From an uncultured Candidatus Saccharibacteria bacterium (GTDB lineage: Bacteria > Patescibacteriota > Saccharimonadia > JAGOAT01 > CAYZIP01): DNA of 64,000 nt. Every line of letters starts with the position of its first letter. The stretch's first letter is position 1. Positions 1 to 64,000 of the stretch are shown here, piece after piece. The position numbers and the translations under genes are program-made. The notes under the pieces were generated by a model. It was not told the origin of the DNA, searched no databases, and saw nothing but the letters and a program-made list of their open reading frames with translations. The stretch spans positions 4,143 through 68,142 of the forward strand of contig CAYZIP010000003.1 in the NCBI GenBank assembly GCA_964478695.1. The letters run 5' to 3'.

Positions 1-652
1 GATAATAAAAATCCGATACTAAGGCCTAATAATCCCCATCTGAGCTCATGCAGCCCTTTAAGAGAGTAGCCCAATATCCCTCCCATGATTACAAAGGAAG
101 CACTGATTAGGTTAATTATTAATACCTTTTTTTTAGAATAACCATGACTTAAAAGCAGTCCAAAGTCACCAATTTCTTGAGGTAGTTCGTGCATAGCTGA
201 CAGTAGAGCACTAGTTAGCCCTAGCCCAGGATTGGCAATATAGGCAATGGCTATAGCTAAGCCATCCAAAAAATTATGCAGAGTATCTCCTATAATCAAC
301 ATAGCAGGAAGACGTTTTTTACGGCCACTATTATGGGGATGCTTGTATGTGTCTCCGTCATGTTGGTGATGGTGATGGAACCAGTCTAGGCTTTTATTTA
401 ACATAAAGAAAACACAGAATCCGACAGTGGTAGCAATAATTGTTTTGTTATATCCATATAATTTAATAGATTCAGGGATTAAATCCGTCAGAATTGCTGC
501 AATGATGGCAGCTGCTGTAAAACTACTGGCGTATTTTATAAATACTCTTGATAGGCTGGGGATAAACATAATGATAATCCCTCCAATTAAAGAAAATACA
601 CCGCCCACAATGGTGAGTAATATTATATTGATGATATCTTGATTCAAAAACA
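1..652 (-). CDS. ZIP-family (ZupT-like) divalent metal transporter. The 5' part is in the window and the C-terminus runs off the left edge.
   Basis: The minus-strand translation starts MFLNQDIINIILLTIVGG at 652. It contains HHHHQHDGDTYKHPHNSG and the ZIP signature HELPQEIGDFGLL. The ORF is absent from the track because it is edge-truncated. Confidence 0.7.
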
Positions 653-859
653 TTAGTAATTATTGTAGCTTAAGTTATGGCTGTATCAAAACGAAAGTGA
701 CCATTGGTTTAAATAGATATCTAAAATATTGCGTTAAACTATTACTATAAAGATTTAGACAAAACATTATTCTTTACCCACCTAAAACTTTATATGGTTG
801 GTGATATAATATTATTATCAACAATTAATTATTACTTCAAGGGAAGGAGCTATAGATAT

Positions 860-1123
860 ATGGGAGAGGTGAAGTCATTAAATGGTATGTGTCAAAGTTG
901 TTTTATGCCTTTTAAAAAAGATCCAAAAGGGGCCGATAGGGAGAGTGTGGGCTATTGTAGTTACTGCTATCATGATGGCAAGTTAGCCTACGAAGGAGAT
1001 GACCTTAACGAATTTAAAAAAGCTGTTTATACTGCCATGATTTCTAGGGGAGAAAATAAGTACAAGGCCAAACTGTTTACCTTTATGGTAGGATTTGCTC
1101 CTCGTTGGAAAAATAAAAAATAA
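860..1123 (+). CDS. Putative zinc-ribbon domain protein (CxxC...CxxC). The ORF opens at 794, but ATG 860 has an RBS.
   Basis: Motif MCQSCFMPF...GYCSYCYHDGK. AAGGGAAGGAG lies 11 nt upstream of ATG 860. Confidence 0.45.
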   Translation: MGEVKSLNGMCQSCFMPFKKDPKGADRESVGYCSYCYHDGKLAYEGDDLNEFKKAVYTAMISRGENKYKAKLFTFMVGFAPRWKNKK

Positions 1124-1143
1124 AATAACTACTATAAATACTT

Positions 1144-1232
1144 ACATAGCCATCTTGTTTTAAAGATGGCTATGTAACAGTATCGAGGCAGGGGGTGGAA
1201 TGTCCACTTTGGCTCTGCCTCAATACTGTTAT
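1144..1232. terminator. Two consecutive hairpins between convergent genes. The first is ACATAGCCATCTT-gtttta-AAGATGGCTATGT. The second has a 16-bp stem, AACAGTATCGAGGCAG...CTGCCTCAATACTGTT, followed by ATTT.
   Basis: I found the inverted repeats by eye. They sit between the 3' ends of 860..1123 (+) and 1358..1897 (-). Confidence 0.45.
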
Positions 1233-1357
1233 TTGACTAGATGGACCAGATAGCTCTTCTGATGGGTTTTGCTTATGGGGGTAGAATCTTCCCATCTCTT
1301 AGCTGTTCTTTGTGTGTCTTGCTGGGGCAGACTTCTGTCTCAGCAAGACACATTTAT

Positions 1358-1897
1358 TCACCCCTCATCATCACCGCTTTTGATCAGCTCATCCCCTCGT
1401 TCTGGGTAAAAGGGGTAATTCTCTAGTCCTGAATGTCGTGGCACTACGACCCATTCAGTATTTGACCCCATAATCGCAAGCAGCAAGTTCTTTAAGGTTT
1501 TATCTTCTAGTGCCCTTACTTCTTCTCTATTAAATAGCTTGAAGTATGAGCCGAAGTAATAACACTTGATGAGCAAAGCACGATTTCGTTGCTCGTCAAT
1601 GATTTGTTCATCAATCTTGGTTACGCACGTGATTACTATCCAATATTTCAGCCAACAAGTATTTGCTGGGACTCCTGCTGCAGCGAGGAGTTCTAATGGG
1701 CTAGAGACATGATCGCTGGGTCCTTGTGTTCTGACGATACCGTCTCCATCAACATATTTTCTTGAGAAGTAAAACTTGGCAGTAACAGTTACGGTGAGAA
1801 TACGGCCATTATCTGCTCCTAGAAAATATGTGACTGCAGTGTTATCAGGTGCTGACACTTTGTTTAATGTCCTTTCGGTAGATTCCTCTTCAAGCAA
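1358..1897 (-). CDS. Hypothetical protein.
   Basis: A 179-aa ORF with no motif I recognise. Confidence 0.35.
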   Translation of the reverse strand: MLEEESTERTLNKVSAPDNTAVTYFLGADNGRILTVTVTAKFYFSRKYVDGDGIVRTQGPSDHVSSPLELLAAAGVPANTCWLKYWIVITCVTKIDEQIIDEQRNRALLIKCYYFGSYFKLFNREEVRALEDKTLKNLLLAIMGSNTEWVVVPRHSGLENYPFYPERGDELIKSGDDEG

Positions 1898-2144
1898 TGT
1901 TACTTGAATCTGTTGTTCTTAGCCGGTACCCTTTTGGTCCTAGGTAAGATGAGGTGTGATAATACTATGTCTTTTTCATAATATCACCACACCTCATCTT
2001 ACTTTTTCTGGCTTGTTAATGAACCTCAAAAGAATGCTTAATTGCCCCCTTTAAGATGAATATATTTTAGCACATATTAGCAATCTTGGGTTAAAATTAT
2101 TCTAATTGTAGCCTTATTTTGATATGATTAAAGTGGAAGAATAT

Positions 2145-2219
2145 TGGGATGTAGCCAAGTGGTAAGGCACCGGGTTTTGGTCCCGGCATGCGTAGGTTCG
2201 AATCCTACCATCCCAGCCA
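2145..2219 (+). tRNA. tRNA-Gln (anticodon UUG).
   Basis: TGGGATGTAGCCAAGTGGTAAGGCACCGGGTTTTGGTCCCGG...GGTTCGAATCCTACCATCCCAGCCA. It folds as a cloverleaf and is close to E. coli tRNA-Gln. The anticodon loop is TTTTGGT. Confidence 0.9.
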
Positions 2220-2412
2220 TTAATCTGGACTCGCTTTGGCGAGCCTAGATTAATGGCTTTAGATTCTTTTGGATGAAGAACCGTGATTTGTGAATTTATG
2301 AACAAATCTAGGGGCGGTTGGGTCCCGTTGCGAAGCAATGGGCGACCGTTAGGTCTATCCTACCATCCCAGCCATTAATCTGGACTCGCTTTGGCGAGCT
2401 TAAGATTAATGG
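2204..2412 (+). repeat. A direct repeat of about 53 nt (2204..2256 and 2359..2412). Each copy is the last 16 nt of tRNA-Gln plus a downstream hairpin, CCATTAATCTGG-ACTCGCTTTGGCGAG-CxTAGATTAATGG. A degenerate tRNA T-arm remnant precedes the second copy.
   Basis: By eye, cctaccatcccagccattaatctggactcgctttggcgagc is seen twice. The second copy is preceded by gttaggtctat in place of gtaggttcgaat. Confidence 0.7.
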
Positions 2413-2458
2413 TCTTAGATGCTTAATATATTAAACTAATAAATGAGGTGAACTAATA

Positions 2459-2851
2459 ATGAAGACAATACTAGTAGATGCAATCAACGGCTTAGTTCTA
2501 GAGGATGGCAGCATGCTTCAGCCAATGCACGAATTGCTGGAAACATATCCTAATCCAAAGATAGTTTTAACAGGTGCGAACGACGAGCAGTTCAAGAATT
2601 TCAAGCTTGACCAAGTACCCTATGAAGTATTTACTCTCAAGCACGATCCTGAAAAAACTGACCCAGCGTATTTCCACATCATGCTAGAGAAATATGGCCT
2701 AGAGCCAGGGGATGTAGTCTATTTTGAGCACAACGCTGAAGCTGCTAAAACTGCCGAATCCGTTGGCATCAAAACGTACTTCTATGACCATGCCAAGGAA
2801 GACATGAATGCACTCAAACTATTCTTTGATCAAAGTCTGGAGAGTAAATAA
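2459..2851 (+). CDS. Small HAD-superfamily hydrolase-like protein.
   Basis: A 130-aa protein with C-terminal YFEHNAEAAKTAESVGIKTYFYDH, as in HAD motifs III/IV. Confidence 0.45.
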   Translation: MKTILVDAINGLVLEDGSMLQPMHELLETYPNPKIVLTGANDEQFKNFKLDQVPYEVFTLKHDPEKTDPAYFHIMLEKYGLEPGDVVYFEHNAEAAKTAESVGIKTYFYDHAKEDMNALKLFFDQSLESK

Positions 2852-3262
2852 GTGCGAACCAAAGTTCTTATTATTGCTGTTGTAAAGAAAGATAATCAGA
2901 TTTTAATGTGTAAGAAGCCTGAAGAGTCTGCGCCATATAAGGAAACCTGGTACCTGTTTGGCGCAGAGCTTACCCCAGACAAGGCCCCTGAGAAAGCTTT
3001 ACGGGATCTTGTAAAAACTCAGTCTGGGATAGACACAGAGCTGGGTGAACAGTTCTCTTGGGACACAGAAGTCAAAAAAGATTTAGATGGTATTGAAAAA
3101 CATTTCGTATACCTAGACGTTATTTGTAATTACGTTTCCGGTGAACCAACTGCAGCACCTGGTATTGAAAAGATAGAATGGGTACTAATCCAGAATCTGG
3201 GTGATTATGATTTGGTACCACCATCGGTCGAAGTGTTTAAGAAACTGGGGTACTTGAAATAA
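2852..3262 (+). CDS. NUDIX hydrolase-like protein, with a GTG start overlapping the preceding stop.
   Basis: LFGAELTPDKAPEKALRDLVKTQSGID resembles a Nudix box. Confidence 0.5.
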   Translation: MRTKVLIIAVVKKDNQILMCKKPEESAPYKETWYLFGAELTPDKAPEKALRDLVKTQSGIDTELGEQFSWDTEVKKDLDGIEKHFVYLDVICNYVSGEPTAAPGIEKIEWVLIQNLGDYDLVPPSVEVFKKLGYLK

Positions 3263-3387
3263 AACTACTTTTGACCTCGGCCGGTATCACAAATCAAAGT
3301 ATTGCAGTTGCTCTCGGCGAATTAACTGATAAACATTCCAACGAAGTTAAGGTGGGTTTTTGTTTTGCGAGGGCTTATACTTAGTAA

Positions 3388-4419
3388 GTGAGTCTTGATA
3401 TGCCTAATATTAAAAATAACAAACCTAAATATAAGATAATTGCTAATATCAATACAGCAGATTATGCAAACAGAAAGTTAGGAGATATCCCAACTTATGG
3501 TTTTAATCCGCCTGACCACTTTACCAAACAGCTTACTGAGACGGTAGGGGCAATACATCAAAACCTATATGATGAGATACAGAAGACATTGAACAGTGTC
3601 ACTAAGGCTCAACAGGATCTCATCAAATCGTTAAATCTCATTAGTATCAAAAAAATTCTTTGGGACACTACAAATCTCACCAAATTATTTTCAGAATTTT
3701 TTAAGTTTAAGATTTTAGATAACCACCTACCTGATAACTGGTTAGGTAGTAAGCCACAAGAAGCTGCTAGGTTATGTGCCCAAGGCATACCTATAGTTTT
3801 CGTACCAAGAACTACTATCGTCAGTAAACTTATTGAAGCTAATGGTGTTCCAGGCATTAAGAAAATAATTGCTCATAGCAAAAACTCTCCACTAATAATC
3901 AATGATTGCGAGAAAGCTCTAGCGGAGTGTGGCTGGCTATCTAAAGATATGCGTGAACATATAAATGAAAGCATTATCAGTTTTAAGAATGCTCAGTATA
4001 GGGCTGCTCAGAGTACGGCCATTATTGCCTTTGATAGTCTATTGAATGTCGTCATAGATATGAGTGTGCATCGTAAGAAGAATAAAAAAGCACTAGCCTA
4101 CACCCATGTTAAGCAATACACACGCTGGACGGATAATATAGACCTTATGGGATCACCCTTGGTACGTATGCCGTTCTATGTGGTTCTTATGCTACCCGTA
4201 ATTAGCCACATGCTTATTGATTTTTCTATTGGGGATAAAGCTACATACCTCAATAGTACGAACAGACATGTTTCATCTCATACTATAGATTCTAAGCAGT
4301 ACAAAAAATCTAATGCATTGCTAGCAATTATGACTATTGCCAGTATCTGTAAAGTAACACAACTCAATGATAAGTATTGGCTACAAAAATATACGCATAT
4401 CATGACAAACATATCATGA
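3388..4419 (+). CDS. Hypothetical protein.
   Basis: A 343-aa ORF with no motif I recognise. Confidence 0.35.
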   Translation: MSLDMPNIKNNKPKYKIIANINTADYANRKLGDIPTYGFNPPDHFTKQLTETVGAIHQNLYDEIQKTLNSVTKAQQDLIKSLNLISIKKILWDTTNLTKLFSEFFKFKILDNHLPDNWLGSKPQEAARLCAQGIPIVFVPRTTIVSKLIEANGVPGIKKIIAHSKNSPLIINDCEKALAECGWLSKDMREHINESIISFKNAQYRAAQSTAIIAFDSLLNVVIDMSVHRKKNKKALAYTHVKQYTRWTDNIDLMGSPLVRMPFYVVLMLPVISHMLIDFSIGDKATYLNSTNRHVSSHTIDSKQYKKSNALLAIMTIASICKVTQLNDKYWLQKYTHIMTNIS

Positions 4420-4852
4420 AAGCAGCAACCTTTCAGTAAATATCTCTGTAAATGATTTAAATTACATGTTTTTATCTCTAATCTCTAAGATGGGTTTACT
4501 CCCATCCCTTAATTTTAAACGTATATTTGGTTACTTTGTTCAGGGATGAGAAATTGTAAAATGGCATATTTGTGAAAGAGGTCTGCTCTACAATTTGAAA
4601 TAAAGGGCAATAGGTCTTTTGTTTGAACTATAAATATGGTAACTCCGCGTGAAGGTAGTTTGGATCAAACCTTATTGCCCCCCTCAATAATAAGGTACTA
4701 TTGTTTTTATTTAAGAGGAAACCAGTAATAATGCAAGATAAACCAAACATAGTAACAAATGGGCGAGAGTTAGGTCTATTATGGTTATTAATATATTTTT
4801 TAAGCCTTATTTTGACGAATTGGCCTAACTTAATGGATAATTAAAGTAGACT

Positions 4853-5497
4853 ATGGATAATAATCAAGATAATCTTGCTAGTATTAAACAATACATAAAA
4901 GTTTTTAATAAATTTGAGAAGGTGTGGGGTTATTTAAACGCTTTTAACAGCAAAGATGTTGTTAAATACATTAATACTAACAATGCTGGGAAAAATTCTA
5001 GGGTTATCTATGCATTTGATAGTAGAGATATATTCATAGATAATGCAATATTGACCACTATTGTTTTGTGGGAGTCAAATAGTAACAATGATATTTTCAA
5101 AAAAATACTCCCTGTCTCACTTAGGTCTGAGTTTGAGCAACTTAGAAAGAATATGCTCGACGAATTAGAAGGCCTAAAGGAATATCGCGATAAATCTCTT
5201 GGGCATATTGACGCCCCAAGAAAATACAATCAACTGGAGAATACTAAGCATTATTTCTGTTTCTTAAATATAACCTACGAATTTATGATTAAGATTAATC
5301 AATATTTAAACTCAAGTTATAGTTTAAATCCAAAACCGATAGAACATTCAGACTATAGTTCATTTGTTAGTATACTTATAAACACCTGCATCAAAACCTC
5401 CAAAGAAGAAGATTCTATAGAGCAAGATGAAGTAATTATTGATCCATCGCATGACGCTATTATGACGCGAATAAACACTTTTTTTACAAAAATATAA
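4853..5497 (+). CDS. Hypothetical protein with an HEPN-like Rx5H motif (EYRDKSLGHID). It may be an Abi (AbiU2-like) protein.
   Basis: The motif was spotted by eye. The gene sits in a poorly conserved neighbourhood. Confidence 0.3.
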   Translation: MDNNQDNLASIKQYIKVFNKFEKVWGYLNAFNSKDVVKYINTNNAGKNSRVIYAFDSRDIFIDNAILTTIVLWESNSNNDIFKKILPVSLRSEFEQLRKNMLDELEGLKEYRDKSLGHIDAPRKYNQLENTKHYFCFLNITYEFMIKINQYLNSSYSLNPKPIEHSDYSSFVSILINTCIKTSKEEDSIEQDEVIIDPSHDAIMTRINTFFTKI

Positions 5498-5520
5498 GAT
5501 GGTTTATAATAAGGTTAACT

Positions 5521-5952
5521 ATGATCACAATTAATCCTTATATAAATTTCAATGGAAATGCCGAAGAAGCTTTTATCTTTTATAAATCAGTATTTGGTGG
5601 AGAATTTACAAAAGTCATGAGGTTTAAAGACTTAGCAAGTGCAGATTCTCCAGTATCGGAAAAAGAGGCAGATAAAATCATGCATATAGCTCTACCTATA
5701 GGTGGGAATATGTTAATAGCTAATGATGTCCCCGAGGTGATGGGGAGAGTAAATGAAAATGAGAACAGGTCAAAAATTTCAGTTAGTATAGATAGTAAAG
5801 AAGAAGCAGATAGAATTTTTAATGCTCTTTCGGCAGGAGGAGTGGTAGAAATGCCAATCTCGGATAGTCCTTGGGGGCCTTATTTTGGAATGTTTAGGGA
5901 TAAGTATGGGATTGAGTGGACGATTGAATTTGATCAAGCTAAGCTATATTAA
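5521..5952 (+). CDS. VOC-family (glyoxalase/PhnB-like) protein.
   Basis: MITINPYINFNGNAEEAFIFYKSVFGG...PWGPYFGMFRDKYGIEWTIEF is typical of the PhnB/3-demethylubiquinone-9 methyltransferase-like domain. Confidence 0.7.
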   Translation: MITINPYINFNGNAEEAFIFYKSVFGGEFTKVMRFKDLASADSPVSEKEADKIMHIALPIGGNMLIANDVPEVMGRVNENENRSKISVSIDSKEEADRIFNALSAGGVVEMPISDSPWGPYFGMFRDKYGIEWTIEFDQAKLY

Positions 5953-5999
5953 TAATAAAAAATTATATTTTGATGTATCTTTAATACTTCTAGTAATGA

Positions 6000-6449
6000 A
6001 TGGTTTATTTTATGCCAAATAATGTCTTTATTAATTACATATACCGATCAATACATGAACGTATAGATATCAAAAATAATAAAATCCAATTAGGCCTACT
6101 GGTATTTTTTCTAGCCACAGCCCTATTAAAGATACTAACAGTACCTTTTTTATCACAACACATATCAAATTTTTATATTACAGGAATATTATTGCTACTT
6201 TCATTACATTGTAATTTAAAGAGATTAATTTCAAAATTTTATTTTTACACTGTGCTGTGGCTGTGGGTATTTATTAACCTATTAGCGGAATGGCTAGTAG
6301 GTGTAGATAGGCTTACGCTGCCAGGAATCAACTTCATCAATTTTAATACGCCAGATATGGTCGATGCTGTTTTTGGTATATTAGCAGTTATTATCTATGG
6401 GTTTATAACTTTAAAATATAGCACCAAGTCAGTATACACAAAGCCATGA
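6000..6449 (+). CDS. Hypothetical polytopic membrane protein.
   Basis: Hydrophobic segments are visible. Confidence 0.3.
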   Translation: MVYFMPNNVFINYIYRSIHERIDIKNNKIQLGLLVFFLATALLKILTVPFLSQHISNFYITGILLLLSLHCNLKRLISKFYFYTVLWLWVFINLLAEWLVGVDRLTLPGINFINFNTPDMVDAVFGILAVIIYGFITLKYSTKSVYTKP

Positions 6450-6684
6450 TGTCTAGTTTTCCATACTGGGGGCTCTGAATCTTGGATATAAGAACAAAAG
6501 CCGTTTTTTTAGAATAGTTTTCTCTATCGCATTGATCAATATCATATGTGCAATAAGATATAGGTTTTATAAAAAGCTAGCTTAAAACGCATAAGCTTTG
6601 ATACTATATTAATTAAAGATATTTTGATTTAGAATTGCTATATAATTTAATTAATTATTATATCTAAAAGGAGAGTATGGTGTT

Positions 6685-7359
6685 ATGAGATCTGATGTGG
6701 CTCAGAGAAAACTGCCGACAGCGCAACTAATATTGATCATGGTTATAGTGGTCCTGCTAGCTTATATAGGCTATATGAGATTTGGGGGCAAGGATGTCAG
6801 TAAGCTTAGTAAGAATATTGAAAATTTAAATAAAAAAGAACAACAGGATGTATTAGACAAACTAAAGAAGATAATCATTCTTCCAGACGAAACTCCGGTA
6901 TTAGCTACTGTTTTGGATAAAGAATCCCTCAAAGAACAACCATTCTTTAAGGATTCCATTAATGGTGACAAGATATTAATATTTCCTAAAGCCAAAAAGG
7001 CGGTTGTGTATAGGGTATCTGAAAATAAGATAGTAAATGTGGGGCCTATAGCTGTTGATCAGAAGGCTGCCGTTTTACCTAAAGCCAAAGTTGCAGTAGT
7101 GACTAGGGCCAAATCTAGCACTAATTATGACCAATTTATCAGTCAACTTGATAGTAATTTTGCCGCCGTGACTGAAGTAGCGGATAGAACCAATAGTACT
7201 ATTAGTAAGGACTTAACAGATAGTTTTATTTTTGACAAGTCTACCAAATTCACGGAAACTAAAAAGCAATTAATAGATAAGCTGGGTCTAAAAGAGGCAA
7301 ATTCGGCTCCCGATGGTGATGTGATGCCAGATGCTGATATTATTATTTATCTAAAATAA
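6685..7359 (+). CDS. Hypothetical membrane-anchored protein.
   Basis: An N-terminal TM segment (LILIMVIVVLLAYIGYM) followed by a soluble domain. Confidence 0.35.
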   Translation: MRSDVAQRKLPTAQLILIMVIVVLLAYIGYMRFGGKDVSKLSKNIENLNKKEQQDVLDKLKKIIILPDETPVLATVLDKESLKEQPFFKDSINGDKILIFPKAKKAVVYRVSENKIVNVGPIAVDQKAAVLPKAKVAVVTRAKSSTNYDQFISQLDSNFAAVTEVADRTNSTISKDLTDSFIFDKSTKFTETKKQLIDKLGLKEANSAPDGDVMPDADIIIYLK

Positions 7360-7749
7360 CTATATTTTGACTCCATAAAACTTTACTAGTCCAATAATAA
7401 ATATATTTTTAGCTACAAATACTTGATATTTTATATTTTTTATGTCATGATAGAAGGTACTAGGGCGGTAGTCTTGGGGGTTAGGGGGTTTTAAAATTGA
7501 TCCTAAAATCAACTCTATATATTAAATAACAAGGTTGTATGCGCTATATCTTTTCTACAATTATTATTACAGTTATCTGGGTCTGCCTTTTTACCTTAGC
7601 TCTCTTTGTCCCAACCAATCAGATATTTCATATATACTTGTTAGCTATCATTTCAACTTTGATGATGTATTTTCTGGGTCTTAGTAAGAAATAATTAATA
7701 AAAATTAATCTTACAAGTAATATTTTGATAAAACCATAGGACTTACTAA

Positions 7750-9354
7750 ATGTTTTCTAAAACGATTAATTTCTTACAGAATAGCCTGGAAAAAGACCAG
7801 CCCCTCAAAGAAAGAAAAAGAAGTTCTAGTATCCTTATTAATTCTTTCATCAGAATTATTACTGTTTTAAATCTGGGGATTAGAATTCTAATCATTATGA
7901 TTAATACTAAAAATCCAGAACTTAGACGTCGCTCCATTAATAGGGCTGTGTACTATGCTCTGTGGGATTTAGGTGGGGTCTACATAAAATTTTTACAGCA
8001 TCTTTCCAGTAGCAGCGAATTCTTCCAGGGGTGGGGAGAGCATTTAAAGAATAAGAGCTATGAACAAGTAGATACTGATTATATAGATATAAAGAAATAC
8101 CTACGAGGCCAATTGGGCGAACTTGCAGATCAGATAGAGCTGGAGAGCCTAGAGCCATTCGCGGCTGGATCATTTGCTCAAGTTTATTTAGCTACAATTA
8201 ATAAGCAAAAAGTAGTAATCAAGATACTCAGGCCTGGGTTACGAAAGAGATTATGGTTAGATCTATTGGTAATATCACAGATAGCTAGAGTAATAAACTC
8301 AGTAGCTGCCAGTAATATGTTTGATTTTAGGGACACTTTTGGCCAATTTGCTCATATCAGTAGACAAGAAACTAATTACTTACAGGAAGTAGCTTGCGCT
8401 CGCTGGTTCTATGAGTATTACAAGAATAGCGAAGAAATATACATCCCTAAAACACATGAATATCTATGTACATCTAGCTTGATTGTTCAAGAGTTTATAG
8501 AAGGATATTCTTTTGCTGAAATCTTAGAAATGAAAGATAGCGGAAAAGACATAGTTGCTATGTTTGAACAGGCCTATGGCTTTAATGTTACAGATAAAAT
8601 TAAATTATTAGCTTATCATATTCTGATGTCTACGGTGGCTGCAGAATATATACATGCCGATCCTCATCCAGGTAATTTTAAAATGATGCCAAATGGCAAG
8701 ATAGGCTATATAGATTTTGGTATAAATGCCAGACCTCCCAGTAATAAGGATGCCTATCTTACTATGATCTATGCTTATCATAAATTTTATGCTGGCAATA
8801 TGGATTATGAGCTTTTTACTAAATCATTCTTTCGTTTCTTTTTGCCAGATTTGTTTGAGGCTCTAGAAGTATTTAGCCAAAAACATATTATGCCAAAATA
8901 TAACTTCGATCTTATGACCAAGCTATCTAATATTATAGAAAAGAAAGTAAATGATGAAAACACTAGGTCTAATAAAGTAGAACAACTTACTCAGAGAGAG
9001 AAAAAATTTGGAGCTTTATTTAATCAGGTTATTAATCAACAAAATAGATTAGGGATAAAGATGAAACTAGAGTCATTTGCTTTAGTCAAGACAGTAAACT
9101 TAGCCTTAAATATGCTAAAATCCATGGGGCTACCCATGGAGGATATGTCTGATATATTTGGTAATGTACATAACTATTACCGTAAAAATGATATAGTAAC
9201 AGTATGGGAGCCAGTTATGTCTTCTATGAAGGCCGCCGAAATAGTTGTGGGTTGGTTAAACAACTTAGCTACAACTAATAGTGACATATTTCAAGAATTA
9301 ACTGGACCAATAGTGATTAAAAGATTGAGGGATTTACAGGAGAGTAGTCTATGA
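7750..9354 (+). CDS. ABC1/UbiB-family (aarF-domain) atypical protein kinase.
   Basis: LGGVYIKFLQHLS, FAAGSFAQVYLA, DPHPGNF and GYIDFG are conserved ABC1 motifs. Confidence 0.8.
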   Translation: MFSKTINFLQNSLEKDQPLKERKRSSSILINSFIRIITVLNLGIRILIIMINTKNPELRRRSINRAVYYALWDLGGVYIKFLQHLSSSSEFFQGWGEHLKNKSYEQVDTDYIDIKKYLRGQLGELADQIELESLEPFAAGSFAQVYLATINKQKVVIKILRPGLRKRLWLDLLVISQIARVINSVAASNMFDFRDTFGQFAHISRQETNYLQEVACARWFYEYYKNSEEIYIPKTHEYLCTSSLIVQEFIEGYSFAEILEMKDSGKDIVAMFEQAYGFNVTDKIKLLAYHILMSTVAAEYIHADPHPGNFKMMPNGKIGYIDFGINARPPSNKDAYLTMIYAYHKFYAGNMDYELFTKSFFRFFLPDLFEALEVFSQKHIMPKYNFDLMTKLSNIIEKKVNDENTRSNKVEQLTQREKKFGALFNQVINQQNRLGIKMKLESFALVKTVNLALNMLKSMGLPMEDMSDIFGNVHNYYRKNDIVTVWEPVMSSMKAAEIVVGWLNNLATTNSDIFQELTGPIVIKRLRDLQESSL

Positions 9355-9528
9355 AAGAATTAATTATATTTTTACGCCAACCATATATTGCCATTGTGGT
9401 AGCTGTGATGTGGATTTTCAGTCTCTTTATAGCCCTAATAGACATTGATAGCTTTCCTTTTATTTGGATGGTAATTATAAACCTAATGGTGACAATGGTT
9501 GTGACTCTAAGAAGTTTCAGAGAATATT
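9352..9528 (+). CDS. Small 58-aa membrane protein overlapping the stop of the ABC1 kinase.
   Basis: ATGA overlap. The protein is hydrophobic. It is not in the track because it is shorter than 60 aa. Confidence 0.25.
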
Positions 9529-9567
9529 AATTAAAGAGATTTAAATAGTAGTCTTTATTATTGTAAT

Positions 9568-19058: not shown

Positions 19059-19538
19059 TTGCTGCAAGAGAAAAATAGTATGGCCAAAAGAGAAACTATT
19101 ATTATAGGAGCCGATCACGGAGGATGGGAGCTAAAGAACTTTATAGCCAAAGGCCTGTCTAGAGAATTGGATATTGTTGATGTCAGTAGTCCACACAAAG
19201 ACAAGCATGATGATACTTTACCTATTACTCAGAGGCTAGTCAGGATTTGTTTAAGTGAACAGGTCTTTGGTCTATTAATCTGCACGTCTGGGGTGGGTGT
19301 GGCCATGGAGGCTAATAAATACAAAGGAATTAGGGCAGTATTGGCAGAAGATGAGAGAATTATTAGAATGAGCAGAGAACATAATGATGCTAATGTTTTG
19401 TGCCTGCCTTCTTTTATAGACCCATATTCTGCCCTGCATTTTATAGAATTATTTAAAGAAACTAAGTTTTTGGCCCTGGAGCGCTACATCAGACGCAATC
19501 ATGATCTAGACTCTTTGGGGGAAGAGGTAATTCTATAA
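19059..19538 (+). CDS. rpiB: Ribose-5-phosphate isomerase B. ATG 19080 is the likelier start.
   Basis: IIIGADHGGWELK...LICTSGVGVAMEANKYKGIRA...HNDANVL align to RpiB. Confidence 0.85.
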   Translation: MLQEKNSMAKRETIIIGADHGGWELKNFIAKGLSRELDIVDVSSPHKDKHDDTLPITQRLVRICLSEQVFGLLICTSGVGVAMEANKYKGIRAVLAEDERIIRMSREHNDANVLCLPSFIDPYSALHFIELFKETKFLALERYIRRNHDLDSLGEEVIL

Positions 19539-20201
19539 ATGTCAGAACAATCATTCATTGTTCCAGCTATACTAACTGATAATATTACAGACTTTAAGGT
19601 GCGTTTGAGTATAGCAAAGCATTTGCTAAAACATTCATTATCGAAACGTTTGCAGATAGATATTGTGACTGATGATTATGGTCCACCTTCGGTGACCCCC
19701 GAGCAGATATATGCTAGCTGTGGAAATATTCACCAAGATTTTAGCGTGGATTGGCATTTGATGGTGTCTGATATTGATAAATATTATCAACAAATCATAG
19801 GGGCTAACCTAATCATTATAGAGTACGATACAAATATTAGCTTGCCTGCTTGGCTTCATTATAAACAGATGATTCCAAATCTGGGCTTAGCTTTTGACCT
19901 CGATATTAATGTTGATCAGATTAGTCCATTTGCCGATCATGCAAATCATATTTTAGTATTGGCCAACAAGGCTGGCAGGTCTGGCCAAAGAGTTCTACTG
20001 GAACCAACCATGGCCAAGGTCAGGATACTAAGGCGGATGTATCCAGACAAAGAGATTGGCTGGGATATTGGAGTCAGTGACTCTAATATTAAAAACATTT
20101 TTGCTAGCGGAGTAAATGTAGCTAATGTTAGTAGCTATATCTTTAATAGCAGCGATCCAGAGATGTCTTGGGATAGATTGCATCGGGCTACTCTGATTTA
20201 A
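19539..20201 (+). CDS. Divergent ribulose-phosphate 3-epimerase-like protein.
   Basis: DWHLMV matches DVHLMV. LVLANKAGRSGQ matches LMSVNPGFGGQ. GWDIGV matches EVDGGV. The first catalytic His appears replaced (QIDIVTDD). Confidence 0.5.
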   Translation: MSEQSFIVPAILTDNITDFKVRLSIAKHLLKHSLSKRLQIDIVTDDYGPPSVTPEQIYASCGNIHQDFSVDWHLMVSDIDKYYQQIIGANLIIIEYDTNISLPAWLHYKQMIPNLGLAFDLDINVDQISPFADHANHILVLANKAGRSGQRVLLEPTMAKVRILRRMYPDKEIGWDIGVSDSNIKNIFASGVNVANVSSYIFNSSDPEMSWDRLHRATLI

Positions 20202-20298
20202 AGATAGTTATATTCCATTTTATAGTTACTATGACGGCCATATCTTTATATGTTAAAATAACTATAAGAAGTATTAATAAAAGAGTAAGAAAAATAAA

Positions 20299-21156
20299 AT
20301 GTTAGCGCAAGATATAGCTAAAAAAGCTCATAATATTAGACTCTCTATTATAGAGATGTTACTAGCAGCTGGCAGTGGACATACTGCTGGTCCACTAGAT
20401 ATGGCTGATATCTTTGCTACTTTATACTTTAATATATTAAATATTTCACCTAAAGATCCCCAAAATGCTGAACGTGACATCTTAATATTGTCCAATGGGC
20501 ATATTGCCCCCGTGCTTTATGCTACTTTAGCCGAAGCCAAATTTTTCCCTAAAAAAGAATTAAAGACATTGCGTCAATTCGGCTCAAGATTGCAGGGGCA
20601 TCCTGAAAGAGGCTTCTTGCCAGGCATAGAAAATACCAGTGGACCTTTAGGCTCTGGTCTTAGCCAAGCCTGTGGTATGGCTTTAGCCATGAAAATGAGA
20701 GCTCAAAGACATAGACATGTTTTTTGCTTGATGGGTGATGGAGAGCAAAATGAAGGTAATATTTGGGAGGCCGTCATGTTGGCTAGTAAATACAAATTAT
20801 CTAATTTAATAGCTATTATTGATCGAAATAATATTCAAATAGATGGCCCTACAGAAAAAGTGATGCCATTAGATTCTCTGACCTTAAAATACCAAGCCTT
20901 TGGTTGGCATGTGATAGAAATAGACGGACATAATATTACTGACATTATAGATGCTTGTAATCTAGCTAAAAATATAGTGGAAAGACCAGTAGTGATAATA
21001 GCCCATACTATTGCTGGTAAAGGAGTTGATTTTATAGAGTATGACTACCGTTGGCATGGCTATGATCCTGTATCTAATAACAGCAAACAGGACTATAATA
21101 GAGCCTTGGCTGAACTGCGTACTCTCAGAGGAAAAATAAGGAGCGAACATGAGTAG
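20299..21156 (+). CDS. Transketolase, N-terminal (TPP-binding) subunit.
   Basis: GHTAGPLDMADIF and GDGEQNEGNIWEA. It overlaps the next gene through ATGA. Confidence 0.9.
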   Translation: MLAQDIAKKAHNIRLSIIEMLLAAGSGHTAGPLDMADIFATLYFNILNISPKDPQNAERDILILSNGHIAPVLYATLAEAKFFPKKELKTLRQFGSRLQGHPERGFLPGIENTSGPLGSGLSQACGMALAMKMRAQRHRHVFCLMGDGEQNEGNIWEAVMLASKYKLSNLIAIIDRNNIQIDGPTEKVMPLDSLTLKYQAFGWHVIEIDGHNITDIIDACNLAKNIVERPVVIIAHTIAGKGVDFIEYDYRWHGYDPVSNNSKQDYNRALAELRTLRGKIRSEHE

Positions 21157-22132
21157 TGTCAGTATTAGCAGCAAGGTTTTTAGTAAAGATGTTGAATTAA
21201 GGGCGACCAGAGAAGGATTTGGTAGTGCTTTGCTAGATCTAGGTACTAATGACGATAGTATTGTAGCTTTGTGTGCTGATTTAACAGAATCTACTCAGAT
21301 GCATCACTTTAAAAACACTTTTCCAGAACGTTTTTTTGAAATTGGAATAGCCGAACAAAATCTGGTGACTGTTGCTTCTGGTCTGGCTCATCAAGGATTA
21401 ATTCCTTTTTGTGCTAGCTATGCTGCTTTCTCTCCTGGAAGAAATTGGGAACAAATTCGTACTACTATATGTTTAAATAATCAGCCTGTAAAAATAGTAG
21501 GAGCTCATGCTGGACTGTCTGTGGGTCCAGATGGGGCTACTCATCAAATGCTAGAAGACATTGCTTTGATGCGTTGTTTACCCAATATAGATGTGGTGGT
21601 ACCGATAGATTATTTCGAAGCCAAAAAAGCCACTATGGCTATTGCTCATAGTGGCAAGCCAGCATATCTGCGATTAACTAGAGAAAAATCTGCTGTTATT
21701 ACTACAGATAAGACTATATTTATCATTGGTAAGGCCAATATCATCAGCAGTGGTTCTGATATTACCATTATTGCTCAAGGCCCCATTACTTATAATGTTT
21801 TAATGGCTACCAAAAAACTAAAAGATAAAAATATCTCTGTAGATTTAATTAACTTACACACAGTAAAGCCTCTGGACAACTTAGCCATACTATCTAGTGC
21901 TCACAAGACCAAGCTAGTAATCACAGTAGAAGAAGGTCAGATCAATGGAGGTATGGGTTCGGCTGTGGCAGAGCTATTGTCAGAAAAATTACCAACTAAA
22001 GTATATAGACTAGGAGTGAATGATCGTTTTGGCCAAAGTGGCACTGTTGATAATCTGTATCATGAATATGGTTTGAGTAGTCGTAAGCTGTATGATCAAA
22101 TACTAAATATATATAATATGGAGAAAAAATGA
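21149..22132 (+). CDS. Transketolase, C-terminal (pyrimidine-binding) subunit.
   Basis: FEIGIAEQN, GPDGATHQ.LEDIA and LRLTRE are transketolase C-terminal motifs. Confidence 0.9.
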   Translation: MSSVSISSKVFSKDVELRATREGFGSALLDLGTNDDSIVALCADLTESTQMHHFKNTFPERFFEIGIAEQNLVTVASGLAHQGLIPFCASYAAFSPGRNWEQIRTTICLNNQPVKIVGAHAGLSVGPDGATHQMLEDIALMRCLPNIDVVVPIDYFEAKKATMAIAHSGKPAYLRLTREKSAVITTDKTIFIIGKANIISSGSDITIIAQGPITYNVLMATKKLKDKNISVDLINLHTVKPLDNLAILSSAHKTKLVITVEEGQINGGMGSAVAELLSEKLPTKVYRLGVNDRFGQSGTVDNLYHEYGLSSRKLYDQILNIYNMEKK

Positions 22133-23148
22133 AAGAACATAAATATGATGTTTTGGCCATAGGAGATATAGTAAGTGAGCCTTTTATTAAAATTGGTGAT
22201 AATTATGCCATAGCTGACTTTGACCAAAAGGCAGAAAAGAGAACCTTGACCATAGAGTATGGAACTAAAATACCTATAGAAGAAGTACATCATATAGTGG
22301 GAGTGGGGAATTCTGCTAATGCTGCTGTTGCCTGCAGCAGGCTGGGTCTTTCTGTGGGCATGATCACAGACATAGGAGCTGATAGCGCTGGAATGCAGAT
22401 TATAAATCACCTGATCAAAGAAGAGATTGGGGTAGAATTTGTGAAAGTACATCCAGATTATGCTACAAATCAGCATTATGTATTGTGGTACAAAGATGAT
22501 CGCACTATTTTAGTCAAACACGAAAACTATCCATATAAGATGCCAAAAATAGATGTAAGCAGTGTCCCTAAATGGATTTATTTATCTTCTTTTTCTAATA
22601 ATGGCTTTAATATGCATAGTGAGATAGTTGATTTTATGAAGCAATATCCTGAAGTTAAGCTCACATTCCAGCCAGGTAGTTATCAAATGATGGCAGGTTT
22701 CGAACAGCTGGCTCAGCTATATAGCAGAACCACTTTTTTTGTTGTAAATAAAGAAGAAGCAGCCACGATGACAGGCTTGCATGCTAGTAGTATCAAAGAA
22801 ATGATGGCTATTTTATTATCCAAAGGGCCCAAGTATGTTTCTATTACCGATGGTCCTAATGGAGCCTATTTTGGTAGCCGTGATGACAGAGATAAGGTCT
22901 ATTATTTACCAATATATCCAGACATTATGCCTCCCATAGAAAGAACTGGTTGCGGTGATAGTTTTGCAGCTACTATTACAGCAGCTATGGCTGCTGGGCT
23001 GAGTTTTGAAGATGCTCTGTATTGGGGTCCTATTAATTCTATGATGGTAGTACAAAAGATAGGGGCTCAGGCGGGACTAATGAGCAGGGCTGAGCTATTG
23101 GCTTATCTTGGCAAAGCTCCTGAACAATACCGCTTAACTTTGATATAA
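22129..23148 (+). CDS. PfkB-family (ribokinase-like) sugar kinase.
   Basis: GVGNSANAAVACSRLG is the N-terminal GG motif. TGCGDSFAA is the C-terminal anion-hole motif. Confidence 0.8.
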   Translation: MKEHKYDVLAIGDIVSEPFIKIGDNYAIADFDQKAEKRTLTIEYGTKIPIEEVHHIVGVGNSANAAVACSRLGLSVGMITDIGADSAGMQIINHLIKEEIGVEFVKVHPDYATNQHYVLWYKDDRTILVKHENYPYKMPKIDVSSVPKWIYLSSFSNNGFNMHSEIVDFMKQYPEVKLTFQPGSYQMMAGFEQLAQLYSRTTFFVVNKEEAATMTGLHASSIKEMMAILLSKGPKYVSITDGPNGAYFGSRDDRDKVYYLPIYPDIMPPIERTGCGDSFAATITAAMAAGLSFEDALYWGPINSMMVVQKIGAQAGLMSRAELLAYLGKAPEQYRLTLI

Positions 23149-23182
23149 TTATATAAAAAGCACATAACTAGAAGGAGATAAT

Positions 23183-23455
23183 ATGTCTGTTGGATTAGAT
23201 ACTAGCACTACTAATAATAATAAAAAAGAGGTAATTATATATACCTCAGATACTTGTCACTATTGCCATGAGGCCAAGCATTTCTTCGAAGAAAATAATA
23301 TAGAGTATACAGAAAAGAATGCCAGTCAAAACCCAGATTATGCTAGAGAATTAGTAGAGAAGACTGAACAAATGGCTGTACCAGTTATATATGTAGGAGA
23401 ACAAATGATATTAGGTTTTAATCAAAATGCTCTCAAGCAAGCCCTGGGGCTCTGA
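23183..23455 (+). CDS. Glutaredoxin-like protein (CHYC).
   Basis: VIIYTSDTCHYCHEAKHFF. Confidence 0.8.
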   Translation: MSVGLDTSTTNNNKKEVIIYTSDTCHYCHEAKHFFEENNIEYTEKNASQNPDYARELVEKTEQMAVPVIYVGEQMILGFNQNALKQALGL

Positions 23456-23697
23456 TTCTTAAAAAAGAATAAAAGTCAAGAATTGTTTATTAATAAGTAG
23501 AAAAGATATAATTTATATTAGTCACGGGGGTGAATAGTTAGGTTGTACTACTATTTTAAATTTTTTAATGTTTATCTTAGTAGGCTCATATCTACTTTAT
23601 CAATACTTTAAATCGGGCACGCTGCCAGGATCAAAAAAGCGGGCAGGGCCAACTCCCTCAAAAACAAACAAAACAGTCTTTGCTTACTAATGAGAAT

Positions 23698-23732
23698 ATT
23701 GACAATTACATAAAGAATATGTAAATATTGTA
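23698..23732 (+). promoter_or_regulatory. Sigma70-like promoter: TTGACA, 17 nt, TAAATA.
   Basis: ttgacaattacataaagaatatgtaaata. It lies upstream of a structured leader and the 23928 gene. Confidence 0.35.
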
Positions 23733-23927
23733 GTCATCTGGGGCATATATAACCATGCTCTAGGGGAAATTGACAAGTAGTTATAGTGTTTAAAAAAACA
23801 AGATGAGACGTAAGTGCACTTCAAGTGCTTTTACCCCTCATCTTGTGTCTTAAAAATAGACGCTTTATCGACAAAGGTCGAAGCCATCCGGGCTGATGTG
23901 GCGCATTCTTTCTTGAAAGGAAAGAAA

Positions 23928-24443
23928 ATGAGCTTTCAATATTTGGGCGATGACTACCTTACTGCAGTACAGCAGGCTTCTGATGCCAGTACTGCCGCTA
24001 GTAGATGGTGGGCATTTACTATCTTGCATTGTAGCATAGATAGTGCCCCAGGGAATGAACCCTACGACCAACTGGCCAAAGCCGTAACATCGGCTTTCGG
24101 TAATCATGATAGCCGAAACAAAGGAGTCCTAGACACCTTCGCAGAAAATCTCAAGGTCTTTGCAGAAAATCTCACCAAGAAGATTGGTAATATGCTACTG
24201 GAAGGTGACTGTGTCGATGTTTTCATTAATGTGGGCCATGACGGTCCCTGTGATATGCTAGCAAAAGCAGCCAAAGAGGCTGGGCTTAATGTTCCTAACG
24301 GTGGCTGGCCTTTGAAAATGTACATGATGGTCAACTCGGAAATCGTTGCTGTCAGTGTGCGTCGTACAGGGCCATTTGAATCAGTTTGGTCTCCTCTTGA
24401 CAAGGCAGTTCTCCTCAATAGGGAGCGATATGGCTATTCGTAA
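23928..24443 (+). CDS. Hypothetical protein in a GC-anomalous gene. The ORF opens at 23814, but ATG 23928 has an AGGAAAG RBS.
   Basis: The sequence is visibly richer in G+C than its flanks. No motif I recognise. Confidence 0.4.
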   Translation: MSFQYLGDDYLTAVQQASDASTAASRWWAFTILHCSIDSAPGNEPYDQLAKAVTSAFGNHDSRNKGVLDTFAENLKVFAENLTKKIGNMLLEGDCVDVFINVGHDGPCDMLAKAAKEAGLNVPNGGWPLKMYMMVNSEIVAVSVRRTGPFESVWSPLDKAVLLNRERYGYS

Positions 24444-24549
24444 ACTATTCTCTACTTGTTCACTGTCGCTCTGTGAATTTATAGTCACACTGATGAGTCC
24501 TAAAGAGGACGAAAGCATGACATATACCCCTATCACTTAAGATATAATA

Positions 24550-26559
24550 ATGATGATGAAAGATGATAGATTTACATTAGTATCTGATTATGCCCCCAGC
24601 GGAGATCAGCCTCAGGCCATATCTAGCCTATTAAAAGGTATTCATGCTGGGCACAAACAACAGACATTATTAGGGGTAACTGGTTCCGGCAAAACCTTTA
24701 CTATGGCTAATATTATTAAAGAAATTAATAAGCCTACACTTATCCTCTCTCCAAACAAAACTTTAGCAGCACAGTTATATGGGGAGTTTAAAAACTTTTT
24801 CCCTCATAATGCCGTCCATTACTTTGTCAGCTATTTTGATTATTATCAGCCAGAAGCATATATTCCTCAAAGAGATATCTATATAGAAAAAGATTCTAAT
24901 ATCAATGAAGAAATAGATAAAATGCGCTTAGCTGCCACGGCTAGTTTACTGACTCGTAAAGATGTCATCATAGTAGCCTCGGTCAGCTGTATTTATGGCA
25001 TAGGTTCTGTAGAGAATTTTGATAATCTTAGCTTAATTATTAATACTGGTGATGTATATAAAAGAGACAGGCTACTAAGACAGTTAACAGATATACAGTA
25101 CAGCAGAAAAGATAGTGAGCCTAGTCGAGGGAACTTTAGGGTCAGAGGAGAGTCCTTAGAAATATATCTTGCTTCAGACGAAATCATGTATAAAGTTATA
25201 TTTGATGGAGACAAAGTAGATTTTATTTTAAAATGTCATCCTATCACTGGTAAAAAAATAGATGAAGTTAGCAGTATACAAATATTCCCTGCCAAGCATT
25301 TTGTGACCCCAACTGAACAGATCAAAGTGGCTGTGGAAAAGATAAATCAAGAACTAGAAACTAGGCTTAATTTTTTAGAAAGCCAAGATAGGCTAGTGGA
25401 AGCTACTAGGCTCAGAAGTAGGGTTGGTTATGATATGGAAATGCTGCTAGAGTCTGGATTCGTGAAAGGTATAGAGAATTATTCTCGTTATCTTACAAAC
25501 CGCGAACCTGGAGAGCAGCCAGCTACTTTGCTAGATTATTTCTCGGATGATAGCTTATTCTTTATAGACGAGAGTCATATTTCTTTGCCTCAAGTGCGAG
25601 GCATGTACTTTGGTGATAGAGCTAGAAAAGAAGTTTTAGTAGAGTATGGCTTTAGGCTTCCTAGCGCCTTGGATAATAGACCATTGACCTATGAAGAATT
25701 TTGGCGCCATTTGCCCAGTACTATCTTTGTTTCGGCCACTCCAGGTACAGAAGAGAAAAATAAATCATTAGCCGTAGTAGAGCAGATCATTCGTCCAACA
25801 GGACTACTAGATCCATTGATAGAAGTGCGTCCTATAGATGGACAGGTGGATGATATCATCGCAGAGATCAATAAAAGAACTGAAAAACAAGAAAGAGTTT
25901 TGATTACTACTTTAACCAAGAGATTGTCTGAAGATCTTACTAATTATCTTAAAAATATAGGGATTAAGGTGGCTTATTTGCATTCGGATATAGATACATT
26001 AGAACGGACCGAGATCTTAAGAGATTTACGATTAGGTAAATATGATGTATTGATCGGAATTAATTTATTACGAGAAGGCTTAGATTTGCCTGAAGTCAGC
26101 TTGGTGGCTATATTTGATGCTGATAAAGAAGGATTTTTGCGTAGTGAGACTAGCTTGGTACAAACCATTGGTAGAGGGGCCAGGCATCAGAACGGTACTG
26201 TGATTATGTATGCTGACCGCATTACAGATTCAATGAAAGCGGCTATAGATAAGACAAATGAACGTCGAGAACTACAGACTAGGTATAATCAAGAGCACGG
26301 CATTACTCCCATGACCGTCATTAGAAAAGTAGAAGAAGCCATGAATACAGAGAAAAAAGCTAAAAATAGTATTATTGATATTGATCAGATTAAACCAGAA
26401 GACTTTGGTGGCTTAAATACCGATGCTTTAAAAAGACTGATTAAAGAATATAAGATAGAGATGGAGTTTTTGGCTGAAAGCTGGCAATTTGAACAAGCGG
26501 CATTGCTGCGTGATCGAATTGCTGACATAGAATCCATGATTAAATTGAGAAAAGTATAG
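24550..26559 (+). CDS. uvrB: Excinuclease ABC subunit B.
   Basis: GVTGSGKTF, helicase motifs and a C-terminal UVR domain. Confidence 0.97.
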   Translation: MMMKDDRFTLVSDYAPSGDQPQAISSLLKGIHAGHKQQTLLGVTGSGKTFTMANIIKEINKPTLILSPNKTLAAQLYGEFKNFFPHNAVHYFVSYFDYYQPEAYIPQRDIYIEKDSNINEEIDKMRLAATASLLTRKDVIIVASVSCIYGIGSVENFDNLSLIINTGDVYKRDRLLRQLTDIQYSRKDSEPSRGNFRVRGESLEIYLASDEIMYKVIFDGDKVDFILKCHPITGKKIDEVSSIQIFPAKHFVTPTEQIKVAVEKINQELETRLNFLESQDRLVEATRLRSRVGYDMEMLLESGFVKGIENYSRYLTNREPGEQPATLLDYFSDDSLFFIDESHISLPQVRGMYFGDRARKEVLVEYGFRLPSALDNRPLTYEEFWRHLPSTIFVSATPGTEEKNKSLAVVEQIIRPTGLLDPLIEVRPIDGQVDDIIAEINKRTEKQERVLITTLTKRLSEDLTNYLKNIGIKVAYLHSDIDTLERTEILRDLRLGKYDVLIGINLLREGLDLPEVSLVAIFDADKEGFLRSETSLVQTIGRGARHQNGTVIMYADRITDSMKAAIDKTNERRELQTRYNQEHGITPMTVIRKVEEAMNTEKKAKNSIIDIDQIKPEDFGGLNTDALKRLIKEYKIEMEFLAESWQFEQAALLRDRIADIESMIKLRKV

Positions 26560-26759
26560 ATATAGTAGCCATACTGTATGGGTATTATATTCTTAATTAT
26601 AGACAGGTATTACTTGTAAGCTTTAAAACATAAACAGCATTATCAAGATTGGCTATTTATTAATCCAAATTTTATCTGCCTTTTGAGCTACCCTAATTTA
26701 GGGTGGTGACATATTATTCTAAAGACAGCTATATTTTAAAAATGTTATCATAATATATT

Positions 26760-29585
26760 ATGTCTAAAGATATTCCTGTTGAACAAAATCAGCTCATTAT
26801 CAAAGGGGCCAGAGAGCACAATTTAAAAAACATTGATCTTATTTTGCCTCGTAATAAAATGATTTGTATTACTGGGCTGTCTGGATCCGGCAAGTCTACT
26901 CTAGCTTTTGATACTATTTATGCCGAAGGTCAGAGGCGCTATGTGGAAAGTCTCAGCTCTTATGCTAGGCAATTCTTGGGGCTAATGGAAAAGCCTGATC
27001 TGGATTATATAGAAGGATTAAGCCCCGCTATATCTATAGATCAAAAATCTACTTCTCGTAATCCACGTTCTACAGTAGCCACTGTAACTGAAATATATGA
27101 TTACTTAAGATTACTATTTGCCCGTATAGGCAAGATATATGACCATGAAACTGGACAGGAACTGATTCGTATGAGTCCTTCAGAAATAATAGAATCTATT
27201 TATGATCAGTATTTAGATCAAGAAATAGTAGTGATAGCTCGTATTATTGACAATAAAAAAGGTGAGCATAAACAGATACTAAACGAGATACAAAGAGCTG
27301 GCTATGTGCGTATGCGTATTGATGGCGAAGTAATGCTAGCTGATAGCGATGTTGTTTTAGATAAAAATGTTAAGCATAGCATAGATGCTTTGATTGATAA
27401 GGTGCTGGTGCATGCCGACAATAAACAGCGCCTAGCCGAGTCTGTCGAGGCTGCCCTTAAGCTATCATCTGGTCGTCTTTCAGTACTCTTAAATAATGGG
27501 CAAGAAAAGTATTTCAATGAAAATTATGCCACTAAAGACGGTAAGCCTAGTGGTTTTGATTTTGGCAAAATAGAACCAAGGCATTTTTCTTTTAATGCTC
27601 CCCAAGGAGCTTGTCCACAATGTACTGGCCTTGGGTACATTAATGAAATAGATGAAGGCCTCATATTAGCTAGCCCCAAACTATCTATCGACGAGGGGGT
27701 TATTCGGCCTTGGTCTCGTAATGTCAGTACAAATAGCTGGTTTATAGAGCTTTTAAAGTCTGTAGGAGAAAAGTACGGTTTTACAGTTAGCCAAAGCATA
27801 TTGTCTATGAGCAAAGAGCAAGTACATATGATACTTTATGGGATAGAAGAGAAGGTTCCTGTCAGCTCTAAGTCTGGAAAAATATATATGGGACACTATG
27901 AAGGGGTTATACCAAATCTAAAACGTCGTTTTATAGAAACAGATTCAGACTTTATTCGTTCTGAGATATCTAAATATATGTCTCAAAAGACCTGTGATCA
28001 TTGTCTAGGTAAGAGATTAAGGCCAGAGATCTTGGCCATTAAAATAGCTGATTATTCTATTATTGATCTAGTAAGTCAGACGGTACAGGAAGCTAAAAAT
28101 ATATTTGATAATTTAGAACTCAATACCAATGAAGCCTTGATTGCTAAACAAATATTACAAGAAATTAATAATAGATTAGGGTTTTTAATAGCAGTTGGGC
28201 TTAATTATCTTACCCTAGATAGAGCTGCTAATACATTGGCTGGAGGAGAGGCTCAGCGCATACGCCTGGCTACACAAATTGGCTCTGGATTAACTGGTGT
28301 GTTATATGTTTTAGATGAGCCTTCAATTGGATTACATCAGAGAGATAATGATAAGCTTATTGCTACCTTACAGGAGTTGAAGAATAAAGGTAATACAGTC
28401 ATAGTAGTTGAACATGACGAAGATACCATCAGAGCATCAGATTGGGTGGTGGATATAGGCCCAGGAGCTGGAGAACATGGTGGAGAAGTGGTGTATAGTG
28501 GAATATCCTCAGGGTTAGCTAAGTCCAAAGGGCTAACAGCAGACTATATCAGTGGCCGTAAGACCATTAATGTCCCAGCTAAACGTAGATCTGGTAATGG
28601 CAAGAAATTATCTATTATTGGGGCAAGTGAGAATAATTTAAAGAATATTAATGTTGATATCCCCTTAAATACTTTAACGGTAGTTAGTGGAGTGTCTGGA
28701 TCTGGTAAATCTACCTTGGTGAATGGAATTTTATCGGCCAGCTTGCTCCGATATTATCACATGAGTAGTGTTGCCGTAGGACAACATAAAGAGATTAAGG
28801 GGATTGAAAATCTTAATAAAGCCATAGTGATAGATCAAGCCCCTATTGGCCGAACTCCTCGCTCTAATCCAGTCACATATACCGGTGCTTTTACTCAGAT
28901 TAGGGAATTATTTGCTAGCACCAATGAGGCAAAGATAAGGGGATATAATGCCGGTCGTTTTTCCTTTAATGTTCGTGGAGGACGATGTGAGGCTTGTAAG
29001 GGGGATGGAATGATTAAAATTGAAATGCATTTCTTGCCAGATGTTTTTGTGGAATGTGAAGTCTGTATGGGGAAAAGATATAATCAACAAGCTTTAGAAA
29101 TATTCTATAAAGGCAAGACTATATCTGAAGTACTAGATATGACTGTAGAGGATGCCAATAAGTTTTTCTTGGCAATACCAAACCTATCCAAAAAGTTACA
29201 AACCTTAGAGAGAGTAGGGTTAGGGTATATTAGATTAGGGCAATCGGCTACCACTCTTTCAGGAGGAGAGGCTCAGCGTATTAAACTAGCCACAGAGCTA
29301 GCCAGACAAGCAACAGGCAAGACTATATATATCTTAGATGAACCTACTACTGGACTACATTTTGAAGATGTCTCCAAACTACTACATGTCTTACAAGAGC
29401 TAGTAGATGTAGGCAATAGTGTCTTGGTAATAGAACATAATCTTGACATCATTAAAGCAGCAGATTATATCATAGATATGGGCCCAGAAGGTGGTGCAGG
29501 TGGAGGGCAAGTGGTAGCCACTGGAACCCCAGAACAAATCGCTAATAATAAAAATTCAATAACTGGTAAATATCTGAAACTTTAA
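26760..29585 (+). CDS. uvrA: Excinuclease ABC subunit A.
   Basis: Two ABC cassettes (GLSGSGKSTL and GVSGSGKSTL), zinc-finger Cys clusters and LSGGEAQRI twice. Confidence 0.97.
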   Translation: MSKDIPVEQNQLIIKGAREHNLKNIDLILPRNKMICITGLSGSGKSTLAFDTIYAEGQRRYVESLSSYARQFLGLMEKPDLDYIEGLSPAISIDQKSTSRNPRSTVATVTEIYDYLRLLFARIGKIYDHETGQELIRMSPSEIIESIYDQYLDQEIVVIARIIDNKKGEHKQILNEIQRAGYVRMRIDGEVMLADSDVVLDKNVKHSIDALIDKVLVHADNKQRLAESVEAALKLSSGRLSVLLNNGQEKYFNENYATKDGKPSGFDFGKIEPRHFSFNAPQGACPQCTGLGYINEIDEGLILASPKLSIDEGVIRPWSRNVSTNSWFIELLKSVGEKYGFTVSQSILSMSKEQVHMILYGIEEKVPVSSKSGKIYMGHYEGVIPNLKRRFIETDSDFIRSEISKYMSQKTCDHCLGKRLRPEILAIKIADYSIIDLVSQTVQEAKNIFDNLELNTNEALIAKQILQEINNRLGFLIAVGLNYLTLDRAANTLAGGEAQRIRLATQIGSGLTGVLYVLDEPSIGLHQRDNDKLIATLQELKNKGNTVIVVEHDEDTIRASDWVVDIGPGAGEHGGEVVYSGISSGLAKSKGLTADYISGRKTINVPAKRRSGNGKKLSIIGASENNLKNINVDIPLNTLTVVSGVSGSGKSTLVNGILSASLLRYYHMSSVAVGQHKEIKGIENLNKAIVIDQAPIGRTPRSNPVTYTGAFTQIRELFASTNEAKIRGYNAGRFSFNVRGGRCEACKGDGMIKIEMHFLPDVFVECEVCMGKRYNQQALEIFYKGKTISEVLDMTVEDANKFFLAIPNLSKKLQTLERVGLGYIRLGQSATTLSGGEAQRIKLATELARQATGKTIYILDEPTTGLHFEDVSKLLHVLQELVDVGNSVLVIEHNLDIIKAADYIIDMGPEGGAGGGQVVATGTPEQIANNKNSITGKYLKL

Positions 29586-29612
29586 GGTTTTTTGTGATTC
29601 AATGACAATAGT

Positions 29613-31034
29613 ATGATTAGAGAAGATTTAAAAGATATTATTTTATCCTTGCCATCTAGTCCAGGAGTTTATATATATAAAGATATAGAAGGAAAAGTGA
29701 TTTATGTAGGTAAAGCGATTAATCTTAAAAAAAGAGTTAGCTCATATTTTCAAAAACAGCATCACGGACTGTATGGATACAAAATAGATTTATTGGTTGC
29801 TTCTATTGCTAGTATTGAAACTATTATGGTGAATATGGAAATGGAAGCTTTATTTCTAGAAGCAGAGCTGATCAAGCGTTATAAGCCAAAATACAATGTA
29901 TTGAGCCGTGATGATAAAAACTATTTATATGTACGTATTAGCCGTGATAGATACCCAGTTATAGATTTTGTTAGACAAAAATATAATGATAAAAGTAGTT
30001 ATTATGGCCCGTTTAGTGCTGGTTCTAGAGTTCGATCATATATGTTTAAGCTCAGACGTATATATCCTTTTATCACACATTCATCATGGCCCAAGTATAG
30101 CTCCAGGCTAGAGATGCAAATTGGTACTTCACCTCCGATTGATATTAGTACAGATAAATACCATGCCACCATTAAGCAGATTAAGCAAGTACTGTCTGGC
30201 AGGGTTTCTAAAAGAATGACTACTATTAAGAGGGAGATATCATCACTATCTAATAGAAGGCTATATGAAGAGGCGGCTGAGCTAAAAAAGGAATATGACG
30301 TTTTACATAGTTTTTCTAATACTAAATTTAGTGAAGAAAGTATTTTTTCGGTGCATGACGATAGCACACTTACTGCTTTGGCAAAACAGCTAGGTATTAG
30401 TTCTGGGCTCAAGAGAATTGAGTGCTTTGATATATCAAATTTATCATATTCTAATATAGTAGCCAGTATGATTGTGTTTATTAATGGCTTACCTAGCAGT
30501 GGCCAGTATAGACATTTTAAGATCAGAGGGCTTAATGTAAATGATGATTTTACTAGTATGAAACAAGTAATCAGCAGAAGGATCAAACATGAGCAGTGGG
30601 GCAGAGCAGATCTTATTATAGTGGATGGTGGCAAGGGTCAGCTTTCTGCTGCCTTAGAGGCAATCAAAGAATCCAATTATAAAACTCATATTATTGGACT
30701 AGCAAAAAGGCTAGAGACCATTATTACTTTTAATCAAAATACAAATAGTTTTGAAGAGATAACTTTGGGCCTCCATCACCCCGTTACGCATTTATTGCAA
30801 CGTATCAGAGATGAAGCTCATCGCTTTGCTATTACTTTTCAAAGGCAATCTCGTAATAAAGACTATAGGAGCCAGTTATTAGGGATTAAAGGGGTGGGAG
30901 AGAAAACAGTGCAAGCGGTTTATAGACAGTTTAAAGGCCGAGATGATATATTAAAGTCCAAACAAAATTTAGTGGCTTTAATTGGTGCTAAGAAGGCTCG
31001 TAATATTATTAACTTCTTTGAAAATAATATGTAA
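29613..31034 (+). CDS. uvrC: Excinuclease ABC subunit C. It is short at 473 aa, with GIY-YIG, an RNase H-like domain and HhH.
   Basis: PGVYIYKD...IYVGKA is a GIY-YIG motif. GIKGVGEKT is a C-terminal HhH. Confidence 0.85.
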   Translation: MIREDLKDIILSLPSSPGVYIYKDIEGKVIYVGKAINLKKRVSSYFQKQHHGLYGYKIDLLVASIASIETIMVNMEMEALFLEAELIKRYKPKYNVLSRDDKNYLYVRISRDRYPVIDFVRQKYNDKSSYYGPFSAGSRVRSYMFKLRRIYPFITHSSWPKYSSRLEMQIGTSPPIDISTDKYHATIKQIKQVLSGRVSKRMTTIKREISSLSNRRLYEEAAELKKEYDVLHSFSNTKFSEESIFSVHDDSTLTALAKQLGISSGLKRIECFDISNLSYSNIVASMIVFINGLPSSGQYRHFKIRGLNVNDDFTSMKQVISRRIKHEQWGRADLIIVDGGKGQLSAALEAIKESNYKTHIIGLAKRLETIITFNQNTNSFEEITLGLHHPVTHLLQRIRDEAHRFAITFQRQSRNKDYRSQLLGIKGVGEKTVQAVYRQFKGRDDILKSKQNLVALIGAKKARNIINFFENNM

Positions 31035-31053
31035 ATAGCTATAATAATCATGT

Positions 31054-31410
31054 ATGAAAAAGTTTTTTAGAAGTTGGATTATTAACTTTCTTAGCATAGC
31101 TCTAGCTCTATATTTATTAAGTGGTTTAAATGCCACTGGCAAAGCAGGGTCTCTTTTAATATTTGCCCTTATTTTCGGATTACTTAATAGCACCATTAAA
31201 CCCCTATTGGTCTTAATGTCTATGCCTTTTATTATATTAACCGTGGGGTTATTTAGGGCAATTATTAATGCCTCGATGCTTTATATCACCAGATTTTTCT
31301 ATGATGGAGTAGAGATTAGGTCTTTTATGTGGGCTGTATTAGGGGGTATTGTTATCTCTATTTTTCAAACCATTTTTAATGAACTTGTTTTTGATAAAGT
31401 CAATCGTTAA
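31054..31410 (+). CDS. DUF360/phage-holin-4_2-family small membrane protein.
   Basis: Four TM segments. The pattern GLLNSTIKPLL is present. Confidence 0.5.
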   Translation: MKKFFRSWIINFLSIALALYLLSGLNATGKAGSLLIFALIFGLLNSTIKPLLVLMSMPFIILTVGLFRAIINASMLYITRFFYDGVEIRSFMWAVLGGIVISIFQTIFNELVFDKVNR

Positions 31411-31421
31411 CGAAAGGTTAT

Positions 31422-31640
31422 ATGAGTAATTTTTTAGATTTAATAATATTAGTTTTTTCAGCTACTTTGATCCTAACTATTTTAATGCAGTCTAGTGATA
31501 GCAGCCCAGGGTTGGGGATGAGCTCAATGGATGGAGCTAATTATAGAAGCAGAAGAGGGCTAGAGAGTGTGCTGTTTAATAGTACTATAGTCCAGGCAAT
31601 AGTACTATTTGCAGCCTTGTTGTGGAAATTGATAGGTTAA
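31422..31640 (+). CDS. secG: Preprotein translocase subunit SecG.
   Basis: ILMQSSDSSPGLGM...NYRSRRGLE resembles the SecG core. Confidence 0.65.
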   Translation: MSNFLDLIILVFSATLILTILMQSSDSSPGLGMSSMDGANYRSRRGLESVLFNSTIVQAIVLFAALLWKLIG

Positions 31641-31682
31641 AAATATATTTAATATTTCATAATTACAAAGTTTATATTTTAT

Positions 31683-33305
31683 ATGCCTAAAACCACACCT
31701 CAATTTATTAAAAACACTTTTCATAAATCTTACCCATTCTTTTTAACAGTACTCCTGATGATCATTATGCCTATAGCTTTGCTAAAGTCTGTTTATATTG
31801 CCACCAGTGGTATGTATAAGAATAAAGATGTTTTTGCCACAGATTATAGTGAAGGATTAATAGGTCAGGTGGATAGTATTAATCCATTATTTTTAAACAG
31901 CTCGGCCAGTCGTGACGTAGCCTCCCTAGTATTCTCTAGCTTACTTAAAAAAGATGGTGAAAATAATTTAAAGCCAGATCTGGCTCAGTCTTGGGAGGTT
32001 AGTTCTGACCAGAAAAATTATACTTTTAAGCTCCGGCCCGATATCTATTGGCATGATGGGGTTAAATTGAGTGCTGATGATATAGTTTTTACTATTGATT
32101 TAATCAAAAACCCAGACATTAATAATCCTTTGCGAACAACCTGGAATAATATCAAGGTTTTTAAAGTTGATGAGTACACTATTCGCTTCACTCTCCCCAT
32201 TAGCTATAATGGCTTTTTGGATAATTGTGATTTTTTAATCATGCCCAAGCATAGGCTAGAATCTATTGATCCATCTCACTTGTCTCAAGATAAATTTGGG
32301 ACTAGCCCTATTGGTACTGGCCCATATAAGCTAGCTAGTCTAGAGCCTGATTTGAATATAGTAAAACTAAAACTAAATGATAAATATTATCAGAAGATTA
32401 TGGAGACTAGTATTGAGAATGTTACATTTAGGACATATAGTCTAGATAGTCTGGCGGCTGATGGGTACATTAAAGGCGAAATAGATGGCATATATCCAGG
32501 GGACGATCCAGAGCAATATAATGACTTGATAAAGTCTGGATTGATTAAGGATAATATCATTAATTCTAGTACAATTATTTCTTTGCACTTTAATATGAAT
32601 AAAGTATTTAAGAGCTTACAGGCTAGACAGATAGCTTCTAAGGCTATCGATACCAATATTATTTATAATGATCTTCATACCAAATATGGACTTGGTAGTA
32701 TTAATTCTATCTTGACTCCAGAGCACCTTGGCTATCAAGACAAACTGAATACTGAATTTGATTCTAAGTTTGTTAGTAGCAATAAAGAGTTAATTAAAAG
32801 CGCATTTACGCAACCTATATCTATAGTAACTCTGGATAGATATTACCTAAAAGATATGAGTACATCTATTTCTGGACAACTTAATAGAGCGGGGATTGAT
32901 AATAATGTTGTTATTGCTAGTGATGAAGATTTACAGAACAAGTATATTAGACCTAAGAATTATGACATTTTATTGTTTGGTCAAAACATTGGAGGGGATA
33001 GTGATCTATATAGTTTTTTGCATTCCAGTCAAGCAGGGCAAGAGGGATTAAATTTATCAAATTATAAATCAACAGAAATGGATAGATTATTAGAGCAAGT
33101 ACGTGGGAGCAAAGATATAGATGCCAAGATAGATAAGGTAACTAAAGTATTATTGTTATGGCAGAAAGATATCCCGGCCAAGGTAGTAGCCAGAAAACAA
33201 TATCAGTATTTTCAATCTGTCAAAATAGAAGGTGGGGTTTATAAATATATGTCAGCTCCATATCAAAGGTTTGCCGATATATTATCTTGGAAGATATCTA
33301 AATAG
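31683..33305 (+). CDS. ABC transporter substrate-binding protein, family 5 (Opp/Dpp-like), membrane anchored.
   Basis: DLAQSWEVSSDQKNYTFKLRPDIYWHDG is an SBP_bac_5 signature. Confidence 0.7.
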   Translation: MPKTTPQFIKNTFHKSYPFFLTVLLMIIMPIALLKSVYIATSGMYKNKDVFATDYSEGLIGQVDSINPLFLNSSASRDVASLVFSSLLKKDGENNLKPDLAQSWEVSSDQKNYTFKLRPDIYWHDGVKLSADDIVFTIDLIKNPDINNPLRTTWNNIKVFKVDEYTIRFTLPISYNGFLDNCDFLIMPKHRLESIDPSHLSQDKFGTSPIGTGPYKLASLEPDLNIVKLKLNDKYYQKIMETSIENVTFRTYSLDSLAADGYIKGEIDGIYPGDDPEQYNDLIKSGLIKDNIINSSTIISLHFNMNKVFKSLQARQIASKAIDTNIIYNDLHTKYGLGSINSILTPEHLGYQDKLNTEFDSKFVSSNKELIKSAFTQPISIVTLDRYYLKDMSTSISGQLNRAGIDNNVVIASDEDLQNKYIRPKNYDILLFGQNIGGDSDLYSFLHSSQAGQEGLNLSNYKSTEMDRLLEQVRGSKDIDAKIDKVTKVLLLWQKDIPAKVVARKQYQYFQSVKIEGGVYKYMSAPYQRFADILSWKISK

Positions 33306-33371
33306 GTTATAGGGGGGATGCACTTCTTTGTGCAAAGAAATTTTCATACCAAGAAAGTGTTAAAAACTATG

Positions 33372-34832
33372 CTATAGAATACGAACTTTAATAGTATCGG
33401 TTGCTCCAACTACTCCAGGGTATAATCCAGATGCCGTAACTAAGATATCTCCTTTTTTTAGTACTTTATTTTTTTCTAACCAATTTGTGAGCTTGGTCGA
33501 TGCTAGTTTATTGTCTGGACGAACATAGCTCTTAATACCATATACTATAGTCAGTTGATTCGCTATTCTTTGATCACTAGTAATCGCTATAATTGGCTTC
33601 TGTGGTCGACGTGCCGCAATTTTTAGTGCCGTAATACCAGATTTTGTTTCAGCTACAATTGCAGTGGCTCGCACTTCTTCTGCCAGGGTTATGATAGCAC
33701 TTGTAATTGCTTCTTGCTTGGTTGTTTTAAGGCTATCATCTTTGTGGTTTGGGTTGTGAAATACTGTGTTTATCAAGCCATGTTGTTCAGCATATGTTAC
33801 GACACGCTTCATGGTTTTGATGGCCTCGATGGGAAAGTCTCCCATCGCAGTTTCATCTGAAAGCATCACGCAGTCAGCTCCAATAATGACAGCTGTGGCA
33901 ACATCGGATACTTCAGCACGAGTGGGCTCATCACTGGCCATCATAGAGGCTAGCATTTGTGTGGCAATTATGACTGGCTTAGTATATTTAAGACATAAAT
34001 TTACAATTTGACGTTGTGCAATTGGTACTACTTCAGGAGCTACTTCAACCGCCAAATCACCGCGTGCTACCATGACAGCATCAGATTCCTGAATAATTTC
34101 TTCAAGATTATCTAAGGCAGCGACAGTCTCGATTTTTGTTATTATTTTAGCTTTGCTATCTAAGGCCCTAAGAGCTTTTTTGAGATTTTTGACATCATCC
34201 GCAGTTTGTACAAAACTCTGAGCAATATAATCTATGTCTTGAGTGGCTCCAAAAGCTATGTCTTTCTTATCTTTACTAGTAATAACATCCCCCTTAAAGT
34301 CTGTGTCTGGTAAATTAATCCCTTTACGTTTAACAATATATCCATCATTTTGGGCTATGGCCGTAATAATGCCTTTTTGTACGTTGTCTATCAAACACTT
34401 TACTTTACCATCGAATAGATACATCCGCTCGCCAGGATGAACTTTTTTGCTTAAGTCATACTGAATGGGGATAATGCCAGATGTTTCATAGCTGACTCCT
34501 AGTCCAAAACATAGTAATTGATCTTTTTTAATTTCTATTTTATTTTCAAAATCCCCAAGACGAATTTTAGGACCCTGTAAATCTTGTAAAATTGCTACTG
34601 GCTTTCCTAATTCTTTGGATGCTTGGCGAATCCATTTAATCTGCCGTAAGCGTTCATCATATGTACCATGACTAAAGTTTAGACGAATACCATTTACTCC
34701 AGCATTAATCATATCGTAAACTTTTTCATAACTATTGGTTGCCGGGCCACAGGTGGCAATAATCTTTGTACGCTTATATTCTTTTAGTGGTACAGATATC
34801 GATGGTGGTATTTTTTTTGATTTTAGAAACAT
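33372..34832 (-). CDS. pyk: Pyruvate kinase.
   Basis: KIIATCGPAT, NFSHG and MVARGDLAVE are PK motifs. Confidence 0.95.
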   Translation of the reverse strand: MFLKSKKIPPSISVPLKEYKRTKIIATCGPATNSYEKVYDMINAGVNGIRLNFSHGTYDERLRQIKWIRQASKELGKPVAILQDLQGPKIRLGDFENKIEIKKDQLLCFGLGVSYETSGIIPIQYDLSKKVHPGERMYLFDGKVKCLIDNVQKGIITAIAQNDGYIVKRKGINLPDTDFKGDVITSKDKKDIAFGATQDIDYIAQSFVQTADDVKNLKKALRALDSKAKIITKIETVAALDNLEEIIQESDAVMVARGDLAVEVAPEVVPIAQRQIVNLCLKYTKPVIIATQMLASMMASDEPTRAEVSDVATAVIIGADCVMLSDETAMGDFPIEAIKTMKRVVTYAEQHGLINTVFHNPNHKDDSLKTTKQEAITSAIITLAEEVRATAIVAETKSGITALKIAARRPQKPIIAITSDQRIANQLTIVYGIKSYVRPDNKLASTKLTNWLEKNKVLKKGDILVTASGLYPGVVGATDTIKVRIL

Positions 34833-35179
34833 TGCTTTAACTGCTAGTCCTTTCTGTAATTTATTTGCTTATATTAAAGTCAATTTTTGAGATTAATTTT
34901 TTGAGATTATAAATTCAATCATAAAATTATATTATACTCTATAAAACTATCGAACTGTATTAAAAAAACTATCAAAACGCATTAAACTTAATAAGGATTA
35001 TCAAAGCAAAGGCCCACCAAAACTCTAGGATGGATGTAATATAAAATACTTATTTGGCTGCTTGGAGGCTATCATCTTTTTTTAAATGGGGTTTACTTTT
35101 AAACATGTTCATAGATAGCAAAAGAACTCCCACCTTTATCTGGCGAGAGCTCTTTGCGACGGGCGTTAAATAACATCAA

Positions 35180-35191
35180 TTTTGGTGCGGA
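35180..35191. repeat. A 12-nt TTTTGGTGCGGA copy of the tRNA-Leu(CAG) 3' end, a candidate attL of the 35.2-48.0 kb island.
   Basis: An identical 12-mer at 47963..47974 overlaps the tRNA-Leu 3' end. The flanks partly agree as well: caATTTTGGTGCGGA versus ccATTTTGGTGCGGA. Confidence 0.4.
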
Positions 35192-35618
35192 ACCCGCACA
35201 TAACTTTGAACTACTGAGTAGTATAGCTGATTGGCTATTTTCTAACAAAATTGCGGACGCCTTTCGGCTTCCTCAGCTTGATACAGAAAGCATCAGATTA
35301 CAGAGGTTACAGCCCAGCTACACCTACTAGCACTATATTTACTAGAGTAAGGTTTGAACCGTACCCAACAATCTAATTGTTAGGAAACAGTGGCAGTTGT
35401 TGGATTAGGACATATGCTTTAGGTCATAGCGATACTGCCCCCCCCTATGCTAATACCGCCCTAAACTGAGAACAATGTAAACGCACATACTACCTAAATA
35501 ATTACCGACATAAAAAAATGGTTTATTTTCCTTGTTGGTAACGGTAGATAATTACCGAGTTCAAGGTGCTTCCTCTCTTCAAATGGTTGCTAGTCCAATA
35601 CAAGGCTATAATTAAACT

Positions 35619-36299
35619 ATGATAAGAAACGACTTTAATCAGTACATCGAAAAGTATATAGAAGGCTACTTGTTTGCCGACCTTAAAACAATCCACGAAA
35701 AAGTAAGCAGAGACGGTAGCCACCAGCAGTCTCTTGGTAATTTAGCGTATCTTTTTACGATTGCTATGTGTTCGGCTATGGAGTTTTTGGGGTTATTGCT
35801 TCGAGATAAGGACGCAGTCAAGGACGGTAAGGTTGACGCCTCCAACGCCCTATCTCACTACATAAAATACTACCTAGAGCCCATTGACCCCAAGTATTCC
35901 ATACTGCGAGCTATAGGCTCTCAGTTAGTACGTAATGGCATATCACATACTTACGCCACAAAAGGAAACATAGCAATTACCCGTCAAGGCAAACGTGAGC
36001 AGACCCATTTTGTAAAATATGGTGCGGAAGGAGTGGTGGTGTTAAACCCTGATTATATTTACGAGGACTTCCTTAAGTCTTACGAGGTCGTTAAATCAAA
36101 ATTGGCAACAGATACAAATCTTCTTGCCCGAGTTGAGGAGCATTACAACTCAATCAAAGCTGTATACGTCAGTGAAGTAGCTAGCCTAAATACAGCGGAC
36201 ATTAACGGAATTGAGTGGAAAGATAAACTTAGTGGCATTGCAACGGACGACATTATCGACAGTATAGAAGTTAATGGCGACTTGGTCTTTGTGAGCTAA
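35619..36299 (+). CDS. Hypothetical protein, first gene of the island.
   Basis: A 226-aa ORF. The upstream leader carries two direct ATAATTACCGA repeats. Confidence 0.35.
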   Translation: MIRNDFNQYIEKYIEGYLFADLKTIHEKVSRDGSHQQSLGNLAYLFTIAMCSAMEFLGLLLRDKDAVKDGKVDASNALSHYIKYYLEPIDPKYSILRAIGSQLVRNGISHTYATKGNIAITRQGKREQTHFVKYGAEGVVVLNPDYIYEDFLKSYEVVKSKLATDTNLLARVEEHYNSIKAVYVSEVASLNTADINGIEWKDKLSGIATDDIIDSIEVNGDLVFVS

Positions 36300-36303
36300 A
36301 TAT

Positions 36304-37635
36304 CTAAATTGAAGTTTTTATAACTTCGCCGATGTACTTTTTGTTTAGCCAAAAGCATTTTTTAATTAGCTGAGTACCTTGCGGTGTTGGTAGGGTGTCC
36401 TTTGCGTTCTTGGCTTTAGGGCGAACGTGGGCAACATTGCTCTCAGTAGATTTTGGCAAGTCAGTAGCGTCTATGGCAACTCGTCGCTTAGTCTCCTCCC
36501 ATACACGGCGAGCCTCTTCGCGGTCGATAAACGGCATATTCCAATAGTTTACCTTAGCTAACCGTAGGTCGCCGTTCTCGTCCACTCGAAAAATAACTAG
36601 TAAGAACTTTTGCTCTATTTTGTTGAAAAAACTACTGTCCTCCCACTCCTCGTCTACTATATCGAGGTACTTAAAAGTAGGAAATGACATAGCCTCGGCT
36701 GGTAGCCAGTCTTTATTTACTCTGATAGTTTTTAGTTCAACACCAGCCTTATCAAGCTCTGGCACAGTTCTCTTTGTACCGCCTAGAATACGCATAGTCA
36801 GGCTTCGATAAAACCCTTTGTCGTTTTTACCGTGTTTATGGAAATCTAAGAGACTAGAAATCTCTTCAACAGTTTTACCGATGTAAGGCTTAAACTTGTT
36901 TTGGGTAGCGTCCTCGATTGTAACAGTAGCTGTTACGTCTAATACACCGACCTCTCCCGTATGACCCTCAATAATACGATTAACATAACTTGGCTTGAGC
37001 GAGAACGCCCTAGACTTTGCTGGTATATCAGAGTTCGGTTGTTGTCTTAGTTTTTCCTTCTCACCACCAGAACCTTTTCGACAAGCACCTAGATAGTAAG
37101 TGTCTCCCTCTGATAGTTCGTGAGCAAGTCCGTTCTCAATTTTCTTACGTATAGTTTCCCAGTCACGCTTTATAATCTCTAGGTCTTTCTCTGGAAACTC
37201 AAACAAAATCGGGTGCAATACAAATCGCCTATCAAAAATCGACAACTCTTTTTCGTACAGATAAAACAGCAACAGCATCAGACTACATTTTTCCATTAAC
37301 GACGAAGTATCCCACCTCTCGTTAACTAGGTTCATATAGTTAATCATTGTCAAAACAAGGCGTTCCTTTGCCTTGTAACTGCCGTCTGTTCTTTTTAGCA
37401 CTCCTGTAGTTTTTAGTTCTACTCCAGCGTCAGGAAAATCAGGAAGGTGCGTTGTATTGTCGGGCTGGTATCTGTAATAGTACCGTTCAACCATATTACC
37501 TAAGTCGCCCTTGTTGCTTATATTTTCGGCAACTCGGGACATATCCACTACTTCGGCGAGTGTTTTGCCAGAGAGACCACGAGCGTACTCTAATAGAGAC
37601 TGAGGAGAGCTTATATCATAAGTCGCTTGTGCCAT
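36304..37635 (-). CDS. Sau3AI/MutH-family type II restriction endonuclease with a two-domain architecture.
   Basis: LPDFPDAGVELKT at the N-terminus and a second degenerate copy, VPELDKAGVELKT, in the C-terminal half. This matches the Sau3AI duplication of the MutH fold. Confidence 0.65.
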   Translation of the reverse strand: MAQATYDISSPQSLLEYARGLSGKTLAEVVDMSRVAENISNKGDLGNMVERYYYRYQPDNTTHLPDFPDAGVELKTTGVLKRTDGSYKAKERLVLTMINYMNLVNERWDTSSLMEKCSLMLLLFYLYEKELSIFDRRFVLHPILFEFPEKDLEIIKRDWETIRKKIENGLAHELSEGDTYYLGACRKGSGGEKEKLRQQPNSDIPAKSRAFSLKPSYVNRIIEGHTGEVGVLDVTATVTIEDATQNKFKPYIGKTVEEISSLLDFHKHGKNDKGFYRSLTMRILGGTKRTVPELDKAGVELKTIRVNKDWLPAEAMSFPTFKYLDIVDEEWEDSSFFNKIEQKFLLVIFRVDENGDLRLAKVNYWNMPFIDREEARRVWEETKRRVAIDATDLPKSTESNVAHVRPKAKNAKDTLPTPQGTQLIKKCFWLNKKYIGEVIKTSI

Positions 37636-37709
37636 ATACTCAATTGTATCAAAAACATCGGTAAATGGGCTTGATCGAAAGCTATAAAATTGGTAAGATA
37701 GTTGTAAGT

Positions 37710-38963
37710 ATGGTAAAAAAAATCAAAGTCGTTGAGTTGTTTGCTGGTGTCGGGGGCTTTCGTATTGGTCTAGACAGAGCAAGTAACGACAAGTTTAAGT
37801 ATGAAACAGTTTGGGCTAATCAGTATGAGCCAGCAACCTCTCGTCAACACGCCTCAGAGGTGTATGTAGCACGTTTTGGTAAGAAGGGTTTTAGTGGTCG
37901 TGATATTGAAAAAGTTATAGAAGATGATTTCGATAGCATACCAGACCACGACTTACTCGTCGGTGGCTTTCCTTGTCAGGACTACTCAGTAGCAAGCACA
38001 CTTAAACACTCTCACGGTCTAATCGGTAAAAAGGGCGTATTATTCTGGTCAATCTACACTATTTTGCAACGCAAAGGCGATAAAGCACCTGACTACCTTT
38101 TTCTTGAAAATGTAGACCGCTTACTCAAGTCTCCAGCAAGTCAGCGTGGCAAGGACTTCGCTGTTATGCTCGCTTCGCTATCTGACCTTGGATATGCAAT
38201 TGAGTGGCGAGTTGTGAACTCTGCTGAGTATGGCTTTCCACAGAGGCGACGTAGAGTGTTCATTATTGGCTACAAGAAAGGCACTAAACTTTATGAGAAA
38301 GCTAAAAAAGCCGTTGCGAGCGAGTGGTTGACGAAAGACGGTGTACTAGCTGACGCCTTCCCCGTAGAGCCGACGCTATCAACTCACGAGGTTAAACTCG
38401 AAGGTACTTACGCTGACATTACGCAGAACTTCTCTGCTAATAAGCCAACTCTAAGCCCATTTGATAACTCAGGTTTAATGATAGACAGAGTGGTTATCAC
38501 GGGTAAGGTAAACCCAGTATACAGTGGCAAACATATGTCCCTAGGTGAAGTGCTTATTGACGAGAAAGATGTACCCGATGAGTTCTTTATACCCGAGGAC
38601 AAGCTACCTCAATGGACGTATTTAAAAGGTGCTAAAAAAGAGGAGCGTAAAACGGCAAGCGGACACGTTTATCATTATGCCGAAGGTGCTATGGTTTTTC
38701 CCGACGCATTAGATAAGCCGTCTAGAACGATTATCACAGGCGAGGGCGGTTCTGGAGCGTCTCGCTTTAAGCACGTAGTTAAAACACCGTCAGGTCGCTA
38801 TCGTAGGCTCGTACCACTTGAGTTAGAGCGACTTGATATGTTTCCCGACAATCACACCCAACTCGAAGGTGTTTCTGACGGCAAAAGGGCTTTCTTTATG
38901 GGTAATGCCCTTGTAGTTGGTGCTATCGAAAAGGTCGGGCACTCCCTCTCGAGAAAACGATAG
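37710..38963 (+). CDS. DNA cytosine-5 methyltransferase, a probable M.Sau3AI-like partner. The ORF opens at 37665.
   Basis: ELFAGVGG is motif I. GFPCQDYS is motif IV. ENV is motif VI. RRRVFIIG is motif VIII. It is divergent from the REase gene. Confidence 0.88.
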   Translation: MVKKIKVVELFAGVGGFRIGLDRASNDKFKYETVWANQYEPATSRQHASEVYVARFGKKGFSGRDIEKVIEDDFDSIPDHDLLVGGFPCQDYSVASTLKHSHGLIGKKGVLFWSIYTILQRKGDKAPDYLFLENVDRLLKSPASQRGKDFAVMLASLSDLGYAIEWRVVNSAEYGFPQRRRRVFIIGYKKGTKLYEKAKKAVASEWLTKDGVLADAFPVEPTLSTHEVKLEGTYADITQNFSANKPTLSPFDNSGLMIDRVVITGKVNPVYSGKHMSLGEVLIDEKDVPDEFFIPEDKLPQWTYLKGAKKEERKTASGHVYHYAEGAMVFPDALDKPSRTIITGEGGSGASRFKHVVKTPSGRYRRLVPLELERLDMFPDNHTQLEGVSDGKRAFFMGNALVVGAIEKVGHSLSRKR

Positions 38964-39026
38964 TATCCGAGCTCTTGTAACTGGGATATAATATGGTCAG
39001 ATACCGTTCTGGGCATTATTAAAATT

Positions 39027-41252
39027 ATGACAACACTAAAGAAAATCACTAAATTAAAAAATTTAGGCGTATACGCTGATTTTAGTTGGGGCTCTGATTT
39101 ACCTGAACTCAAGCAATACAATGTGGTGTACGGCTGGAACGGCACTGGTAAAACTACACTCTCAAAAATGCTGGGGGCTTTAAATACAGGTAGCCACACA
39201 GACTTCGCATCTCTCGAATACTCGGTGTTAGATAGTGATGGCAATACGTACACTCAAGGTTCTGAATTTACGACCCCTGTTAGAGTATTTAACTGTGAGT
39301 TCATAACTAAGAATGTAGACTTCGATGCACTAAGCTCAAAAACTATAACCGTAGTCTTAGGCGAAGAGAATAAAGAGGCACTTGAGGCTATTGAAGTTGA
39401 TGAAAAGAAATTAGCTGAGGTTATTTCGAACATCACGAAGAAAACAACCGCCAAGAGAACAAAAGAGAATACGCATAGCACGGCGTTTACCGATATAGCT
39501 CGAACTATAAGCCAAGGAACTCAAGGAGCGATAGTAAGAAACTACAATAAGACGAATGCTGAGGTTGCTTTTCGTACAATGAGTGGTAAAGAGTTACTCG
39601 ATGAGACTGAGTTGGCTAAAGTTTCTAAATCTGTGGCACAAGACACGATGCCAAAAATAACTGAGTTGTCCTTGGTAGGTGTAGATGAGATGCTAGCAGA
39701 TGCAATTACCGAAGCTAAGACACTTTTAGGTAAAACTGTCGAGGCAACGATTATAGCTAGGCTTAAAGATAACCAAGATATTTCAGAATGGGTTGAAGCT
39801 GGACTAGCATTACACGATAAGCACGCCAGTAAAAGCTGTGAATTTTGCGGACAAGCCTTAGGTACTGCTCGAATTACCGACCTAACCGCTCACTTCAATG
39901 AAGCCGATGCAAAACTAAAAGCTGATGTTGATACAGTCGTCGATACTTTGAGGCAAGTATATTCGAGCGTTGATAATCTGCAAGTATTAGACAAGGCGAA
40001 TGTTTATAAAGAATATCAAGATGTTTATACGACTAGCGGTGAGGATTTTTCTGAAAAGAAAAAGTTAGTACTTGATGCGATTAGAAAGTTTGAAGAGTTG
40101 GTTAATTCTAAAAAAGCTCACACGACCGAAGCCCTCCCTGTTGGTGAGGTACCTAGCCTTGAAGAGCTGAGTAAGTCTATAGCAACGCTCAATGGCATCA
40201 TTTCAGAGCACAACAATAAAACGGACGAGTTCGATGACCGTCGAAAAGCGGATAGCCAAAAGATTGAACGACACTATCTCAGTACCATATACGATTCAGT
40301 GCAGACACTCGAAGACAATATAAAAGTACTGAATGATGATTTAGAGCAGTTAAACGAAGACGAGAGCAACGGTAAGAAAGCACTTGAAACTAGAATTGCT
40401 GGTAATAGAGCAAAGATATCCTCTTCACATAAAGCCTGTGAAATGCTTTGTACTGATATTAAAAAGTTTTTAGGACACGGTGAAATTACCTTCAAAGTTA
40501 ATGCTGATGATACGGGTTACGACATTTTGCGAAATGGCAAACCAGCGAAAAGCCTTAGTGAAGGCGAGCGAACAGCTGTGGCATTCGTCTTCTTTATAAC
40601 GCACTTAAAGGAAGAAGGCTTCGACTCAAAATCTGGCATTATCGTCGTTGACGACCCCGTGTCCAGCCTTGACGCTAACTCGCAATTTCAAGCTTTTTCT
40701 TTTCTGAAGGAAGCCACCAAAGACGCTGGTCAATTGTTTCTTTTTACACATAATTTTGAATTTTTAAAACTCGTTTTATATTGGGTTGGTCGCAATAAAA
40801 CTAAACGTTCGTTGTTTATGGTCAATAATACTTTTTCAGTAGCTGATGGCTCCCGAACAGGTGCATCACTTATAAGACTTGACCCTTCTCTTGAGAAGTT
40901 TGAAAGTGAATATCATTATCTTTTTAATCTTGTCTATGGCTATGGTAACGGCGATGGCACTATAGCAAGTGCCTACACGATGCCAAATGTAGCCCGAAAA
41001 CTATTGGATAGTTTTCTAATGTTTAGGGTTCCGAAAAATGTCGAAACTTACGCACGCCTACAAGAACTTGATTTTGACGAAGAGAAGAAAACGGCAATAT
41101 ACAAGTTTACTAACGACCAATCTCATATAACTGGTGCTGGGTTTGACCCCTCGCTTGTCCCAGAAGCTCAAAAGTGCCTTAAATATCTTCTTGAGTTAAT
41201 GGAAGCGACCTTCCCCGAACACTATAAGTACCTAGTTGAAGCGGTATCATAA
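39027..41252 (+). CDS. RloC/PrrC-like Rad50-type ABC ATPase with a coiled coil and a CxxC zinc hook, plus a C-terminal domain of about 190 aa. It is a putative anticodon-nuclease or abortive-infection protein.
   Basis: Walker A GWNGTGKTT. A long K/E-rich coiled coil containing SCEFCGQ. ABC signature LSEGER. Walker B/D-loop IIVVDDPVSSLD. H-loop FLFTHN. Confidence 0.5.
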   Translation: MTTLKKITKLKNLGVYADFSWGSDLPELKQYNVVYGWNGTGKTTLSKMLGALNTGSHTDFASLEYSVLDSDGNTYTQGSEFTTPVRVFNCEFITKNVDFDALSSKTITVVLGEENKEALEAIEVDEKKLAEVISNITKKTTAKRTKENTHSTAFTDIARTISQGTQGAIVRNYNKTNAEVAFRTMSGKELLDETELAKVSKSVAQDTMPKITELSLVGVDEMLADAITEAKTLLGKTVEATIIARLKDNQDISEWVEAGLALHDKHASKSCEFCGQALGTARITDLTAHFNEADAKLKADVDTVVDTLRQVYSSVDNLQVLDKANVYKEYQDVYTTSGEDFSEKKKLVLDAIRKFEELVNSKKAHTTEALPVGEVPSLEELSKSIATLNGIISEHNNKTDEFDDRRKADSQKIERHYLSTIYDSVQTLEDNIKVLNDDLEQLNEDESNGKKALETRIAGNRAKISSSHKACEMLCTDIKKFLGHGEITFKVNADDTGYDILRNGKPAKSLSEGERTAVAFVFFITHLKEEGFDSKSGIIVVDDPVSSLDANSQFQAFSFLKEATKDAGQLFLFTHNFEFLKLVLYWVGRNKTKRSLFMVNNTFSVADGSRTGASLIRLDPSLEKFESEYHYLFNLVYGYGNGDGTIASAYTMPNVARKLLDSFLMFRVPKNVETYARLQELDFDEEKKTAIYKFTNDQSHITGAGFDPSLVPEAQKCLKYLLELMEATFPEHYKYLVEAVS

Positions 41253-41740
41253 TGACAGACAACCGAAAACACTGGCTCAACGAGGATGGCTTGGAAATGA
41301 TAGAGCCAGACCCGAGGTGGGACAACCCAGACTATGAGCCTGTCGAACAACCACGCCCCGATGACATTGTTTATAGACTAAACTACGATAGCGACCTACG
41401 TTATCTCAAGCTTAATACTTTTGTCGTCCAGACGTTCCAATTTGAGAGCCACGCTGACAGAGTATTCGGCGAGCTGTTCAAGCAAGAGGGAGACGTAAAA
41501 GCAATCACTGTTCACAGCCCCGCCAAAGCCGATGTAATCGTCAATAATATCGCTATGCCAATAAAACTACGTAACGCTATGTTCACGACTGGTAGTAAGG
41601 GCACTCGGTTGCAAGTGCACACCGTTATCACTAGAGAGCGAGCCAAAAAGTTTGGTGTTAGCGATAAAGAGGTACGAACATATATCGACAAATGCCGAGA
41701 TACACACTACAAGCTACGAGATACCAATAAACGTAAATAA
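41252..41740 (+). CDS. Hypothetical protein, translationally coupled (ATGA) to the RloC-like ATPase.
   Basis: A 162-aa ORF with no motif I recognise. Confidence 0.35.
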   Translation: MTDNRKHWLNEDGLEMIEPDPRWDNPDYEPVEQPRPDDIVYRLNYDSDLRYLKLNTFVVQTFQFESHADRVFGELFKQEGDVKAITVHSPAKADVIVNNIAMPIKLRNAMFTTGSKGTRLQVHTVITRERAKKFGVSDKEVRTYIDKCRDTHYKLRDTNKRK

Positions 41741-41965
41741 ACCACCCCGTTTCTGCGACAGCCTCGCAGTGTTTTGACACGATGGGCGTATGGAAACGCT
41801 AACCGCAGAAAAACTGGAAAGCCCTGCCGACGTACTGGTAGAGTTTTTGGACGAGTTAGCAAAGATTGAAGCAACACCTGAAAAGATTGAGCGAAATAGT
41901 ACGACGATGACCGCTCCTGACGGAACTGTTATTACATACTAAGCATCGACTGCGGTAAAATAAGG

Positions 41966-43780
41966 TTGATGGAGAATGAAAACCAAGAGCTGGATGTAAC
42001 AAAATTACGCTACGTCCTATACGCCAGAAAATCTACCGAAGACGAAGGTAGTCAAGTTAACTCTATCGACGACCAGATACGTATTTGCCTAGAGTATGCC
42101 AACAATCACGGACTACACATCGTAAAGGTTATCAAAGAAGAAAAATCTGCCAAGAAGTACGGCAATCGCCCCCAGTTCACGGAGATGCTTAAGGGTTTCC
42201 CGATACAATACGACGGTTTGCTAGCATATCACCCTGACCGAGTAGCTCGTAATATGCGTGATGCTGGCATAATTATCGACCTACTAAACCCCGAGAAAGC
42301 TCAGATTAAAAGTATGGCGTTTCCGACTGTGCAGTATGCAAATGACAGTAGCGGAAGGCTTACTCTAGCCGTGCTCTTTTCACTTGCAACGCAATTTTCT
42401 GAACATCTAAGCGAGGTTGTGAGGCGTGGCGTAAAAACTAAGCTCAATAAGGGTATATCGTCGGGTGCTCCAAAATGGGGTTACGAACGTAATGAGATTA
42501 GCGACTTTTATGAGCCTGACGCTAACTTCCAATACGTACAGCGAGCGTGGATGATGCGAGCCGAGGGTGAACGTATTGCTGATATTGTAAAGTACCTCAA
42601 TAGCCACGACGTGAAGCGTATCACCAAGATTACGAGAACCAATAAGAAGCAACGCACTATCAGACCAAGCCAAACGAGTATCACTAAAATGTTTGGCGAT
42701 AGTTTCTTCTACGGATTGCTTATACAAAAGGGTCAGGAGGTAGATTTACGCAAAGTTACTACCAGTTTCACGCCAATGATTGACGAGGAAACTTACGACC
42801 GAGTACAAGCAGTTTCCTACAGACGCTCTAGGCTCAAGCCGAAGTCTATAAAAGAGGGCATCTTCTATCCTTTTAGAAGTATGGTGTTTTGCGGTGTTTG
42901 CCACAGTGATACGCCAATGCGAGTGGGTAAAAACAAGAGCGGTGGTAGTGGTCACGTGCTGTCGTACCGTTGCGATAATCCAAACTGTAAGAGAACTGTT
43001 AAGAGTGTTCGAGCTAAGTACATACTTGACGGGCTCTATGATGCCCTGAAGACCCTCCAGCTCACCGACAAGGAGTACGAAACCTATAGCAAGAGACTAG
43101 ACGAGCTTACAGACGATAAAATTGACGAGCTACAGTCCGAACGACGAAGCCTCAATGGTGTTAAAAATGTAAAAACCAAAGAACGAGATGACCTCTCTCG
43201 TAAGTTCCGTGATATGACCGATAAGCACCCTTCGTATGCCGTCACCGAAACTGACATCACAGTACTTCACAATGAAATTATCGACATCGAGACGAGAGTA
43301 GCCGAAATTACCTCAAAACTAAGGAACACAGATACTATCAAGCTCACGAAGGAAGAGTTTTTGAACTTGGCAAAAACAGCGTACGACAAGATGAGAGCTG
43401 GAACTCCACTTGAAAAGGACATACTTGCACGAAAAATGCTTTTGAACCTATCCCTAAATGACGAAAGAGCTCCTTCCTTTATCTGGAAAGAGCCCTTTGC
43501 CACGGTGTTTGCTAACACCCAATCTTCTTTTGGTGCAATTTTACACTTTTGCGCGAACCGAATTCCAGCGCAGCTGCGAGTGAGTGAGCCGCGCCGCCTG
43601 TGCGGGCAAGCCCGCACGCGCCCCACCAGCCGCCCCCTTACCTTATTTTTTGAGATTTCCCCCGCCGAATTTCTTTTTTTATCTGAAAAGGGGTTGGCTG
43701 GTGGTTCGCCTACTGCAAGCAGTAGAGGCGGCACGGCTTTAGTCGGCATAGCCGACGCGCTACGCGCATCACTCCTGTAA
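41966..43780 (+). CDS. Large serine recombinase 1. The true C-terminus is probably near 43530 and the ORF reads on into the repeat.
   Basis: YVLYARKSTEDEGSQ contains the catalytic Ser. LAYHPDRVARN. A recombinase domain, a CxxC...C zinc ribbon and a coiled coil. The last 80 aa translate repeat DNA. Confidence 0.8.
   Translation: MMENENQELDVTKLRYVLYARKSTEDEGSQVNSIDDQIRICLEYANNHGLHIVKVIKEEKSAKKYGNRPQFTEMLKGFPIQYDGLLAYHPDRVARNMRDAGIIIDLLNPEKAQIKSMAFPTVQYANDSSGRLTLAVLFSLATQFSEHLSEVVRRGVKTKLNKGISSGAPKWGYERNEISDFYEPDANFQYVQRAWMMRAEGERIADIVKYLNSHDVKRITKITRTNKKQRTIRPSQTSITKMFGDSFFYGLLIQKGQEVDLRKVTTSFTPMIDEETYDRVQAVSYRRSRLKPKSIKEGIFYPFRSMVFCGVCHSDTPMRVGKNKSGGSGHVLSYRCDNPNCKRTVKSVRAKYILDGLYDALKTLQLTDKEYETYSKRLDELTDDKIDELQSERRSLNGVKNVKTKERDDLSRKFRDMTDKHPSYAVTETDITVLHNEIIDIETRVAEITSKLRNTDTIKLTKEEFLNLAKTAYDKMRAGTPLEKDILARKMLLNLSLNDERAPSFIWKEPFATVFANTQSSFGAILHFCANRIPAQLRVSEPRRLCGQARTRPTSRPLTLFFEISPAEFLFLSEKGLAGGSPTASSRGGTALVGIADALRASLL
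43745..43767. repeat. GC-rich palindromic motif GGCATAGCCGACGCGCTACGCGC, containing GTCGGC-ATA-GCCGAC. This is copy 1 of 3; the others are at 45579..45600 and 46228..46249, the last being a half site.
   Basis: Seen three times at module boundaries next to the recombinase genes. Confidence 0.6.
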
Positions 43781-43916
43781 ACATAGTTATTTTTCGCCAA
43801 ACCATTGACTTTCTACGCAAAGTGTGCTATTATGAAATAAATAAGCTTGCATTGCAAGCGCAATTCTCTTCGCAATAACATAATTAACTAAAACACAGAA
43901 AAGGAATAATCTATCT

Positions 43917-44654
43917 ATGGATATCCTCTATCTTGCGACATTTCTTGTCGCGCTTATATCAAGCATTTTAAGCGGCATCGCTGGCGGTGGTGGCGGATTC
44001 GTCATGTCGCCGTACTGGCTAATTTCGGGCATGACACCTGCGCAGGGTGCAGCAACTGGTGCATTTATGGCAACAGGCGTGTCTATTAGCTCGGTTGCAG
44101 CGTTTCGCAAGTCCGACCACTTCCCCAAAAACAGAAAGCTGCTGTATATTTTGTCGGTGACGACACTGATTGGCTCAATTCTCGGAGCTATCATTGTGCC
44201 GAAAATTGATATTCAAGCATTCAAATATATGCTGGCAATTATTACCATTGCGGCTCTGCCGCTTTTGTTTATCAAACCAAATATCAAACATCGCTTGAGT
44301 AAGCACGGCAACATTGGCTTGCTGTTCGCGATAGCACTCCTTATCGTCGGCTCAATCATCACCAGTAGTGCGTTTTCAATCTTATTCGCACTCACACTCA
44401 TGGCATTTTTCAGTATGTCAGTACTACAGATGACTGCTCTGCGCCGATTGGTTGGCGTGGTGCAGTCGGTAGTTTTGTTTGTTGCATTTGCGGTGCAAGG
44501 CTATCTTGTCTGGCAACATGCTCTCGCTGGGTTTATTGGCGGTAGTATCGGGAGTTATATCGGCACGAAGTATGCTATTAAGAAAGGTGAAACTTTCGCC
44601 AAGTATGCACTGGCGATTATGTCACTTATCGGTGCGGTTGCGCTGTTAGTGTGA
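43917..44654 (+). CDS. TauE/SafE (TSUP) family anion exporter-like membrane protein.
   Basis: ILSGIAGGGGGFVMSPYWL and repeated 4-TM halves. The gene is GC-rich. Confidence 0.7.
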   Translation: MDILYLATFLVALISSILSGIAGGGGGFVMSPYWLISGMTPAQGAATGAFMATGVSISSVAAFRKSDHFPKNRKLLYILSVTTLIGSILGAIIVPKIDIQAFKYMLAIITIAALPLLFIKPNIKHRLSKHGNIGLLFAIALLIVGSIITSSAFSILFALTLMAFFSMSVLQMTALRRLVGVVQSVVLFVAFAVQGYLVWQHALAGFIGGSIGSYIGTKYAIKKGETFAKYALAIMSLIGAVALLV

Positions 44655-44666
44655 GATAATAAGATT

Positions 44667-45245
44667 ATGAAAAATATACAATCTTCCGAACTAAACGAAA
44701 GTTACGCACCTATGCAGGAAGTTGAGCCAACGCCAATTCACACCATAGAACCTATGCAACTCGATGATACAGACGGGGTTCATACTCTCTTGCGAGCAGG
44801 ACACCTGGCAACATATGTCAATGAAGAGCTGGGTGTTACTGCTGAAAAGGTAGACCAGCGTTTCTCTGGCTCAACACCCGAAGAGCGTCGAGAGAGAAAT
44901 AAAAAACGTATTGCCGACCCTAATAATCAAGCTTGGGTTGCAAAAGATGACAAGCAGCAAGTTATCGGATTTGTTGCTCCTCGCATCGAGGAGGACGGCA
45001 CACATCGTCTAGGCGCATTATATGTAACCAAAGAATGGCAAGGTAAAGGCATAGCCCATGAACTCATGGCTAAGGCGATTGATTGGCTTGATGGCGAACA
45101 CTATGATATTAAGCTCGGTGTCGTTACGTACAATGAACGCGCAAAAGCGTTTTACCGTAAGTATGGTTTCGAGGAAGTCCCAGATTCTGAAACACTTTTT
45201 GACGATCTCATACCAGAAGTATTTATGGTGCGAAAAGCGCAGTAG
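44667..45245 (+). CDS. GNAT-family N-acetyltransferase.
   Basis: QGKGIAHELMAKAIDW...AFYRKYGFEEV is an acetyl-CoA binding motif. Confidence 0.7.
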   Translation: MKNIQSSELNESYAPMQEVEPTPIHTIEPMQLDDTDGVHTLLRAGHLATYVNEELGVTAEKVDQRFSGSTPEERRERNKKRIADPNNQAWVAKDDKQQVIGFVAPRIEEDGTHRLGALYVTKEWQGKGIAHELMAKAIDWLDGEHYDIKLGVVTYNERAKAFYRKYGFEEVPDSETLFDDLIPEVFMVRKAQ

Positions 45246-45434
45246 GTCGCTAAAGCGACAGCGCACCCACCAGCCAACCCCTTTTCAGATAAAAAAAGAA
45301 ATTCGGCGGGGGAAATCTCAAAAAATAAGGTAAGGGGGCGGCTGGTGGGGCGCGTGCGGGCTTGCCCGCACAGGCGGCGCGGCTCACTCACTCGCAGCTG
45401 CGCTGGAATTCGGTTCGCGCAAAAGTGTAAAATT

Positions 45435-45539
45435 GCACCAAAATGGCAGAATTACGGAAATTGCCGCCCATTCGGGCGGTTTTTTCTCTGGCGGCGCGCA
45501 GCGCCAACCAGCTGTTTTTCTGGGGGGAATGAGATTTGG
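45435..45539. repeat. IR-B. It is an inverted copy of the 105 nt downstream of tRNA-Leu(CAG), including the last 6 nt of the tRNA and its terminator. Its partner is at 47867..47971, with 2 mismatches.
   Basis: I compared the reverse complement by eye. Confidence 0.8.
45463..45487 (+). terminator. Rho-independent terminator GCCGCCC-ATTC-GGGCGGT followed by TTTTTT. It lies inside IR-B, and a second copy at about 47920-47945 on the minus strand terminates tRNA-Leu.
   Basis: A GC stem followed by a T tract. Confidence 0.6.
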
Positions 45540-45628
45540 AGCACCAGCAAGCTGGTGCACTTTTTTGTTTTTTCTGTCGGCATAGCCGACACGCTCCGCG
45601 TACTGCATATTAGAAAAAGTCTATTTCA

Positions 45629-46213
45629 TCAGAGTAAGTAAAACGTCAGATGAATAACATTTGCAATGTAGATATTTCCTGTATACCGTCGTAAGAACGC
45701 AAAACCAAAACCAGCAATCGCAATCAGTATGAACTGGGGGTCTGTGATGTCATTTAGGAAAAATACAGCGTGTCCGAGTAGAAATACTATGGCCGTGACG
45801 ATTGCCGCTTTTGTAGCGGTTATTGTTTTGGCAAGGCGCGTTTGAAGCAAGCCAAATGTTACATAATCTTGCCAAAATACAGTAATGACAATCATAGGAA
45901 TATATACCCATATATCAAGCGCGAGCGCGTAGTGCCACGGCAAAAATACGAGCAATGTAGCTGGCACAGCATAGAGCCATAATAGTCTTGATTTTGGCAA
46001 TGACTCGCGCCGATATTTCGGTAATAAGCGAAGCGCAACAGCTGTAACTACCAGAACCCATACAGTCGCAATTGCATAGCTTATGTTCACGTCTATAGGC
46101 AGTTGCAGCAGGCGTTCATTCATGAAAATGCCTTGCGTTACTGTCCATATTAAAAACCACAAAATTATAGATATAAAGATAGTTTTATAGAGCGTAAAAA
46201 GCTGATGTGTCAT
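45629..46213 (-). CDS. Polytopic membrane protein, possibly CPBP/Abi-like (FLLGHAVFF). ATG 46213 is the likelier start; the ORF extends to 46273 through the repeat motif.
   Basis: About 6 TM helices. FxxxH and a later H are present. Confidence 0.35.
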   Translation of the reverse strand: MTHQLFTLYKTIFISIILWFLIWTVTQGIFMNERLLQLPIDVNISYAIATVWVLVVTAVALRLLPKYRRESLPKSRLLWLYAVPATLLVFLPWHYALALDIWVYIPMIVITVFWQDYVTFGLLQTRLAKTITATKAAIVTAIVFLLGHAVFFLNDITDPQFILIAIAGFGFAFLRRYTGNIYIANVIHLTFYLL

Positions 46214-46377
46214 TGTTTTTATTATAACATAGCCGACACGCTCCACGCCGTGGTAAAATAGAAGTGGACACAATCTATTAGTAAAACGGCGATATTTTTG
46301 GCTTTAATAGCCGTCCCGTACAATGCAGTTTTACTGGATTGTGTCCAGCGGGGCGGCTATTTAAGTGGAGGGCAACT

Positions 46378-48012
46378 ATGATGGAACTACTGGTAAACAT
46401 AGAGCCGGTGTATCTCATCTATGTACGAAAAAGCACCGATGTCGAGGACAAGCAAATATTATCTGTCGCAGCGCAGATAATAGAGCTAAAAGAGTTTGCC
46501 AAGCGCATGGGCTTGCGTGTTGCGGGTGTCATCATAGAAAAACAAACCGCGAAAAAGCCAGGACGCCCGAAGTTTAACAAAATGCTGGAGCGTATAGAAA
46601 ACGGCGAGGCAAACGGCATTTTGGCATGGCTGCCCGACAGATTGTCGCGCAACAGCATAGATAGCGGGCGCGTTATTTATATGCTTGATGAAAATGTTAT
46701 CGCCGACCTGAAGTTCCCGCATTTTTGGTTTGAGAATACACCGCAAGGCAAATATATGCTGGCTAATGAGTTTAACAGTTCTAAACAGTATGTAGATAAT
46801 TTGTCGGTAAACACCAAGCGAGGGCTGCGCCAAAAGGTGCGCGAGGGGCATTGCCCGCGCCTTGCGCCTGTCGGGTATATCAATGATGTGCGGACGAAAA
46901 CGATATGGGTAGACAAACGGCTTGCGCCGATTGTTCGCCAAGCGTTTGAGCTATACGCAACTGACACAAAGACGCTGGACGATATTGCCGCCTTTTTGTA
47001 CGCCAATGGTATAAAAACGCGCGGGCGGCGCAGGGTTAAGGACGAGCCAAAATCTGCGGGCGGGCGGCAATGGCATGCGTCGCGCGTGAAACGAATGTTG
47101 CAAGATGTGTTTTATTACGGGCATTTTCGCTATGTGGACACGGTGCATGAGGGCAAGCATACGCCCATCATTGACAAACCACTCTTTGACAAGGTGCAGC
47201 GAGCACTTGCAGGGCGTGGACGCGCGCAAAAGCGCGCTACTGCCCCGCAGCCGCTTAATTTGCTGGTGCGGTGTGGGAATTGTGATTGTTTTGTAACTGG
47301 TGCGCACAAGATAAAGCGGCAGAAAAACGGCAATGTGCATGAATATACCTATTATCGGTGTACTCACAAGAAAAAGGCGGCGATGTGCCGCGAAAAGGAG
47401 GTACGCGAATATGTACTGGCTGGACAACTCGTCCCGATTTTGCAATCTTTTGCCTTGCCAAAAGATTGGCGCGACTATATGGCGTCAAGGCTGGAGCAAG
47501 ACAGAGCCGAGCTAGAGAATGAAAGCAAGGCGATGATTGACACGCTGCGTGGTGAATTGGACGCCATAAGCGCGAAACTCAAACGACTTTTTGATATGTA
47601 TTTGGACAGTGATATTGACCGCGAGGACTACAAAGACCGCCAAGCCGAGCTGATGAGCGAGAAAAAGTCGCTTGAGGGCAAAATCGAGCGCGTTCTGGCG
47701 AACGCGGGGTACTGGATTGAACCTATGCAGCAATGGTTAGAAACTGCCGTTTCTATCTGTACGATAGACGAAAAATCGGAGCATAGCGAGATTGCGCGGG
47801 CTTTTCGCCAAATTGAAGGATTGAACCTAAAAATGAAAAACGAAAAAGTCGTCGCGGAGCGCGACGCCAAATCTCATTCCCCCCAGAATAACAGCTGGCT
47901 GGCGCTGCGCGCCGCCAGAGAAAAAACCGCCCGAATGGGCGGCAATTTCCGTAATTCTGCCATTTTGGTGCGGATGAAAGGACTTGAACCTTCACAGGGT
48001 TACCCCCACTAG
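46378..48012 (+). CDS. Large serine recombinase 2. The ORF opens at 46339. The C-terminal roughly 50 aa translate IR-B' and tRNA DNA.
   Basis: LIYVRKSTDVEDKQ, AWLPDRLSRN, a zinc ribbon and a coiled coil. GGAGGG lies upstream of ATG 46378. Confidence 0.8.
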   Translation: MMELLVNIEPVYLIYVRKSTDVEDKQILSVAAQIIELKEFAKRMGLRVAGVIIEKQTAKKPGRPKFNKMLERIENGEANGILAWLPDRLSRNSIDSGRVIYMLDENVIADLKFPHFWFENTPQGKYMLANEFNSSKQYVDNLSVNTKRGLRQKVREGHCPRLAPVGYINDVRTKTIWVDKRLAPIVRQAFELYATDTKTLDDIAAFLYANGIKTRGRRRVKDEPKSAGGRQWHASRVKRMLQDVFYYGHFRYVDTVHEGKHTPIIDKPLFDKVQRALAGRGRAQKRATAPQPLNLLVRCGNCDCFVTGAHKIKRQKNGNVHEYTYYRCTHKKKAAMCREKEVREYVLAGQLVPILQSFALPKDWRDYMASRLEQDRAELENESKAMIDTLRGELDAISAKLKRLFDMYLDSDIDREDYKDRQAELMSEKKSLEGKIERVLANAGYWIEPMQQWLETAVSICTIDEKSEHSEIARAFRQIEGLNLKMKNEKVVAERDAKSHSPQNNSWLALRAAREKTARMGGNFRNSAILVRMKGLEPSQGYPH

Positions 48013-48051
48013 CACCTGAAGCTAGCGTGTCTACCATTCCACCACATCCGC
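47966..48051 (-). tRNA. tRNA-Leu (anticodon CAG), with a long variable arm.
   Basis: GCGGATGTGGTGGAATGGTAGACACGCTAGCTTCAGGTGCTAGTGGGGGTAACCCTGTGAAGGTTCAAGTCCTTTCATCCGCACCA. Confidence 0.85.
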
Positions 48052-48262
48052 TTTTAAGATCCCTTGAAGCTGTCTCAAAATAAAAAAATAAAACTTTGCT
48101 CTTACGGTATTTCCCCTTACAAGTAGCACTTCTAAATGGCATTAAAGCAAAATATTAAAACGCTAATGTTTTGAAAAAGCTTACATTATTATTGTACAAT
48201 ATAATTAACTTTGGTTGAGCGGCTCCAATAGAAATATAAAATAAATAATAATTTATAAAAAA

Positions 48263-50233
48263 ATGAAAATAAAATATCTTATTAAAAGATTACCCACAGT
48301 TTCGTTCTTTGTATTAGTGCTAATTATCACCATGTTACTACAGAGTATTTCTTGGTTTAAGAGCGAGACAAAAGCTGCTAAGCCCATACACCCTATAGGT
48401 AGCATAGTTATGGATCAAGACAATCAACAGTACTATATGATCTATAAGGATGGTAAAAAATCTATTAGCTCATTAAAGAAGCGGGAATCATTTATTGGGC
48501 TACGAAGTTTTATGATGACTGAAGCAGAAAAAGAATTACCGGTGCTATCAGAAACATCATGGCCAGTAGGAACAAAGATATTGGAGCTACAAACTAGAAG
48601 GATATGGTATGTGGGCCTAGAGAATGGCAAGCCTAGGAGAATGGCTTTTAGATCTTTGTCTGATTATTTAAAACAAGGATTTAAAATAGAAGAGCTGGTT
48701 CAAGTAGACCCTAAGGAAATTAATCTAGATTTATCGTCGACTATTATCACAGAAGATAAAGTATTGTTCGGGGGAAGATTAATATCTAACCAAGGAAAGT
48801 TTTATCTATATCTGGATGATGGTTTTCATCCCTTTATCAATGAAATGGCCATGCAAAGCTGGGGCTTTAGGGCGGAGGATGCTAAAGTACTTAGCGCTAT
48901 AGATAAAGCTAAAATAAAGAATCAGATCAATTATAGAATTGGATCATACTTAAAAGGATCTGGAGATCAATTCTACACCTTGACAGGAGATAGTCCTGAT
49001 AATATATTTGCTAATGTTAAAAAAAGTGCTTTTGCTTCTGTGGGAGTTTGGAAATCTATGGGTATTAATGAAAGTGATTTTCTGCAAGTGGCAGATAATC
49101 TATTGCCTAGCGAAAATGATCAAGTCATAGAATTTGATTTTTTAAACAAGAAACCACAAGCCCCTACGGCCGTGATAGACATTAATAGATCCAAGGGGAG
49201 TAATATTCTGTCTGTAGATTTTGATGCTAGTGGCAGCATAGATCCGGATGGAGAGATAGCACATTATTCTTGGAGATTTGATGATGGAGAAGTGGTTTCT
49301 AATCAAAAGAGAGTGAATCGTATTTATACAGATAAAGGCAAGCATCAAGTGGTTTTAGAAGTTTGGGACAATGATGGTCTGCATGCCAAAAGCGAAGTTA
49401 GTATAGACCTTGTCGATACTCAGCTATCTACTCAAAGCACAGTTATGCTGGCTAGTGATATAAAAAATATAGACCAGTATCTGAGCATAGGACCCAAAGC
49501 TATAAATATTATTTTTGATATTAATAGTGAATATATTGCTTCTAATTGGTCAGAGGCTTTAAATAAAATTAAGAGTAAGGGGAGTAGTGTGGTGCTAACT
49601 CCGGTGCTAAATACAAATCTACCATTCTCTTTAAGTAAATGCTCTAACTGTTCTAGATTAAACACCAAGGCTTTAATCAGATTAATGAAGAATATTACTG
49701 ATGATATGGACCAAAAACAGATCCCTTATTTAGTTGAATTTATAAATAGGGCAGATGCCAACTGGAGTCTTGCTTCTAATGGCCTAGGAGAAAGTTATAA
49801 TCCTTTAGGGTACAAATTGACTACAGATGGAGGAGATATCATTCAGAAAATAGTAATAGACCGAGATGATATTAGCCAGTACCAAGATGCTTTTAAGGGG
49901 CATTTTAGTTCAGGAGGAGTATTCTTAGGAGGAGCTGACAGTAAAAATAGAACAGTTTGGGGTAAAGCCATGCTATCGGCTGATGTAGTACATTTGCATT
50001 ACAGCTATGATCCCAGTAAAGATACTACCCAAGCTTTAGAGGCGATCAATAAACAAAAAGATCTGTGGACCAAGGCTGGTTTTAAGGGCCAGTTTATACT
50101 GACTATATATCCTTCTGTTATGGGGAGTAGTGATTATGCTAATGCAGTAGGAGTCACTAGTCTTAGTAAAGAGATATCTACAAATTACAGCAGTATTTTT
50201 AAATATACTTTTGGGCTTACTGTTTATCCATAA
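48263..50233 (+). CDS. Membrane-anchored PKD-domain-containing protein.
   Basis: An N-terminal TM segment. The PKD signature is HYSWRFDDGEVVS...HQVVLEVWDNDG. Confidence 0.5.
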   Translation: MKIKYLIKRLPTVSFFVLVLIITMLLQSISWFKSETKAAKPIHPIGSIVMDQDNQQYYMIYKDGKKSISSLKKRESFIGLRSFMMTEAEKELPVLSETSWPVGTKILELQTRRIWYVGLENGKPRRMAFRSLSDYLKQGFKIEELVQVDPKEINLDLSSTIITEDKVLFGGRLISNQGKFYLYLDDGFHPFINEMAMQSWGFRAEDAKVLSAIDKAKIKNQINYRIGSYLKGSGDQFYTLTGDSPDNIFANVKKSAFASVGVWKSMGINESDFLQVADNLLPSENDQVIEFDFLNKKPQAPTAVIDINRSKGSNILSVDFDASGSIDPDGEIAHYSWRFDDGEVVSNQKRVNRIYTDKGKHQVVLEVWDNDGLHAKSEVSIDLVDTQLSTQSTVMLASDIKNIDQYLSIGPKAINIIFDINSEYIASNWSEALNKIKSKGSSVVLTPVLNTNLPFSLSKCSNCSRLNTKALIRLMKNITDDMDQKQIPYLVEFINRADANWSLASNGLGESYNPLGYKLTTDGGDIIQKIVIDRDDISQYQDAFKGHFSSGGVFLGGADSKNRTVWGKAMLSADVVHLHYSYDPSKDTTQALEAINKQKDLWTKAGFKGQFILTIYPSVMGSSDYANAVGVTSLSKEISTNYSSIFKYTFGLTVYP

Positions 50234-50332
50234 ATTGTTTTTGTCACATTTTTATATAGGCTATATGTTCTTTTTAAGTCTTTGATTAGAAGTAAAATTG
50301 CTTTTGCTTAACTTAAGTTTTACAATAAATGT

Positions 50333-52348
50333 ATGGTTAATATTATTATAAAAAAATCTGTATCTCCAAAATCATTAAACCAAAAAGAAGAGCTAAAGTC
50401 TCTTAACAAAACTAATAAAGTAAAAGTAAATGTTGGCAGTAGTACAGTAATGAGTTCTTCTATCCGACCTCAGGTCAAAACAGCCGTTAAAAGCAGTATT
50501 AATACTACTAAAACAGCTAAAACTGATAATGACTTTATGGTTTTTCGAGACCTTAATAATAAAGCCGTGAGGCAATCAAAACAGTTGTCTGAGCAATCTA
50601 AGCTTAAAGATAACGTCAATCAAAAACAGACATCAGTGCACAGCAAGGGTGATATTTTAAATACTAATCATTCTACTAGTATTAGTAAAGATATTTTGCA
50701 TCCTAAGACTATAGTTAAGGAATTAGGATATATTATCAAAGGCGATATCACTTCTGACAGTAAAAGCACAGAATATTTCTCAACAGATGGTAGTATATTT
50801 AAAATCAAACCCACGATTGTGATGTACCCAAAGAATGAAATGGATGTGGTCAAGGCTGTTTCTTATGTGGCCAGCAAGGCTTTAAATGGTCAGATTATCC
50901 CTATTACAGCCAGAGGTAAGGGGACAGATCAGGGCGGAGGAGCTTTAAGCGAAGGTATGTTGATGGTGTTCCCTGGATATATGGATCAAGTATTAGCTTT
51001 AGGGAAAAATAGTATTACCATGCAGCCAGGCACAAATTATCAAGTTTTGCAAAATGTACTCTATGCCCACAACCGTTTTCTGCCTCCATATCCAGCCAGC
51101 TTTCGCTATAGTACCATAGGTGGAGCTATCGGCAATGATTCGGCTGGAGAAAAAACAGCCAAATATGGTACCACCAGAGATTATGTCATTGCTATGAGAT
51201 CAGTTTTAAGCAATGGGGATATTATCACTACTCATCGTCTTGATAAAAAGGGTCTAAAAAGAAAAATGGCTCAAAATAATTTTGAGGGACATATATATAG
51301 AGGAATTAATCAGTTGATTGAAGATAATAAGGAGCTGATTCTAGCTACACAGCCCCTAGTCAGCAAGAATTCGGCTGGCTATGCCTTATGGGATGTTAAG
51401 AAAAAAGATGGGTCTTTTGACCTTGGTAAGCTATTGGTTGGCTCACAGTCCACTCTGGCTATCACCACAGAAGCTACACTAGAGCATGTTGAATTTAACC
51501 CCAATACTAAATTAATAGTAGCTTTCTTTGATGATAATCAAAAAATGACTAAAGCCGTGGCTGATATTATGCCTTTACGGCCTAGTGCTGTGGAGATAGT
51601 GGACTATCATTTATTGGATATGATAGATGATCATTACCCCAATCAATTAGAAGCAATAGTTCAAAAACAGATGGATGGACAAAACCCTCGCTCTGTTTTA
51701 TTAATAGAGTTCGATGACAATAAATCTAGAACACAGAATAGAAAAGCGCATATGGCCAGCAAAATCATCAGACAAAAAGCCTACAGTTGGCAGACTGTTG
51801 ACGATTTAGATGAGCAAGATCAATATTGGAAGATTAGGCGAGGAGCAGCAGCCACTATTTGGATGATGGATTCCAGCAGTAAGGCCTTGCCCATCATAGA
51901 AGATGCCATTGTTCCATTAAAGCACATGCCTACATTTTTGCAAGAAGTATATAAACTCTTTAAAGCCAGAGGGATCAGGCATGCTATGTGGGGGCATGGT
52001 GGTGACGCCAATTTTCATATACAGCCATTCTTTGATTTGTCAAAAGAAGAGGACAGAAAAATGATATATGACTTGCAGGATGATTTTTATAAAATAGTTT
52101 TTAAATACGGTGGTAGTACTTGCGGAGAACACAATGACGGGATTTTGAGGGGCAAATATCTACCTGGTATGTATGGTTCAGAAATGGTCAAGGTTTTTAA
52201 GGAAGTTAAAAGACTATTTGATCCTTTGAATATCCTTAATCCACTATCTAAGATAGGATCAATAGACCTAGACTCTAGGCAATTCTTAAGACGAGAATAT
52301 AGCATGCCGCATTTATTAGACTATATGCCGCATTTTGGTCGACATTAA
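50333..52348 (+). CDS. FAD-binding oxidoreductase (FAD_binding_4, GlcD/D-lactate dehydrogenase-like) with an N-terminal S/T/K/N-rich low-complexity extension of about 150 aa.
   Basis: ARGKGTDQGGGA...GTNYQVLQNVL...TIGGAIGNDSAGEK. Confidence 0.7.
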   Translation: MVNIIIKKSVSPKSLNQKEELKSLNKTNKVKVNVGSSTVMSSSIRPQVKTAVKSSINTTKTAKTDNDFMVFRDLNNKAVRQSKQLSEQSKLKDNVNQKQTSVHSKGDILNTNHSTSISKDILHPKTIVKELGYIIKGDITSDSKSTEYFSTDGSIFKIKPTIVMYPKNEMDVVKAVSYVASKALNGQIIPITARGKGTDQGGGALSEGMLMVFPGYMDQVLALGKNSITMQPGTNYQVLQNVLYAHNRFLPPYPASFRYSTIGGAIGNDSAGEKTAKYGTTRDYVIAMRSVLSNGDIITTHRLDKKGLKRKMAQNNFEGHIYRGINQLIEDNKELILATQPLVSKNSAGYALWDVKKKDGSFDLGKLLVGSQSTLAITTEATLEHVEFNPNTKLIVAFFDDNQKMTKAVADIMPLRPSAVEIVDYHLLDMIDDHYPNQLEAIVQKQMDGQNPRSVLLIEFDDNKSRTQNRKAHMASKIIRQKAYSWQTVDDLDEQDQYWKIRRGAAATIWMMDSSSKALPIIEDAIVPLKHMPTFLQEVYKLFKARGIRHAMWGHGGDANFHIQPFFDLSKEEDRKMIYDLQDDFYKIVFKYGGSTCGEHNDGILRGKYLPGMYGSEMVKVFKEVKRLFDPLNILNPLSKIGSIDLDSRQFLRREYSMPHLLDYMPHFGRH

Positions 52349-52393
52349 TAATAGTCCTGCAAAATTCTCATAGAAATTGGTTATAATATAAAG

Positions 52394-53986
52394 ATGCATT
52401 GGGGAAAAATATTAGCAGATAAAGTATTAGACAATTTTGGCGATCAAGACATATACACCACAGCAGCCGGAATTAGCCCCTCGGGAATCATTCATTTTGG
52501 TAATTTAAGAGATATTATCACTGCTTATGTGGTGTCCGAGGCCCTAAAAGCAAAAGGTAAAAAAGCTCGTTTAATATTTTCATGGGATGATTTTGATAGA
52601 TTCCGTAAAGTCCCTGCTAATATTGACCCTAGTTTTGAGCAATATATAGGCCTGCCTTTAGTAGATGTACCTTGTCCTGATGGCAAGTATAGCTCTTATG
52701 CTCATAAATTCGAGTCTGAATTTGAGAAATCTTTACTAACCATGGGCATAGAAACAGAATATCGTTATCAGAGTCAAAAATATCGGGCTGGAGATTATGA
52801 CCAAATGATCATTGATAATATGCGTAGTAGACTAAAGATAGCTGACATATTACTGTCTATGATGTCTGATAAAGCTAAGGCCGCTAAGAATATTGATATT
52901 AAGCAATATAGAGAGAATTATTATCCCATTAGTATTTACTCACGCTTTAGCGGCAAAGATAAAACCAAAGTTTTAAGTTATGATGATGGCTCCAAGGTTA
53001 CTTACCTTTGCTTAGAAACCAATAAGCAGGATACCATTGATCTAAAAAAAGATAGAGTGGTAAAGCTAGGATGGAAAGTGGATTGGCCTATGCGCTGGGG
53101 CTATGAAGGAGTTGTTTTTGAGCCAGGTGGCCATGATCACGCCTCTCCTGGCAGTAGTTTTGATACATCCAGTCGTATTGCCAAAGAGGCCATGGGGCTA
53201 ACTCCTCCCTTATTGCAAGAATATAAGTTCGTGGGGCTACAAGGCCTTGGTGCCAAAATGTCAGGATCAAAAGGAGGGGCCGTCTCTCCTAGTGAATTAT
53301 TAGATATATATACTCCAGAGATGCTCAAATGGCTATATATTGGCAAGGCTCCCAACCAATCTTTTGAGCTCTCTTTTGGCAAGGAAATATTTAGACAATA
53401 CAATGACTTTGATCAAGCTATATTAGAATTTAAAGAAGCAAAGACAGCAGACGATATTAGAGATTTCACCATATCATTGGCCGGGGCTAATCATATTGAT
53501 GGGAGTAAGCAGGTGTCATTTAGGCAGCTGTTAGGACTGGGGCAAATAGTGAGCTGGGATCTTGATAAGCTGATGGAGGTTTTAGATAAGGTAGATATTA
53601 AGTATGATCCAAAATCACTTAAAGCCAGAATGGCTAGGGTTCGCAATTGGCTAGATAAATATAATCAACAGGAAAAGATTGTTTTAATGGATTCTGTTAA
53701 CAAAGAATATGTCACAGGTCTAAGTATTAGAGCTAGGAATGATGTCTTGCATTTGAGAGATTATCTGGCACAAAATCAGTCTGCTTCTATGATAGAGATA
53801 GAAGAGCTACTATATGCTATTCCAAAAACAGATGGATTGAGTGAACAAGAGCTCAAGGGGGCTCAGAAGCAATTCTTTGTAGATGTATACAATTTATTGA
53901 TTAATAAAGATGCCGGGCCTAGGCTAGCTACTTTTTTATGGGCTGCTGACAGGGGCAAAATATTGTCTTGTCTATCGATTGATTAG
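52394..53986 (+). CDS. lysK: Class I lysyl-tRNA synthetase.
   Basis: HWGKILADK...AAGISPSGIIHFGNLRDII...RLIFSWDDFDRFRKVP closely matches spirochaete and archaeal class I LysRS. KMSGSKG is the KMSKS motif. Confidence 0.8.
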   Translation: MHWGKILADKVLDNFGDQDIYTTAAGISPSGIIHFGNLRDIITAYVVSEALKAKGKKARLIFSWDDFDRFRKVPANIDPSFEQYIGLPLVDVPCPDGKYSSYAHKFESEFEKSLLTMGIETEYRYQSQKYRAGDYDQMIIDNMRSRLKIADILLSMMSDKAKAAKNIDIKQYRENYYPISIYSRFSGKDKTKVLSYDDGSKVTYLCLETNKQDTIDLKKDRVVKLGWKVDWPMRWGYEGVVFEPGGHDHASPGSSFDTSSRIAKEAMGLTPPLLQEYKFVGLQGLGAKMSGSKGGAVSPSELLDIYTPEMLKWLYIGKAPNQSFELSFGKEIFRQYNDFDQAILEFKEAKTADDIRDFTISLAGANHIDGSKQVSFRQLLGLGQIVSWDLDKLMEVLDKVDIKYDPKSLKARMARVRNWLDKYNQQEKIVLMDSVNKEYVTGLSIRARNDVLHLRDYLAQNQSASMIEIEELLYAIPKTDGLSEQELKGAQKQFFVDVYNLLINKDAGPRLATFLWAADRGKILSCLSID

Positions 53987-54071
53987 ATAGCTGATGATAT
54001 TAGCCATTCAAAACATCTTAAGTTTAAATTATTTTTAGGCTATAATATTAAGAAGATAATAGAAGATATAA

Positions 54072-54161
54072 GCGGATGTGGTGGAATGGTAGACACGCTA
54101 GCTTGAGGTGCTAGTGCTTTATTTTAAGAGCGTGAAGGTTCAACTCCTTTCATCCGCACCA
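54072..54161 (+). tRNA. tRNA-Leu (anticodon GAG).
   Basis: GCGGATGTGGTGGAATGGTAGACACGCTAGCTTGAGGTGCTAG...GAAGGTTCAACTCCTTTCATCCGCACCA. The 5' 33 nt are identical to the CAG isoacceptor. Confidence 0.85.
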
Positions 54162-54183
54162 AATCCATAGGGAGAATATATAG

Positions 54184-54915
54184 GTGGATAAAAAACAAGT
54201 TTTAGGTAATATAAACCAAATATTTAAAGCTATTTTTGGGGTAGAGGGCAATTTTGCTGATCCTGATATATTTAAAAAGGTTTATGCCGCTGATTTATCA
54301 GCTCTACCTCATCAAAGCATATGTGATGACAATAAAGAGCCCACCACTGTTCGAGCCAGCGATAGTGGATTCAAGGCTTTATCCAGTAGTGCTATAGATG
54401 AGCGTTTTATGAAAGATCAATTCATAGAACCAACGCGCAAAATCAGTGACCTGGATGATTTATTTACTGCTTTTGATAAGATTTCTACCCGCAGGGGAGA
54501 TGCGAATATTAATAGTAATTATGTGACCGATTCAACCAATGTCCATAATAGTAGTTTTGTGTTTGGCTCACAGGGGGTTAGCCAGAGTCAGCATGTATAT
54601 TATAGCTATGGGATAGAAGAGAGCGAATTTATAGCTGCTAGCAGTGATGTTTTTAATAGTCAGTATTGTATCAGAGCTACGGGGGTTAATAATTGCCGGC
54701 TCAGTTTTGCTATAGATTTCAGCTCCAAAATAGATAATAGCTTTTTTATTCATAATGGACTTAATTTAACAGATTGTATGTTTTCACATCATATCGTTGA
54801 GAGACAGTATTGTATAGCAAATATGCAGTATGAGCCTGATGAATATATTAAGATCAAACAATTAGTATTTAACAATTGGCCAGCTATTGTTAAAAAATAT
54901 GTATTAAAGATATAG
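54184..54915 (+). CDS. Hypothetical protein with a GTG start.
   Basis: A 243-aa ORF with no motif I recognise. Confidence 0.35.
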   Translation: MDKKQVLGNINQIFKAIFGVEGNFADPDIFKKVYAADLSALPHQSICDDNKEPTTVRASDSGFKALSSSAIDERFMKDQFIEPTRKISDLDDLFTAFDKISTRRGDANINSNYVTDSTNVHNSSFVFGSQGVSQSQHVYYSYGIEESEFIAASSDVFNSQYCIRATGVNNCRLSFAIDFSSKIDNSFFIHNGLNLTDCMFSHHIVERQYCIANMQYEPDEYIKIKQLVFNNWPAIVKKYVLKI

Positions 54916-54968
54916 GTTTTTGTCCGAATTATTTTTATAAATACAAATATTGAAGTACGAATATTTTT

Positions 54969-55055
54969 TGGTGGGCAAGGAGGGACTCGAACCCTCAAGC
55001 CATAAAGTGGCATTGGATTTTAAGTCCAACGTGTATACCATTCCACCACTTGCCC
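54969..55055 (-). tRNA. tRNA-Leu (anticodon UAA).
   Basis: The reverse complement is GGGCAAGTGGTGGAATGGTATACACGTTGGACTTAAAATCCAATG...GAGGGTTCGAGTCCCTCCTTGCCCACCA. Confidence 0.85.
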
Positions 55056-55068
55056 TTATATATTATTG

Positions 55069-55142
55069 TGGAGGTCTGTAGCGGGATCGAACCGCTGTAG
55101 AAGGTTTTGCAGACCTTTGCCTAACCACTCGGCCAACAGACC
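55069..55142 (-). tRNA. tRNA-Cys (anticodon GCA).
   Basis: The reverse complement is GGTCTGTTGGCCGAGTGGTTAGGCAAAGGTCTGCAAAACCTTCTACAGCGGTTCGATCCCGCTACAGACCTCCA. Confidence 0.85.
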
Positions 55143-55305
55143 ATCTATTCTTGATAACAGACTTTTATAAATAAAGTGCTCTGCTTAAAGCATTTTTCAA
55201 AATACTTATCTACTAATATGTATTATACATTCTCATTCTAACCAGGTCTAGTAAATATAATCAGGTTTTTGTTAAAATACTTTTATCCCTTAATGTTATC
55301 CTTAT

Positions 55306-55381
55306 GGCGACTTAGCTCAGTTGGTAGAGCAGAGGCCTGAAGAGCCTTGTGTCGTTGGTTCGAATCCATCAGTCGCCACCA
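55306..55381 (+). tRNA. tRNA-Phe (anticodon GAA).
   Basis: GGCGACTTAGCTCAGTTGGTAGAGCAGAGGCCTGAAGAGCCTTGTGTCGTTGGTTCGAATCCATCAGTCGCCACCA. Confidence 0.85.
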
Positions 55382-57062
55382 TTTTATACATATGCGGGTG
55401 TAGCTCAGTTGATAGAGCGCTTCCTTGCCAAGGAAGAGGCCCCGAGTTTGAGTCTCGGTACCCGCACCATTCGCAACGTAGCGCCTGTAAAAGGGCGCTT
55501 TTTATCTGTTGTGGGCAGGTTTTAACCTTACCCAACTCGTTTCTAAAGCGTTTTGCGTTATTTTTAACTGGAATTAACCATTCATCTGGGGTAATAGTAA
55601 GTTTTCCGTCTAATAATACTGGGTTTTGACCGATTGCTAGCAGTATCTCTTTTTTGTCTGCAAACTCGCCATTTACGAACTTATTAGTTGCTCCTGTGAG
55701 TTTTAGGAACGTATCACTCATGAAGTCGTACCAGCTTTCAACTTTCTTTGCAGTATCAGCTTGCTTCTTATGAAGTTCTTTTAATTGACCTTTAAGCTTA
55801 CTGTTTTTAGAAACAAATGTTTCCTCATCTACAAGCCCACGAGTGGACATATCAAGTAAGCGGTCTAACTGGTTCTCAATATCTTGAATAGCTTTACTCT
55901 GCATTTCAATGGCATTATCACGCTCTGGCTTTTCTTCCTGTAGCATTTCGTTTAAAGCTTCCATGCTCCACTGATACAGTTGTGGCGATAGTTCGTATTC
56001 GTTTAGTAGCTTTTCGCATTGCTCATAAAGGTCATCTTCTTTTATCATCTTACGTTGACTACAGTTAATAGTGCTGCTCCTGCGAGTACAATGATAGTAA
56101 ACGTGCGTATTACTACCACCGTCTTTAAGCTTTCGCTCTTGGCTCTGTGCTGTAACCATACAGCCACACTCACCACAGCGTATAAGCCCTCTTAGAGCGA
56201 ACTGCCTACGTGTAGCGAACTTCTTAGCTGCCTTTGAGCCTAGAAGCGTCTGAATGCGGTCAAACTCCTCTTGAGTCATTAAAGGTGGGTAGTTTGCAGG
56301 ATACATTTTTTCAGGGTCATGTGGGTCTGGAACCCAGCCAGCGTACCTGACGTTATTAAACACTCTGTATAAAGAAGCTCTACCGAGTGGACCACCACCT
56401 CTCTTATTGTGCTTTAGCGTCCGATAGCCTTTTTCTTCATTTAACCACTTGAGTATAAGAGGAACACTATAGTTACCAGTCAACATCATATCTACGGCTT
56501 CTCTTAGTAGTGGAAAGCGCAACTCGTCTTTATATACTGTTTTCTTGATTCGGTCATTTAAGTAACCCTCTGGCGCACAGCCTGTTAATCCGCCATTCTT
56601 GCGCTTCTGCTCATTGCCACGCTTTACATCTTTGCTTAACTTGGCTGAAAAGTACTGTGATTGGCTCATAGTGAGCTGTAACATCATTATGCCTTCTGGG
56701 GAGTTATCAAAGGTGTAGTTAGCAAATGCTAGGTCTTTAATGATTCCACGTCTTATGCGATACGTAAGGGCTGCTGCGTCCTGTTCATTCCTGGACAGTC
56801 TGTCAGGGTGCCATGCCACTATTCCGTCAATCTCGCCTTTATCAAGCATTTCTATTATCTGCTTAAATACTGGTCGCTTGTCAGGCTCAAAAGCACTTTT
56901 GCTCTCGTCTAAGAACCTGACGATGTTTAATTTGGGGAAGCGTTCTTTGATTTTATTCTTTTGGGCTTCCTTTGATAGAACTTGTCGTTCTTCGTCTTCT
57001 GTAGATTTGCGTACATACGCAACGTATTTTAGGTTATTTAGTTTATTGTTTTCGTAATTCAT
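55317..57062 (-). CDS. Large serine recombinase 3. The C-terminal 60 aa or so are read-through across the terminator and across tRNA-Gly and tRNA-Phe on the opposite strand.
   Basis: YVAYVRKSTEDEERQ, VAWHPDRLSRN, a CGECGC zinc ribbon and a coiled coil. The tail ...DSNSGPLPWQGSALSTELHP... is a typical anti-tRNA translation. Confidence 0.75.
   Translation of the reverse strand: MNYENNKLNNLKYVAYVRKSTEDEERQVLSKEAQKNKIKERFPKLNIVRFLDESKSAFEPDKRPVFKQIIEMLDKGEIDGIVAWHPDRLSRNEQDAAALTYRIRRGIIKDLAFANYTFDNSPEGIMMLQLTMSQSQYFSAKLSKDVKRGNEQKRKNGGLTGCAPEGYLNDRIKKTVYKDELRFPLLREAVDMMLTGNYSVPLILKWLNEEKGYRTLKHNKRGGGPLGRASLYRVFNNVRYAGWVPDPHDPEKMYPANYPPLMTQEEFDRIQTLLGSKAAKKFATRRQFALRGLIRCGECGCMVTAQSQERKLKDGGSNTHVYYHCTRRSSTINCSQRKMIKEDDLYEQCEKLLNEYELSPQLYQWSMEALNEMLQEEKPERDNAIEMQSKAIQDIENQLDRLLDMSTRGLVDEETFVSKNSKLKGQLKELHKKQADTAKKVESWYDFMSDTFLKLTGATNKFVNGEFADKKEILLAIGQNPVLLDGKLTITPDEWLIPVKNNAKRFRNELGKVKTCPQQIKSALLQALRCEWCGYRDSNSGPLPWQGSALSTELHPHMYKMVATDGFEPTTQGSSGLCSTN
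55394..55469 (+). tRNA. tRNA-Gly (anticodon GCC).
   Basis: GCGGGTGTAGCTCAGTTGATAGAGCGCTTCCTTGCCAAGGAAGAGGCCCCGAGTTTGAGTCTCGGTACCCGCACCA. Confidence 0.9.
55479..55506 (+). terminator. Rho-independent terminator AGCGCCC-TGTAAAAG-GGGCGCT followed by TTTTAT, after the tRNA-Phe/tRNA-Gly pair.
   Basis: A GC stem followed by a T tract. Confidence 0.55.
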
Positions 57063-57193
57063 TTTTTAAATCCGTTCTTTAATCCGTATAGGCAGTTCCT
57101 AACTGTTATATGGACATTTATATTATAGTTTGTCAAAGTGGTTGGGTACAGGGTGTTATCTGGTGCGGTAAACACCCTGCGTCCTATTTTGTT

Positions 57194-58450
57194 TTAGACT
57201 TTCCATTTAGGGTAAATCCATTTACTGCGCTTATCTCCGTAAAGGGGTGCTTCGTAGTCAATTAGTCCACTAGCTTCTAGTTGAGGAATGACCTGTTTAC
57301 GCAATTCATCGTAGCCGAGGAGTTTTCCTGTCTTTTCAACGTAGTGCTTGCTAAGAGTGCTAATACTGAACCCAGTTCTTACTTTTGTGTCTGGATTGTG
57401 CAACTCTTTGTATAGCTCAACTATGAAATCTTGGTAAAATCGCAGTACTGTAGGTGGAACTCCAAGTTGCTGGCTCTCACTAATTTGCTCCCAAAGTGTA
57501 ATCGCTTTTTGTACATCTTCATTGGAAGCTAAATAAGTACCATCAGATTGTTTTCTGTGCCATATATTGAGGAGCGCAATAGCTTTTATGAGTTGTTGAA
57601 CATGGGTGAATGCTCTTGAATCTCGTTCCTGTAGTCTTCCGAACTTTATAAACTTATCTCTAAGCTCATCATTATCAGGAAGTTTAATGTATCTTACTTT
57701 TTCATCTCTTATAGCGACTACTCGTTCCATAAGATACTTTCTTTCAACTTTAGATTTCAGCCATTCGTTAAAAGCTTCTTCATCTCTACCACGCCTATCT
57801 TGGAAGACAATCGTTTCAGCTATTTTGCGCTGTGACTGTTCTGGACTAAGTAGTAACTGGCGTGTTTGTTCCTGCTCATTTATTCGCAATGAAGCGGAGC
57901 AATAGAAGATTGCTGGAAAGCCGATTATTTTAATTTTGTCTGTTTTGTTCGTACCGTTCTTTGTTTTATTCGTGTAAAGGTGTATCTGTTCAAAACTATC
58001 GTGCGAAGCAATTGACCTTAAACGCTCTTGAACTTTTTGGTCTGGTAGTTCGTAGAAAATGAGTATCTTATTCTCTAGAACCAGATTGCGGAAGCCAGTA
58101 TCTTTGTCCACTTCACCATGTTGATAGAACAATGCTGTTGGGCTTGAACCACTAATCTCAATCTTATCTTCGTGAGGGAACAGCTTAGCTACCTCTTTAG
58201 TGATGTACGTTTTGCCAGACGAACTCGGTCCATTCAGACTTATATTAAGTTGGCTGTCGTATGTGTACGCAGATAGCATTCCTAGAAAGGCTATTGTCTT
58301 GCACAGATAGTCTTCCTTGATTGTTAGCGAAAGTATTTCCGCTAACTCATCTAGTTCCATTTCTGGGTAAGGCTTTGTACTTAGTTCGGCTTGAGCTTCA
58401 TCAGGCGCACTGCTGATGTAACCGTCAAAGGCAGTGTTAGCTTGTTGCAT
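57194..58450 (-). CDS. P-loop NTPase, a putative phage/plasmid replication (primase-helicase C-terminal-like) protein.
   Basis: Walker A GPSSSGKTYITKEVAKLF. A Walker B-like ILIFYELPD. It lies in a mobile-element context. Confidence 0.4.
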   Translation of the reverse strand: MQQANTAFDGYISSAPDEAQAELSTKPYPEMELDELAEILSLTIKEDYLCKTIAFLGMLSAYTYDSQLNISLNGPSSSGKTYITKEVAKLFPHEDKIEISGSSPTALFYQHGEVDKDTGFRNLVLENKILIFYELPDQKVQERLRSIASHDSFEQIHLYTNKTKNGTNKTDKIKIIGFPAIFYCSASLRINEQEQTRQLLLSPEQSQRKIAETIVFQDRRGRDEEAFNEWLKSKVERKYLMERVVAIRDEKVRYIKLPDNDELRDKFIKFGRLQERDSRAFTHVQQLIKAIALLNIWHRKQSDGTYLASNEDVQKAITLWEQISESQQLGVPPTVLRFYQDFIVELYKELHNPDTKVRTGFSISTLSKHYVEKTGKLLGYDELRKQVIPQLEASGLIDYEAPLYGDKRSKWIYPKWKV

Positions 58451-58637
58451 ATTGCACCTCGCAAGATTTCATACCTTTTAAGCTTCTTAAGTATTGCTTT
58501 AGATTTTTATTTAATTCTAAATCCCTATAAAGTCCATTGTCGTTCAGTGAGATTAACATGAGTGCCATTGCTTGGTTTTCTATGTTGTGTTCTCTTAGTT
58601 CGTACTTGTTTAATGCGTTCTTAATTGTGCTGTTCAT
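58437..58637 (-). CDS. Small hypothetical protein.
   Basis: Overlapping small ORFs in an element operon. Confidence 0.25.
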   Translation of the reverse strand: MNSTIKNALNKYELREHNIENQAMALMLISLNDNGLYRDLELNKNLKQYLRSLKGMKSCEVQYATS

Positions 58638-58833
58638 TGCTGAACTCCTTTTCGTAAGTTTGGTAAAGTTTTATGCCTACTAGCCGAAGTATTGCTCTCC
58701 CTGCTGCCTGTGCTTTTTCTGTGTCGCATTCAATGTCGTGTTGCTGTTTTAGTAGGACTTTCAGCTTCTGAATGCTCGTGTCACTAATTGTCATAGTGTC
58801 CCCCCGAATGAAATTCTTTATGAATGCTTTCAA
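58621..58833 (-). CDS. Small hypothetical protein.
   Basis: Overlapping small ORFs in an element operon. Confidence 0.25.
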   Translation of the reverse strand: MKAFIKNFIRGDTMTISDTSIQKLKVLLKQQHDIECDTEKAQAAGRAILRLVGIKLYQTYEKEFSNEQHN

Positions 58834-59056
58834 GTGCTTGGTAGAACCAATATGGCTTTACTCTCATTCTGCGTTTTTCAAATAATGAAACCAGCCGAAG
58901 CGCACTTTGATTTTTCTTGAACGTATACATGTAGTTTCCTTGACCAATCTCTTTGCATGTCACAACTGGGTGTTCTTTGCTTACCAGTGTTGCTGCCAAT
59001 ATGATGTCAATCGTTACAAGGTATCCGTCCTTATTTAGTATTGTGTTTTGGGACAT
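58784..59056 (-). CDS. Small hypothetical protein.
   Basis: Overlapping small ORFs in an element operon. Confidence 0.25.
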   Translation of the reverse strand: MSQNTILNKDGYLVTIDIILAATLVSKEHPVVTCKEIGQGNYMYTFKKNQSALRLVSLFEKRRMRVKPYWFYQALESIHKEFHSGGHYDN

Positions 59057-59247
59057 ATCGTCCTCCTTTATTTAGTTAATTATTGTTTGTGTAATCGCTT
59101 GTCCTTTCTGCCTTGCGCAACCGCTTTTAACTGATTACATTTATAGTTTTTCAAAAAACAAAGGAGCCTAGGGTAGGCTCCGAAACATGGCGATTAAGCC
59201 ACGATTTTATAAGTGTTTACTTACGATAATCTGCGATTTTTTACGAT

Positions 59248-60135
59248 TTAATCACGAATCGTATTTAGTCGTAATTTGTATGATTTTAGTTCATTACCAG
59301 TCAAAGTCTTTTCAGGAGTGAAGCGAACATTAGATTTAGTAGTACCCTCAAAGAAGATTTTCTTTAGTTCTTTATCAAAGCGAGAAGCTCTAACAAGTTC
59401 GGTCATATCATTTTTAGTTTTACAGTTATCAACGTTTTCTTGTATATCGTTTTTGTTTATGGAAGTATCGTTGTGTACTTCTAGATAGTGCATGAAGTTA
59501 TATGCTGGGCTATCAAAACGCAGGGGGCTACCTAGTGGAACAAGCTCTTTGCCTTTAATACCTACGTATACTTGTGTGCCTTCAATTTTAGCGATTGCAG
59601 TTTCTTCTTTGTCGTCAGGAACACTGTCCGTCCTATTTACTTTTGCAATGTACTCTTGGCAAGTTTCATCTACAGACTTAATTGACTCAATAACTATAAA
59701 TCCCTTGATTGACATTGAGAGTATAGTTTCTAAAAATTTCTTGCTGTTGCTAGTCTGCTTGCCTTTAATCTCTCTAGTTACATCTGACGTACCAAGTTTG
59801 CTTATCACACGAGCTTCATGCTGGGCGTACAATGTGATTGAGTTGCCAGTCGGTGCGAACATACGATTGGTGTAGAAGTAATCAACATAACTGCGCACCA
59901 TGTCCTTAAACCACTTTGTATCGGCAGTTGTAACTGCGTTATCTATACTTTCAATTTTTGCTTCTGATTTAAGCTTTTCTAAAATTGCTGAACAATACTC
60001 AATATTATCTGGGTAGCTTATGTAGGCATTAAGCAAATCCTGTAGCTCATTTTGCTCGGCTTTAATATACCCACTAAGCAAAGCGTATATGTAGAGTAGT
60101 CGGCTATCCCAAAACTGTGTTATAGGCATTTTCAT
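59248..60135 (-). CDS. Hypothetical protein.
   Basis: A 295-aa ORF. Confidence 0.3.
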   Translation of the reverse strand: MKMPITQFWDSRLLYIYALLSGYIKAEQNELQDLLNAYISYPDNIEYCSAILEKLKSEAKIESIDNAVTTADTKWFKDMVRSYVDYFYTNRMFAPTGNSITLYAQHEARVISKLGTSDVTREIKGKQTSNSKKFLETILSMSIKGFIVIESIKSVDETCQEYIAKVNRTDSVPDDKEETAIAKIEGTQVYVGIKGKELVPLGSPLRFDSPAYNFMHYLEVHNDTSINKNDIQENVDNCKTKNDMTELVRASRFDKELKKIFFEGTTKSNVRFTPEKTLTGNELKSYKLRLNTIRD

Positions 60136-60236
60136 ATCTATGTTTCATTATATGCCATTTATTTGTGTCAGATAACTAAAGAGCTGTTTTTGCGATAATT
60201 AGAGTAGAGCAAATAACAAAACAAACAGGAGTTTTT

Positions 60237-60482
60237 ATGACAATCAAAAGGACAGTCGGCAGACCAGTTGAGATGAACTATAAAATAATGAGTAAACTAG
60301 AGGACGCACTAGAACATGGCGCAAGTGTTACGGAAGCTTGTAGATACGCTAAAATTAGCAGAGAAGGATTTTACAGGTATTACCGAAACGAAGAAGTCTT
60401 CAAGCAAAAAATGCAAATAGCTCGTGCAAACTATCAGTACGTTATCAAGATTGGTGGCATTATTAACGCAAGGATTTTTTGA
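60237..60482 (+). CDS. Small HTH-domain protein, possibly a regulator or a recombination directionality factor.
   Basis: GRPVEMNYKIMSKLEDALEHGASVTEACRYAKISREGFYRY shows a helix-turn-helix pattern. Confidence 0.3.
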   Translation: MTIKRTVGRPVEMNYKIMSKLEDALEHGASVTEACRYAKISREGFYRYYRNEEVFKQKMQIARANYQYVIKIGGIINARIF

Positions 60483-60823
60483 CGGAATTACCAAAAACTC
60501 ACTGTTCGGTCAGAGCAGAAAGACTTCTAAGCGTCACATAATTCTGTGCAGTTTACGAATGTTTAACTTTGCGTGGCTTTTGCGTGTAAGTTTTTAATCA
60601 TACTTTTAATCGCAGGAGTAGCTGGTGGCTTGATTTGTGACATGTCTGGTTGGCTTTTTAGCTCTTGTAGTTTTAAGTCCTTCATTACTTACAGTATATG
60701 ATGGAATGTATGTGCTTGTAGAGGGTTAATACAGGCGTTTTAAGCCCTGTTTAGCTACAAAGTGGAGTATATCTACTATTGTCCTACCAACAGAGGTGTT
60801 AATAGGTTACAATGTTATATAAT

Positions 60824-63800
60824 ATGGCAAGCTTATTTGGAAAAAACAAACTTCGTGAAATCGCTTCAAAACTGCAAACATCTGAGCTTGAAGATAAGAT
60901 TGCCCTCGTAAAGACATGGCACAACGATTATCACAACGGAAGTCTAAAAGCAGATAAAGAAACTTCTCGTGAGCAAGCCTACAATCAAGACTTCTTTATT
61001 AAGGTTTTAGGTTATAAAGAGAAACCTGCTGTTCCATACAGCTTTGAGCCAAAAGCCACTACAGATAAAGGTCAGTTACCAGACGCAGTACTTAGTCATA
61101 CTGACACGAGCAAAGACCTAAAGAATATCGCAGCAGTCGTTGAGTTAAAGGGTGCAAGCATTGAGCTTGACCGACCACAGCGTCGTGAGGGCAACATGAG
61201 TCCTGTACAACAAGGATTCAAATACAAAACCCAGTATCGTAACTGTCCTTTCGTAGTTGTTAGTAACTTTTGGGAGTTCCGACTTTATCACGACAACCAA
61301 CTGGATTATGAGCTTTGGACACTTGATGACCTCGTAGACCCAGAAGATGACTATCTAAAGTTCAAGACATTCTACACGTTACTACACAGCGATAATCTCA
61401 CTACCCCTAAGGGTGCAAGTAAGACCGAGGGTTGGCTCAGCGACATACGTTTTGAGCAAGAAGAAATCGGCAAGAAGTTTTACAAGATATATCGTGAAGC
61501 CAGACTTGAATTGTTGCGAGATATATACAGGCACAACGAAAACGTCAGAGCAGATATTGGTATAGGAATTGAGAAAGCTCAAAAGATTATTGACCGTATT
61601 GTCTTTGCTTGTTTCGCAGAAGATAGGGGCTTACTTCCAGACGATACTTTGAAACGTGTTATTCAAGCAGCCGACAACTCAACATTTGGTGGTTCGTTAT
61701 GGTCTACGTTTAAGGCATTCTTTGAAGCGATAGATGTTGGTAGTACTAAGCTAGAAATTCCTGACGGCTATAATGGTGGACTATTTGCCCACGACCAAGA
61801 ACTCAACTCACTAAAGATAAGTGATGAGTCCTTACGCAAAGTAGCCAACATTAGTGACTACAACTTTGTTGAAGATTTAAGTGTCAATATCTTAGGTCAT
61901 ATCTTTGAACAATCCATCAGCGACTTAGAGGAAATTAAAAGCAAGGTTGAGGAAAGCCAAAACCTAGACTCAATCCAACAATCACGTCGCAAGAAAGACG
62001 GTATATTTTATACTCCTGACTACATAGTTCGCTACATCGTAGATAATTCACTTGGTGCATACTTGCGTGACGAAGAAGAACGACTAAAGATTGAGTTCAA
62101 ACTTAAAGGTGACATTACTGACAAGAACTATGAGAAGCGTGAACAGCAAGCATATAACAAGTATCAAGAGTTCTTACAGAATGTAAAAGTTGTTGACCCT
62201 GCCTGTGGCTCAGGCGCATTTTTAGTTTACGTATTTGATTACCTACTAGCAGAAAATAAACGTGTAGCAAGTATTCTTGGTAACAACTTATTTAGTAGCG
62301 AAGATTACATTAGAGATATTCTAAAGAACAACATTTACGGCGTAGACCTTAATGAGGAATCGGTAGAAATTACAAAACTATCTCTTTGGCTAAAATCTGC
62401 TCAAAAAGGAAAGAAACTCACCACACTTGATAACAATATAAAGAGTGGTAACAGTCTGATTAGTGACCATGGCATAGGTACTAACAAGGCGTTTAACTGG
62501 CAGTCTGAGTTTAACGATATATTTAATAATGGTGGATTTGATGTTGTGATTGGCAATCCTCCTTGGGTATCTCTAGGTGGTAAGCATGGGCAGAAAGTCA
62601 GTGAAGCAGAGTTAAAGTACTATACTGAAAAATATGACGGCAATACTTACATGCCTAACTTGTTTGAGTACTTTATAAACCTAGGAACTCAAATACTAAA
62701 GCCCAACGGCTACTTTTCTATGATAGTACCTGACAGATTTGGCATAAATGGAGTATTTAGTAATCTAAGAAAACGAATATGGGAAAGCTACACACTGTCA
62801 GAAATTGTTTATAAGTGGGACTTTCCGTATATCGTTACGGACACAATGACATTCGTAATTAAAAAATCTCCAAGTTCCGTAAAAAGTATAAGAGTAAAAG
62901 CGAATCCTAAGGCAGATTTCTTGGTGCTTAAAGATAGTGAAGTAGACAAGTCTACCTACGAATTTAAATTATTCAGTTCATTGGAAGCAAAGACACTTGT
63001 AGACAAGCTAATGCGTGACAAGCATTCATTAAATGAAATCTCAAAAACAACATCTGGCTTCGGAGGTAAATCTAAGTTAATAACCAATCGTAGAGCTTCT
63101 ACATCTCAACGGGAAGTTCTCAAAGGACAGTCTATTGGACGCTATTTGATTAAAGAAAAACTATTCTTTGATTTCATAGACGAAAATATCACAGGCAGGA
63201 CTAGAGATGAAACTAAACTAGGCGCAAATCCAAAAGTGCTACTGAGGAAAACGGGTTCAGGGCTTATTGCTAGCTATGACGATAGTGGTGCATACCCAGA
63301 GCAGTCACTTTACTTCCTCTATAACTTCAAAGACAAAGTTAGTCCACTGTACATACTCGCAATACTAAACTCAAAACTAATGAACTGGCTTTACAGGTCT
63401 AATTTTATTACTAACGCAGACAGTACACCTCAGTTGAAAAATGTTGATTTGGATAAGTTTCCCATAGTACTTGCAAATGATGAACTTCAACAGAGAATAA
63501 CTACTGCCGTGCAAAGAATATCTTCTGCCACAAAGCAATTATATGATTCCTCAAAAAGAGTTGATGATTTAGTCATGTCTGAATTTAATGACGCTAAAGC
63601 CCCTTCAAAAATTACCTCATGGTGGGAGCTAGATTTTTCTGATTTCATAAATGCACTACATTCAAACATTTCACTTTCTCAAAAAGATGAACTTCTCCAC
63701 GTATTTAATAAATACCGAAAGGAATTCTCAGAGCTAAGTGACGAAATACAGAAGACCGACCAAGATATTGACCAACTCATATATCAGATTTACGAATTGA

Positions 63801-63835
63801 GTGACAAAGACATCAGTATTGTAGAAAAAGGCTGA
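60824..63835 (+). CDS. Type IIG/IIL (MmeI-like) fused restriction endonuclease and N6-adenine methyltransferase. The ORF opens at 60812.
   Basis: An N-terminal PD-(D/E)xK site (PDAVLSH...AVVELKGAS). MTase motif I VVDPACGSGAFLV. Motif IV VIGNPPW. A long C-terminal TRD-like region. Confidence 0.72.
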   Translation: MASLFGKNKLREIASKLQTSELEDKIALVKTWHNDYHNGSLKADKETSREQAYNQDFFIKVLGYKEKPAVPYSFEPKATTDKGQLPDAVLSHTDTSKDLKNIAAVVELKGASIELDRPQRREGNMSPVQQGFKYKTQYRNCPFVVVSNFWEFRLYHDNQLDYELWTLDDLVDPEDDYLKFKTFYTLLHSDNLTTPKGASKTEGWLSDIRFEQEEIGKKFYKIYREARLELLRDIYRHNENVRADIGIGIEKAQKIIDRIVFACFAEDRGLLPDDTLKRVIQAADNSTFGGSLWSTFKAFFEAIDVGSTKLEIPDGYNGGLFAHDQELNSLKISDESLRKVANISDYNFVEDLSVNILGHIFEQSISDLEEIKSKVEESQNLDSIQQSRRKKDGIFYTPDYIVRYIVDNSLGAYLRDEEERLKIEFKLKGDITDKNYEKREQQAYNKYQEFLQNVKVVDPACGSGAFLVYVFDYLLAENKRVASILGNNLFSSEDYIRDILKNNIYGVDLNEESVEITKLSLWLKSAQKGKKLTTLDNNIKSGNSLISDHGIGTNKAFNWQSEFNDIFNNGGFDVVIGNPPWVSLGGKHGQKVSEAELKYYTEKYDGNTYMPNLFEYFINLGTQILKPNGYFSMIVPDRFGINGVFSNLRKRIWESYTLSEIVYKWDFPYIVTDTMTFVIKKSPSSVKSIRVKANPKADFLVLKDSEVDKSTYEFKLFSSLEAKTLVDKLMRDKHSLNEISKTTSGFGGKSKLITNRRASTSQREVLKGQSIGRYLIKEKLFFDFIDENITGRTRDETKLGANPKVLLRKTGSGLIASYDDSGAYPEQSLYFLYNFKDKVSPLYILAILNSKLMNWLYRSNFITNADSTPQLKNVDLDKFPIVLANDELQQRITTAVQRISSATKQLYDSSKRVDDLVMSEFNDAKAPSKITSWWELDFSDFINALHSNISLSQKDELLHVFNKYRKEFSELSDEIQKTDQDIDQLIYQIYELSDKDISIVEKG

Positions 63836-63836
63836 A

Positions 63837-64000
63837 ATGAATATATACAAAAACGCTGCCTACAAAGTTTTACTAGAATCAGATAAGCCCCTTCATTATC
63901 GTGAAATTACAAAAAAAGCTCTAGATATGGGAATACTGGAAACCGTTGGCGCAACACCAGAAGCAAGTATGAACGCTCAAATTAGCGTAGATATAAAACG
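63837..64000 (+). CDS. Mrr_N/HARE-HTH-like protein, N-terminal part only; it runs off the right edge.
   Basis: MNIYKNAAYKVLLESDKPLHYREITKKALDMGILETVGATPEASMNAQI resembles the winged-helix N-terminal domain of Mrr-type restriction proteins. Confidence 0.35.
   Translation, partial: MNIYKNAAYKVLLESDKPLHYREITKKALDMGILETVGATPEASMNAQISVDIK

What the first reader, a model, noticed from the sequence alone, without database searches (positions are those of the whole stretch)
35180..47974. A 12.8-kb GC-rich island inserted at the 3' end of tRNA-Leu(CAG), bounded by 12-nt direct repeats and built from two tandem serine-recombinase modules
The sequence from about 35.2 to 48.0 kb is visibly richer in G+C than the backbone, most clearly from 43.5 to 48.0 kb. 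The 12-mer TTTTGGTGCGGA is the reverse complement of the last 9 nt of tRNA-Leu plus 3 flanking nt. It occurs at 35180..35191 and at 47963..47974 in the same orientation, as expected for attL and attR. A 9-nt core copy, TTTTGGTGC, at 43528 lies just 3' of recombinase 1. This suggests two elements integrated in tandem: E1 with the R-M system, the RloC-like module and Rec1, then E2 with TauE, GNAT, a membrane protein and Rec2. Each element has its recombinase beside its right-hand att site. Large serine recombinases are unusual as tRNA-targeting integrases.
Basis: partly seen in the sequence, partly recalled or inferred. Interest (0 to 1): 0.7.

Follow-up and report, generated by a model that had tools for sequence, protein, structure and literature searches.

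The report
Tandem serine-recombinase islands at tRNA-Leu
Two small, independently mobile DNA elements sit one after the other at the end of a leucine tRNA gene in a Saccharibacteria (CPR) genome; each is driven by a large serine recombinase whose own gene runs across the attachment site, and the second carries an unexplained inverted spare copy of that site, as its whole family does.

Summary
A 12,783-bp insert (GC 0.44, backbone 0.36) lies at the 3' end of tRNA-Leu(CAG), bounded by a 13-nt direct repeat, ATTTTGGTGCGGA. Other samples of the same species show the site empty, occupied by E2 alone, or occupied by E1. E1 (8.3 kb) and E2 (4.4 kb) are therefore separate mobile elements in tandem. 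E2 also occurs at 99.9% identity beside a different tRNA-Leu(CAG) gene.

New points:
1. Both recombinase ORFs cross the att core. Integration removes a conserved 46-aa tail from Rec1; its coding segment remains at E1's far end.
2. The element-side arm copies the tRNA T-arm GAAC motif, displaced 4-5 bp outward, as in the published attP/attB model for serine integrases.
3. E2 holds an intact inverted attP copy at 45267-45539. This makes 177-nt and 105-nt inverted repeats around the cargo and around the recombinase.
4. The three-site layout recurs in more than 20 Saccharibacteria loci at eight tRNA types. Arms are about 100% identical within an element and 66-74% between elements, and the cargo is occasionally inverted.

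The role of the inverted site is unknown. I found no published description. I rate it a new variant of a known kind.

The parts
35096..35170 (+). Scar of an older Rec1-like recombinase 3' end (LLNMFIDSKRTPTFIWRELFATGVK*). It lies in the backbone flank and is also present in the empty site.
   Evidence: 76% nt identity to 43439-43505. tblastn gives 12/23 identical residues, E=1e-7. Present in the empty-site contigs.
35179..35191 (+). attL of E1 and of the whole island: left copy of the 13-nt direct repeat ATTTTGGTGCGGA.
   Evidence: empty-site alignment.
35189..35330 (+). Orphaned 3' coding segment of rec1: 46 codons plus a stop. It would be joined to Rec1 in the excised (attP) form. It also holds the P' half-site, with TTTGAAC 20 nt after GGTG.
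   Evidence: The predicted attP-form tail matches the tails of the long homologs P0312 and P0323 (WLF.N..FR.PQ...Y.Y*). Protein is conserved while the DNA has diverged.
35619..36299 (+). E1 cargo: 226-aa ORF of unknown function.
   Evidence: No Pfam or PADLOC hit.
36304..37635 (-). E1 cargo: Type II restriction endonuclease with MutH/Sau3AI-like domains.
   Evidence: PF02976, 4e-39. PADLOC REase_II, 3e-81.
37665..38963 (+). E1 cargo: C-5 cytosine DNA methyltransferase.
   Evidence: PF00145, 5e-56. PADLOC MTase_II, 2e-160.
39027..41252 (+). E1 cargo: AAA_13 ATPase, PADLOC candidate defence PDC-S06. Only weakly PrrC/RloC-like.
   Evidence: PF13166, 3e-133. PDC-S06, 6e-237; PrrC, 4e-8.
41252..41740 (+). 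E1 cargo: 162-aa ORF. Its start overlaps the ATPase stop. Function unknown.
41966..43780 (+). Rec1, a large serine recombinase. The native part ends at the core (43528-43536). Codons from 43537 to 43780 are a foreign tail read from E2's left arm.
   Evidence: PF00239 plus PF07508. Predicted isoforms: 604 aa as found, 528 aa next to the tRNA, 570 aa in attP form. 105 of 120 homologs end in the tRNA-encoded G-A-x-E-R-T*.
43528..43536 (+). S1: junction core TTTTGGTGC between E1 and E2. It is E1's attR remnant and E2's attL.
43528..43704 (+). E2 left arm (core plus L), first copy of the 177-nt inverted repeat. Holds the P' half-site TTTTAC...CGAACC.
   Evidence: I1, 100% complementary to 45267-45443. 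GAAC lies 19 nt after GGTG, against 15 nt in the tRNA.
43586..43738 (+). Conserved multi-stem (cloverleaf-like) structured element. It straddles the end of the L arm.
   Evidence: RNAalifold on 15 loci: 37 pairs, 24 with compensatory changes. MFE -94.2 kcal/mol, z -7.9. No Rfam family.
43742..43833 (+). Conserved hairpin GTCGGCATAGCCGAC followed by the cargo promoter (TTGACT-17-TATTAT).
   Evidence: The hairpin is repeated at 45576-45590, upstream of the Rec2 segment.
43917..44654 (+). E2 cargo: TauE/SafE-family membrane transporter.
   Evidence: PF01925, 7e-26.
44667..45245 (+). E2 cargo: GNAT acetyltransferase.
   Evidence: PF00583, 2e-18.
45267..45539 (-). S2: an intact attP-type site. Read on the minus strand it is [last 96 nt of rec2]-core-[L arm]. 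It is the second copy of both inverted repeats (L_rc 45267-45443; core 45435-45443; R_rc 45435-45539).
   Evidence: I1 177 nt at 100% and I2 105 nt at 98%. Junction alignment. Same layout in L007, L008, L009 and about 20 further loci.
45463..45558 (+). Two terminator-like hairpins facing the cargo operon. The first is the inverted copy of the terminator inside rec2.
45629..46273 (-). E2 cargo inside the recombinase segment: Rce1-like/CPBP membrane protease.
   Evidence: PF02517, 9e-10. Relatives usually lack a gene here; their segment B is about 1.65 kb.
46375..48012 (+). Rec2, a large serine recombinase. The longest ORF starts at 46339. The last 14 codons are read from the tRNA gene.
   Evidence: PF00239, PF07508 and PF13408. 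Invariant R-K-S-T catalytic motif. Match to the A118 integrase C-terminal domain. Tail analysis.
47867..47971 (+). R arm plus core (S3, attR of E2). Contains a minus-strand terminator at 47943-47926, 23 nt past the tRNA 3' end.
47962..47974 (+). Right copy of the 13-nt direct repeat.
47966..48051 (-). tRNA-Leu(CAG), intact. The crossover lies in its CACCA 3' end.

Best explanation
The region holds two unrelated integrative elements inserted one after the other into the 3' (CCA) end of tRNA-Leu(CAG) of a Saccharibacteria-class host. Their large serine recombinases share only 28% identity.

Shown:
- The insertion is precise.
- The elements occur independently.
- E2 moved recently between hosts.
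- The tRNA stays intact.

Inferred mechanism:
1. Each recombinase pairs an attP, made of the end of its own gene plus a core plus the element's other end, with an attB made of the host flank plus the core plus the tRNA acceptor and T arm.
2. It exchanges strands within TGGTG. A new element always lands between the previous one and the tRNA, so E1 probably came first and E2 second.
3. The tRNA-side half-site is recognised through the T-arm (T/C)TGAAC motif. The element copies this motif 4 bp (E2) or 5 bp (E1) further from the core, which is the P-type versus B-type half-site geometry of A118/LI integrase.
4. Because attP lies inside the recombinase ORF, integration changes the enzyme's C-terminus. 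Rec1 loses a conserved 46-aa tail. Rec2 swaps a roughly 15-aa tail for tRNA-encoded residues. This may bias direction.

E2 also keeps an inverted intact attP copy (S2), which sets the cargo and the recombinase between perfect inverted repeats. Homologous recombination between the arms keeps them identical and occasionally flips the cargo. Why S2 is retained is not established.
For: Insertion and independence:
- Empty site.
- E2-only and E1-bearing states in the same species.
- E2 at 99.9% identity beside another tRNA-Leu(CAG).
- Direct repeat and GC shift.

Recombinases and att sites:
- Large-serine-recombinase domains and catalytic motif.
- Rec1 versus Rec2, 28% identity.
- ORFs crossing the core, and tRNA-encoded tails in most of 120 Rec2 homologs and in 105 of 120 Rec1 homologs.
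- Conserved 46-aa attP-form tail of the Rec1 family, with the underlying DNA diverged.
- Recombinase 3' end abutting a convergent tRNA in 34 loci (Leu, Gly, Glu, Thr, Arg, Lys, Gln, Met).
- Shared core TGGTG.
- GAAC at 19 nt (L arm) against 15 nt (tRNA) in all loci, and at 20 nt for the E1 type. The published 5-bp shift model is in PMC3783163.

Three-site layout:
- Present in 22 loci.
- Arm identity, median 100% within an element against 66% and 74% between elements.
- Cargo inverted in L012 versus L013 and in L029 versus L035.

Host:
- UvrA is 62-64% identical to Saccharibacteria and Patescibacteria proteins.
Against: - No recombination was observed directly. No circular attP junction of this E1 or E2 was recovered.
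- The host-flank half-site shows no conserved motif, so attB recognition looks one-sided. That is atypical for studied serine integrases.
- The order of arrival cannot be proven: E1 inserting into E2's attL would give the same sequence.
- No directionality factor is identifiable.
- The recombinase segment was never seen inverted in about 30 loci, and cargo orientation is strongly biased at 15 of 16. S2 is therefore not a freely flipping switch, and its function remains open.
- The Rec2 zinc-ribbon hit is just below Pfam's cut-off, and Rec1 has none.
Confidence: 0.85

Rival explanations
1. S2 is a working recombination site. Rec2 itself inverts the cargo (S1 x S2) or its own gene (S2 x S3), acting as a programmed switch. 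For example, it could give Rec2 back its element-encoded C-terminus, or phase-vary the cargo.
For: - S2 is a complete R-core-L site in inverted orientation, conserved across the family.
- Cargo inversion isomers with breakpoints in the arms exist.
- About 11 of 120 homologs carry the L-encoded tail downstream of Rec.
Against: - Studied serine integrases do not recombine attP with attL or attR (PMC3783163).
- Orientation is strongly biased, and the recombinase segment is never seen inverted.
- The cargo promoter lies inside the invertible segment, so inversion would not switch expression.
- One L-tail case, L011, is a tandem array rather than an inversion.
- Crossing over at the core would not homogenise the arms, yet they are identical.
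Confidence: 0.2
2. S2 is an accessory or regulatory site rather than a crossover site. One option is that a bound Rec2 dimer helps or blocks attL x attR synapsis in place of a separate directionality factor. Another is that the duplicated ends act simply as a transcriptional insulator between cargo and recombinase.
For: - No RDF-like gene lies in the conserved part of the element. Segment B holds only Rec in 25 loci.
- S2 carries two plus-strand terminators.
- The R arm has a constant 105-nt length.
- S2 is retained across deep divergence.
Against: This is purely inferential, and there is no precedent for accessory sites in large serine integrases. One intact family member, L045, lacks any inverted repeat.
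Confidence: 0.3
3. The excised form is a circle with two inverted attP sites, a 273-bp inverted repeat like that of the yeast 2-micron plasmid or chloroplast genomes. Either copy can be used for integration, and the repeat is kept identical by flip-flop recombination.
For: - S1 x S3 excision would necessarily produce such a circle (inference).
- Arms are identical within an element.
- Cargo isomers exist.
Against: - If both attP copies were used, half the insertions would have Rec pointing away from the tRNA. None of about 30 does.
- There is no replication gene.
- No circle was recovered.
Confidence: 0.15
4. The 12.8 kb is a single composite island that moves as one unit, and the internal core copy is incidental.
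For: Outer 13-nt direct repeats bound the whole region.
Against: - The E2-only state exists at the same site.
- E2 occurs alone in another host.
- E1-type recombinases sit directly next to tRNA-Leu in most homologs.
- The two parts differ in GC, 0.427 against 0.476.
Confidence: 0.04
5. The inverted repeats inside E2 are an assembly artefact, caused by reads from a circular form being mis-joined.
For: Short-read contigs of this family often break at the repeats; many are about 2 kb.
Against: The same layout appears in more than 20 independent assemblies made with different assemblers. These include the complete genome CP064995 and contigs built with k=127 or k=141, longer than the 105-nt arm.
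Confidence: 0.02

Closest known systems
Large serine integrases of phages and mobile elements (A118/LI, phiC31, Bxb1, SPbeta SprA, TnpX, CcrAB)
   Same: - Resolvase catalytic domain, recombinase domain and zinc ribbon.
- Short att sites that share only a small core.
- The element-side half-site carries the outer motif 4-5 bp further from the centre than the host-side half-site, as in the LI integrase model (PMC3783163).
- The recombinase gene sits next to attP.
   Different: - The target is the CCA and T-arm end of tRNA genes, retargeted among at least eight tRNA types. [quoted passage not shown]
- attP lies inside the recombinase ORF.
- There is no recognisable RDF.
- The Rec2 family adds an internal inverted attP copy.
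- The elements are tiny (3-8 kb), with no phage or conjugation genes. None was found in IMG/VR.
Classical tRNA-gene genomic islands and prophages with tyrosine integrases (P4-like, Islander-type)
   Same: - Insertion at the 3' end of a tRNA gene.
- Direct repeats derived from the tRNA end.
- The integrase lies next to the tRNA.
- Tandem arrays form at one tRNA.
- The cargo is defence and accessory genes.
   Different: - The catalytic family is serine, not tyrosine.
- The overlap with the tRNA is only about 5-13 nt (CACCA plus a few bases), not a 20-60-nt fragment.
SSV1-type archaeal integrases, whose gene is split by integration (own knowledge; reviewed in PMC8371274, seen only in the search list and not read)
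   Same: attP lies within the integrase ORF, so the integrated copy is truncated and the missing 3' part sits at the other end of the element. Here that is Rec1's 46 codons at 35189-35330.
   Different: SSV1-type enzymes are tyrosine recombinases of archaeal viruses, and the split falls far inside the gene. Here only the C-terminal tail is removed, and the truncated protein probably stays functional.
Integration-dependent immunity of mycobacteriophages such as BPs (Broussard et al. 2013; own knowledge)
   Same: An attP inside a coding sequence means integration changes the C-terminus of a regulatory or recombination protein, which couples protein isoform to integration state.
   Different: In those phages the gene crossed by attP is the repressor and the integrases are mostly tyrosine type. 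An isoform effect here is only inferred.
Flp/FRT inverted repeats of the yeast 2-micron plasmid, and invertible segments (Hin/Gin, shufflons)
   Same: Recombinase target sites lie in long inverted repeats that divide the element into two segments. The segment orientation can differ between isolates.
   Different: - Orientation here is strongly biased.
- The sites are attP-type.
- The element has no replicon.
- Rec-catalysed inversion is unproven.
phiRSM filamentous phage small serine recombinase integrating into a tRNA gene (Askora et al. 2011, cited in PMC7192596)
   Same: A serine-family recombinase that uses a tRNA gene as attB.
   Different: That enzyme is a small resolvase-like protein without the large C-terminal domains, and its host and element type are unrelated.

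Membership tests
Large serine recombinase (LSR) integrases | N-terminal resolvase-type catalytic domain with the nucleophilic serine | tested here: met
   PF00239 scores: Rec1 1e-21, Rec2 4e-15. R-K-S-T is invariant in 25 homologs. PDB 3g13 catalytic-domain match.
Large serine recombinase (LSR) integrases | Recombinase domain (PF07508) following the catalytic domain | tested here: met
   Rec2 7e-17; Rec1 2e-5, which is above its cut-off.
Large serine recombinase (LSR) integrases | Zinc-ribbon domain with a coiled-coil insertion | tested here: inconclusive
   Rec2 scores 24.2 bits on PF13408 against a cut-off of 25.3. It has invariant Cys residues and matches the A118 integrase C-terminal domain at E=1.8e-6 over residues 236-426. 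Rec1 has no PF13408 hit. The coiled coil was not examined.
Large serine recombinase (LSR) integrases | Short attP and attB that share only a small core, with P-type and B-type half-sites differing in motif spacing | tested here: met
   The shared core is 5-13 nt around TGGTG. GAAC lies at +19 or +20 in the element arm and at +15 in the tRNA arm. The reference model is in PMC3783163. This is sequence inference only.
Large serine recombinase (LSR) integrases | Catalyses attP x attB unidirectionally, with excision needing an RDF | not testable with these tools
tRNA-gene integrative genomic island | Precise insertion at a tRNA 3' end, flanked by direct repeats, with an empty site in conspecifics | tested here: met
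tRNA-gene integrative genomic island | Tyrosine integrase (the classical definition used by Islander) | tested here: not met
   Both integrases belong to the serine family.
Integrase gene partitioned by integration (SSV1-type logic) | attP lies inside the integrase ORF, with the detached 3' part at the other end of the integrated element | tested here: met
   Rec1 has a conserved 46-aa tail encoded at 35189-35330. Rec2 has a roughly 15-aa tail encoded in the L arm.
Integrase gene partitioned by integration (SSV1-type logic) | Archaeal-virus tyrosine recombinase | tested here: not met
   These are bacterial serine recombinases.
Site-specific invertible DNA segment | Segment bounded by inverted repeats that contain the recombinase site | tested here: met
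   Inverted repeats of 177 nt and 105 nt that share the core.
Site-specific invertible DNA segment | Both orientations present in natural populations | tested here: inconclusive
   The cargo is inverted between L012 and L013 and between L029 and L035. The window's own E2 was seen in one orientation only. Orientation is biased 15 of 16. The recombinase segment was never seen inverted.
Site-specific invertible DNA segment | Inversion catalysed by the element's recombinase at the core | not testable with these tools
   Homologous recombination between the arms would leave the same sequence.

The most novel reading that the evidence does not exclude
The Rec2 family may be a previously undescribed class of serine-recombinase element with three att-type sites (attL, an internal inverted attP, attR). 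In this reading the third site, together with the integration-dependent change of the recombinase C-terminus, replaces a separate directionality factor. More broadly, Saccharibacteria serine recombinases would read universal tRNA features (the CCA end plus the T arm) and so be naturally retargetable among tRNA genes.
Probability: 0.3. Interest if true: 0.85.

Novelty: new variant of a known kind. Interest (0 to 1): 0.68.

Why it matters
- Mobile elements of the Candidate Phyla Radiation are almost undescribed, and genetic tools for these bacteria are scarce. The data give ready-made recombinase and att-site pairs that integrate at tRNA genes of Saccharibacteria without damaging the tRNA. They also show recent transfer of one element between hosts.
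- For the serine-integrase field there are three useful points. First, this is a large natural family that targets tRNA 3' ends, which a 2020 survey of integrative elements says this group was not known for. Second, its specificity has shifted among at least eight tRNA types while the same arm geometry was kept. Third, attP placed inside the recombinase gene creates integration-state-specific isoforms, so directionality control without an RDF becomes directly testable.
- The conserved internal inverted attP and the roughly 155-nt structured element are new, unexplained parts.

Tried and rejected
1. A small minus-strand ORF across S2 (45384..45608; called as a 95-aa gene in L007) was considered as a possible RDF or regulator. 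It was rejected because 6 of 21 loci have no start codon in frame.
2. I scanned metagenome contigs for an isomer with the recombinase segment inverted. There were 0 hits, but the positive-control pattern for the normal S2 also gave 0 hits, so the result is uninformative.
3. Contigs of homologs with L-type tails (P0064, P0072, P0031, P0108, P0312) were fetched to find circles or inverted isomers. L011 is a tandem array. The others end at the repeats, and no terminal overlap was found.
4. A scan of IMG/VR for relatives of Rec2 found none, so there is no sign of a phage origin.
5. Rfam searches at gathering score and at E<=1 gave no family for the L-arm structure, only a chance mir-250 hit.
6. 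Literature searches for Saccharibacteria, Patescibacteria or CPR with serine recombinases, and for serine recombinases with tRNA targets, found no description of these elements.
7. The far boundary of the third recombinase element was not found; only a 9-mer repeat turned up.
8. Exact look-up of Rec2 found nothing on record, because the ORF tail depends on the junction.

Full report
**Observation**

ARAGORN and Rfam place an intact tRNA-Leu(CAG) at 47966..48051 on the minus strand. The 12-mer TTTTGGTGCGGA occurs exactly at 35180 and 47963. With up to one mismatch the window has three hits against 0.27 expected; the third is the 3' end of tRNA-Leu(GAG). The repeat extends to 13 nt, ATTTTGGTGCGGA, at 35179-35191 and 47962-47974, spaced 12,783 bp apart. 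GC is 0.427 for 35192-43527 and 0.476 for 43537-47962. The flanks have 0.358 and 0.361. A third copy of the 9-nt core TTTTGGTGC lies at 43528. Pfam identifies two large serine recombinases, Rec1 at 41966.. and Rec2 at 46375...

**Empty site and occupancy states**

Public contigs carrying the flanking genes at 100% identity show three states of this site.
- In L005, L064, L066 and L068 the left flank (window 35015-35191) runs straight into the tRNA...CATCAATTTTGGTGCGGATGAAAGG... This is the empty attB.
- In L067 and L069 the same flank is joined at the core to AATTTTACACTTTTGCGCGA. That is the left end of E2 with no E1 in between. The same sample also yields an E2 cargo contig.
- In L065 the flank is followed by the E1 genes.

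E2 also occurs at 99.9% identity over 4,466 nt beside a different flank and a different tRNA-Leu(CAG) gene (L071, L070). E1 (8.3 kb) and E2 (4.4 kb) are therefore separate mobile elements, and E2 has moved recently between hosts. The host is a low-GC member of the Saccharibacteria/Patescibacteria. Its UvrA is 62-64% identical to proteins named from those groups, and gene order resembles Saccharibacteria loci.

**Element E1**

E1's cargo is a Type II restriction-modification pair (a MutH/Sau3AI-like endonuclease and an m5C methylase), an AAA_13 ATPase and two unknown ORFs. The ATPase's best match is the PADLOC candidate PDC-S06; PrrC is only a weak match.

The Rec1 frame crosses the core. As found it reads 84 foreign codons from E2, giving 604 aa. 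Directly next to the tRNA it would end ...SSFGADERT*, giving 528 aa. Of 120 database homologs, 105 end in this tRNA-encoded G-A-x-E-R-T* pattern. The whole lineage therefore sits at tRNA-Leu-type ends.

Joined to E1's own left end, as it would be in an excised circle, the frame continues for 46 codons to a stop at 35328-35330. Two long homologs (P0312, P0323) carry a tail of the same length with a conserved pattern (WLF.N..FR.PQ...Y.Y*), although the underlying DNA has diverged. attP thus lies inside rec1. Integration detaches a conserved C-terminal segment, which stays at 35189-35330.

The empty site already contains a 23-aa scar of a Rec1-like C-terminus at 35096-35170. The site has therefore been used before.

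**Element E2 and its third site**

The repeat finder shows two inverted repeats. One pairs 43528-43704 with 45267-45443 (177 nt, 100%). The other pairs 45435-45539 with 47867-47971 (105 nt, 98%). They overlap by the 9-nt core. Read on the minus strand, 45539..45267 is [last 96 nt of rec2]-core-[E2 left arm]. This is a complete attP-type site, S2, in inverted orientation between the cargo and the recombinase.

Segment A is the cargo. It holds a TauE transporter and a GNAT acetyltransferase, with its own promoter at 43805-43833, and it lies between two L arms. Segment B holds an Rce1-like gene and rec2, and it lies between two R arms.

The R arm contains a terminator on the tRNA strand, 23 nt past the tRNA end. 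Its inverted copy, plus a second terminator, faces the cargo operon.

**Family comparison**

Rec2 has thousands of homologs, and those that carry a name are from Saccharibacteria. In 34 loci the recombinase 3' end abuts or overlaps the 3' end of a convergent tRNA: Leu 13, Gly 7, Glu 4, Thr 3, Arg 2, Lys 2, Gln 2, Met 1.

Twenty-two loci, counting the window, show both inverted-repeat pairs abutting at a core, and four more show them with a small gap. The R arm is almost always 105 nt. The L arm is 67-272 nt. The cargo is 0.8-5.5 kb and varies in content. Segment B is about 1.65 kb and holds only the recombinase.

Within an element the arms have a median identity of 100%. Between elements the medians are 66% for L and 74% for R. 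The copies therefore evolve in concert. This argues for ongoing gene conversion or recombination between the arms, and for retention of S2 over long times.

The layout appears in a complete genome (CP064995) and in assemblies whose k exceeds the arm length. It is not an assembly artefact.

**Att-site logic**

Across loci the only sequence common to S1, S2 and S3 is TGGTG, the complement of the CACCA end of the tRNA. On the tRNA side GAAC, from the T arm, lies 15 nt beyond GGTG. In every L arm a (T)CGAAC(C) motif lies 19 nt beyond it. In E1-type left ends TTTGAAC lies 20 nt beyond it. This matches the structural model for A118/LI integrase, in which the zinc-ribbon motif of attB is shifted 5 bp toward the centre relative to attP (PMC3783163).

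The element arm thus mimics the tRNA arm at P-type spacing. Universal tRNA features explain how the family could retarget among tRNAs. The host-flank half-site shows no conserved motif, and new elements insert next to unrelated left arms. Recognition therefore seems to rest mainly on the tRNA half. That last point is an inference.

**Inversion**

The same recombinase (P0108) is followed by the same cargo in opposite orientations in two oral metagenomes: L012 3123-6088 is the reverse complement of L013 2003-4951 at 99.4%. The cargos of L029 and L035 are 91.5% identical over 3,585 nt but inverted relative to the recombinase. L012 and L040 are likewise inverted. Cargo inversion between the L arms therefore happens.

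Orientation is nonetheless strongly biased. The hairpin and promoter end lies next to S1 in 15 of 16 scorable loci, and the recombinase always points at the tRNA. About 11 of 120 homologs have the L-encoded tail (LV.FY..RT.F) after the core. One such case, L011, is a tandem array of two related elements. The others could not be resolved.

I conclude that homologous recombination between the arms best explains both the identity of the arms and the occasional inversions. The reason S2 is kept remains open. It could be an accessory site, a spare native 3' end, one half of a two-attP circle, or an insulator.

**Other conserved parts**

The L arm together with about 35 nt beyond it folds into a closing stem with three hairpins (43586-43738). 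The MFE is -94.2 kcal/mol with z = -7.9. In 15 loci, 24 of 37 predicted pairs show compensatory changes. No Rfam family matches. A short hairpin, GTCGGC...GCCGAC, which also covaries to GGCGGC...GCCGCC, precedes both the cargo promoter and the recombinase promoter region.

**Known or new**

[quoted passage not shown] Six full-text searches found no description of these Saccharibacteria elements. No relative of Rec2 is present in IMG/VR.

The enzymes are members of the large serine recombinase family, and the islands behave like ordinary tRNA-borne islands. Four things are new: the target class, attP inside the recombinase ORF with a conserved detachable tail, the internal inverted attP with concerted inverted repeats, and the structured element.

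**Caveats**

- All mechanism statements are inferred from sequence.
- No circle, no restored attB generated in situ and no recombinase activity were observed.
- The order of arrival (E1 then E2) is likely but not provable.
- The negative metagenome scans were uninformative, because the positive control also failed.

Noticed in passing
window 55317-57062 (-), with tRNA-Gly(GCC) 55394-55469 and tRNA-Phe 55306-55381: A third large serine recombinase (581-aa ORF, 27-31% identical to Rec1 and Rec2). Its frame reads through the 3' end of tRNA-Gly(GCC) and on through tRNA-Phe. It probably marks a third island extending right to about 60 kb (GC 0.40, genes on the minus strand). It has no internal inverted repeats, and its far boundary was not found.
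   Followed up: partly
window 54153-54164 (tRNA-Leu(GAG) 54072-54161, + strand): The 3' end of tRNA-Leu(GAG) matches the att 12-mer with one mismatch (ATTTGGTGCGGA) and is unoccupied. It is a potential secondary attB 6 kb from the island, in the opposite orientation.
   Followed up: no
window 43586-43738 (a partial inverted copy lies within 45267-45443): A roughly 155-nt structured element: a closing stem plus three hairpins. It has strong covariation across 15 loci and no Rfam match. Only the copy next to S1 is complete, because the inverted repeat ends at the base of the third stem.
   Followed up: partly
window 43742-43756 and 45576-45590: A conserved 6-3-6 hairpin, GTCGGCATAGCCGAC, in direct orientation about 37 nt after the L arm and about 37 nt after the R_rc arm. 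It lies upstream of the promoter regions of the cargo and of the recombinase segment. In relatives it covaries to GGCGGC...GCCGCC.
   Followed up: partly
window 35096-35170: A fragment of a Rec1-like recombinase C-terminus sits in the 'empty' attB flank. The site was occupied and vacated, or the earlier element decayed, before E1 and E2 arrived.
   Followed up: yes
L009 7970-8027 and 8152-8197 (CP064995): The host flank plus core is duplicated 182 bp apart. The first copy is followed by a 21-nt fragment of the tRNA-Leu 3' end, like a leftover attB next to the attL of the resident element.
   Followed up: no
L038 11558 onward; L045 11524 onward: In these loci the Rec2-type R-core is followed by CGGA(A/G)(T/C)TACAGAA...AAACTTTTTG rather than by a tRNA. 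This resembles E1's left end, so mixed tandem arrays of different recombinase lineages seem common. L038 has a Rec1-like gene (32% identity) before tRNA-Gly.
   Followed up: partly
homolog contigs: Many public contigs of this family are only 1.6-2.5 kb. They end exactly in the inverted-repeat arms or in the tRNA, so short-read assemblies systematically fragment these elements and they are easy to overlook in MAGs.
   Followed up: no
L015 1-58: The first 58 nt of this public contig are Illumina Nextera adapter sequence.
   Followed up: no

Follow-up and report, generated by a model that had tools for sequence, protein, structure and literature searches.

An RloC-family gene carried by a tRNA-targeting serine-recombinase element in Saccharibacteria

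In the window analysed here, a 64-kb stretch of DNA from an uncultured Saccharibacteria bacterium, the gene for a 741-aa Rad50-like ATPase shares one base with the following gene, which encodes a 162-aa protein designated p162, and a type II restriction-modification (R-M) system lies next to them. The question raised by this locus is what kind of ATPase the larger gene encodes, and whether p162 works with it or belongs to something else. The initial annotation suggested that the pair could be an uncharacterised defence module with p162 as the partner of the ATPase. Both reading frames and their overlap were found as annotated (Table 1). The analysis gives good confidence that the 741-aa protein is a self-regulated anticodon nuclease of the RloC family and that p162 is part of the recombination module of an integrative element, not an RloC component.

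Table 1. Features of the integrative element and its surroundings, in positions of the window.
Feature	Position	Strand	Remarks
Left element boundary	35095..35190	+	Degenerate (~76%) copy of the recombinase-gene 3' end, ending in the core TTTTGGTGC at 35180-35188
226-aa cargo protein	35619..36299	+	No family match
Sau3AI-family type II restriction endonuclease, cargo	36304..37635	-	NCBIfam equivalog NF040973, E 2e-127; Pfam MutH
C5 cytosine DNA methyltransferase, pair of the endonuclease, cargo	37665..38963	+	Pfam DNA_methylase, E 5e-56; PADLOC MTase_II, E 2e-160
RloC-family protein, 741 aa	39027..41252	+	Rad50-like ABC ATPase, zinc hook and predicted C-terminal HEPN anticodon-nuclease domain
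Walker A / P-loop GWNGTGKT	39132..39155	+	Residues 36-43; G36, G41 and K42 invariant
CEFC zinc hook	39837..39848	+	C271 and C274, invariant in 32 homologues
C-terminal ABC lobe	40554..40754	+	LSEGER 510-515; Walker B/D-loop IIVVDDPVSSLD 538-549; H-loop FLFTHN 571-576
HEPN-fold nuclease domain (predicted)	40884..41249	+	About residues 620-741; R657, D661, S699, H700
p162, conserved 162-aa protein	41252..41740	+	First gene of the recombination module; locus comparison
p50, small acidic ORF between p162 and recombinase	41790..41942	+	Found by tblastn in all subtype-A loci
Large serine recombinase LSR1, subtype A	41966..43536	+	Pfam Resolvase, Recombinase, Zn_ribbon_recom
Right-end core TTTTGGTGC, attR-like	43528..43536	+	Homology with sibling elements ends here
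tRNA-Leu(cag), source of the core, anchor of the tandem island array	47966..48051	-	Overlapped by the 3' end of LSR2 (46339-48012)

Family membership of the 741-aa protein

The Pfam family AAA_13 (PF13166/COG4694) covers the protein over profile positions 3-712 of 713, scoring 446 bits where the cut-off is 36 (E 3e-133), and the PADLOC model PDC-S06 matches it with E 6e-237. At least 350 homologues were found; many of them, including ones 80% and 72% identical to the protein, carry the COG-based JGI name "wobble nucleotide-excising tRNase". The size of 741 aa falls inside the RloC range of 658-897 aa. The hook region aligned with the CAFC hook of GkaRloC with both cysteines matched (E 3e-10, over 96 residues of an OCR-derived fragment).

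All the motifs named in the initial annotation are found: GWNGTGKT, CEFC, LSEGE(R), IIVVDDP (residues 538-544) and FTHN (573-576). Among 32 homologues of 43-80% identity, K42, C271, C274, S511, E514, D542, D543 and H575 are invariant. The two ABC lobes are separated by about 390 aa with few Pro and Gly and many charged residues. A crude test gave heptad periodicity at residues 281-490 but not at 101-265, and the long coiled coil that had been annotated is only partly supported. The extra C-terminal domain is also present, but comprises about 165 aa after the H-loop and not the 190 or so first assigned to it.

Modelling gave this domain a HEPN fold, which is also the assignment made for RloC and PrrC (PMC3710099). 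The published RloC triad is Arg-X3-Glu-X36-52-His, often with Ser preceding the His (PMC2610378), and a search for conserved Arg, Glu and His had been suggested for the homologues. The motif found is R657-x3-D661-x38-S699-H700, in which the Arg and the Ser-His are invariant in the 32 homologues, whereas the acidic residue is Asp in 24 of them and Glu in eight. The Asp that takes the place of the triad Glu of GkaRloC, and also of PrrC, is therefore a conservative change, though it counts to some degree against the assignment. The PADLOC PrrC model matched only residues 485-598 (E 4e-8), that is, the signature and Walker B region and not the C-terminal domain. A PDB sequence search with the whole ATPase gave only an ABC match to EcfA, and one with the C-domain profile nothing meaningful.

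The profile matches, the names of the homologues, the hook alignment and the HEPN model with its triad together place the protein in the RloC family as a new member. Judged by sequence, the features that define RloC are present (PMC2610378), the coiled coil only in part. The family is already described and acts as a single protein, which removes the "uncharacterised" from the annotated module; the choice between RloC and PrrC, which had been left open, falls on RloC. In common with RloC of Geobacillus kaustophilus and Acinetobacter baylyi, the protein has its size, ABC motifs, probably helical insert with CxxC hook and C-terminal HEPN domain with Arg-x3-acidic-x38-Ser-His, and the gene stands alone, as do RloC genes, which often travel on mobile DNA and in some cases are linked to R-M systems. 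It differs in its host, a member of the CPR, and in being cargo of a tRNA-targeting serine-recombinase element beside a Sau3AI-like type II system. PrrC of the E. coli prr/EcoprrI type Ic locus likewise joins an ABC ATPase N-domain to a C-terminal HEPN anticodon nuclease and serves as a second-line, restriction-linked defence. However, PrrC has about 400 aa, lacks the coiled-coil and zinc-hook insert and always lies within a type I R-M locus that keeps it silent, whereas the protein described here has an insert of about 390 aa with a zinc hook and a type II neighbour. Rad50, SbcC and T4 gp46 share the split ABC head and the CxxC hook, which they carry at the tip of an antiparallel helical arm that is probable here too, but have much longer arms, no HEPN domain and an Mre11/SbcD nuclease partner.

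The integrative element and its cargo

The rloC gene and the Sau3AI-type R-M system are cargo of an integrative element of about 8.35 kb, located at about 35180-43536. The core TTTTGGTGC corresponds, in reverse complement, to the 3' end of tRNA-Leu (GCACCA+AAA). It occurs only four times in the window: three copies, at 35180, 43528 and 47963, share one orientation and the fourth, at 45435, is inverted; those at 35180 and 43528 are accompanied by about 90 nt of flanking similarity. The G+C content rises at about 35 kb and is 0.41-0.52 inside the island, while the flanks have about 0.35. Comparison of the LSR1 C-terminus with intact homologues indicates that the last five or so codons and the stop are replaced at the core, so that the reading frame continues to 43780. 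A perfect inverted repeat of 177 nt (43528-43704 / 45267-45443) was also observed and may be an assembly artefact.

The right end of the element is formed by a three-gene module consisting of p162, an acidic protein of about 50 aa and the large serine recombinase. This order is found in 30 of 30 informative loci. Subtype-B loci have a p50 analogue of about 57 aa with a common LLDELA motif. Elements of subtype A are directed to the 3' end of a tRNA-Leu gene and those of subtype B to that of a tRNA-Gly gene, and in 11 loci the recombinase 3' end overlaps one of these genes. Clear left-end att repeats were found in the window and in two other loci (L018 and L031) only. The element family seems to be restricted to Saccharibacteria, and literature searches on PDC-S06 and on Saccharibacteria serine-recombinase islands yielded no account of the element or of p162.

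SPbeta with SprA/SprB and TP901-1 with Int/Orf7 are elements or prophages with a large serine recombinase and accessory or recombination directionality factor (RDF) genes. The present element resembles them in having a recombinase of about 525 aa at its end with small accessory reading frames directly upstream, in site-specific integration and in carrying cargo. Unlike them it targets the 3' end of a tRNA gene, with the recombinase coding sequence overlapping the target. To our knowledge, neither p162 nor p50 shows similarity to any known RDF.

The cargo slot lies upstream of p162, and its content changes from one element to another. The gene upstream of p162 is rloC in only four of about 24 non-redundant loci (the window, L009, L010 and L011). 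Elsewhere there is a reverse transcriptase (RT; L001, L015, L023/27), an R-M system (L008, L018) or, on the opposite strand, an a/b-hydrolase or HAD/NUDIX gene (L005, L014, L021, L022). The 226-aa cargo protein gave no match in Pfam, PADLOC, NCBIfam or PHROGs and is absent from related loci.

The neighbouring R-M system is of the Sau3AI-like type II kind, as annotated, and is completed by a C5 cytosine methyltransferase. A functional tie between it and the ATPase found no support, as the same Sau3AI/Dcm pair adjoins an RT cassette instead of RloC in the sibling element L001. A PrrC-like silencing of RloC by the adjacent R-M system was considered and rejected on the same observation, and because close RloC relatives occur without any R-M system.

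p162 and the alternative explanations

The family of p162 is small; a deep profile search of 1.84 billion proteins gave only 27 representative clusters, in contrast to RloC, which extends over several phyla and occurs on 243 plasmids. Neither p162 nor p50 belongs to a family in Pfam, PADLOC, NCBIfam or PHROGs, and a PDB sequence search with p162 gave nothing. Longer, distant relatives have no Pfam domain, and fn3 matches on P0177 look spurious. The fold of p162 gave a weak winged-helix-like, OmpR-like match. In each of the 30 loci whose sequence extends 700 nt or more downstream, a serine recombinase lies 138-1082 nt beyond p162 on the same strand. The best guess, a weak one, is that p162 binds DNA and serves the element in an accessory or regulatory capacity. 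As a tentative proposal, about which we are somewhat more doubtful than not, p162 and the acidic reading frame of about 50 aa would be an accessory factor of large serine recombinases not described before, perhaps with a directionality or regulatory role, and would define Saccharibacteria-specific tRNA-targeting "defence cassettes". The slot of these cassettes, between a fixed left part and p162, would take up by exchange RloC, DRT-type RTs, R-M systems, Old-like ATPases and other genes. Copies of p162 that are 90-93% identical accompany two very different recombinase subfamilies, which argues against a factor specific to one recombinase.

The same near-identical copies are what might be expected if p162 stood outside the recombination module as a general adaptor or regulator of the upstream cargo, for example a transcription factor of the defence cassette. 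The OmpR-like fold, the constant position at the junction of cargo and recombinase, the overlaps with same-strand cargo (RloC and RT) and the in-frame joining of p162 to a Dam methyltransferase reading frame in L018 point the same way. A cargo regulator is nevertheless unlikely, given that the cargo often runs in the opposite direction or has no role in defence (L005, L014, L016, L021 and L022), while the spacing of p162 to p50 and the recombinase is conserved, as is the intergenic motif CGTTTCTGCGACAG downstream of p162. A distant p162 homologue of 268 aa is again found in an element whose recombinase overlaps a tRNA gene. A two-gene module of the RloC-like ATPase and p162, with p162 as a translationally coupled antitoxin, silencer or sensor, is still less probable, and the co-occurrence counts already largely refute it: RloC is missing from about 20 of the 24 non-redundant p162 loci, and six RloC loci have no p162 (L012/13 and L034-L037), including a 72%-identical copy within the type I R-M operon hsdM-rloC-hsdS-hsdR (L012/13). 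The partnership suggested in the initial annotation therefore gives way to the constant association with the recombinase. Several p162 loci have a non-defence upstream gene on the opposite strand, and published RloC is switched internally, an external silencer being unnecessary (PMC3458546). What speaks for the pair is that p162 directly follows RloC in all four RloC-bearing elements of the family: stop and start share one base (TAATG) in the window and in L009, the codons abut in L010 and they overlap in L011. An overlap of the one-base type is, however, also found between RT and p162 in L023/L027 and is thus a matter of gene packing, not of specific pairing with RloC. A terminator-like hairpin stands just after p162; a promoter/terminator scan was not significantly above shuffles. 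Together with the constant position of p162 behind RloC, the hairpin makes a functional link possible, and such a link may exist locally in these four elements.

For the ATPase itself, a DNA-repair protein of the SMC/RecN/Rad50 type with no nuclease role is highly improbable. The protein has a zinc hook and a split ABC head like those of Rad50, as well as weak SMC_N and RecF matches, but these matches lie under the curated cut-offs and the whole length fits AAA_13/RloC. Rad50, SbcC and RecN lack a HEPN domain carrying the invariant Arg and Ser-His, no gene for an Mre11 or SbcD partner is present nearby, and the gene is on a mobile island adjoining an R-M system.

Predicted action of RloC and meaning of the element

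As an RloC-family member, the 741-aa protein most likely acts as an anticodon nuclease that regulates itself and responds to broken DNA. The mechanism of RloC comes from work on Geobacillus and Acinetobacter, and the excision of the wobble nucleotide and the activation through DNA ends and ATP hydrolysis are known only for GkaRloC and AbaRloC (PMC2610378, PMC3458546, PMC3874168). The tRNA target, trigger and anti-phage effect suggested for the protein are thus taken from distant relatives. By analogy, it would be a single-protein back-up phage defence of the abortive-infection type, latent until the Rad50-like region encounters DNA ends or double-strand breaks. The HEPN domain would then be switched on by the zinc hook and by ATP hydrolysis that depends on DNA. 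It would cut the anticodon loop of certain tRNAs twice and so excise the wobble nucleotide. Translation would be halted, and phage tRNA-repair enzymes could not easily undo the damage.

The RloC finding is in itself ordinary, one more member of its family. The element shows ultra-small, host-dependent Saccharibacteria gaining classical abortive-infection nucleases and R-M systems through compact integrative elements. The module of p162, p50 and serine recombinase at tRNA-Leu and tRNA-Gly 3' ends could serve as a marker when CPR genomes are searched for genes of defence or other accessory functions, and p162 and p50 are new candidate directionality factors of relevance to genome engineering with serine integrases.

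Assignment of the 741-aa protein to the RloC family

The overlapping ORF pair reported in the initial annotation, and all the motifs quoted for it, are present in the window. The stop of the 741-aa ORF and the start of the p162 ORF share one base (TAATG), and the motif residues of the 741-aa protein are invariant in an alignment of 32 homologues of 43-80% identity.

As judged from its sequence, the 741-aa protein is a member of the known RloC family, and the RloC-like reading was thereby upheld while that of an uncharacterised module was not. Pfam AAA_13 covers the protein over profile positions 3-712 of 713 (E 3e-133) and PADLOC PDC-S06, a candidate single-gene system, matches it end to end (E 6e-237). 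Among 5.8 billion proteins searched, at least 350 are relatives with E < 1e-10; many, including 80% and 72% identical ones, carry the JGI name 'wobble nucleotide-excising tRNase' (COG4694/RloC). Full-length homologues are found on 243 plasmids, annotated only as 'AAA family ATPase'. A G. kaustophilus RloC fragment (query of ~360 residues obtained by OCR from the PMC2610378 supplement) matched residues 240-334 with E 3e-10 and both hook cysteines aligned.

RloC proteins are defined by ABC motifs, a coiled-coil insert with a CX2C zinc hook and a C-terminal Arg-X3-Glu-X36-52-His triad, Ser often preceding His, in 658-897 aa (PMC2610378). The C-terminal residues here are R657-x3-D661-x38-S699-H700. 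Of the conserved Arg, Glu and His sought, R657 and H700 are invariant in the alignment, as is S699, but position 661, acidic throughout, is Asp in the window and in 24 homologues and Glu in 8. The new aspects of this RloC are the CPR host and the Asp in the triad. Because the AAA_13 match spans the whole profile, the C-terminal domain belongs to the family and is not the extra addition first described; in the model it shows a predicted HEPN fold with conserved catalytic residues present. The long coiled coil was confirmed in part, with significant heptad periodicity at 281-490 but not at 101-265. PrrC proper is excluded, since the PADLOC PrrC model covers only residues 485-598 and the protein has a 390-aa insert.

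By analogy with GkaRloC and AbaRloC, on which the mechanism is modelled, the protein would be latent by default. The Rad50-like ATPase and zinc hook would sense DNA ends or double-strand breaks and the HEPN nuclease would be switched on through ATP hydrolysis; two cuts in the tRNA anticodon loop would then remove the wobble nucleotide and block translation.

Coordinates of features in the window and in related loci (L handles, own coordinates)
Feature	Position	Strand	Remarks
p226	35619-36299		226 aa, left end of element
Sau3AI-family restriction endonuclease	36304-37635	-	NCBIfam equivalog E 2e-127
C5 cytosine methyltransferase (Dcm)	37665-38963		
741-aa ORF	39027-41252	+	RloC family
Walker A GWNGTGKT	residues 36-43		741-aa protein
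CEFC zinc hook	residues 271-274		741-aa protein
ABC signature LSEGER	residues 510-515		741-aa protein
D-loop region IIVVDDPVSSLD	residues 538-549		741-aa protein
H-loop FLFTHN	residues 571-576		741-aa protein
p162	41252-41740	+	162 aa
Small acidic ORF, subtype A (p50)	41790-41942		50 aa
Small acidic ORF, subtype B	L014 ~5900-6080		~57 aa
LSR2, large serine recombinase	46339-48012	+	557 aa, ~28% identical to LSR1
tRNA-Leu(cag)	47966-48051	-	
Third serine-recombinase-like ORF	55719-57062	-	31% identical to LSR2
118-aa + 419-aa RT cassette	L001 6283-7937; L015 41-1704; L027 7421-9105		PADLOC RT / UG17-like
75-aa ORF	L001 3081-3308; L010 3313-3540; L011 7501-7728; L014 3386-3613; L019 8697-8924; L038 3963-4190		

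The element and its surroundings at tRNA-Leu(cag)

The G+C content is 0.41-0.52 at 35-48 kb of the window and ~0.35 outside. The tRNA-Leu(cag) 3' end, GCACCA plus AAA, gives in reverse complement the 9-nt core TTTTGGTGC. The 64 kb contain just four copies of it, at 35180, at 43528 (where the gene of the element's recombinase, LSR1, ends), at 47963 (the tRNA itself) and inverted at 45435. Intact recombinase homologues end in '...SSFGADERT*', encoded by DNA that matches the tRNA 3' end exactly; in LSR1 the homology ends at the core and the ORF continues to 43780. To the left of 35188, ~90 nt form a degenerate copy of the recombinase 3' end. From the core copies at 35180 and 43528, this degenerate end and the stop in homology, the element therefore spans about 35180-43536 (8.35 kb). 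Within it lie p226, the Sau3AI-like type II system of the initial annotation (endonuclease with Dcm alongside), RloC, p162, p50 and LSR1. p226 matched nothing in any library searched, and the related loci have no homologue of it.

Together with LSR2, the element belongs to a tandem array at tRNA-Leu, of which it forms one unit. The LSR2 3' end overlaps tRNA-Leu(cag) and no p162 lies upstream, so LSR2 comes from a different element family with a target of this kind.

A perfect 177-nt inverted repeat (43528-43704 / 45267-45443) begins exactly at the att-like core, replaces the last LSR1 codons and flanks a 1.56-kb segment encoding a 245-aa membrane protein (43917-44654) and a 192-aa protein (44667-45245); either inversion by a recombinase or an artefact of assembly could account for it. 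Adjoining it, 2.3 kb upstream of LSR2, is an inverted copy of the LSR2 3' end (45435-45539 and 47867-47971, 105 nt, 98%), which points to elements at tRNA-Leu(cag) that are rearranged or in tandem. The third recombinase-like ORF converges on a tRNA cluster (54072-55469; Leu, Leu, Cys, Phe, Gly-gcc), and another integration hot spot may lie here. In locus L005 both the recombinase 3' end (9779-9909 and 12858-12990) and the 75-aa gene (12317-12541 and 14180-14404) are doubled within 5 kb, suggesting decayed tandem elements at one site.

A constant recombination module with exchangeable cargo

p162 is a real and strongly conserved protein, with relatives in 45 clusters (53-93% identity) and no match in Pfam, PADLOC, NCBIfam, PHROGs or PDB. 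The family comprised only 27 clusters when 1.84 billion cluster representatives were scanned, and wherever a source is named it is a Saccharibacteria or Saccharimonadales MAG. By exact-protein look-ups and collection scans 33 loci were collected, and mapped with tblastn, ORF calling and Pfam.

Sequence downstream of p162 reaches 700 nt or more in 30 loci, and in all 30 a large serine recombinase of ~523-527 aa follows on the same strand, 138-1082 nt away. The recombinases form two very different subfamilies; genes of A (the window's type) terminate within the tRNA-Leu gene 3' end and those of B within tRNA-Gly(gcc). The element of a distant p162 relative (268 aa, 30% identity) also ends in a serine recombinase, overlapping tRNA-Asn. 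The small acidic ORF between p162 and the recombinase matches no known family, has the motif 'LLDELA' (or similar) in both subtypes and is a candidate directionality factor. Just past the p162 stop, the intergenic motif CGTTTCTGCGACAG / ATTTACGACA is kept in both types (window 41741-41770; also L001, L005, L011, L014-L016, L019, L025, L027, L030, L031), even where p162 identity is only 54-56%, and may serve as an operator or promoter.

The gene upstream of p162 is variable. RloC lies directly upstream in the window, L009, L010 and L011, and a 118-aa protein with no family assigned plus a reverse transcriptase in the L001 group, L015 and L023/L027. In sibling elements this cassette takes the place of RloC, flanked by the same Dcm and p162 genes; in L001, with a Sau3AI/Dcm pair 82-86% identical to the window's, it sits exactly where RloC does, and in L023/L027 the RT overlaps p162 in the same way as RloC. 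Other loci have opposite-strand a/b-hydrolase or HAD/NUDIX genes (L005, L014, L021, L022), BanI R-M (L008), a type II endonuclease with Dam methyltransferase and Old-like ATPase (L018) or, further upstream, a UG21 DRT-type RT (L019). RloC relatives outside this element family lack p162. The 72% identical RloC of L012/L013 has the order hsdM-rloC-hsdS-hsdR, the classical 'restriction-linked ORF' layout, and copies of 42-59% identity stand alone or near DUF2130, methyltransferases or Fic.

p162 had been proposed as the partner of RloC, a reading that the loci do not support. Since it occurs with the recombinase in every countable locus, its upstream gene varies and RloC is found elsewhere without it, p162 belongs with the recombinase. 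RloC is exchangeable cargo, p162 the companion of the recombinase, and their one-base overlap reflects tight gene packing.

Left of the cargo, on the opposite strand, a 75-aa ORF ('MKDRKTYKILT...') of no family recurs in many elements, often with a 158-aa ORF, and is missing from the window. In L018 (9125-10477) a Dam-type (D12) methyltransferase ORF is in frame with the p162 homologue with no stop between (450 aa), the result of fusion or of a lost stop codon.

No description of a Saccharibacteria family of tRNA-targeting serine-recombinase elements was found in the searchable literature. The chief added value of the analysis is this element family, which combines a tRNA-targeting serine recombinase with a swappable cargo slot.

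Follow-up and report, generated by a model that had tools for sequence, protein, structure and literature searches.

How does a stretch of bacterial DNA come to carry two long, nested inverted repeats, one around cargo genes and one around a recombinase gene, directly beside a tRNA gene? The question is raised by positions 43528-47971 of a 64-kb stretch of Candidatus Saccharibacteria DNA (64,000 nucleotides, called the window here). A first-pass annotation of this DNA had recognized the repeats and proposed either that a serine recombinase may invert the enclosed segments or that the repeats record an inverse integration. Large serine recombinases (LSRs) are prized for genome engineering, and their reaction is simple, with one attP, one attB and one direction. 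Saccharibacteria are ultra-small episymbionts, and to our knowledge very few mobile elements are known in them.

A repeat finder returned the arms of IR-A at 43528-43704 and 45267-45443 (177 nt, 100% complementary) and those of IR-B at 45435-45539 and 47867-47971 (105 nt, 98%), the two mismatches of IR-B lying at arm positions 73 and 83, numbered from the core. The coordinates first proposed are thus confirmed except that the second IR-A arm begins at 45267 and not one base earlier, at 45266. Confirmed as well are the nesting of the two repeats, the inverted core common to IR-A' and IR-B, which is the 9-nt overlap GCACCAAAA of A' with B at 45435-45443, and the extension of both recombinase ORFs into the repeats. 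IR-A encloses the TauE and GNAT genes, and IR-B encloses the gene of an Rce1-like membrane protein together with the second recombinase gene. The core, TTTTGGTGC, occurs four times in the window, at 35180 (+), 43528 (+), 45435 (-) and 47963 (+), against a chance expectation of about 0.7; a count of four was reached in none of 100 shuffles. Cores c2 (+), c3 (-) and c4 (+) stand as inverted crossover sites around both segments. Among inverted repeats of at least 30 nt in the 64-kb window, only tRNA gene pairs come near IR-A and IR-B in length and identity. The features are as follows.

35180-35188, plus strand: core c1 (TTTTGGTGC), left end of the entire GC-rich island and left junction of the Rec1 element
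41969-43780, plus strand: Rec1, a large serine recombinase whose ORF continues via core c2 into arm A
43528-43536, plus strand: core c2, in attL, the left junction of the Rec2 element
43528-43704, plus strand: left arm of IR-A (core and A), the right (P') arm of attP; in order, a small hairpin, CGAACC at +25 from TGG, and three more conserved hairpins
43705-43835, plus strand: non-repeated conserved leader upstream of the TauE gene, with a 25-nt motif (GTCGGCATAGCCGAC..., 43742-43766) and a promoter-like site (TTGACT-17-TATTAT, 43805-43833)
43917-44654, plus strand: cargo gene of a TauE/SafE-family membrane protein
44667-45245, plus strand: cargo gene of a GNAT acetyltransferase
45267-45443, minus strand: right arm of IR-A (A' and inverted core)
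45267-45539, minus strand: internal site c3, reverse complement of B'-core-A (273 nt), with the inverted core at 45435-45443
45435-45539, plus strand: left arm of IR-B (inverted core and B), with half-site, intrinsic terminator hairpin with T-run (45463-45486), second hairpin and G6 box
45601-46227, minus strand: insertion with an Rce1-like/CPBP membrane protein gene (ORF 45629-46273, minus strand), missing in the closest relatives and flanked by a 20-nt direct repeat (45581-45600 and 46228-46247)
46378-48012, plus strand: Rec2, a large serine recombinase whose ORF crosses B' and the core and continues antisense to the tRNA gene
47867-47971, plus strand: right arm of IR-B (B' and core c4), the left (P) arm of attP; also the Rec2 ORF's final 35 codons and, read on the minus strand, the present terminator of tRNA-Leu
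47966-48051, minus strand: tRNA-Leu(CAG), the integration target, with its 3' ACCA within core c4

On balance, we read 43528-47971 as a single integrated mobile element, driven by the LSR Rec2 and belonging to a Saccharibacteria-specific family, that has kept an inverted attP inside. The element sits at the 3' end of tRNA-Leu and adjoins an older, unrelated recombinase island (35189-43527). Its layout is core - A - cargo - A' - inverted core - B - LSR gene - B' - core - tRNA gene. Three copies of the crossover site define the family, namely attL (flank-core-A), attR (B'-core-tRNA) and the internal inverted attP (A'-inverted core-B). Since the middle site, reverse-complemented, matches the reconstructed attP exactly, the 177-nt and 105-nt repeats are the attP arms, each present twice. 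Over 273 nt the internal attP does not differ from the junction copy, and such a second, complete and inverted attP in the integrated element departs from the one attP per element that characterizes LSR elements. A recombination directionality factor, which controls excision in such elements, was not recognized. IR-B had initially been taken for a copy of the native downstream flank of tRNA-Leu. B' belongs to the element instead, since the recombinase gene 3' end that it forms is conserved family-wide, whichever tRNA is targeted and across hosts, and can be followed in relatives down to ~55% identity. B' is GC-rich, in a host of ~35% GC, and the native tRNA flank has to be located to the left of 35180.

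Rec2 is a protein of 544 residues with the LSR domains Resolvase, Recombinase and zinc ribbon. The N-terminal resolvase catalytic domain (PF00239) was detected in Rec2 (E = 3.7e-15) and in Rec1 (E = 1.2e-21), the Recombinase domain matched PF07508 (E = 6.8e-17), and the score of PF13408, 24.2 bits, fell just short of the 25.3-bit cut-off. In the family alignment, C299, C302, C328 and C337 are invariant, as is the Y..R-K-S-T motif (R17 K18 S19 T20), and beyond the zinc ribbon comes a long stretch that looks helical. Size and domain set are those of an LSR, not those of the small invertases with their C-terminal helix-turn-helix and dependence on enhancer and Fis. Rec1 is only distantly related (22% identical), and its element has no internal inverted site. 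In all 46 distinct elements the frame of the recombinase ORF is open through the core, yet the B' tail showed no three-base periodicity as a functional protein segment would (column entropy 1.01, 0.95 and 0.98 by phase).

The nested layout recurs in 73 related loci, almost all from Candidatus Saccharibacteria. IR-B has a median length of 105 nt and a median identity of 98.1% in these loci, 29 of them at 100%, and IR-A is also present in 41 (median 180 nt, 27 at 100%). Neighbouring arms either abut or share 5-11 nt that include TGGT, and the length of B is constant at 105 nt among recombinases only 42-47% identical. Repeats are found in nearly all related elements, whereas the first-pass annotation had named their absence from close relatives as part of what would refute it, and a layout conserved to such divergence does not suit a record of inverse integration. 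A minus-strand tRNA gene adjoins B' in 51 loci, with 18 anticodons represented. The window element itself was found at 99-100% identity and in the same order in L001, L002, L013, L014 and L021, independent MEGAHIT and SPAdes assemblies from other samples, where the copies have other flanks and a different host tRNA-Leu. Likewise, L092 (at tRNA-Glu) and L093 (at a non-tRNA site) are 99.9% identical across 6.4 kb. The entire unit, internal site included, moves to new sites.

Among the cargo are restriction-modification systems, Abi-like ATPases, ABC-F proteins, transporters and acetyltransferases, and the family looks like a major route of accessory genes in Saccharibacteria. Timing the inversions by common cargo genes was abandoned, as the cargo is mostly unrelated between elements. 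No replication genes were found by Pfam annotation of both elements in the window and of nine cargo proteins sampled from related elements, no transfer genes in the cargo sampled, and no circular contig of the element in exact-protein look-ups and 2.9 million viral contigs. A phage origin was rejected, these viral contigs giving one distant match (25% identity). Full-text literature searches returned no description of a layout with an inverted spare attP.

Comparison of the same element in different flanks places the switch of identity within TTGGTGC, as in site-specific insertion with a short core, and the minimal core common to the family is TGGT. In every A arm GAAC is placed at +25 from TGG; in the T-loop of the tRNA, after allowing for the TGGTGG offset, it is at +21. 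A shifted motif spacing between attP and attB is what the LSR half-site model predicts. A carries a GAACC motif that resembles the one of the tRNA T-loop, moved 4 nt outward, and B is a tRNA trailer and terminator unit. No conservation was seen in the left half of attB in the family comparison. The T-loop and CCA end, universal to tRNA genes, appear to be the main features that the family recognizes; this would account for the use of at least 18 different tRNAs as targets by relatives. We also considered two circles, a cargo circle with palindromic A'/A and a recombinase circle with palindromic B'/B, inserted sequentially via a GC dinucleotide. This fits the window's TTTTGGT-GC, with GC as palindromic central dinucleotide, but is ruled out by cores as short as TGGTG (L027) and TTGGT (L037), which exclude GC and leave only the non-palindromic TG, GG or GT as central dinucleotide.

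Compensatory changes at 11 of the 17 predicted pairs in A, and at 8 of 15 in B, identify both arms as structured modules with covarying hairpins. Counts of G-U and A-C in the stems (~13 vs 10) gave no bias as to the strand on which the hairpins function, and no known RNA family other than the tRNA itself was found in the arms. Median A-arm identity is 67% between elements vs 100% within an element, a pattern by which the arms are homogenized within elements while diverging between them, i.e. evolve in concert. The hybrid left A arm of L001 changes from one arm type to another partway along, and between L083 and L117 a 9.3-kb cargo is 99% identical, the recombinase modules only 93%.

Can the segments invert, as the first-pass annotation supposed? 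The recombinase segment of L104 is opposite to that of L101 and L102 beside the same tRNA cluster, and arm SNPs put the exchange at most 37 nt from the core, a call that would be ambiguous were both arms identical in that strain. It is also flipped in L103, so that both L103 and L104 read tRNA - B - recombinase gene pointing away. Otherwise collinear genomes of the tRNA-Gln group differ in the direction of the cargo segment, as do L083 and L117; L110 has a reversed-type junction without a second arm, and elements with the cargo operon in one or the other direction relative to the recombinase gene are about equally common. Every orientation call comes from short-read assemblies spanning repeats of 105-245 nt, and for the minority cargo orientation (X) all three assemblies have perfect 243-nt arms, at which the choice of the assembler was possibly arbitrary. 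L006 and L015 (Logan, k = 31), in which A'-core is joined to a B' variant and a reversed recombinase gene, give a hint only, since a path at k = 31 is unable to link across 72 shared bases. Altogether, the comparisons between samples support inversion and suggest that each unique segment exists naturally in both orientations. Of 53 informative loci, 51 nevertheless have the recombinase segment in standard orientation, hence its inversion is rare or strongly selected against, and there is no free-running switch. The supposition that the serine recombinase is the inverter fares less well. In the tRNA-Gln(TTG) group the recombinase gene is 5'-truncated and lacks the catalytic N-terminus, yet the arms are perfect and the cargo is found both ways, so inversion and homogenization do not depend on the element's own recombinase.

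We propose that the circular form, as deduced from attL and attR, resembles the yeast 2-micron plasmid, with two unique regions and a pair of 273-bp inverted repeats that would contain the recombination site. Recombination between the inverted copies would flip the cargo or the recombinase module and leave the junction sequences unchanged. Rec2 may carry out the exchange at the core, or RecA may do so across the arms; for large serine integrases, attP x attL or attP x attR recombination is not expected without accessory factors. The same recombination, together with gene conversion, may keep the arms identical. The symmetric design would always give the tRNA the same terminator, whichever way the segments lie, and every outward cargo transcript would meet the same 3' module in either orientation. 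An arrangement in which the recombinase gene converges on the tRNA appears to be strongly favored. A selected function of the inverted attP is something that we only infer.

Other explanations have to be weighed against this one. It is possible, if doubtful, that the recombinase never uses the internal attP and that host RecA alone homogenizes and occasionally flips arms which are kept as useful modules; tentatively, B would serve for termination and insulation, and A either as a homology arm or as a structured 3' module. The truncated tRNA-Gln(TTG) group argues for this, as do the canonical terminator within B, the hybrid arm of L001, the predominance of the standard recombinase segment (51/53) and the closer match of cargo than of recombinase between L083 and L117, as expected for cargo exchange via conserved arms. 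A terminator or insulator, however, needs neither core nor half-sites, yet both are retained in essentially every element; the sole exchange point marked by SNPs falls within 37 nt beside the core, and the 105 nt of B are fixed across recombinases 42-47% identical. Alternatively, the excised circle could hold two equivalent attP sites, and flipped loci would reflect integration via the internal copy, not inversion in place. We regard this as unlikely. Although the 273-nt identity of the two copies agrees with it and L103 and L104 match the arrangement expected from the internal copy, about equal numbers of both arrangements are predicted, where 51 of the 53 informative loci are standard and independent insertions (the window, L001 and L002; L092 and L093) are all standard; also left unaccounted for are collinear genomes that differ in the direction of the cargo relative to the recombinase gene.

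Somewhat less probable again is that the element acts as a folded single strand. Pairing of A with A' and of B with B' would rebuild a double-stranded attP between two single-stranded loops, a "double panhandle" with an attP stem that, at a similarly long shot, a serine recombinase could recognize, prime or integrate from single-stranded uptake DNA. That strand might, with equally little likelihood, come from natural transformation, the fold being a device for surviving a single-stranded stage. Saccharibacteria are naturally competent, a single strand of the element contains both strands of attP, as reconstructed, in the correct arrangement, and repair of the paired stem would renew arm identity. 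The hairpin covariation in both arms indicates selection on a single-stranded form, DNA or RNA, and the family is essentially absent from viral contigs, with no transfer genes in the cargo sampled. Against this, the G-U and A-C counts express no strand preference, and, by derivation, cutting of a hairpin attP by a serine recombinase would produce hairpin-capped chromosome ends and require a further excision-type step. By far the least probable is a one-off inverse duplication, a scar of aberrant integration or a contig-specific chimera of metagenome assembly. Short-read assemblers do break at these repeats, with Logan contigs ending in the arms, but the same structure in independent assemblies by different assemblers and the 73 related loci with element-specific arm sequences refute an artefact or one-off scar.

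Taking the reading as an integrated LSR element with an inverted spare attP, its closest counterparts are the LSR elements and phages (phiC31, Bxb1, A118 and SPbeta integrases; TnpX/TndX transposons), with which it shares the domains of Rec2, site-specific insertion, the short core and a half-site motif at shifted spacing (+25 vs +21). Unlike these, the family keeps a complete inverted second attP inside the element, its recombinase ORF always crosses the crossover site, the left half of attB is unconserved and at least 18 tRNA genes are used overall; LSR sites usually measure 40-50 bp, whereas the arms here have 105 and ~180 nt with covarying hairpins. The proposed circle recalls the yeast 2-micron plasmid (FLP/FRT) and the flip-flop repeats of plastids and herpesviruses, where two unique regions are likewise separated by inverted repeats, both isomers are found and the repeat copies show concerted evolution; in 2-micron, too, the recombination site lies in long identical repeats and the recombinase gene in one unique region. 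FLP, however, is a tyrosine recombinase of an autonomous replicon, in which inversion serves copy-number amplification, whereas the enzyme here is a serine recombinase, the annotated window genes and sampled cargo proteins include no replication gene, and the element is seen integrated, one repeat copy divided into attL and attR. Hin, Gin, Cin, Pin and the shufflons also have inverted crossover sites around segments found both ways, and an ORF that spans the crossover site and has its C-terminal end altered by inversion. They depend on small serine invertases with 26-bp sites, enhancer and Fis (shufflons on a tyrosine recombinase) encoded outside the segment, while the LSR of this family is encoded inside an invertible segment of strongly skewed orientation.

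Integron attC sites and the attP of CTX phage resemble the folded form considered above, since inverted copies on one strand could pair into a double-stranded site, and the adenovirus panhandle offers a further likeness. Those sites are used by tyrosine recombinases that exchange one strand pair, and have adjacent repeats without enclosed genes; a single-stranded form of the present element, by contrast, has not been observed. Islands at tRNA genes, mostly with tyrosine integrases, and tycheposons are likewise small cargo islands at tRNA 3' ends, with tandem arrays and defence or resistance cargo. They restore the tRNA 3' end by a direct repeat, whereas the repeats of this family are inverted, its crossover lies in the terminal ACCA, and the element provides only a new trailer and terminator.

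The family is thus a natural departure from the LSR scheme, by its inverted second attP, its long structured arms, a recombinase gene across its own crossover site and the apparent recognition of mainly the T-loop and CCA end. Should inversion of the modules prove to be the work of the recombinase, the family would offer a natural inversion system based on a large serine recombinase. If the folded strand were real, it would represent a new class of recombination substrate and the first folded single-strand substrate for serine recombinases. As a minor observation, contigs frequently end inside the arms, many Logan contigs stopping exactly 30 nt into an arm, i.e. the repeats fragment short-read assemblies of these genomes.

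Both inverted repeats around the cargo and recombinase genes of the second element, noted in the first-pass annotation, are real. Also borne out is that A' and B, the arms in the middle, share an inverted core (the short crossover sequence), their overlap being GCACCAAAA. The interpretation then placed on these repeats is supported in part. The features concerned are:

35189-43527: first element, with MutH-like endonuclease, C5 DNA methylase, AAA_13 ATPase and the large serine recombinase (LSR) Rec1
36304-37635, minus strand: MutH/Sau3AI-like endonuclease gene, first element
37665-38963: C5 DNA methylase gene, first element
39027-41252: AAA_13 ATPase gene, first element, where a small ORF is also present besides Rec1
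43528-47971: second element, in the order core, A, TauE and GNAT genes, A', inverted core, B, Rce1-like gene (minus), Rec2 (LSR), B', core, tRNA gene
43528-43704 and 45267-45443: arms A and A' of IR-A, 177 nt, 100% complementary
45435-45539 and 47867-47971: arms B and B' of IR-B, 105 nt, 98% complementary
47884-47889 and 43656-43660: C-run box
47966-48051, minus strand: tRNA-Leu(CAG), its 3' ACCA within the last core

The tRNA-Leu(CAG) gene is adjoined by two elements in tandem, and GC content is 41-52% over ~35.2-48.0 kb versus ~32-37% in the host. The sequence TTTTGGTGC occurs four times in the window, at 35180 (+), 43528 (+), 45435 (-) and 47963 (+), against a chance expectation of ~0.7 copies, and four copies were reached in none of 100 shuffles. 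The two mismatches of IR-B lie 73 and 83 nt inward from the core. When reverse-complemented, 45267-45539 reads as 47867-47971 and then 43537-43704; hence, the middle site is a complete inverted copy of the attP (B'-core-A) that excision would create. An inverted-repeat comparison of the first element (35189-43527) revealed no internal inverted site, and Rec2 is just 22% identical to Rec1.

Searches with recombinase alignments yielded 46 genome loci and 70 metagenome loci; titled genome records are nearly all Candidatus Saccharibacteria MAGs, and viral contigs contain virtually no members of the family. The IR-B pair is present in 73 loci (median 105 nt, median identity 98.1%, 29 perfect), 41 of which additionally carry the IR-A pair (median 180 nt, range 67-272, 27 perfect), enclosing 0.8-5.7 kb of cargo. 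The inner IR-A arm abuts the first B arm or overlaps it by 5-11 nt, and in loci without a detected partner for A' an A-type arm still lies beside the inverted core. A minus-strand tRNA gene abuts B' in 51 loci, with 18 anticodons represented. Sampled cargo of related loci (among L023-L126) is accessory or defence-like, comprising Rce1-like proteins, ABC-F ATPases, a PLP-dependent decarboxylase, Eco57I-type and D12 methylases, an EcoRII-like endonuclease, an AAA_13 ATPase and a class II aminoacyl-tRNA synthetase paralogue. A arms share a median identity of 67% between elements but of 100% within an element, and mismatches in B are concentrated far from the core, which indicates that some process homogenises both copies much faster than elements diverge.

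The arrangement recurs independently of this assembly. Identical GNAT, TauE and Rce1-like protein sequences were found in more than 20 other samples, and the same order appears at 99-100% identity in MEGAHIT (k = 141) and SPAdes contigs (L001, L002, L013, L014, L021). Samples with this element include those behind ERZ27258485, ERZ1756137 and MAG DAOLHH01. Logan contigs (k = 31) end exactly 30 nt within the arms, as expected of true repeats. L001 is located at tRNA-Leu of another host, its left flank differs from that of L002, and the full unit is common to these two loci and the window in their different contexts. Likewise, L092 and L093, whose elements occupy tRNA-Glu and a non-tRNA site respectively, have 6.4 kb in common at 99.9% identity, all four arms included. 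Since the whole unit is shared in both sets, the mobile form contains the internal site. Comparison of the junction regions (L093:6860-6900 versus L092:11550-11600) reveals no tRNA at the L093 insertion site, GAAC at a similar distance and the sequence TGGTGAGCCTAC...GTGGAACTCC; judging from this, the site is a natural pseudo-attB.

The first-pass annotation regarded IR-B as a copy of the native tRNA-Leu flank. This does not hold, as B' is kept with the recombinase gene at many tRNA genes. When Rec2 is aligned with relatives as distant as ~55% identity, which occupy many different tRNA genes, the B'-encoded region is conserved, as is read-through into the antisense tRNA (...LVRxRGLEP), and the native flank of tRNA-Leu(CAG) must therefore lie left of 35180. 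Read on the tRNA strand, B consists of a short trailer, an intrinsic terminator hairpin with T-run, a second hairpin and a G6 box, with compensatory changes in 8 of 15 predicted pairs; the element thus supplies the tRNA with a new terminator. Variability across B' lacks three-base periodicity, which argues for constraint as DNA or RNA rather than as protein. The recombinase frame is open through the core in all 46 distinct elements, and recombination would change the C-terminal tail of Rec2 from ...LVRMKGLEPSQGYPH when integrated to ...LVQFYTFARTEFQRSCE in the circle. The C-run box, ATT(T)CCCCCC with 5 or 6 C, sits to the left of the core in B', at a distance of ~75-80 nt, and to its right in A, ~120 nt away; it is almost invariant family-wide in both arms and could be an accessory protein-binding site.

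Right of the core, the A arm has a small hairpin followed by (T)CGAACC, whose GAAC is at +25 from the TGG; the T-loop GAAC of the tRNA is at +21. Between attP-type and attB-type half-sites of LSR enzymes, a 4-nt outward shift is expected. The left flank of attL (flank-core-A) displayed no conservation in the family comparison, hence the enzyme seems to read chiefly the tRNA side. Three further hairpins in A display compensatory changes in 11 of 17 predicted pairs, and as single-stranded DNA the arm is far more stably folded than its shuffled counterparts (z = -6.0); the arms had no Rfam match. The loop of the last hairpin, ~45 nt including ATTTCCCCCCGCCGAATTTC, occurs in either orientation and is in some elements flipped in one arm only, which drops the apparent arm identity to ~80%. 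This hairpin, with a stem of ~20 bp and a conserved 45-nt loop, lies at 43618-43709 in the window and is also seen in L032, L123, L127, L131, L063 and L115. In some elements the shared core is narrowed to TGGTG or TTGGT, so that the crossover must be within TGGT, the complement of the tRNA terminal ACCA; as TGGT is non-palindromic, the middle site is truly inverted.

The recombinase segment of L104 reads tRNA-Thr/Tyr/Thr (+), inverted core, B and recombinase gene (+), while L101 and L102, at 99.3-99.9% identity, read recombinase gene (+), B', core and the same tRNA cluster (-). Both SNPs marking the B copy move with the segment in L104, placing the exchange at most 37 nt from the core. L103 has the same flipped arrangement at tRNA-Gly. 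Of 53 informative loci, 51 have the segment in standard orientation, indicating that assemblers do not randomise orientation and also that flipping is rare or counter-selected. At the tRNA-Gln(TTG) site, cargo occurs in two orientations, called from short-read assemblies as throughout: in the three state-X assemblies (L126, L129, L130), every one with perfect 243-nt arms, the flanks are collinear at 93-98% identity with those of state-Y L063, L125, L127 and L128, whereas cargo and arms are reversed at 95-99% identity in these and also in L115, L123 and L131. L110, a rearranged relative without the second arm, has a junction of state-X type. Furthermore, at least 9.3 kb of cargo, 99.1% identical, runs in opposite directions in L083 and L117, whose recombinase modules are just 93% identical. 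Across elements, cargo operons pointing one way relative to the recombinase gene are about as numerous as those pointing the other.

In the tRNA-Gln(TTG) group (L123-L131, L063, L115), the recombinase gene is missing ~40-50 codons at its start, among them that of the catalytic serine; B is just 74 nt, the 243-nt A arms are often 100% identical and the cargo includes an ABC-F ATPase. Inversion and homogenisation in this group thus cannot depend on the element's own enzyme. The earlier proposal that the segments may switch orientation agrees with both orientations of each being found between assemblies, but the element's own recombinase is not required as the agent in this group.

Altogether, these comparisons demonstrate a conserved three-site design with structured arms borne by the element. 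They also show that the arms evolve in concert, that the unit moves as a whole and that each segment occurs in both orientations. We propose that the circular form would consist of two unique regions parted by a pair of 273-bp inverted repeats, with a recombination site in each. Exchange between the inverted copies would flip a module, leave the junctions unaltered and keep the arms identical. By this symmetry, the tRNA would get the same terminator, and outward cargo transcripts the same 3' module, in every state. A less probable, though serious, alternative is that the arms are retained as functional modules and recombine through RecA only; it is well supported by the fossil lineage whose recombinase gene is truncated, and by the cargo that L083 and L117 exchanged. 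That two equivalent attP sites permit integration either way is improbable, as the 51:2 bias speaks against it. Attractive, and compatible with the covarying hairpins, is a single-stranded copy folding into a double-stranded attP, to which we give still less credence. A scar or artefact is refuted by the same order in independent MEGAHIT and SPAdes contigs and by the layout in related loci.

Judged by domain content and insertion behaviour, the second element belongs to the LSR integrative elements, but that class has a single attP, which the second element does not. The proposed inversion would make it work like an invertible-segment system, though not a Hin/Gin-type switch, as the enzyme is of another class. 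The circle that we infer recalls the yeast 2-micron plasmid, yet the element is known here as integrated sequence and, unlike that plasmid, no replication gene was found among annotated window genes and sampled cargo proteins. A full-text literature search found no description of an inverted internal attP layout.

The first element (35189-43527) is a defence-type island. Rec1 probably arrived first. Rec2 would need no more of its target than the tRNA half, and it is the tRNA-proximal element that recurs at 99-100% identity across many samples. In L025, a shorter relative that shares the Rec1 tail lies to the left of another, different Rec2-type element. The host-side flank at 35110-35179, left of the first core, has ~75% identity over ~50 nt to the 3' end of the Rec1 gene and would encode ...PTFIWRELFATGVK* versus ...PSFIWKEPFATVFA in Rec1; either an earlier Rec1-type element left this remnant, or the resemblance reflects attB/attP similarity. 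In L001 (620-700) and L110 (7890-7945), a B'-arm-like piece of 30-40 nt lies in the flank left of A, and this junction looks like a direct attP, not attL; a neighbouring element or a tandem copy may have left the piece behind. In L042 (4730-4838, 14041-14176), a second insert of ~2.5 kb without Rec2-family match lies between a Rec2-type element and tRNA-Gly, its right end directly repeated just left of that element, which suggests tandem arrays including a possibly non-autonomous partner.

Compared with L023 and its relatives, the second element has an insertion at 45601-46227, the Rce1-like gene segment; a 20-nt direct repeat (CATAGCCGACACGCTCC...) flanks it at 45581-45600 and 46228-46247. 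A third copy of the motif, at 43742-43766, lies upstream of the TauE gene; it may be a promoter/operator or a second recombination signal. Six kb off on the other strand, tRNA-Leu(GAG) (54072-54161) has its last 32 nt in common with tRNA-Leu(CAG) (47964-47995) at 97% identity and is a potential second target, oriented like the internal attP; recombination between the two, if it happened, would excise 8.7 kb including host genes. Finally, in region 2145-2402, a stretch made up of the tRNA-Gln(TTG) 3' end and the following 28 nt (2202-2247) recurs in direct orientation 155 nt on (2357-2402) at 98% identity, resembling the att duplication that a very small or decayed insertion would leave; tRNA-Gln(TTG) is used by Rec2 relatives in other genomes.

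Follow-up and report, generated by a model that had tools for sequence, protein, structure and literature searches.

Serine integrases are valued tools of genome engineering and have been regarded as not using tRNA genes. The characterised large serine recombinases (LSRs) of phages and ICEs (A118/LI, Bxb1, phiC31, SPbeta SprA, TP901-1) are directed to protein genes or intergenic targets. For the LI integrase, a model exists in which the ZD motif is displaced by 5 bp between attP and attB (Rutherford et al. 2013, PMC3783163). The use of tRNA genes by serine integrases (S-Int) was called previously unreported in 2020, when it was described for 14 of 297 islands (PMC7192596). Tycheposons of Prochlorococcus mostly use tyrosine recombinases; an LSR was present in 27 of 937 (bioRxiv 10.1101/2020.12.28.424599). 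Other comparable systems are the tRNA islands of tyrosine integrases (Islander/TIGER class; NBU1 at the 3' end of tRNA-Leu), the "suicidal" SSV-type tyrosine integrases of archaea (PMC7253208), and the SCCmec/SCC elements, which possess the LSRs CcrA/B/C and the MCM-like helicase Cch. A search of the literature on LSRs and tRNA genes in Saccharibacteria or CPR yielded no description.

The DNA analysed here is a stretch of 64,000 nucleotides (the window, to which all positions refer) from a Saccharimonadales-like (Patescibacteria) genome. Its terminal part very probably belongs to a 14.35-kb integrative defence island, probably capable of replication, which was inserted by the recombinase Rec3 at the extreme 3' end of a tRNA-Gly(GCC) gene.

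Results

Extent of the element and attachment sites

A preliminary description had proposed a mobile element, bounded by a recombinase gene, which begins at the 3' end of tRNA-Gly and reaches beyond the window. The two ends of this element were located, and the two tRNA genes, the antisense Rec3 ORF of 581 aa and the other genes listed are all present in the order given there (Table 1). Position 55306, which had been taken as the start, has to be replaced by 55463-55469; tRNA-Phe and the tRNA-Gly body belong to the host. The length of the element is 14,351 bp. Its far end, attR, was located by P-arm homology among the contigs L001, L004 and L003, and is seen about 5.8 kb past the end of the window in the public contig L001, which is 100% identical to window positions 55392-64000.

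Table 1. Features of the Rec3 element and its insertion site (window coordinates).
Feature	Position	Strand	Basis or remark
tRNA-Phe(GAA)	55306..55381	+	ARAGORN; host gene outside the element
Rec3 ORF, 581 aa	55317..57062	-	Resolvase, Recombinase and Zn_ribbon_recom domains (Pfam)
Rec3 integrated-state tail, residues 533-581 and stop	55317..55466	-	antisense to tRNA-Gly, spacer and tRNA-Phe
tRNA-Gly(GCC)	55394..55469	+	ARAGORN; integration target
Shared core CGCACCA	55463..55469	+	last 7 nt of tRNA-Gly including CCA; comparison of attL and attR
Rec3 conserved body, residues 1-532	55467..57062	-	Pfam, invariant columns, indexing
P' half-site with element-borne trailer and intrinsic terminator for tRNA-Gly	55470..55505	+	terminator scan
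MCM-like AAA+ ATPase, 418 aa, Walker A GPSSSGKT, C-terminal helical/winged-helix part	57194..58450	-	fold search
Three small overlapping backbone ORFs, 66, 57-70 and 90 aa	58437..59056	-	syntenic in L003, L004, L166
Backbone protein, 295 aa	59248..60135	-	syntenic orthologs of 293-297 aa in L003, L004
HTH protein, 81 aa, like the N-terminus of terminase small subunits and transposases	60237..60482	+	PHROG 4102, E=1e-9
Type IIG fused restriction-methylase (MmeI/Eco57I type), 1007 aa, cargo	60812..63835	+	Pfam, PADLOC
Protein of 247 aa, HARE-HTH and weak PD-(D/E)XK match	63837..64000, cut by window end	+	full length in L001
Second CGCACCA copy	L001 14423-14429, equivalent to 69814-69820		outside the window

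[quoted passage not shown] In attR the P arm is followed by CGCACCA and then by the native tRNA trailer and terminator, as could be read directly at the four junctions. The core is the sole identity between attL and attR, and since nothing else is common to them, the crossover must be placed inside it. A shared core of 7 bp with arms swapped between attL and attR is the pattern of LSRs, and an intact tRNA-Gly whose 3' end is repeated 14,351 bp away is that of tRNA-targeting islands. A BLAST search for a tRNA-fragment repeat in the window and L001 gave no match, because the repeat has only 7 nt.

A relative with 93% identity (L003) carries P and P' joined, i.e., an intact attP, though this attP could also stem from a tandem array, as one of its internal junctions, instead of from an episome; 20 kb of the 37.7-kb contig (JBGTMJ010000002.1) are covered. 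For the Rec3 element itself no excised form was found, and the predicted excised Rec3 of 551 aa was absent, by exact look-up, from a collection of 15 billion proteins. Scanning of contigs of species-representative genomes with the 3' half of the element's tRNA-Gly yielded no empty attB, and among the fetched loci every tRNA-Gly(GCC) was occupied. The excised attP junction is predicted to be TTCGTAGCTTAAAGCGCACCATTCGCAACGTAGCG and the empty attB junction GTCTCGGTACCCGCACCAAAGATTAGAATTAGAGCCC; at an empty site tRNA-Gly would stand directly before AAGATTAGAATTAGAGCCC....

The higher GC content that had been noted by eye is real and slight, about 2.5 points (38.5% in the element, 36% in the flanking host DNA). 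A type III-like R-M pair with a GC content of 41% lies on the far side of attR. The DNA past attR may be an older island, and the locus may therefore be composite. An assignment of this pair to the module present in L003, which would shift the boundary, was rejected, as the identity is only 28%.

Backbone and cargo genes

The protein of 418 aa, previously characterised as P-loop and replication-like, possesses the MCM-type AAA+ fold and a Walker A motif, which places it in the MCM family. This was apparent from the fold search alone; Pfam, PHROGs, PADLOC, NCBIfam and a PDB sequence search gave nothing useful. It is probably the replicative helicase of the excised element. The three small ORFs had no family matches and are candidates for a regulator or a recombination directionality factor, and the 295-aa protein had no match in Pfam, PHROGs, PADLOC or NCBIfam.

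Judged from domain matches, the cargo consists of defence genes. The type IIG enzyme (Pfam: Eco57I, TaqI_C, MmeI_Mtase, MmeI_N; PADLOC REase_MTase_IIG, E=5.6e-109) is a single polypeptide with PF20464, PF20473, PF07669 and PF12950 in this order, corresponding to a nuclease at the N-terminus, an N6A methylase of the gamma class and a TaqI_C-like domain for specificity. The following gene had been called Mrr_N-like. Its HARE-HTH and PD-(D/E)XK-like region make the product a restriction-type winged helix rather than a demonstrated Mrr_N. Past the window a DUF2779/Cas4-like nuclease, a GHKL ATPase, ORFs of 181 and 83 aa and a Brig1-like glycosylase precede attR (Pfam, PADLOC, NCBIfam).

The recombinase and its C-terminus

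By its domains, Rec3 is a large serine recombinase. The catalytic domain (PF00239, E=6.6e-21) comprises residues 14-158, and S20 in the motif YVRKSTEDE is invariant across 32 sequences. The C-terminal recombinase domain (PF07508) and the zinc ribbon (PF13408) were each detected with E=4e-8; the zinc-ribbon residues C296, C299, C325 and C334 are invariant in the alignment. In LSRs a coiled-coil motif within the zinc-ribbon domain governs directionality; in Rec3, residues from about 350 to 470 are alignable across the family. The last conserved residue, also invariant, is W532, whose codon TGG at 55467-55469 is the complement of the CCA of the tRNA.

No stop codon precedes the crossover in the Rec3 gene. 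The ORF crosses the terminator, tRNA-Gly, the spacer and most of tRNA-Phe in antisense before its first stop, the final 65 nt (ORF end 55317) overlapping tRNA-Phe, and the 49 residues past W532 are host DNA and are not conserved. Since the gene runs across the recombination site, the tail changes on integration; in the excised state it is predicted to be CALSYEIKTLLLREYQKTV, 19 residues of the P arm, giving 551 aa. Two explanations had been offered for this read-through. The first, a tRNA 3' region rebuilt inside the recombinase gene, is correct for the last 7 nt and for a new trailer and terminator, whereas the stretch across the tRNAs is host DNA. The second, an artefactual C-terminus, is right in so far as the tail is unconserved, derived from the host and dependent on the integration state, but the gene does read through and the conserved protein ends at W532. 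The C-terminal limit was set by 2,558 closer homologs. The alignment with Rec1 and Rec2, which had been recommended for placing the stop, did not do so: identities are only 27-31%, and both are uninformative because their homology to Rec3 does not extend past about residue 450.

Downstream of tRNA-Gly there is a terminator-like hairpin (55480-55499), with a T-run after it. This replacement terminator is encoded antisense within about codons 520-531 of Rec3, and the native terminator has been displaced to the far end of the element, after attR. A terminator within recombinase codons was present at 53 of 69 related attL sites, whereas among the control windows 11 of 345 had one. Within about 35 nt, coding sequence, an att half-site and a terminator for the tRNA overlap threefold.

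Related loci

Rec3 belongs to a big clade of LSRs which target the 3' end of tRNA genes and for which no published description was found. Of 106 evaluable related loci, 73 possess a convergent tRNA whose end coincides exactly with the W codon, a geometry which spans at least 17 tRNA species; among 38 distant relatives, 27 likewise have a tRNA overlapping the recombinase gene at its end. Reading through a whole tRNA occurs in 16 of 73 integrated relatives, and tails of at least 49 aa in three of the 73. Depending only on the DNA across the crossover, the same recombinase has been deposited with at least four C-termini (534-581 aa). At 15 further loci a P arm with the 6-7-nt 3' end of the respective tRNA was found 6-11.5 kb upstream, with a terminator beyond the P arm in ten cases. 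One locus (P0009), considered as an attP-type tail (WCE*), was rejected, being an attL on a tRNA-Gly that contains TGA.

The same tRNA-Gly is occupied by related elements in L004, L013, L113, L116, L118 and L166. Comparison of this locus in relatives, as had been proposed, showed the same backbone and different cargo; an 86%-identical recombinase at the same tRNA-Gly is accompanied by an AlwI R-M system, a DUF6119 protein and a HEPN protein.

Motifs in the arms

When the T-loop profile of the tRNA was compared with 11 independent P arms, the best fit among 22 shifts was at +5; this result is correlative. The T-loop-like motif of the P arm thus lies 5 bp further out than the T-loop of the tRNA, which matches the model of PMC3783163; that the ZD motif is 5 bp nearer to the centre in attB than in attP is likewise a correlative finding only. 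The P' arm of the Rec3 element has GTAAAAG at P-type distance. A mirror symmetry of the distal P and B motifs was sought in P' and B'; no clean mirror was apparent there, and B' and the other subfamilies gave an ambiguous picture.

Discussion

Mode of integration

The data are best explained by insertion of a defence island through Rec3. Strand exchange would take place at a 2-bp centre within CGCACCA. In attB the zinc ribbon would read the T-loop of the tRNA (antisense ATTCGAAC), and in attP the T-loop-like GTTAGAAC or TTAAAAC, 5 bp further out; such recognition would explain directionality as well as the moves of the clade from tRNA to tRNA. Whatever DNA stands across the core is read as the tail of Rec3, 49 residues in the integrated and a predicted 19 in the excised state; the tRNA-encoded tail would be tolerated junk. 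After excision, the circle could be replicated by the MCM-like helicase.

Alternatively, the exchange of tails could be a built-in sensor of the integration state which silences or re-programmes the integrase, since integration changes the C-terminus and makes the 3' end of the mRNA perfectly complementary to the abundant tRNA-Gly and tRNA-Phe. The logic would be analogous to that of SSV-type integrases or of integration-dependent immunity. In every locus examined the recombinase ORF crosses the crossover without an earlier stop, 73 of 77 tRNA-adjacent loci keep the W codon in the reading frame of the protein body, and excised-type tails have a common W-x-x-I-L-D-x-V-R-T-like pattern. Nevertheless such a function appears rather unlikely: integrated tails vary from 2 to 69 aa and merely follow the tRNA sequence, and the third codon positions of the P arm are conserved (GAAGTTAGAAC), which indicates a constraint at the level of DNA rather than protein. 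Equally doubtful, as a whole, is the combined proposal of an LSR clade centred on Patescibacteria, with members in other phyla, which is specialised on the CCA end, reads the T-loop, hops between tRNA genes and uses tail and antisense mRNA as a switch between integrated and free states. If a switch did exist, rewriting of an integrase C-terminus and an mRNA antisense to abundant tRNAs would serve for sensing whether the element is integrated or free.

A prophage is far less probable than these, although LSRs commonly serve as phage integrases and the 81-aa ORF is similar to the HTH at the N-terminus of small terminase subunits. The 14.35 kb contain no capsid, tail, portal, large-terminase or lysis genes, PHROGs gave no other structural match, and the backbone consists of the MCM-like helicase and small ORFs, with defence genes as cargo; the status of a satellite could still hold. 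Still less credible is a crossover farther inside the tRNA, at the T loop or the anticodon loop, as is the case for tyrosine integrases; a long piece of the tRNA from its 3' side would then belong to the element. Fragments of 23-42 nt, not whole tRNAs, do adjoin the recombinase in some relatives; yet attR of the Rec3 element has only 7 nt in common with the tRNA. The fragment-bearing loci were considered as attP sites with deeper crossover and rejected: a complete copy of the same tRNA follows 0.2-6 kb further on, and they are therefore tandem arrays from later insertions. Ancestral, immobile chromosomal DNA beside a tRNA, with the ORF overlap as an annotation accident, would agree with the identical integrated copy in three independent samples and the missing excised form, but has a nearly negligible probability in view of the swapped arms of the hybrid att sites, the entirely different cargo next to the 86%-identical recombinase, the intact attP of the 93% relative and the displaced native terminator; the same genes in all relatives, without a flanking repeat, were not what was found.

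Significance

No description of the Rec3 element was found in the literature. It represents a large natural LSR clade which uses tRNA genes in a fixed geometry. In more than 100 natural attB/attL sites, and in P arms in smaller number, the register is fixed by tRNA structure; from these sequences it should be possible to learn how DNA is read by LSR domains and how target specificity shifts. The clade also offers candidate integrases with predictable sites for work on Saccharibacteria and other Patescibacteria, in which genetic manipulation is difficult. The element also shows a route by which reduced genomes gain and exchange defence systems. For annotation, it is a warning that the C-terminus of a recombinase may vary with the DNA across the crossover.

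Comparison with known systems

With the large serine integrases of phages and ICEs, Rec3 shares the three domains, short att sites and a minimal common core, and with the LI integrase also a related distal motif of the P and B arms, displaced by 5 bp (PMC3783163). It differs from characterised LSRs in its target, the 3' end of tRNA genes, and in a gene which spans attP and whose last codons double as tRNA terminator. Restoration of the tRNA, an integrase gene at the tRNA-proximal end and tandem accretion at one tRNA are features in common with tyrosine-integrase tRNA islands, although recombinase family and mechanism are others and the repeat is 6-7 nt instead of tens of nt. The SSV-type integrases (PMC7253208) likewise have attP inside the integrase ORF and a product altered on integration; their gene is split into two inactive halves, whereas Rec3, a serine recombinase and thus of another enzyme family, exchanges only a short non-conserved tail, its body (residues 1-532) being intact when integrated. 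SCC elements resemble the Rec3 element in combining LSRs with an MCM-like helicase, but use rlmH (orfX) instead of a tRNA and differ in cargo and hosts; Rec3 scored 58-74 bits with Ccr models, the cut-offs of which are 700-900 bits. Tycheposons (bioRxiv 10.1101/2020.12.28.424599) are, like the Rec3 element, small cargo islands at tRNA genes with replication genes of their own; their hosts are cyanobacteria, and published descriptions of them include neither an overlap of recombinase ORF and attP nor a core at the CCA end, in contrast to the Rec3 element.

Structure and ends of the element

A third serine-recombinase element had been proposed beside the tRNA-Phe/tRNA-Gly pair, and both tRNA genes (ARAGORN) as well as an ORF designated Rec3, whose three Pfam domains mark it as a large serine recombinase (LSR; Resolvase E = 6.6e-21), were found there. 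The ORF indeed reads through the tRNAs: in antisense it crosses a hairpin, the whole tRNA-Gly, the spacer of 12 nt and, within tRNA-Phe, a further 65 nt. The genes which follow are present in the order described. A Walker-A protein of 418 aa comes first, then three small overlapping ORFs, an ORF of 295 aa and an HTH protein of 81 aa; a type IIG enzyme of 1007 aa (Pfam MmeI_N, MmeI_Mtase, Eco57I, TaqI_C; PADLOC REase_MTase_IIG, E = 5.6e-109) precedes an ORF truncated by the window end.

Coordinates of tRNA genes, recombinase genes and other features (window numbering)
Feature	Position	Strand	Remarks
tRNA-Phe(GAA)	55306-55381	+	ARAGORN
tRNA-Gly(GCC)	55394-55469	+	ARAGORN
Core CGCACCA, first copy	55463-55469		last 7 nt of tRNA-Gly
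Core, second copy	69814-69820		window-equivalent
Terminator-like hairpin	55480-55499		antisense to Rec3 ORF
Rec3 ORF, 581 aa	55317..57062	-	Resolvase, Recombinase, Zn_ribbon_recom (Pfam)
W532 codon of Rec3	55467-55469		complement of tRNA CCA
Rec1, LSR gene	41966..43780		in tRNA-Leu island
Rec2, LSR gene	46339..48012		region 46339-48051
MutH-like endonuclease	36304..37635		in tRNA-Leu island
C5 cytosine methylase	37665..38963		in tRNA-Leu island
tRNA-Leu island	35000-47965		GC-rich (44%), composite, adjoining tRNA-Leu(CAG)
Inverted copy of Rec2 end	45430-45540		orphan attP-like site
Class I lysyl-tRNA synthetase (tRNA-synt_1f)	52394-53986		host gene

The type IIG protein is also encoded on a public contig of 22.9 kb (L001), which matches window 55392-64000 at 100% identity and extends the sequence by 9.8 kb; a long tRNA repeat was sought in L001 and none was present. 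The locus of the closest Rec3 homolog (P0001, 93% identity; locus L003 of a Candidatus Saccharimonadales MAG) diverges from the window directly after GAATGGTGCG, with no tRNA there. The 19 nt next in L003 recur inverted at L001 14401-14419 and at the far side of the element in locus L004, whose recombinase is 86% identical to Rec3 and located at the same tRNA-Gly. The attL junction was read as ...GAGTCTCGGTACC-CGCACCA-TTCGCAACGTAGCGCCTGTAAAAGGGCGCTTTTT and attR as ...AGTTTTAATTTCGTAGCTTAAAG-CGCACCA-AAGATTAGAATTAGAGCCCAAAAGGGCTTTTTT, while in L003 the element arms P and P' are united across CGCACCA as an intact attP. From these junctions the core is the last 7 nt of tRNA-Gly. Its second copy lies 14,351 bp off and precedes an apparent native tRNA trailer that has a terminator of its own; the suggested extension of the window thus located the far att site, and the element continues past the window as stated. 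Convergent to P0001 in L003, 63 bp past its stop, is a second LSR gene (11698-12975), which is shorter (425 aa) and lies on the same side of the intact attP as the P arm.

Comparison of the tRNA-Gly locus in relatives favoured the proposed mobile origin. The elements of L003, L004 and window/L001 have a common backbone (recombinase, 418–421-aa protein, three small ORFs, 293–297-aa protein) and entirely different cargo. This combination marks a mobile element and is the opposite of the same genes in all relatives with normal GC and no flanking repeat. The reported GC-richness is a real shift (38.5% versus 36% in the host), although a small one. The preliminary description was of a real feature, and its interpretation was essentially right. 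No empty attB was found when contigs of species-representative genomes were scanned with the tRNA-Gly 3' half, and every tRNA-Gly(GCC) copy in the fetched loci was occupied.

C-terminus of Rec3

Homologs of Rec3 numbered 2,558 (E ≤ 1e-10). When 32 of them were aligned, W532, the codon of which is exactly the complement of the tRNA CCA, was invariant; the tails past it are unrelated (e.g., WCG, WCGSGDSNPWPRPWQGRALNN and WYTRQDSNLRPLAPQANALSS, each followed by a stop) and are antisense translations of different tRNAs. From metagenomes and species-representative genomes 160 related loci were fetched, of which 106 were evaluable (C-terminal region present, at least 45 nt downstream). In 73/106 the 3' end of a convergent tRNA and the W codon fall together with single-base precision; another three show a 2-nt offset, with a tRNA gene without CCA and W becoming L. 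Seventeen tRNA species are targeted. The median tail length after W is 17 aa (range 2–69), and the whole tRNA is crossed in 16 of the 73 loci; the 49-aa tail of Rec3 is thus an ordinary result of a stop-free frame in this particular tRNA-Gly. The tRNA-Gly of L004 has a TGA, and the same protein terminates there at WCG; a single 90%-identity cluster includes 581-, 552-, 544- and 534-aa versions of the enzyme. Excised Rec3 would be predicted to read into the P arm and to end at ...EWCALSYEIKTLLLREYQKTV with 551 aa. This protein was absent from a collection of 15 billion proteins, and this very element was not encountered in excised form.

Distant relatives (29–34% identity; L130–L165) overlap a convergent tRNA-Pro, Ala, Ser or Gln in 27/38 cases, so the architecture is older and wider than Patescibacteria; some come from MAGs labelled Nitrospira, Ignavibacteria and Gammaproteobacteria, where binning errors are possible.

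Some related loci have tRNA 3' fragments of 23–42 nt beside the recombinase. Deeper crossovers were ruled out by complete copies of the fragment's tRNA 0.2–6 kb further on (L014/L112, L031, L033, L075), and these loci are tandem arrays from later insertions. Multiple P arms, up to three successive (L088, L095, L099), also point to tandem accretion. Junctions of attP type may represent episomes or lie inside arrays, and both readings apply to L003, for which 20 kb of the 37.7-kb contig was read.

Rec2, which is 31% identical to Rec3, overlaps its own target tRNA-Leu(CAG) by 47 nt, with the junction directly after TGGTGC; its last codons are antisense to an element-borne terminator (GCCGCCC-ATTC-GGGCGG plus T-run). 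In contrast to Rec3, the CCA complement lies outside the W frame. Only the last ~110 nt of Rec2 recur as an inverted copy (37 codons, 89% aa identity); after TGGTGC this copy continues into a non-tRNA arm (AATTTTACACTTTTGCGCGAACC...), and it could derive from a decayed element or from an inversion.

att-site geometry and tRNA terminator

Eleven P arms were gathered without reference to any motif; nine adjoin recombinase genes without tRNA, and two, from L001 and L004, belong to attR. They have in common T-N-A-G/A-A-A-C at 22–28 nt, counted from the W codon's first base; in tRNAs the T-loop antisense ATTCGAAC stands at 16–23. A profile of the tRNA T-arm region scored best on P arms at shift +5 (22 shifts tested; the L001 arm was 2 nt too short, its raw best of +3 corresponding to +5). 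This matches the serine-integrase rule that the zinc-ribbon motif is 5 bp closer to the centre in attB than in attP (Rutherford et al. 2013, PMC3783163). We infer that in attB the zinc ribbon targets the universal T-loop, and that acceptor-stem bases beside the core determine which tRNA is used. When the tRNA's own 6–7 terminal nt followed by the P-arm motif were required, candidate attR sites were obtained 6–11.5 kb upstream in 15 further loci (tRNA-Met, Ser, Asn, Arg, Trp, Tyr and three tRNA-Gly species), with a terminator just past them in ten. Since the P arm is strongly conserved as DNA across subfamilies (...CGAAGTTAGAAC...), including third codon positions, the "conserved" excised-state tail W-x-x-I-L-D-E-V-R-T is most simply explained as a translated DNA site.

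Antisense to Rec3 codons ~520–532 are the final 7 nt of the tRNA, a new trailer, and the hairpin with a T-run. A terminator-like hairpin at most 55 nt from CCA was present in 53/69 distinct attL trailers and in 11/345 control windows within the same genes. The element-supplied terminator is a family trait, and the conserved ...KSLLEALRxEW is therefore also a terminator and P' half-site.

Cargo and neighbouring DNA

The cargo is of defence type: the type IIG enzyme, a HARE-HTH plus PD-(D/E)XK-like protein, a DUF2779/Cas4-like nuclease, a GHKL ATPase and, as a weak match, a Brig1-like glycosylase. A search of the element for virion genes (PHROGs) yielded none. Two homologs of the 418-aa MCM-like protein (P0220, P0222) have fused N-terminal Toprim (DnaG-type primase) domains and are primase-helicase versions of this backbone gene.

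Past attR, outside the window (L001 14430-18444; GC 41%), are an N6_N4 methylase and a ResIII/SNF2 helicase, which form a type III-like R-M pair. The analogous pair within the L003 element shares only 28% identity with it, and the DNA past attR could belong to the host or to an older island at this tRNA. The host locus in the window is rich in tRNAs (Leu, Cys, Phe, Gly), their order being partly syntenic with the Saccharimonadales contig L004.

Comparison with known systems

As far as tested, Rec3 has the defining features of large serine integrases. XisF and CcrA/B/C were ruled out by scores far under their cut-offs, and an SSV-type integrase was rejected. Mageeney et al. describe the use of tRNA genes by serine-integrase islands (14/297) as not previously reported and call for experimental proof (PMC7192596), and a minority of tycheposons carry LSRs (bioRxiv 10.1101/2020.12.28.424599). 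In a literature search of incomplete coverage no description was found of an LSR clade that specialises in the CCA end of tRNA genes, of the ORF/attP overlap or embedded terminator, or of such elements in Saccharibacteria. The clade-wide architecture is a new variant of serine-integrase elements.
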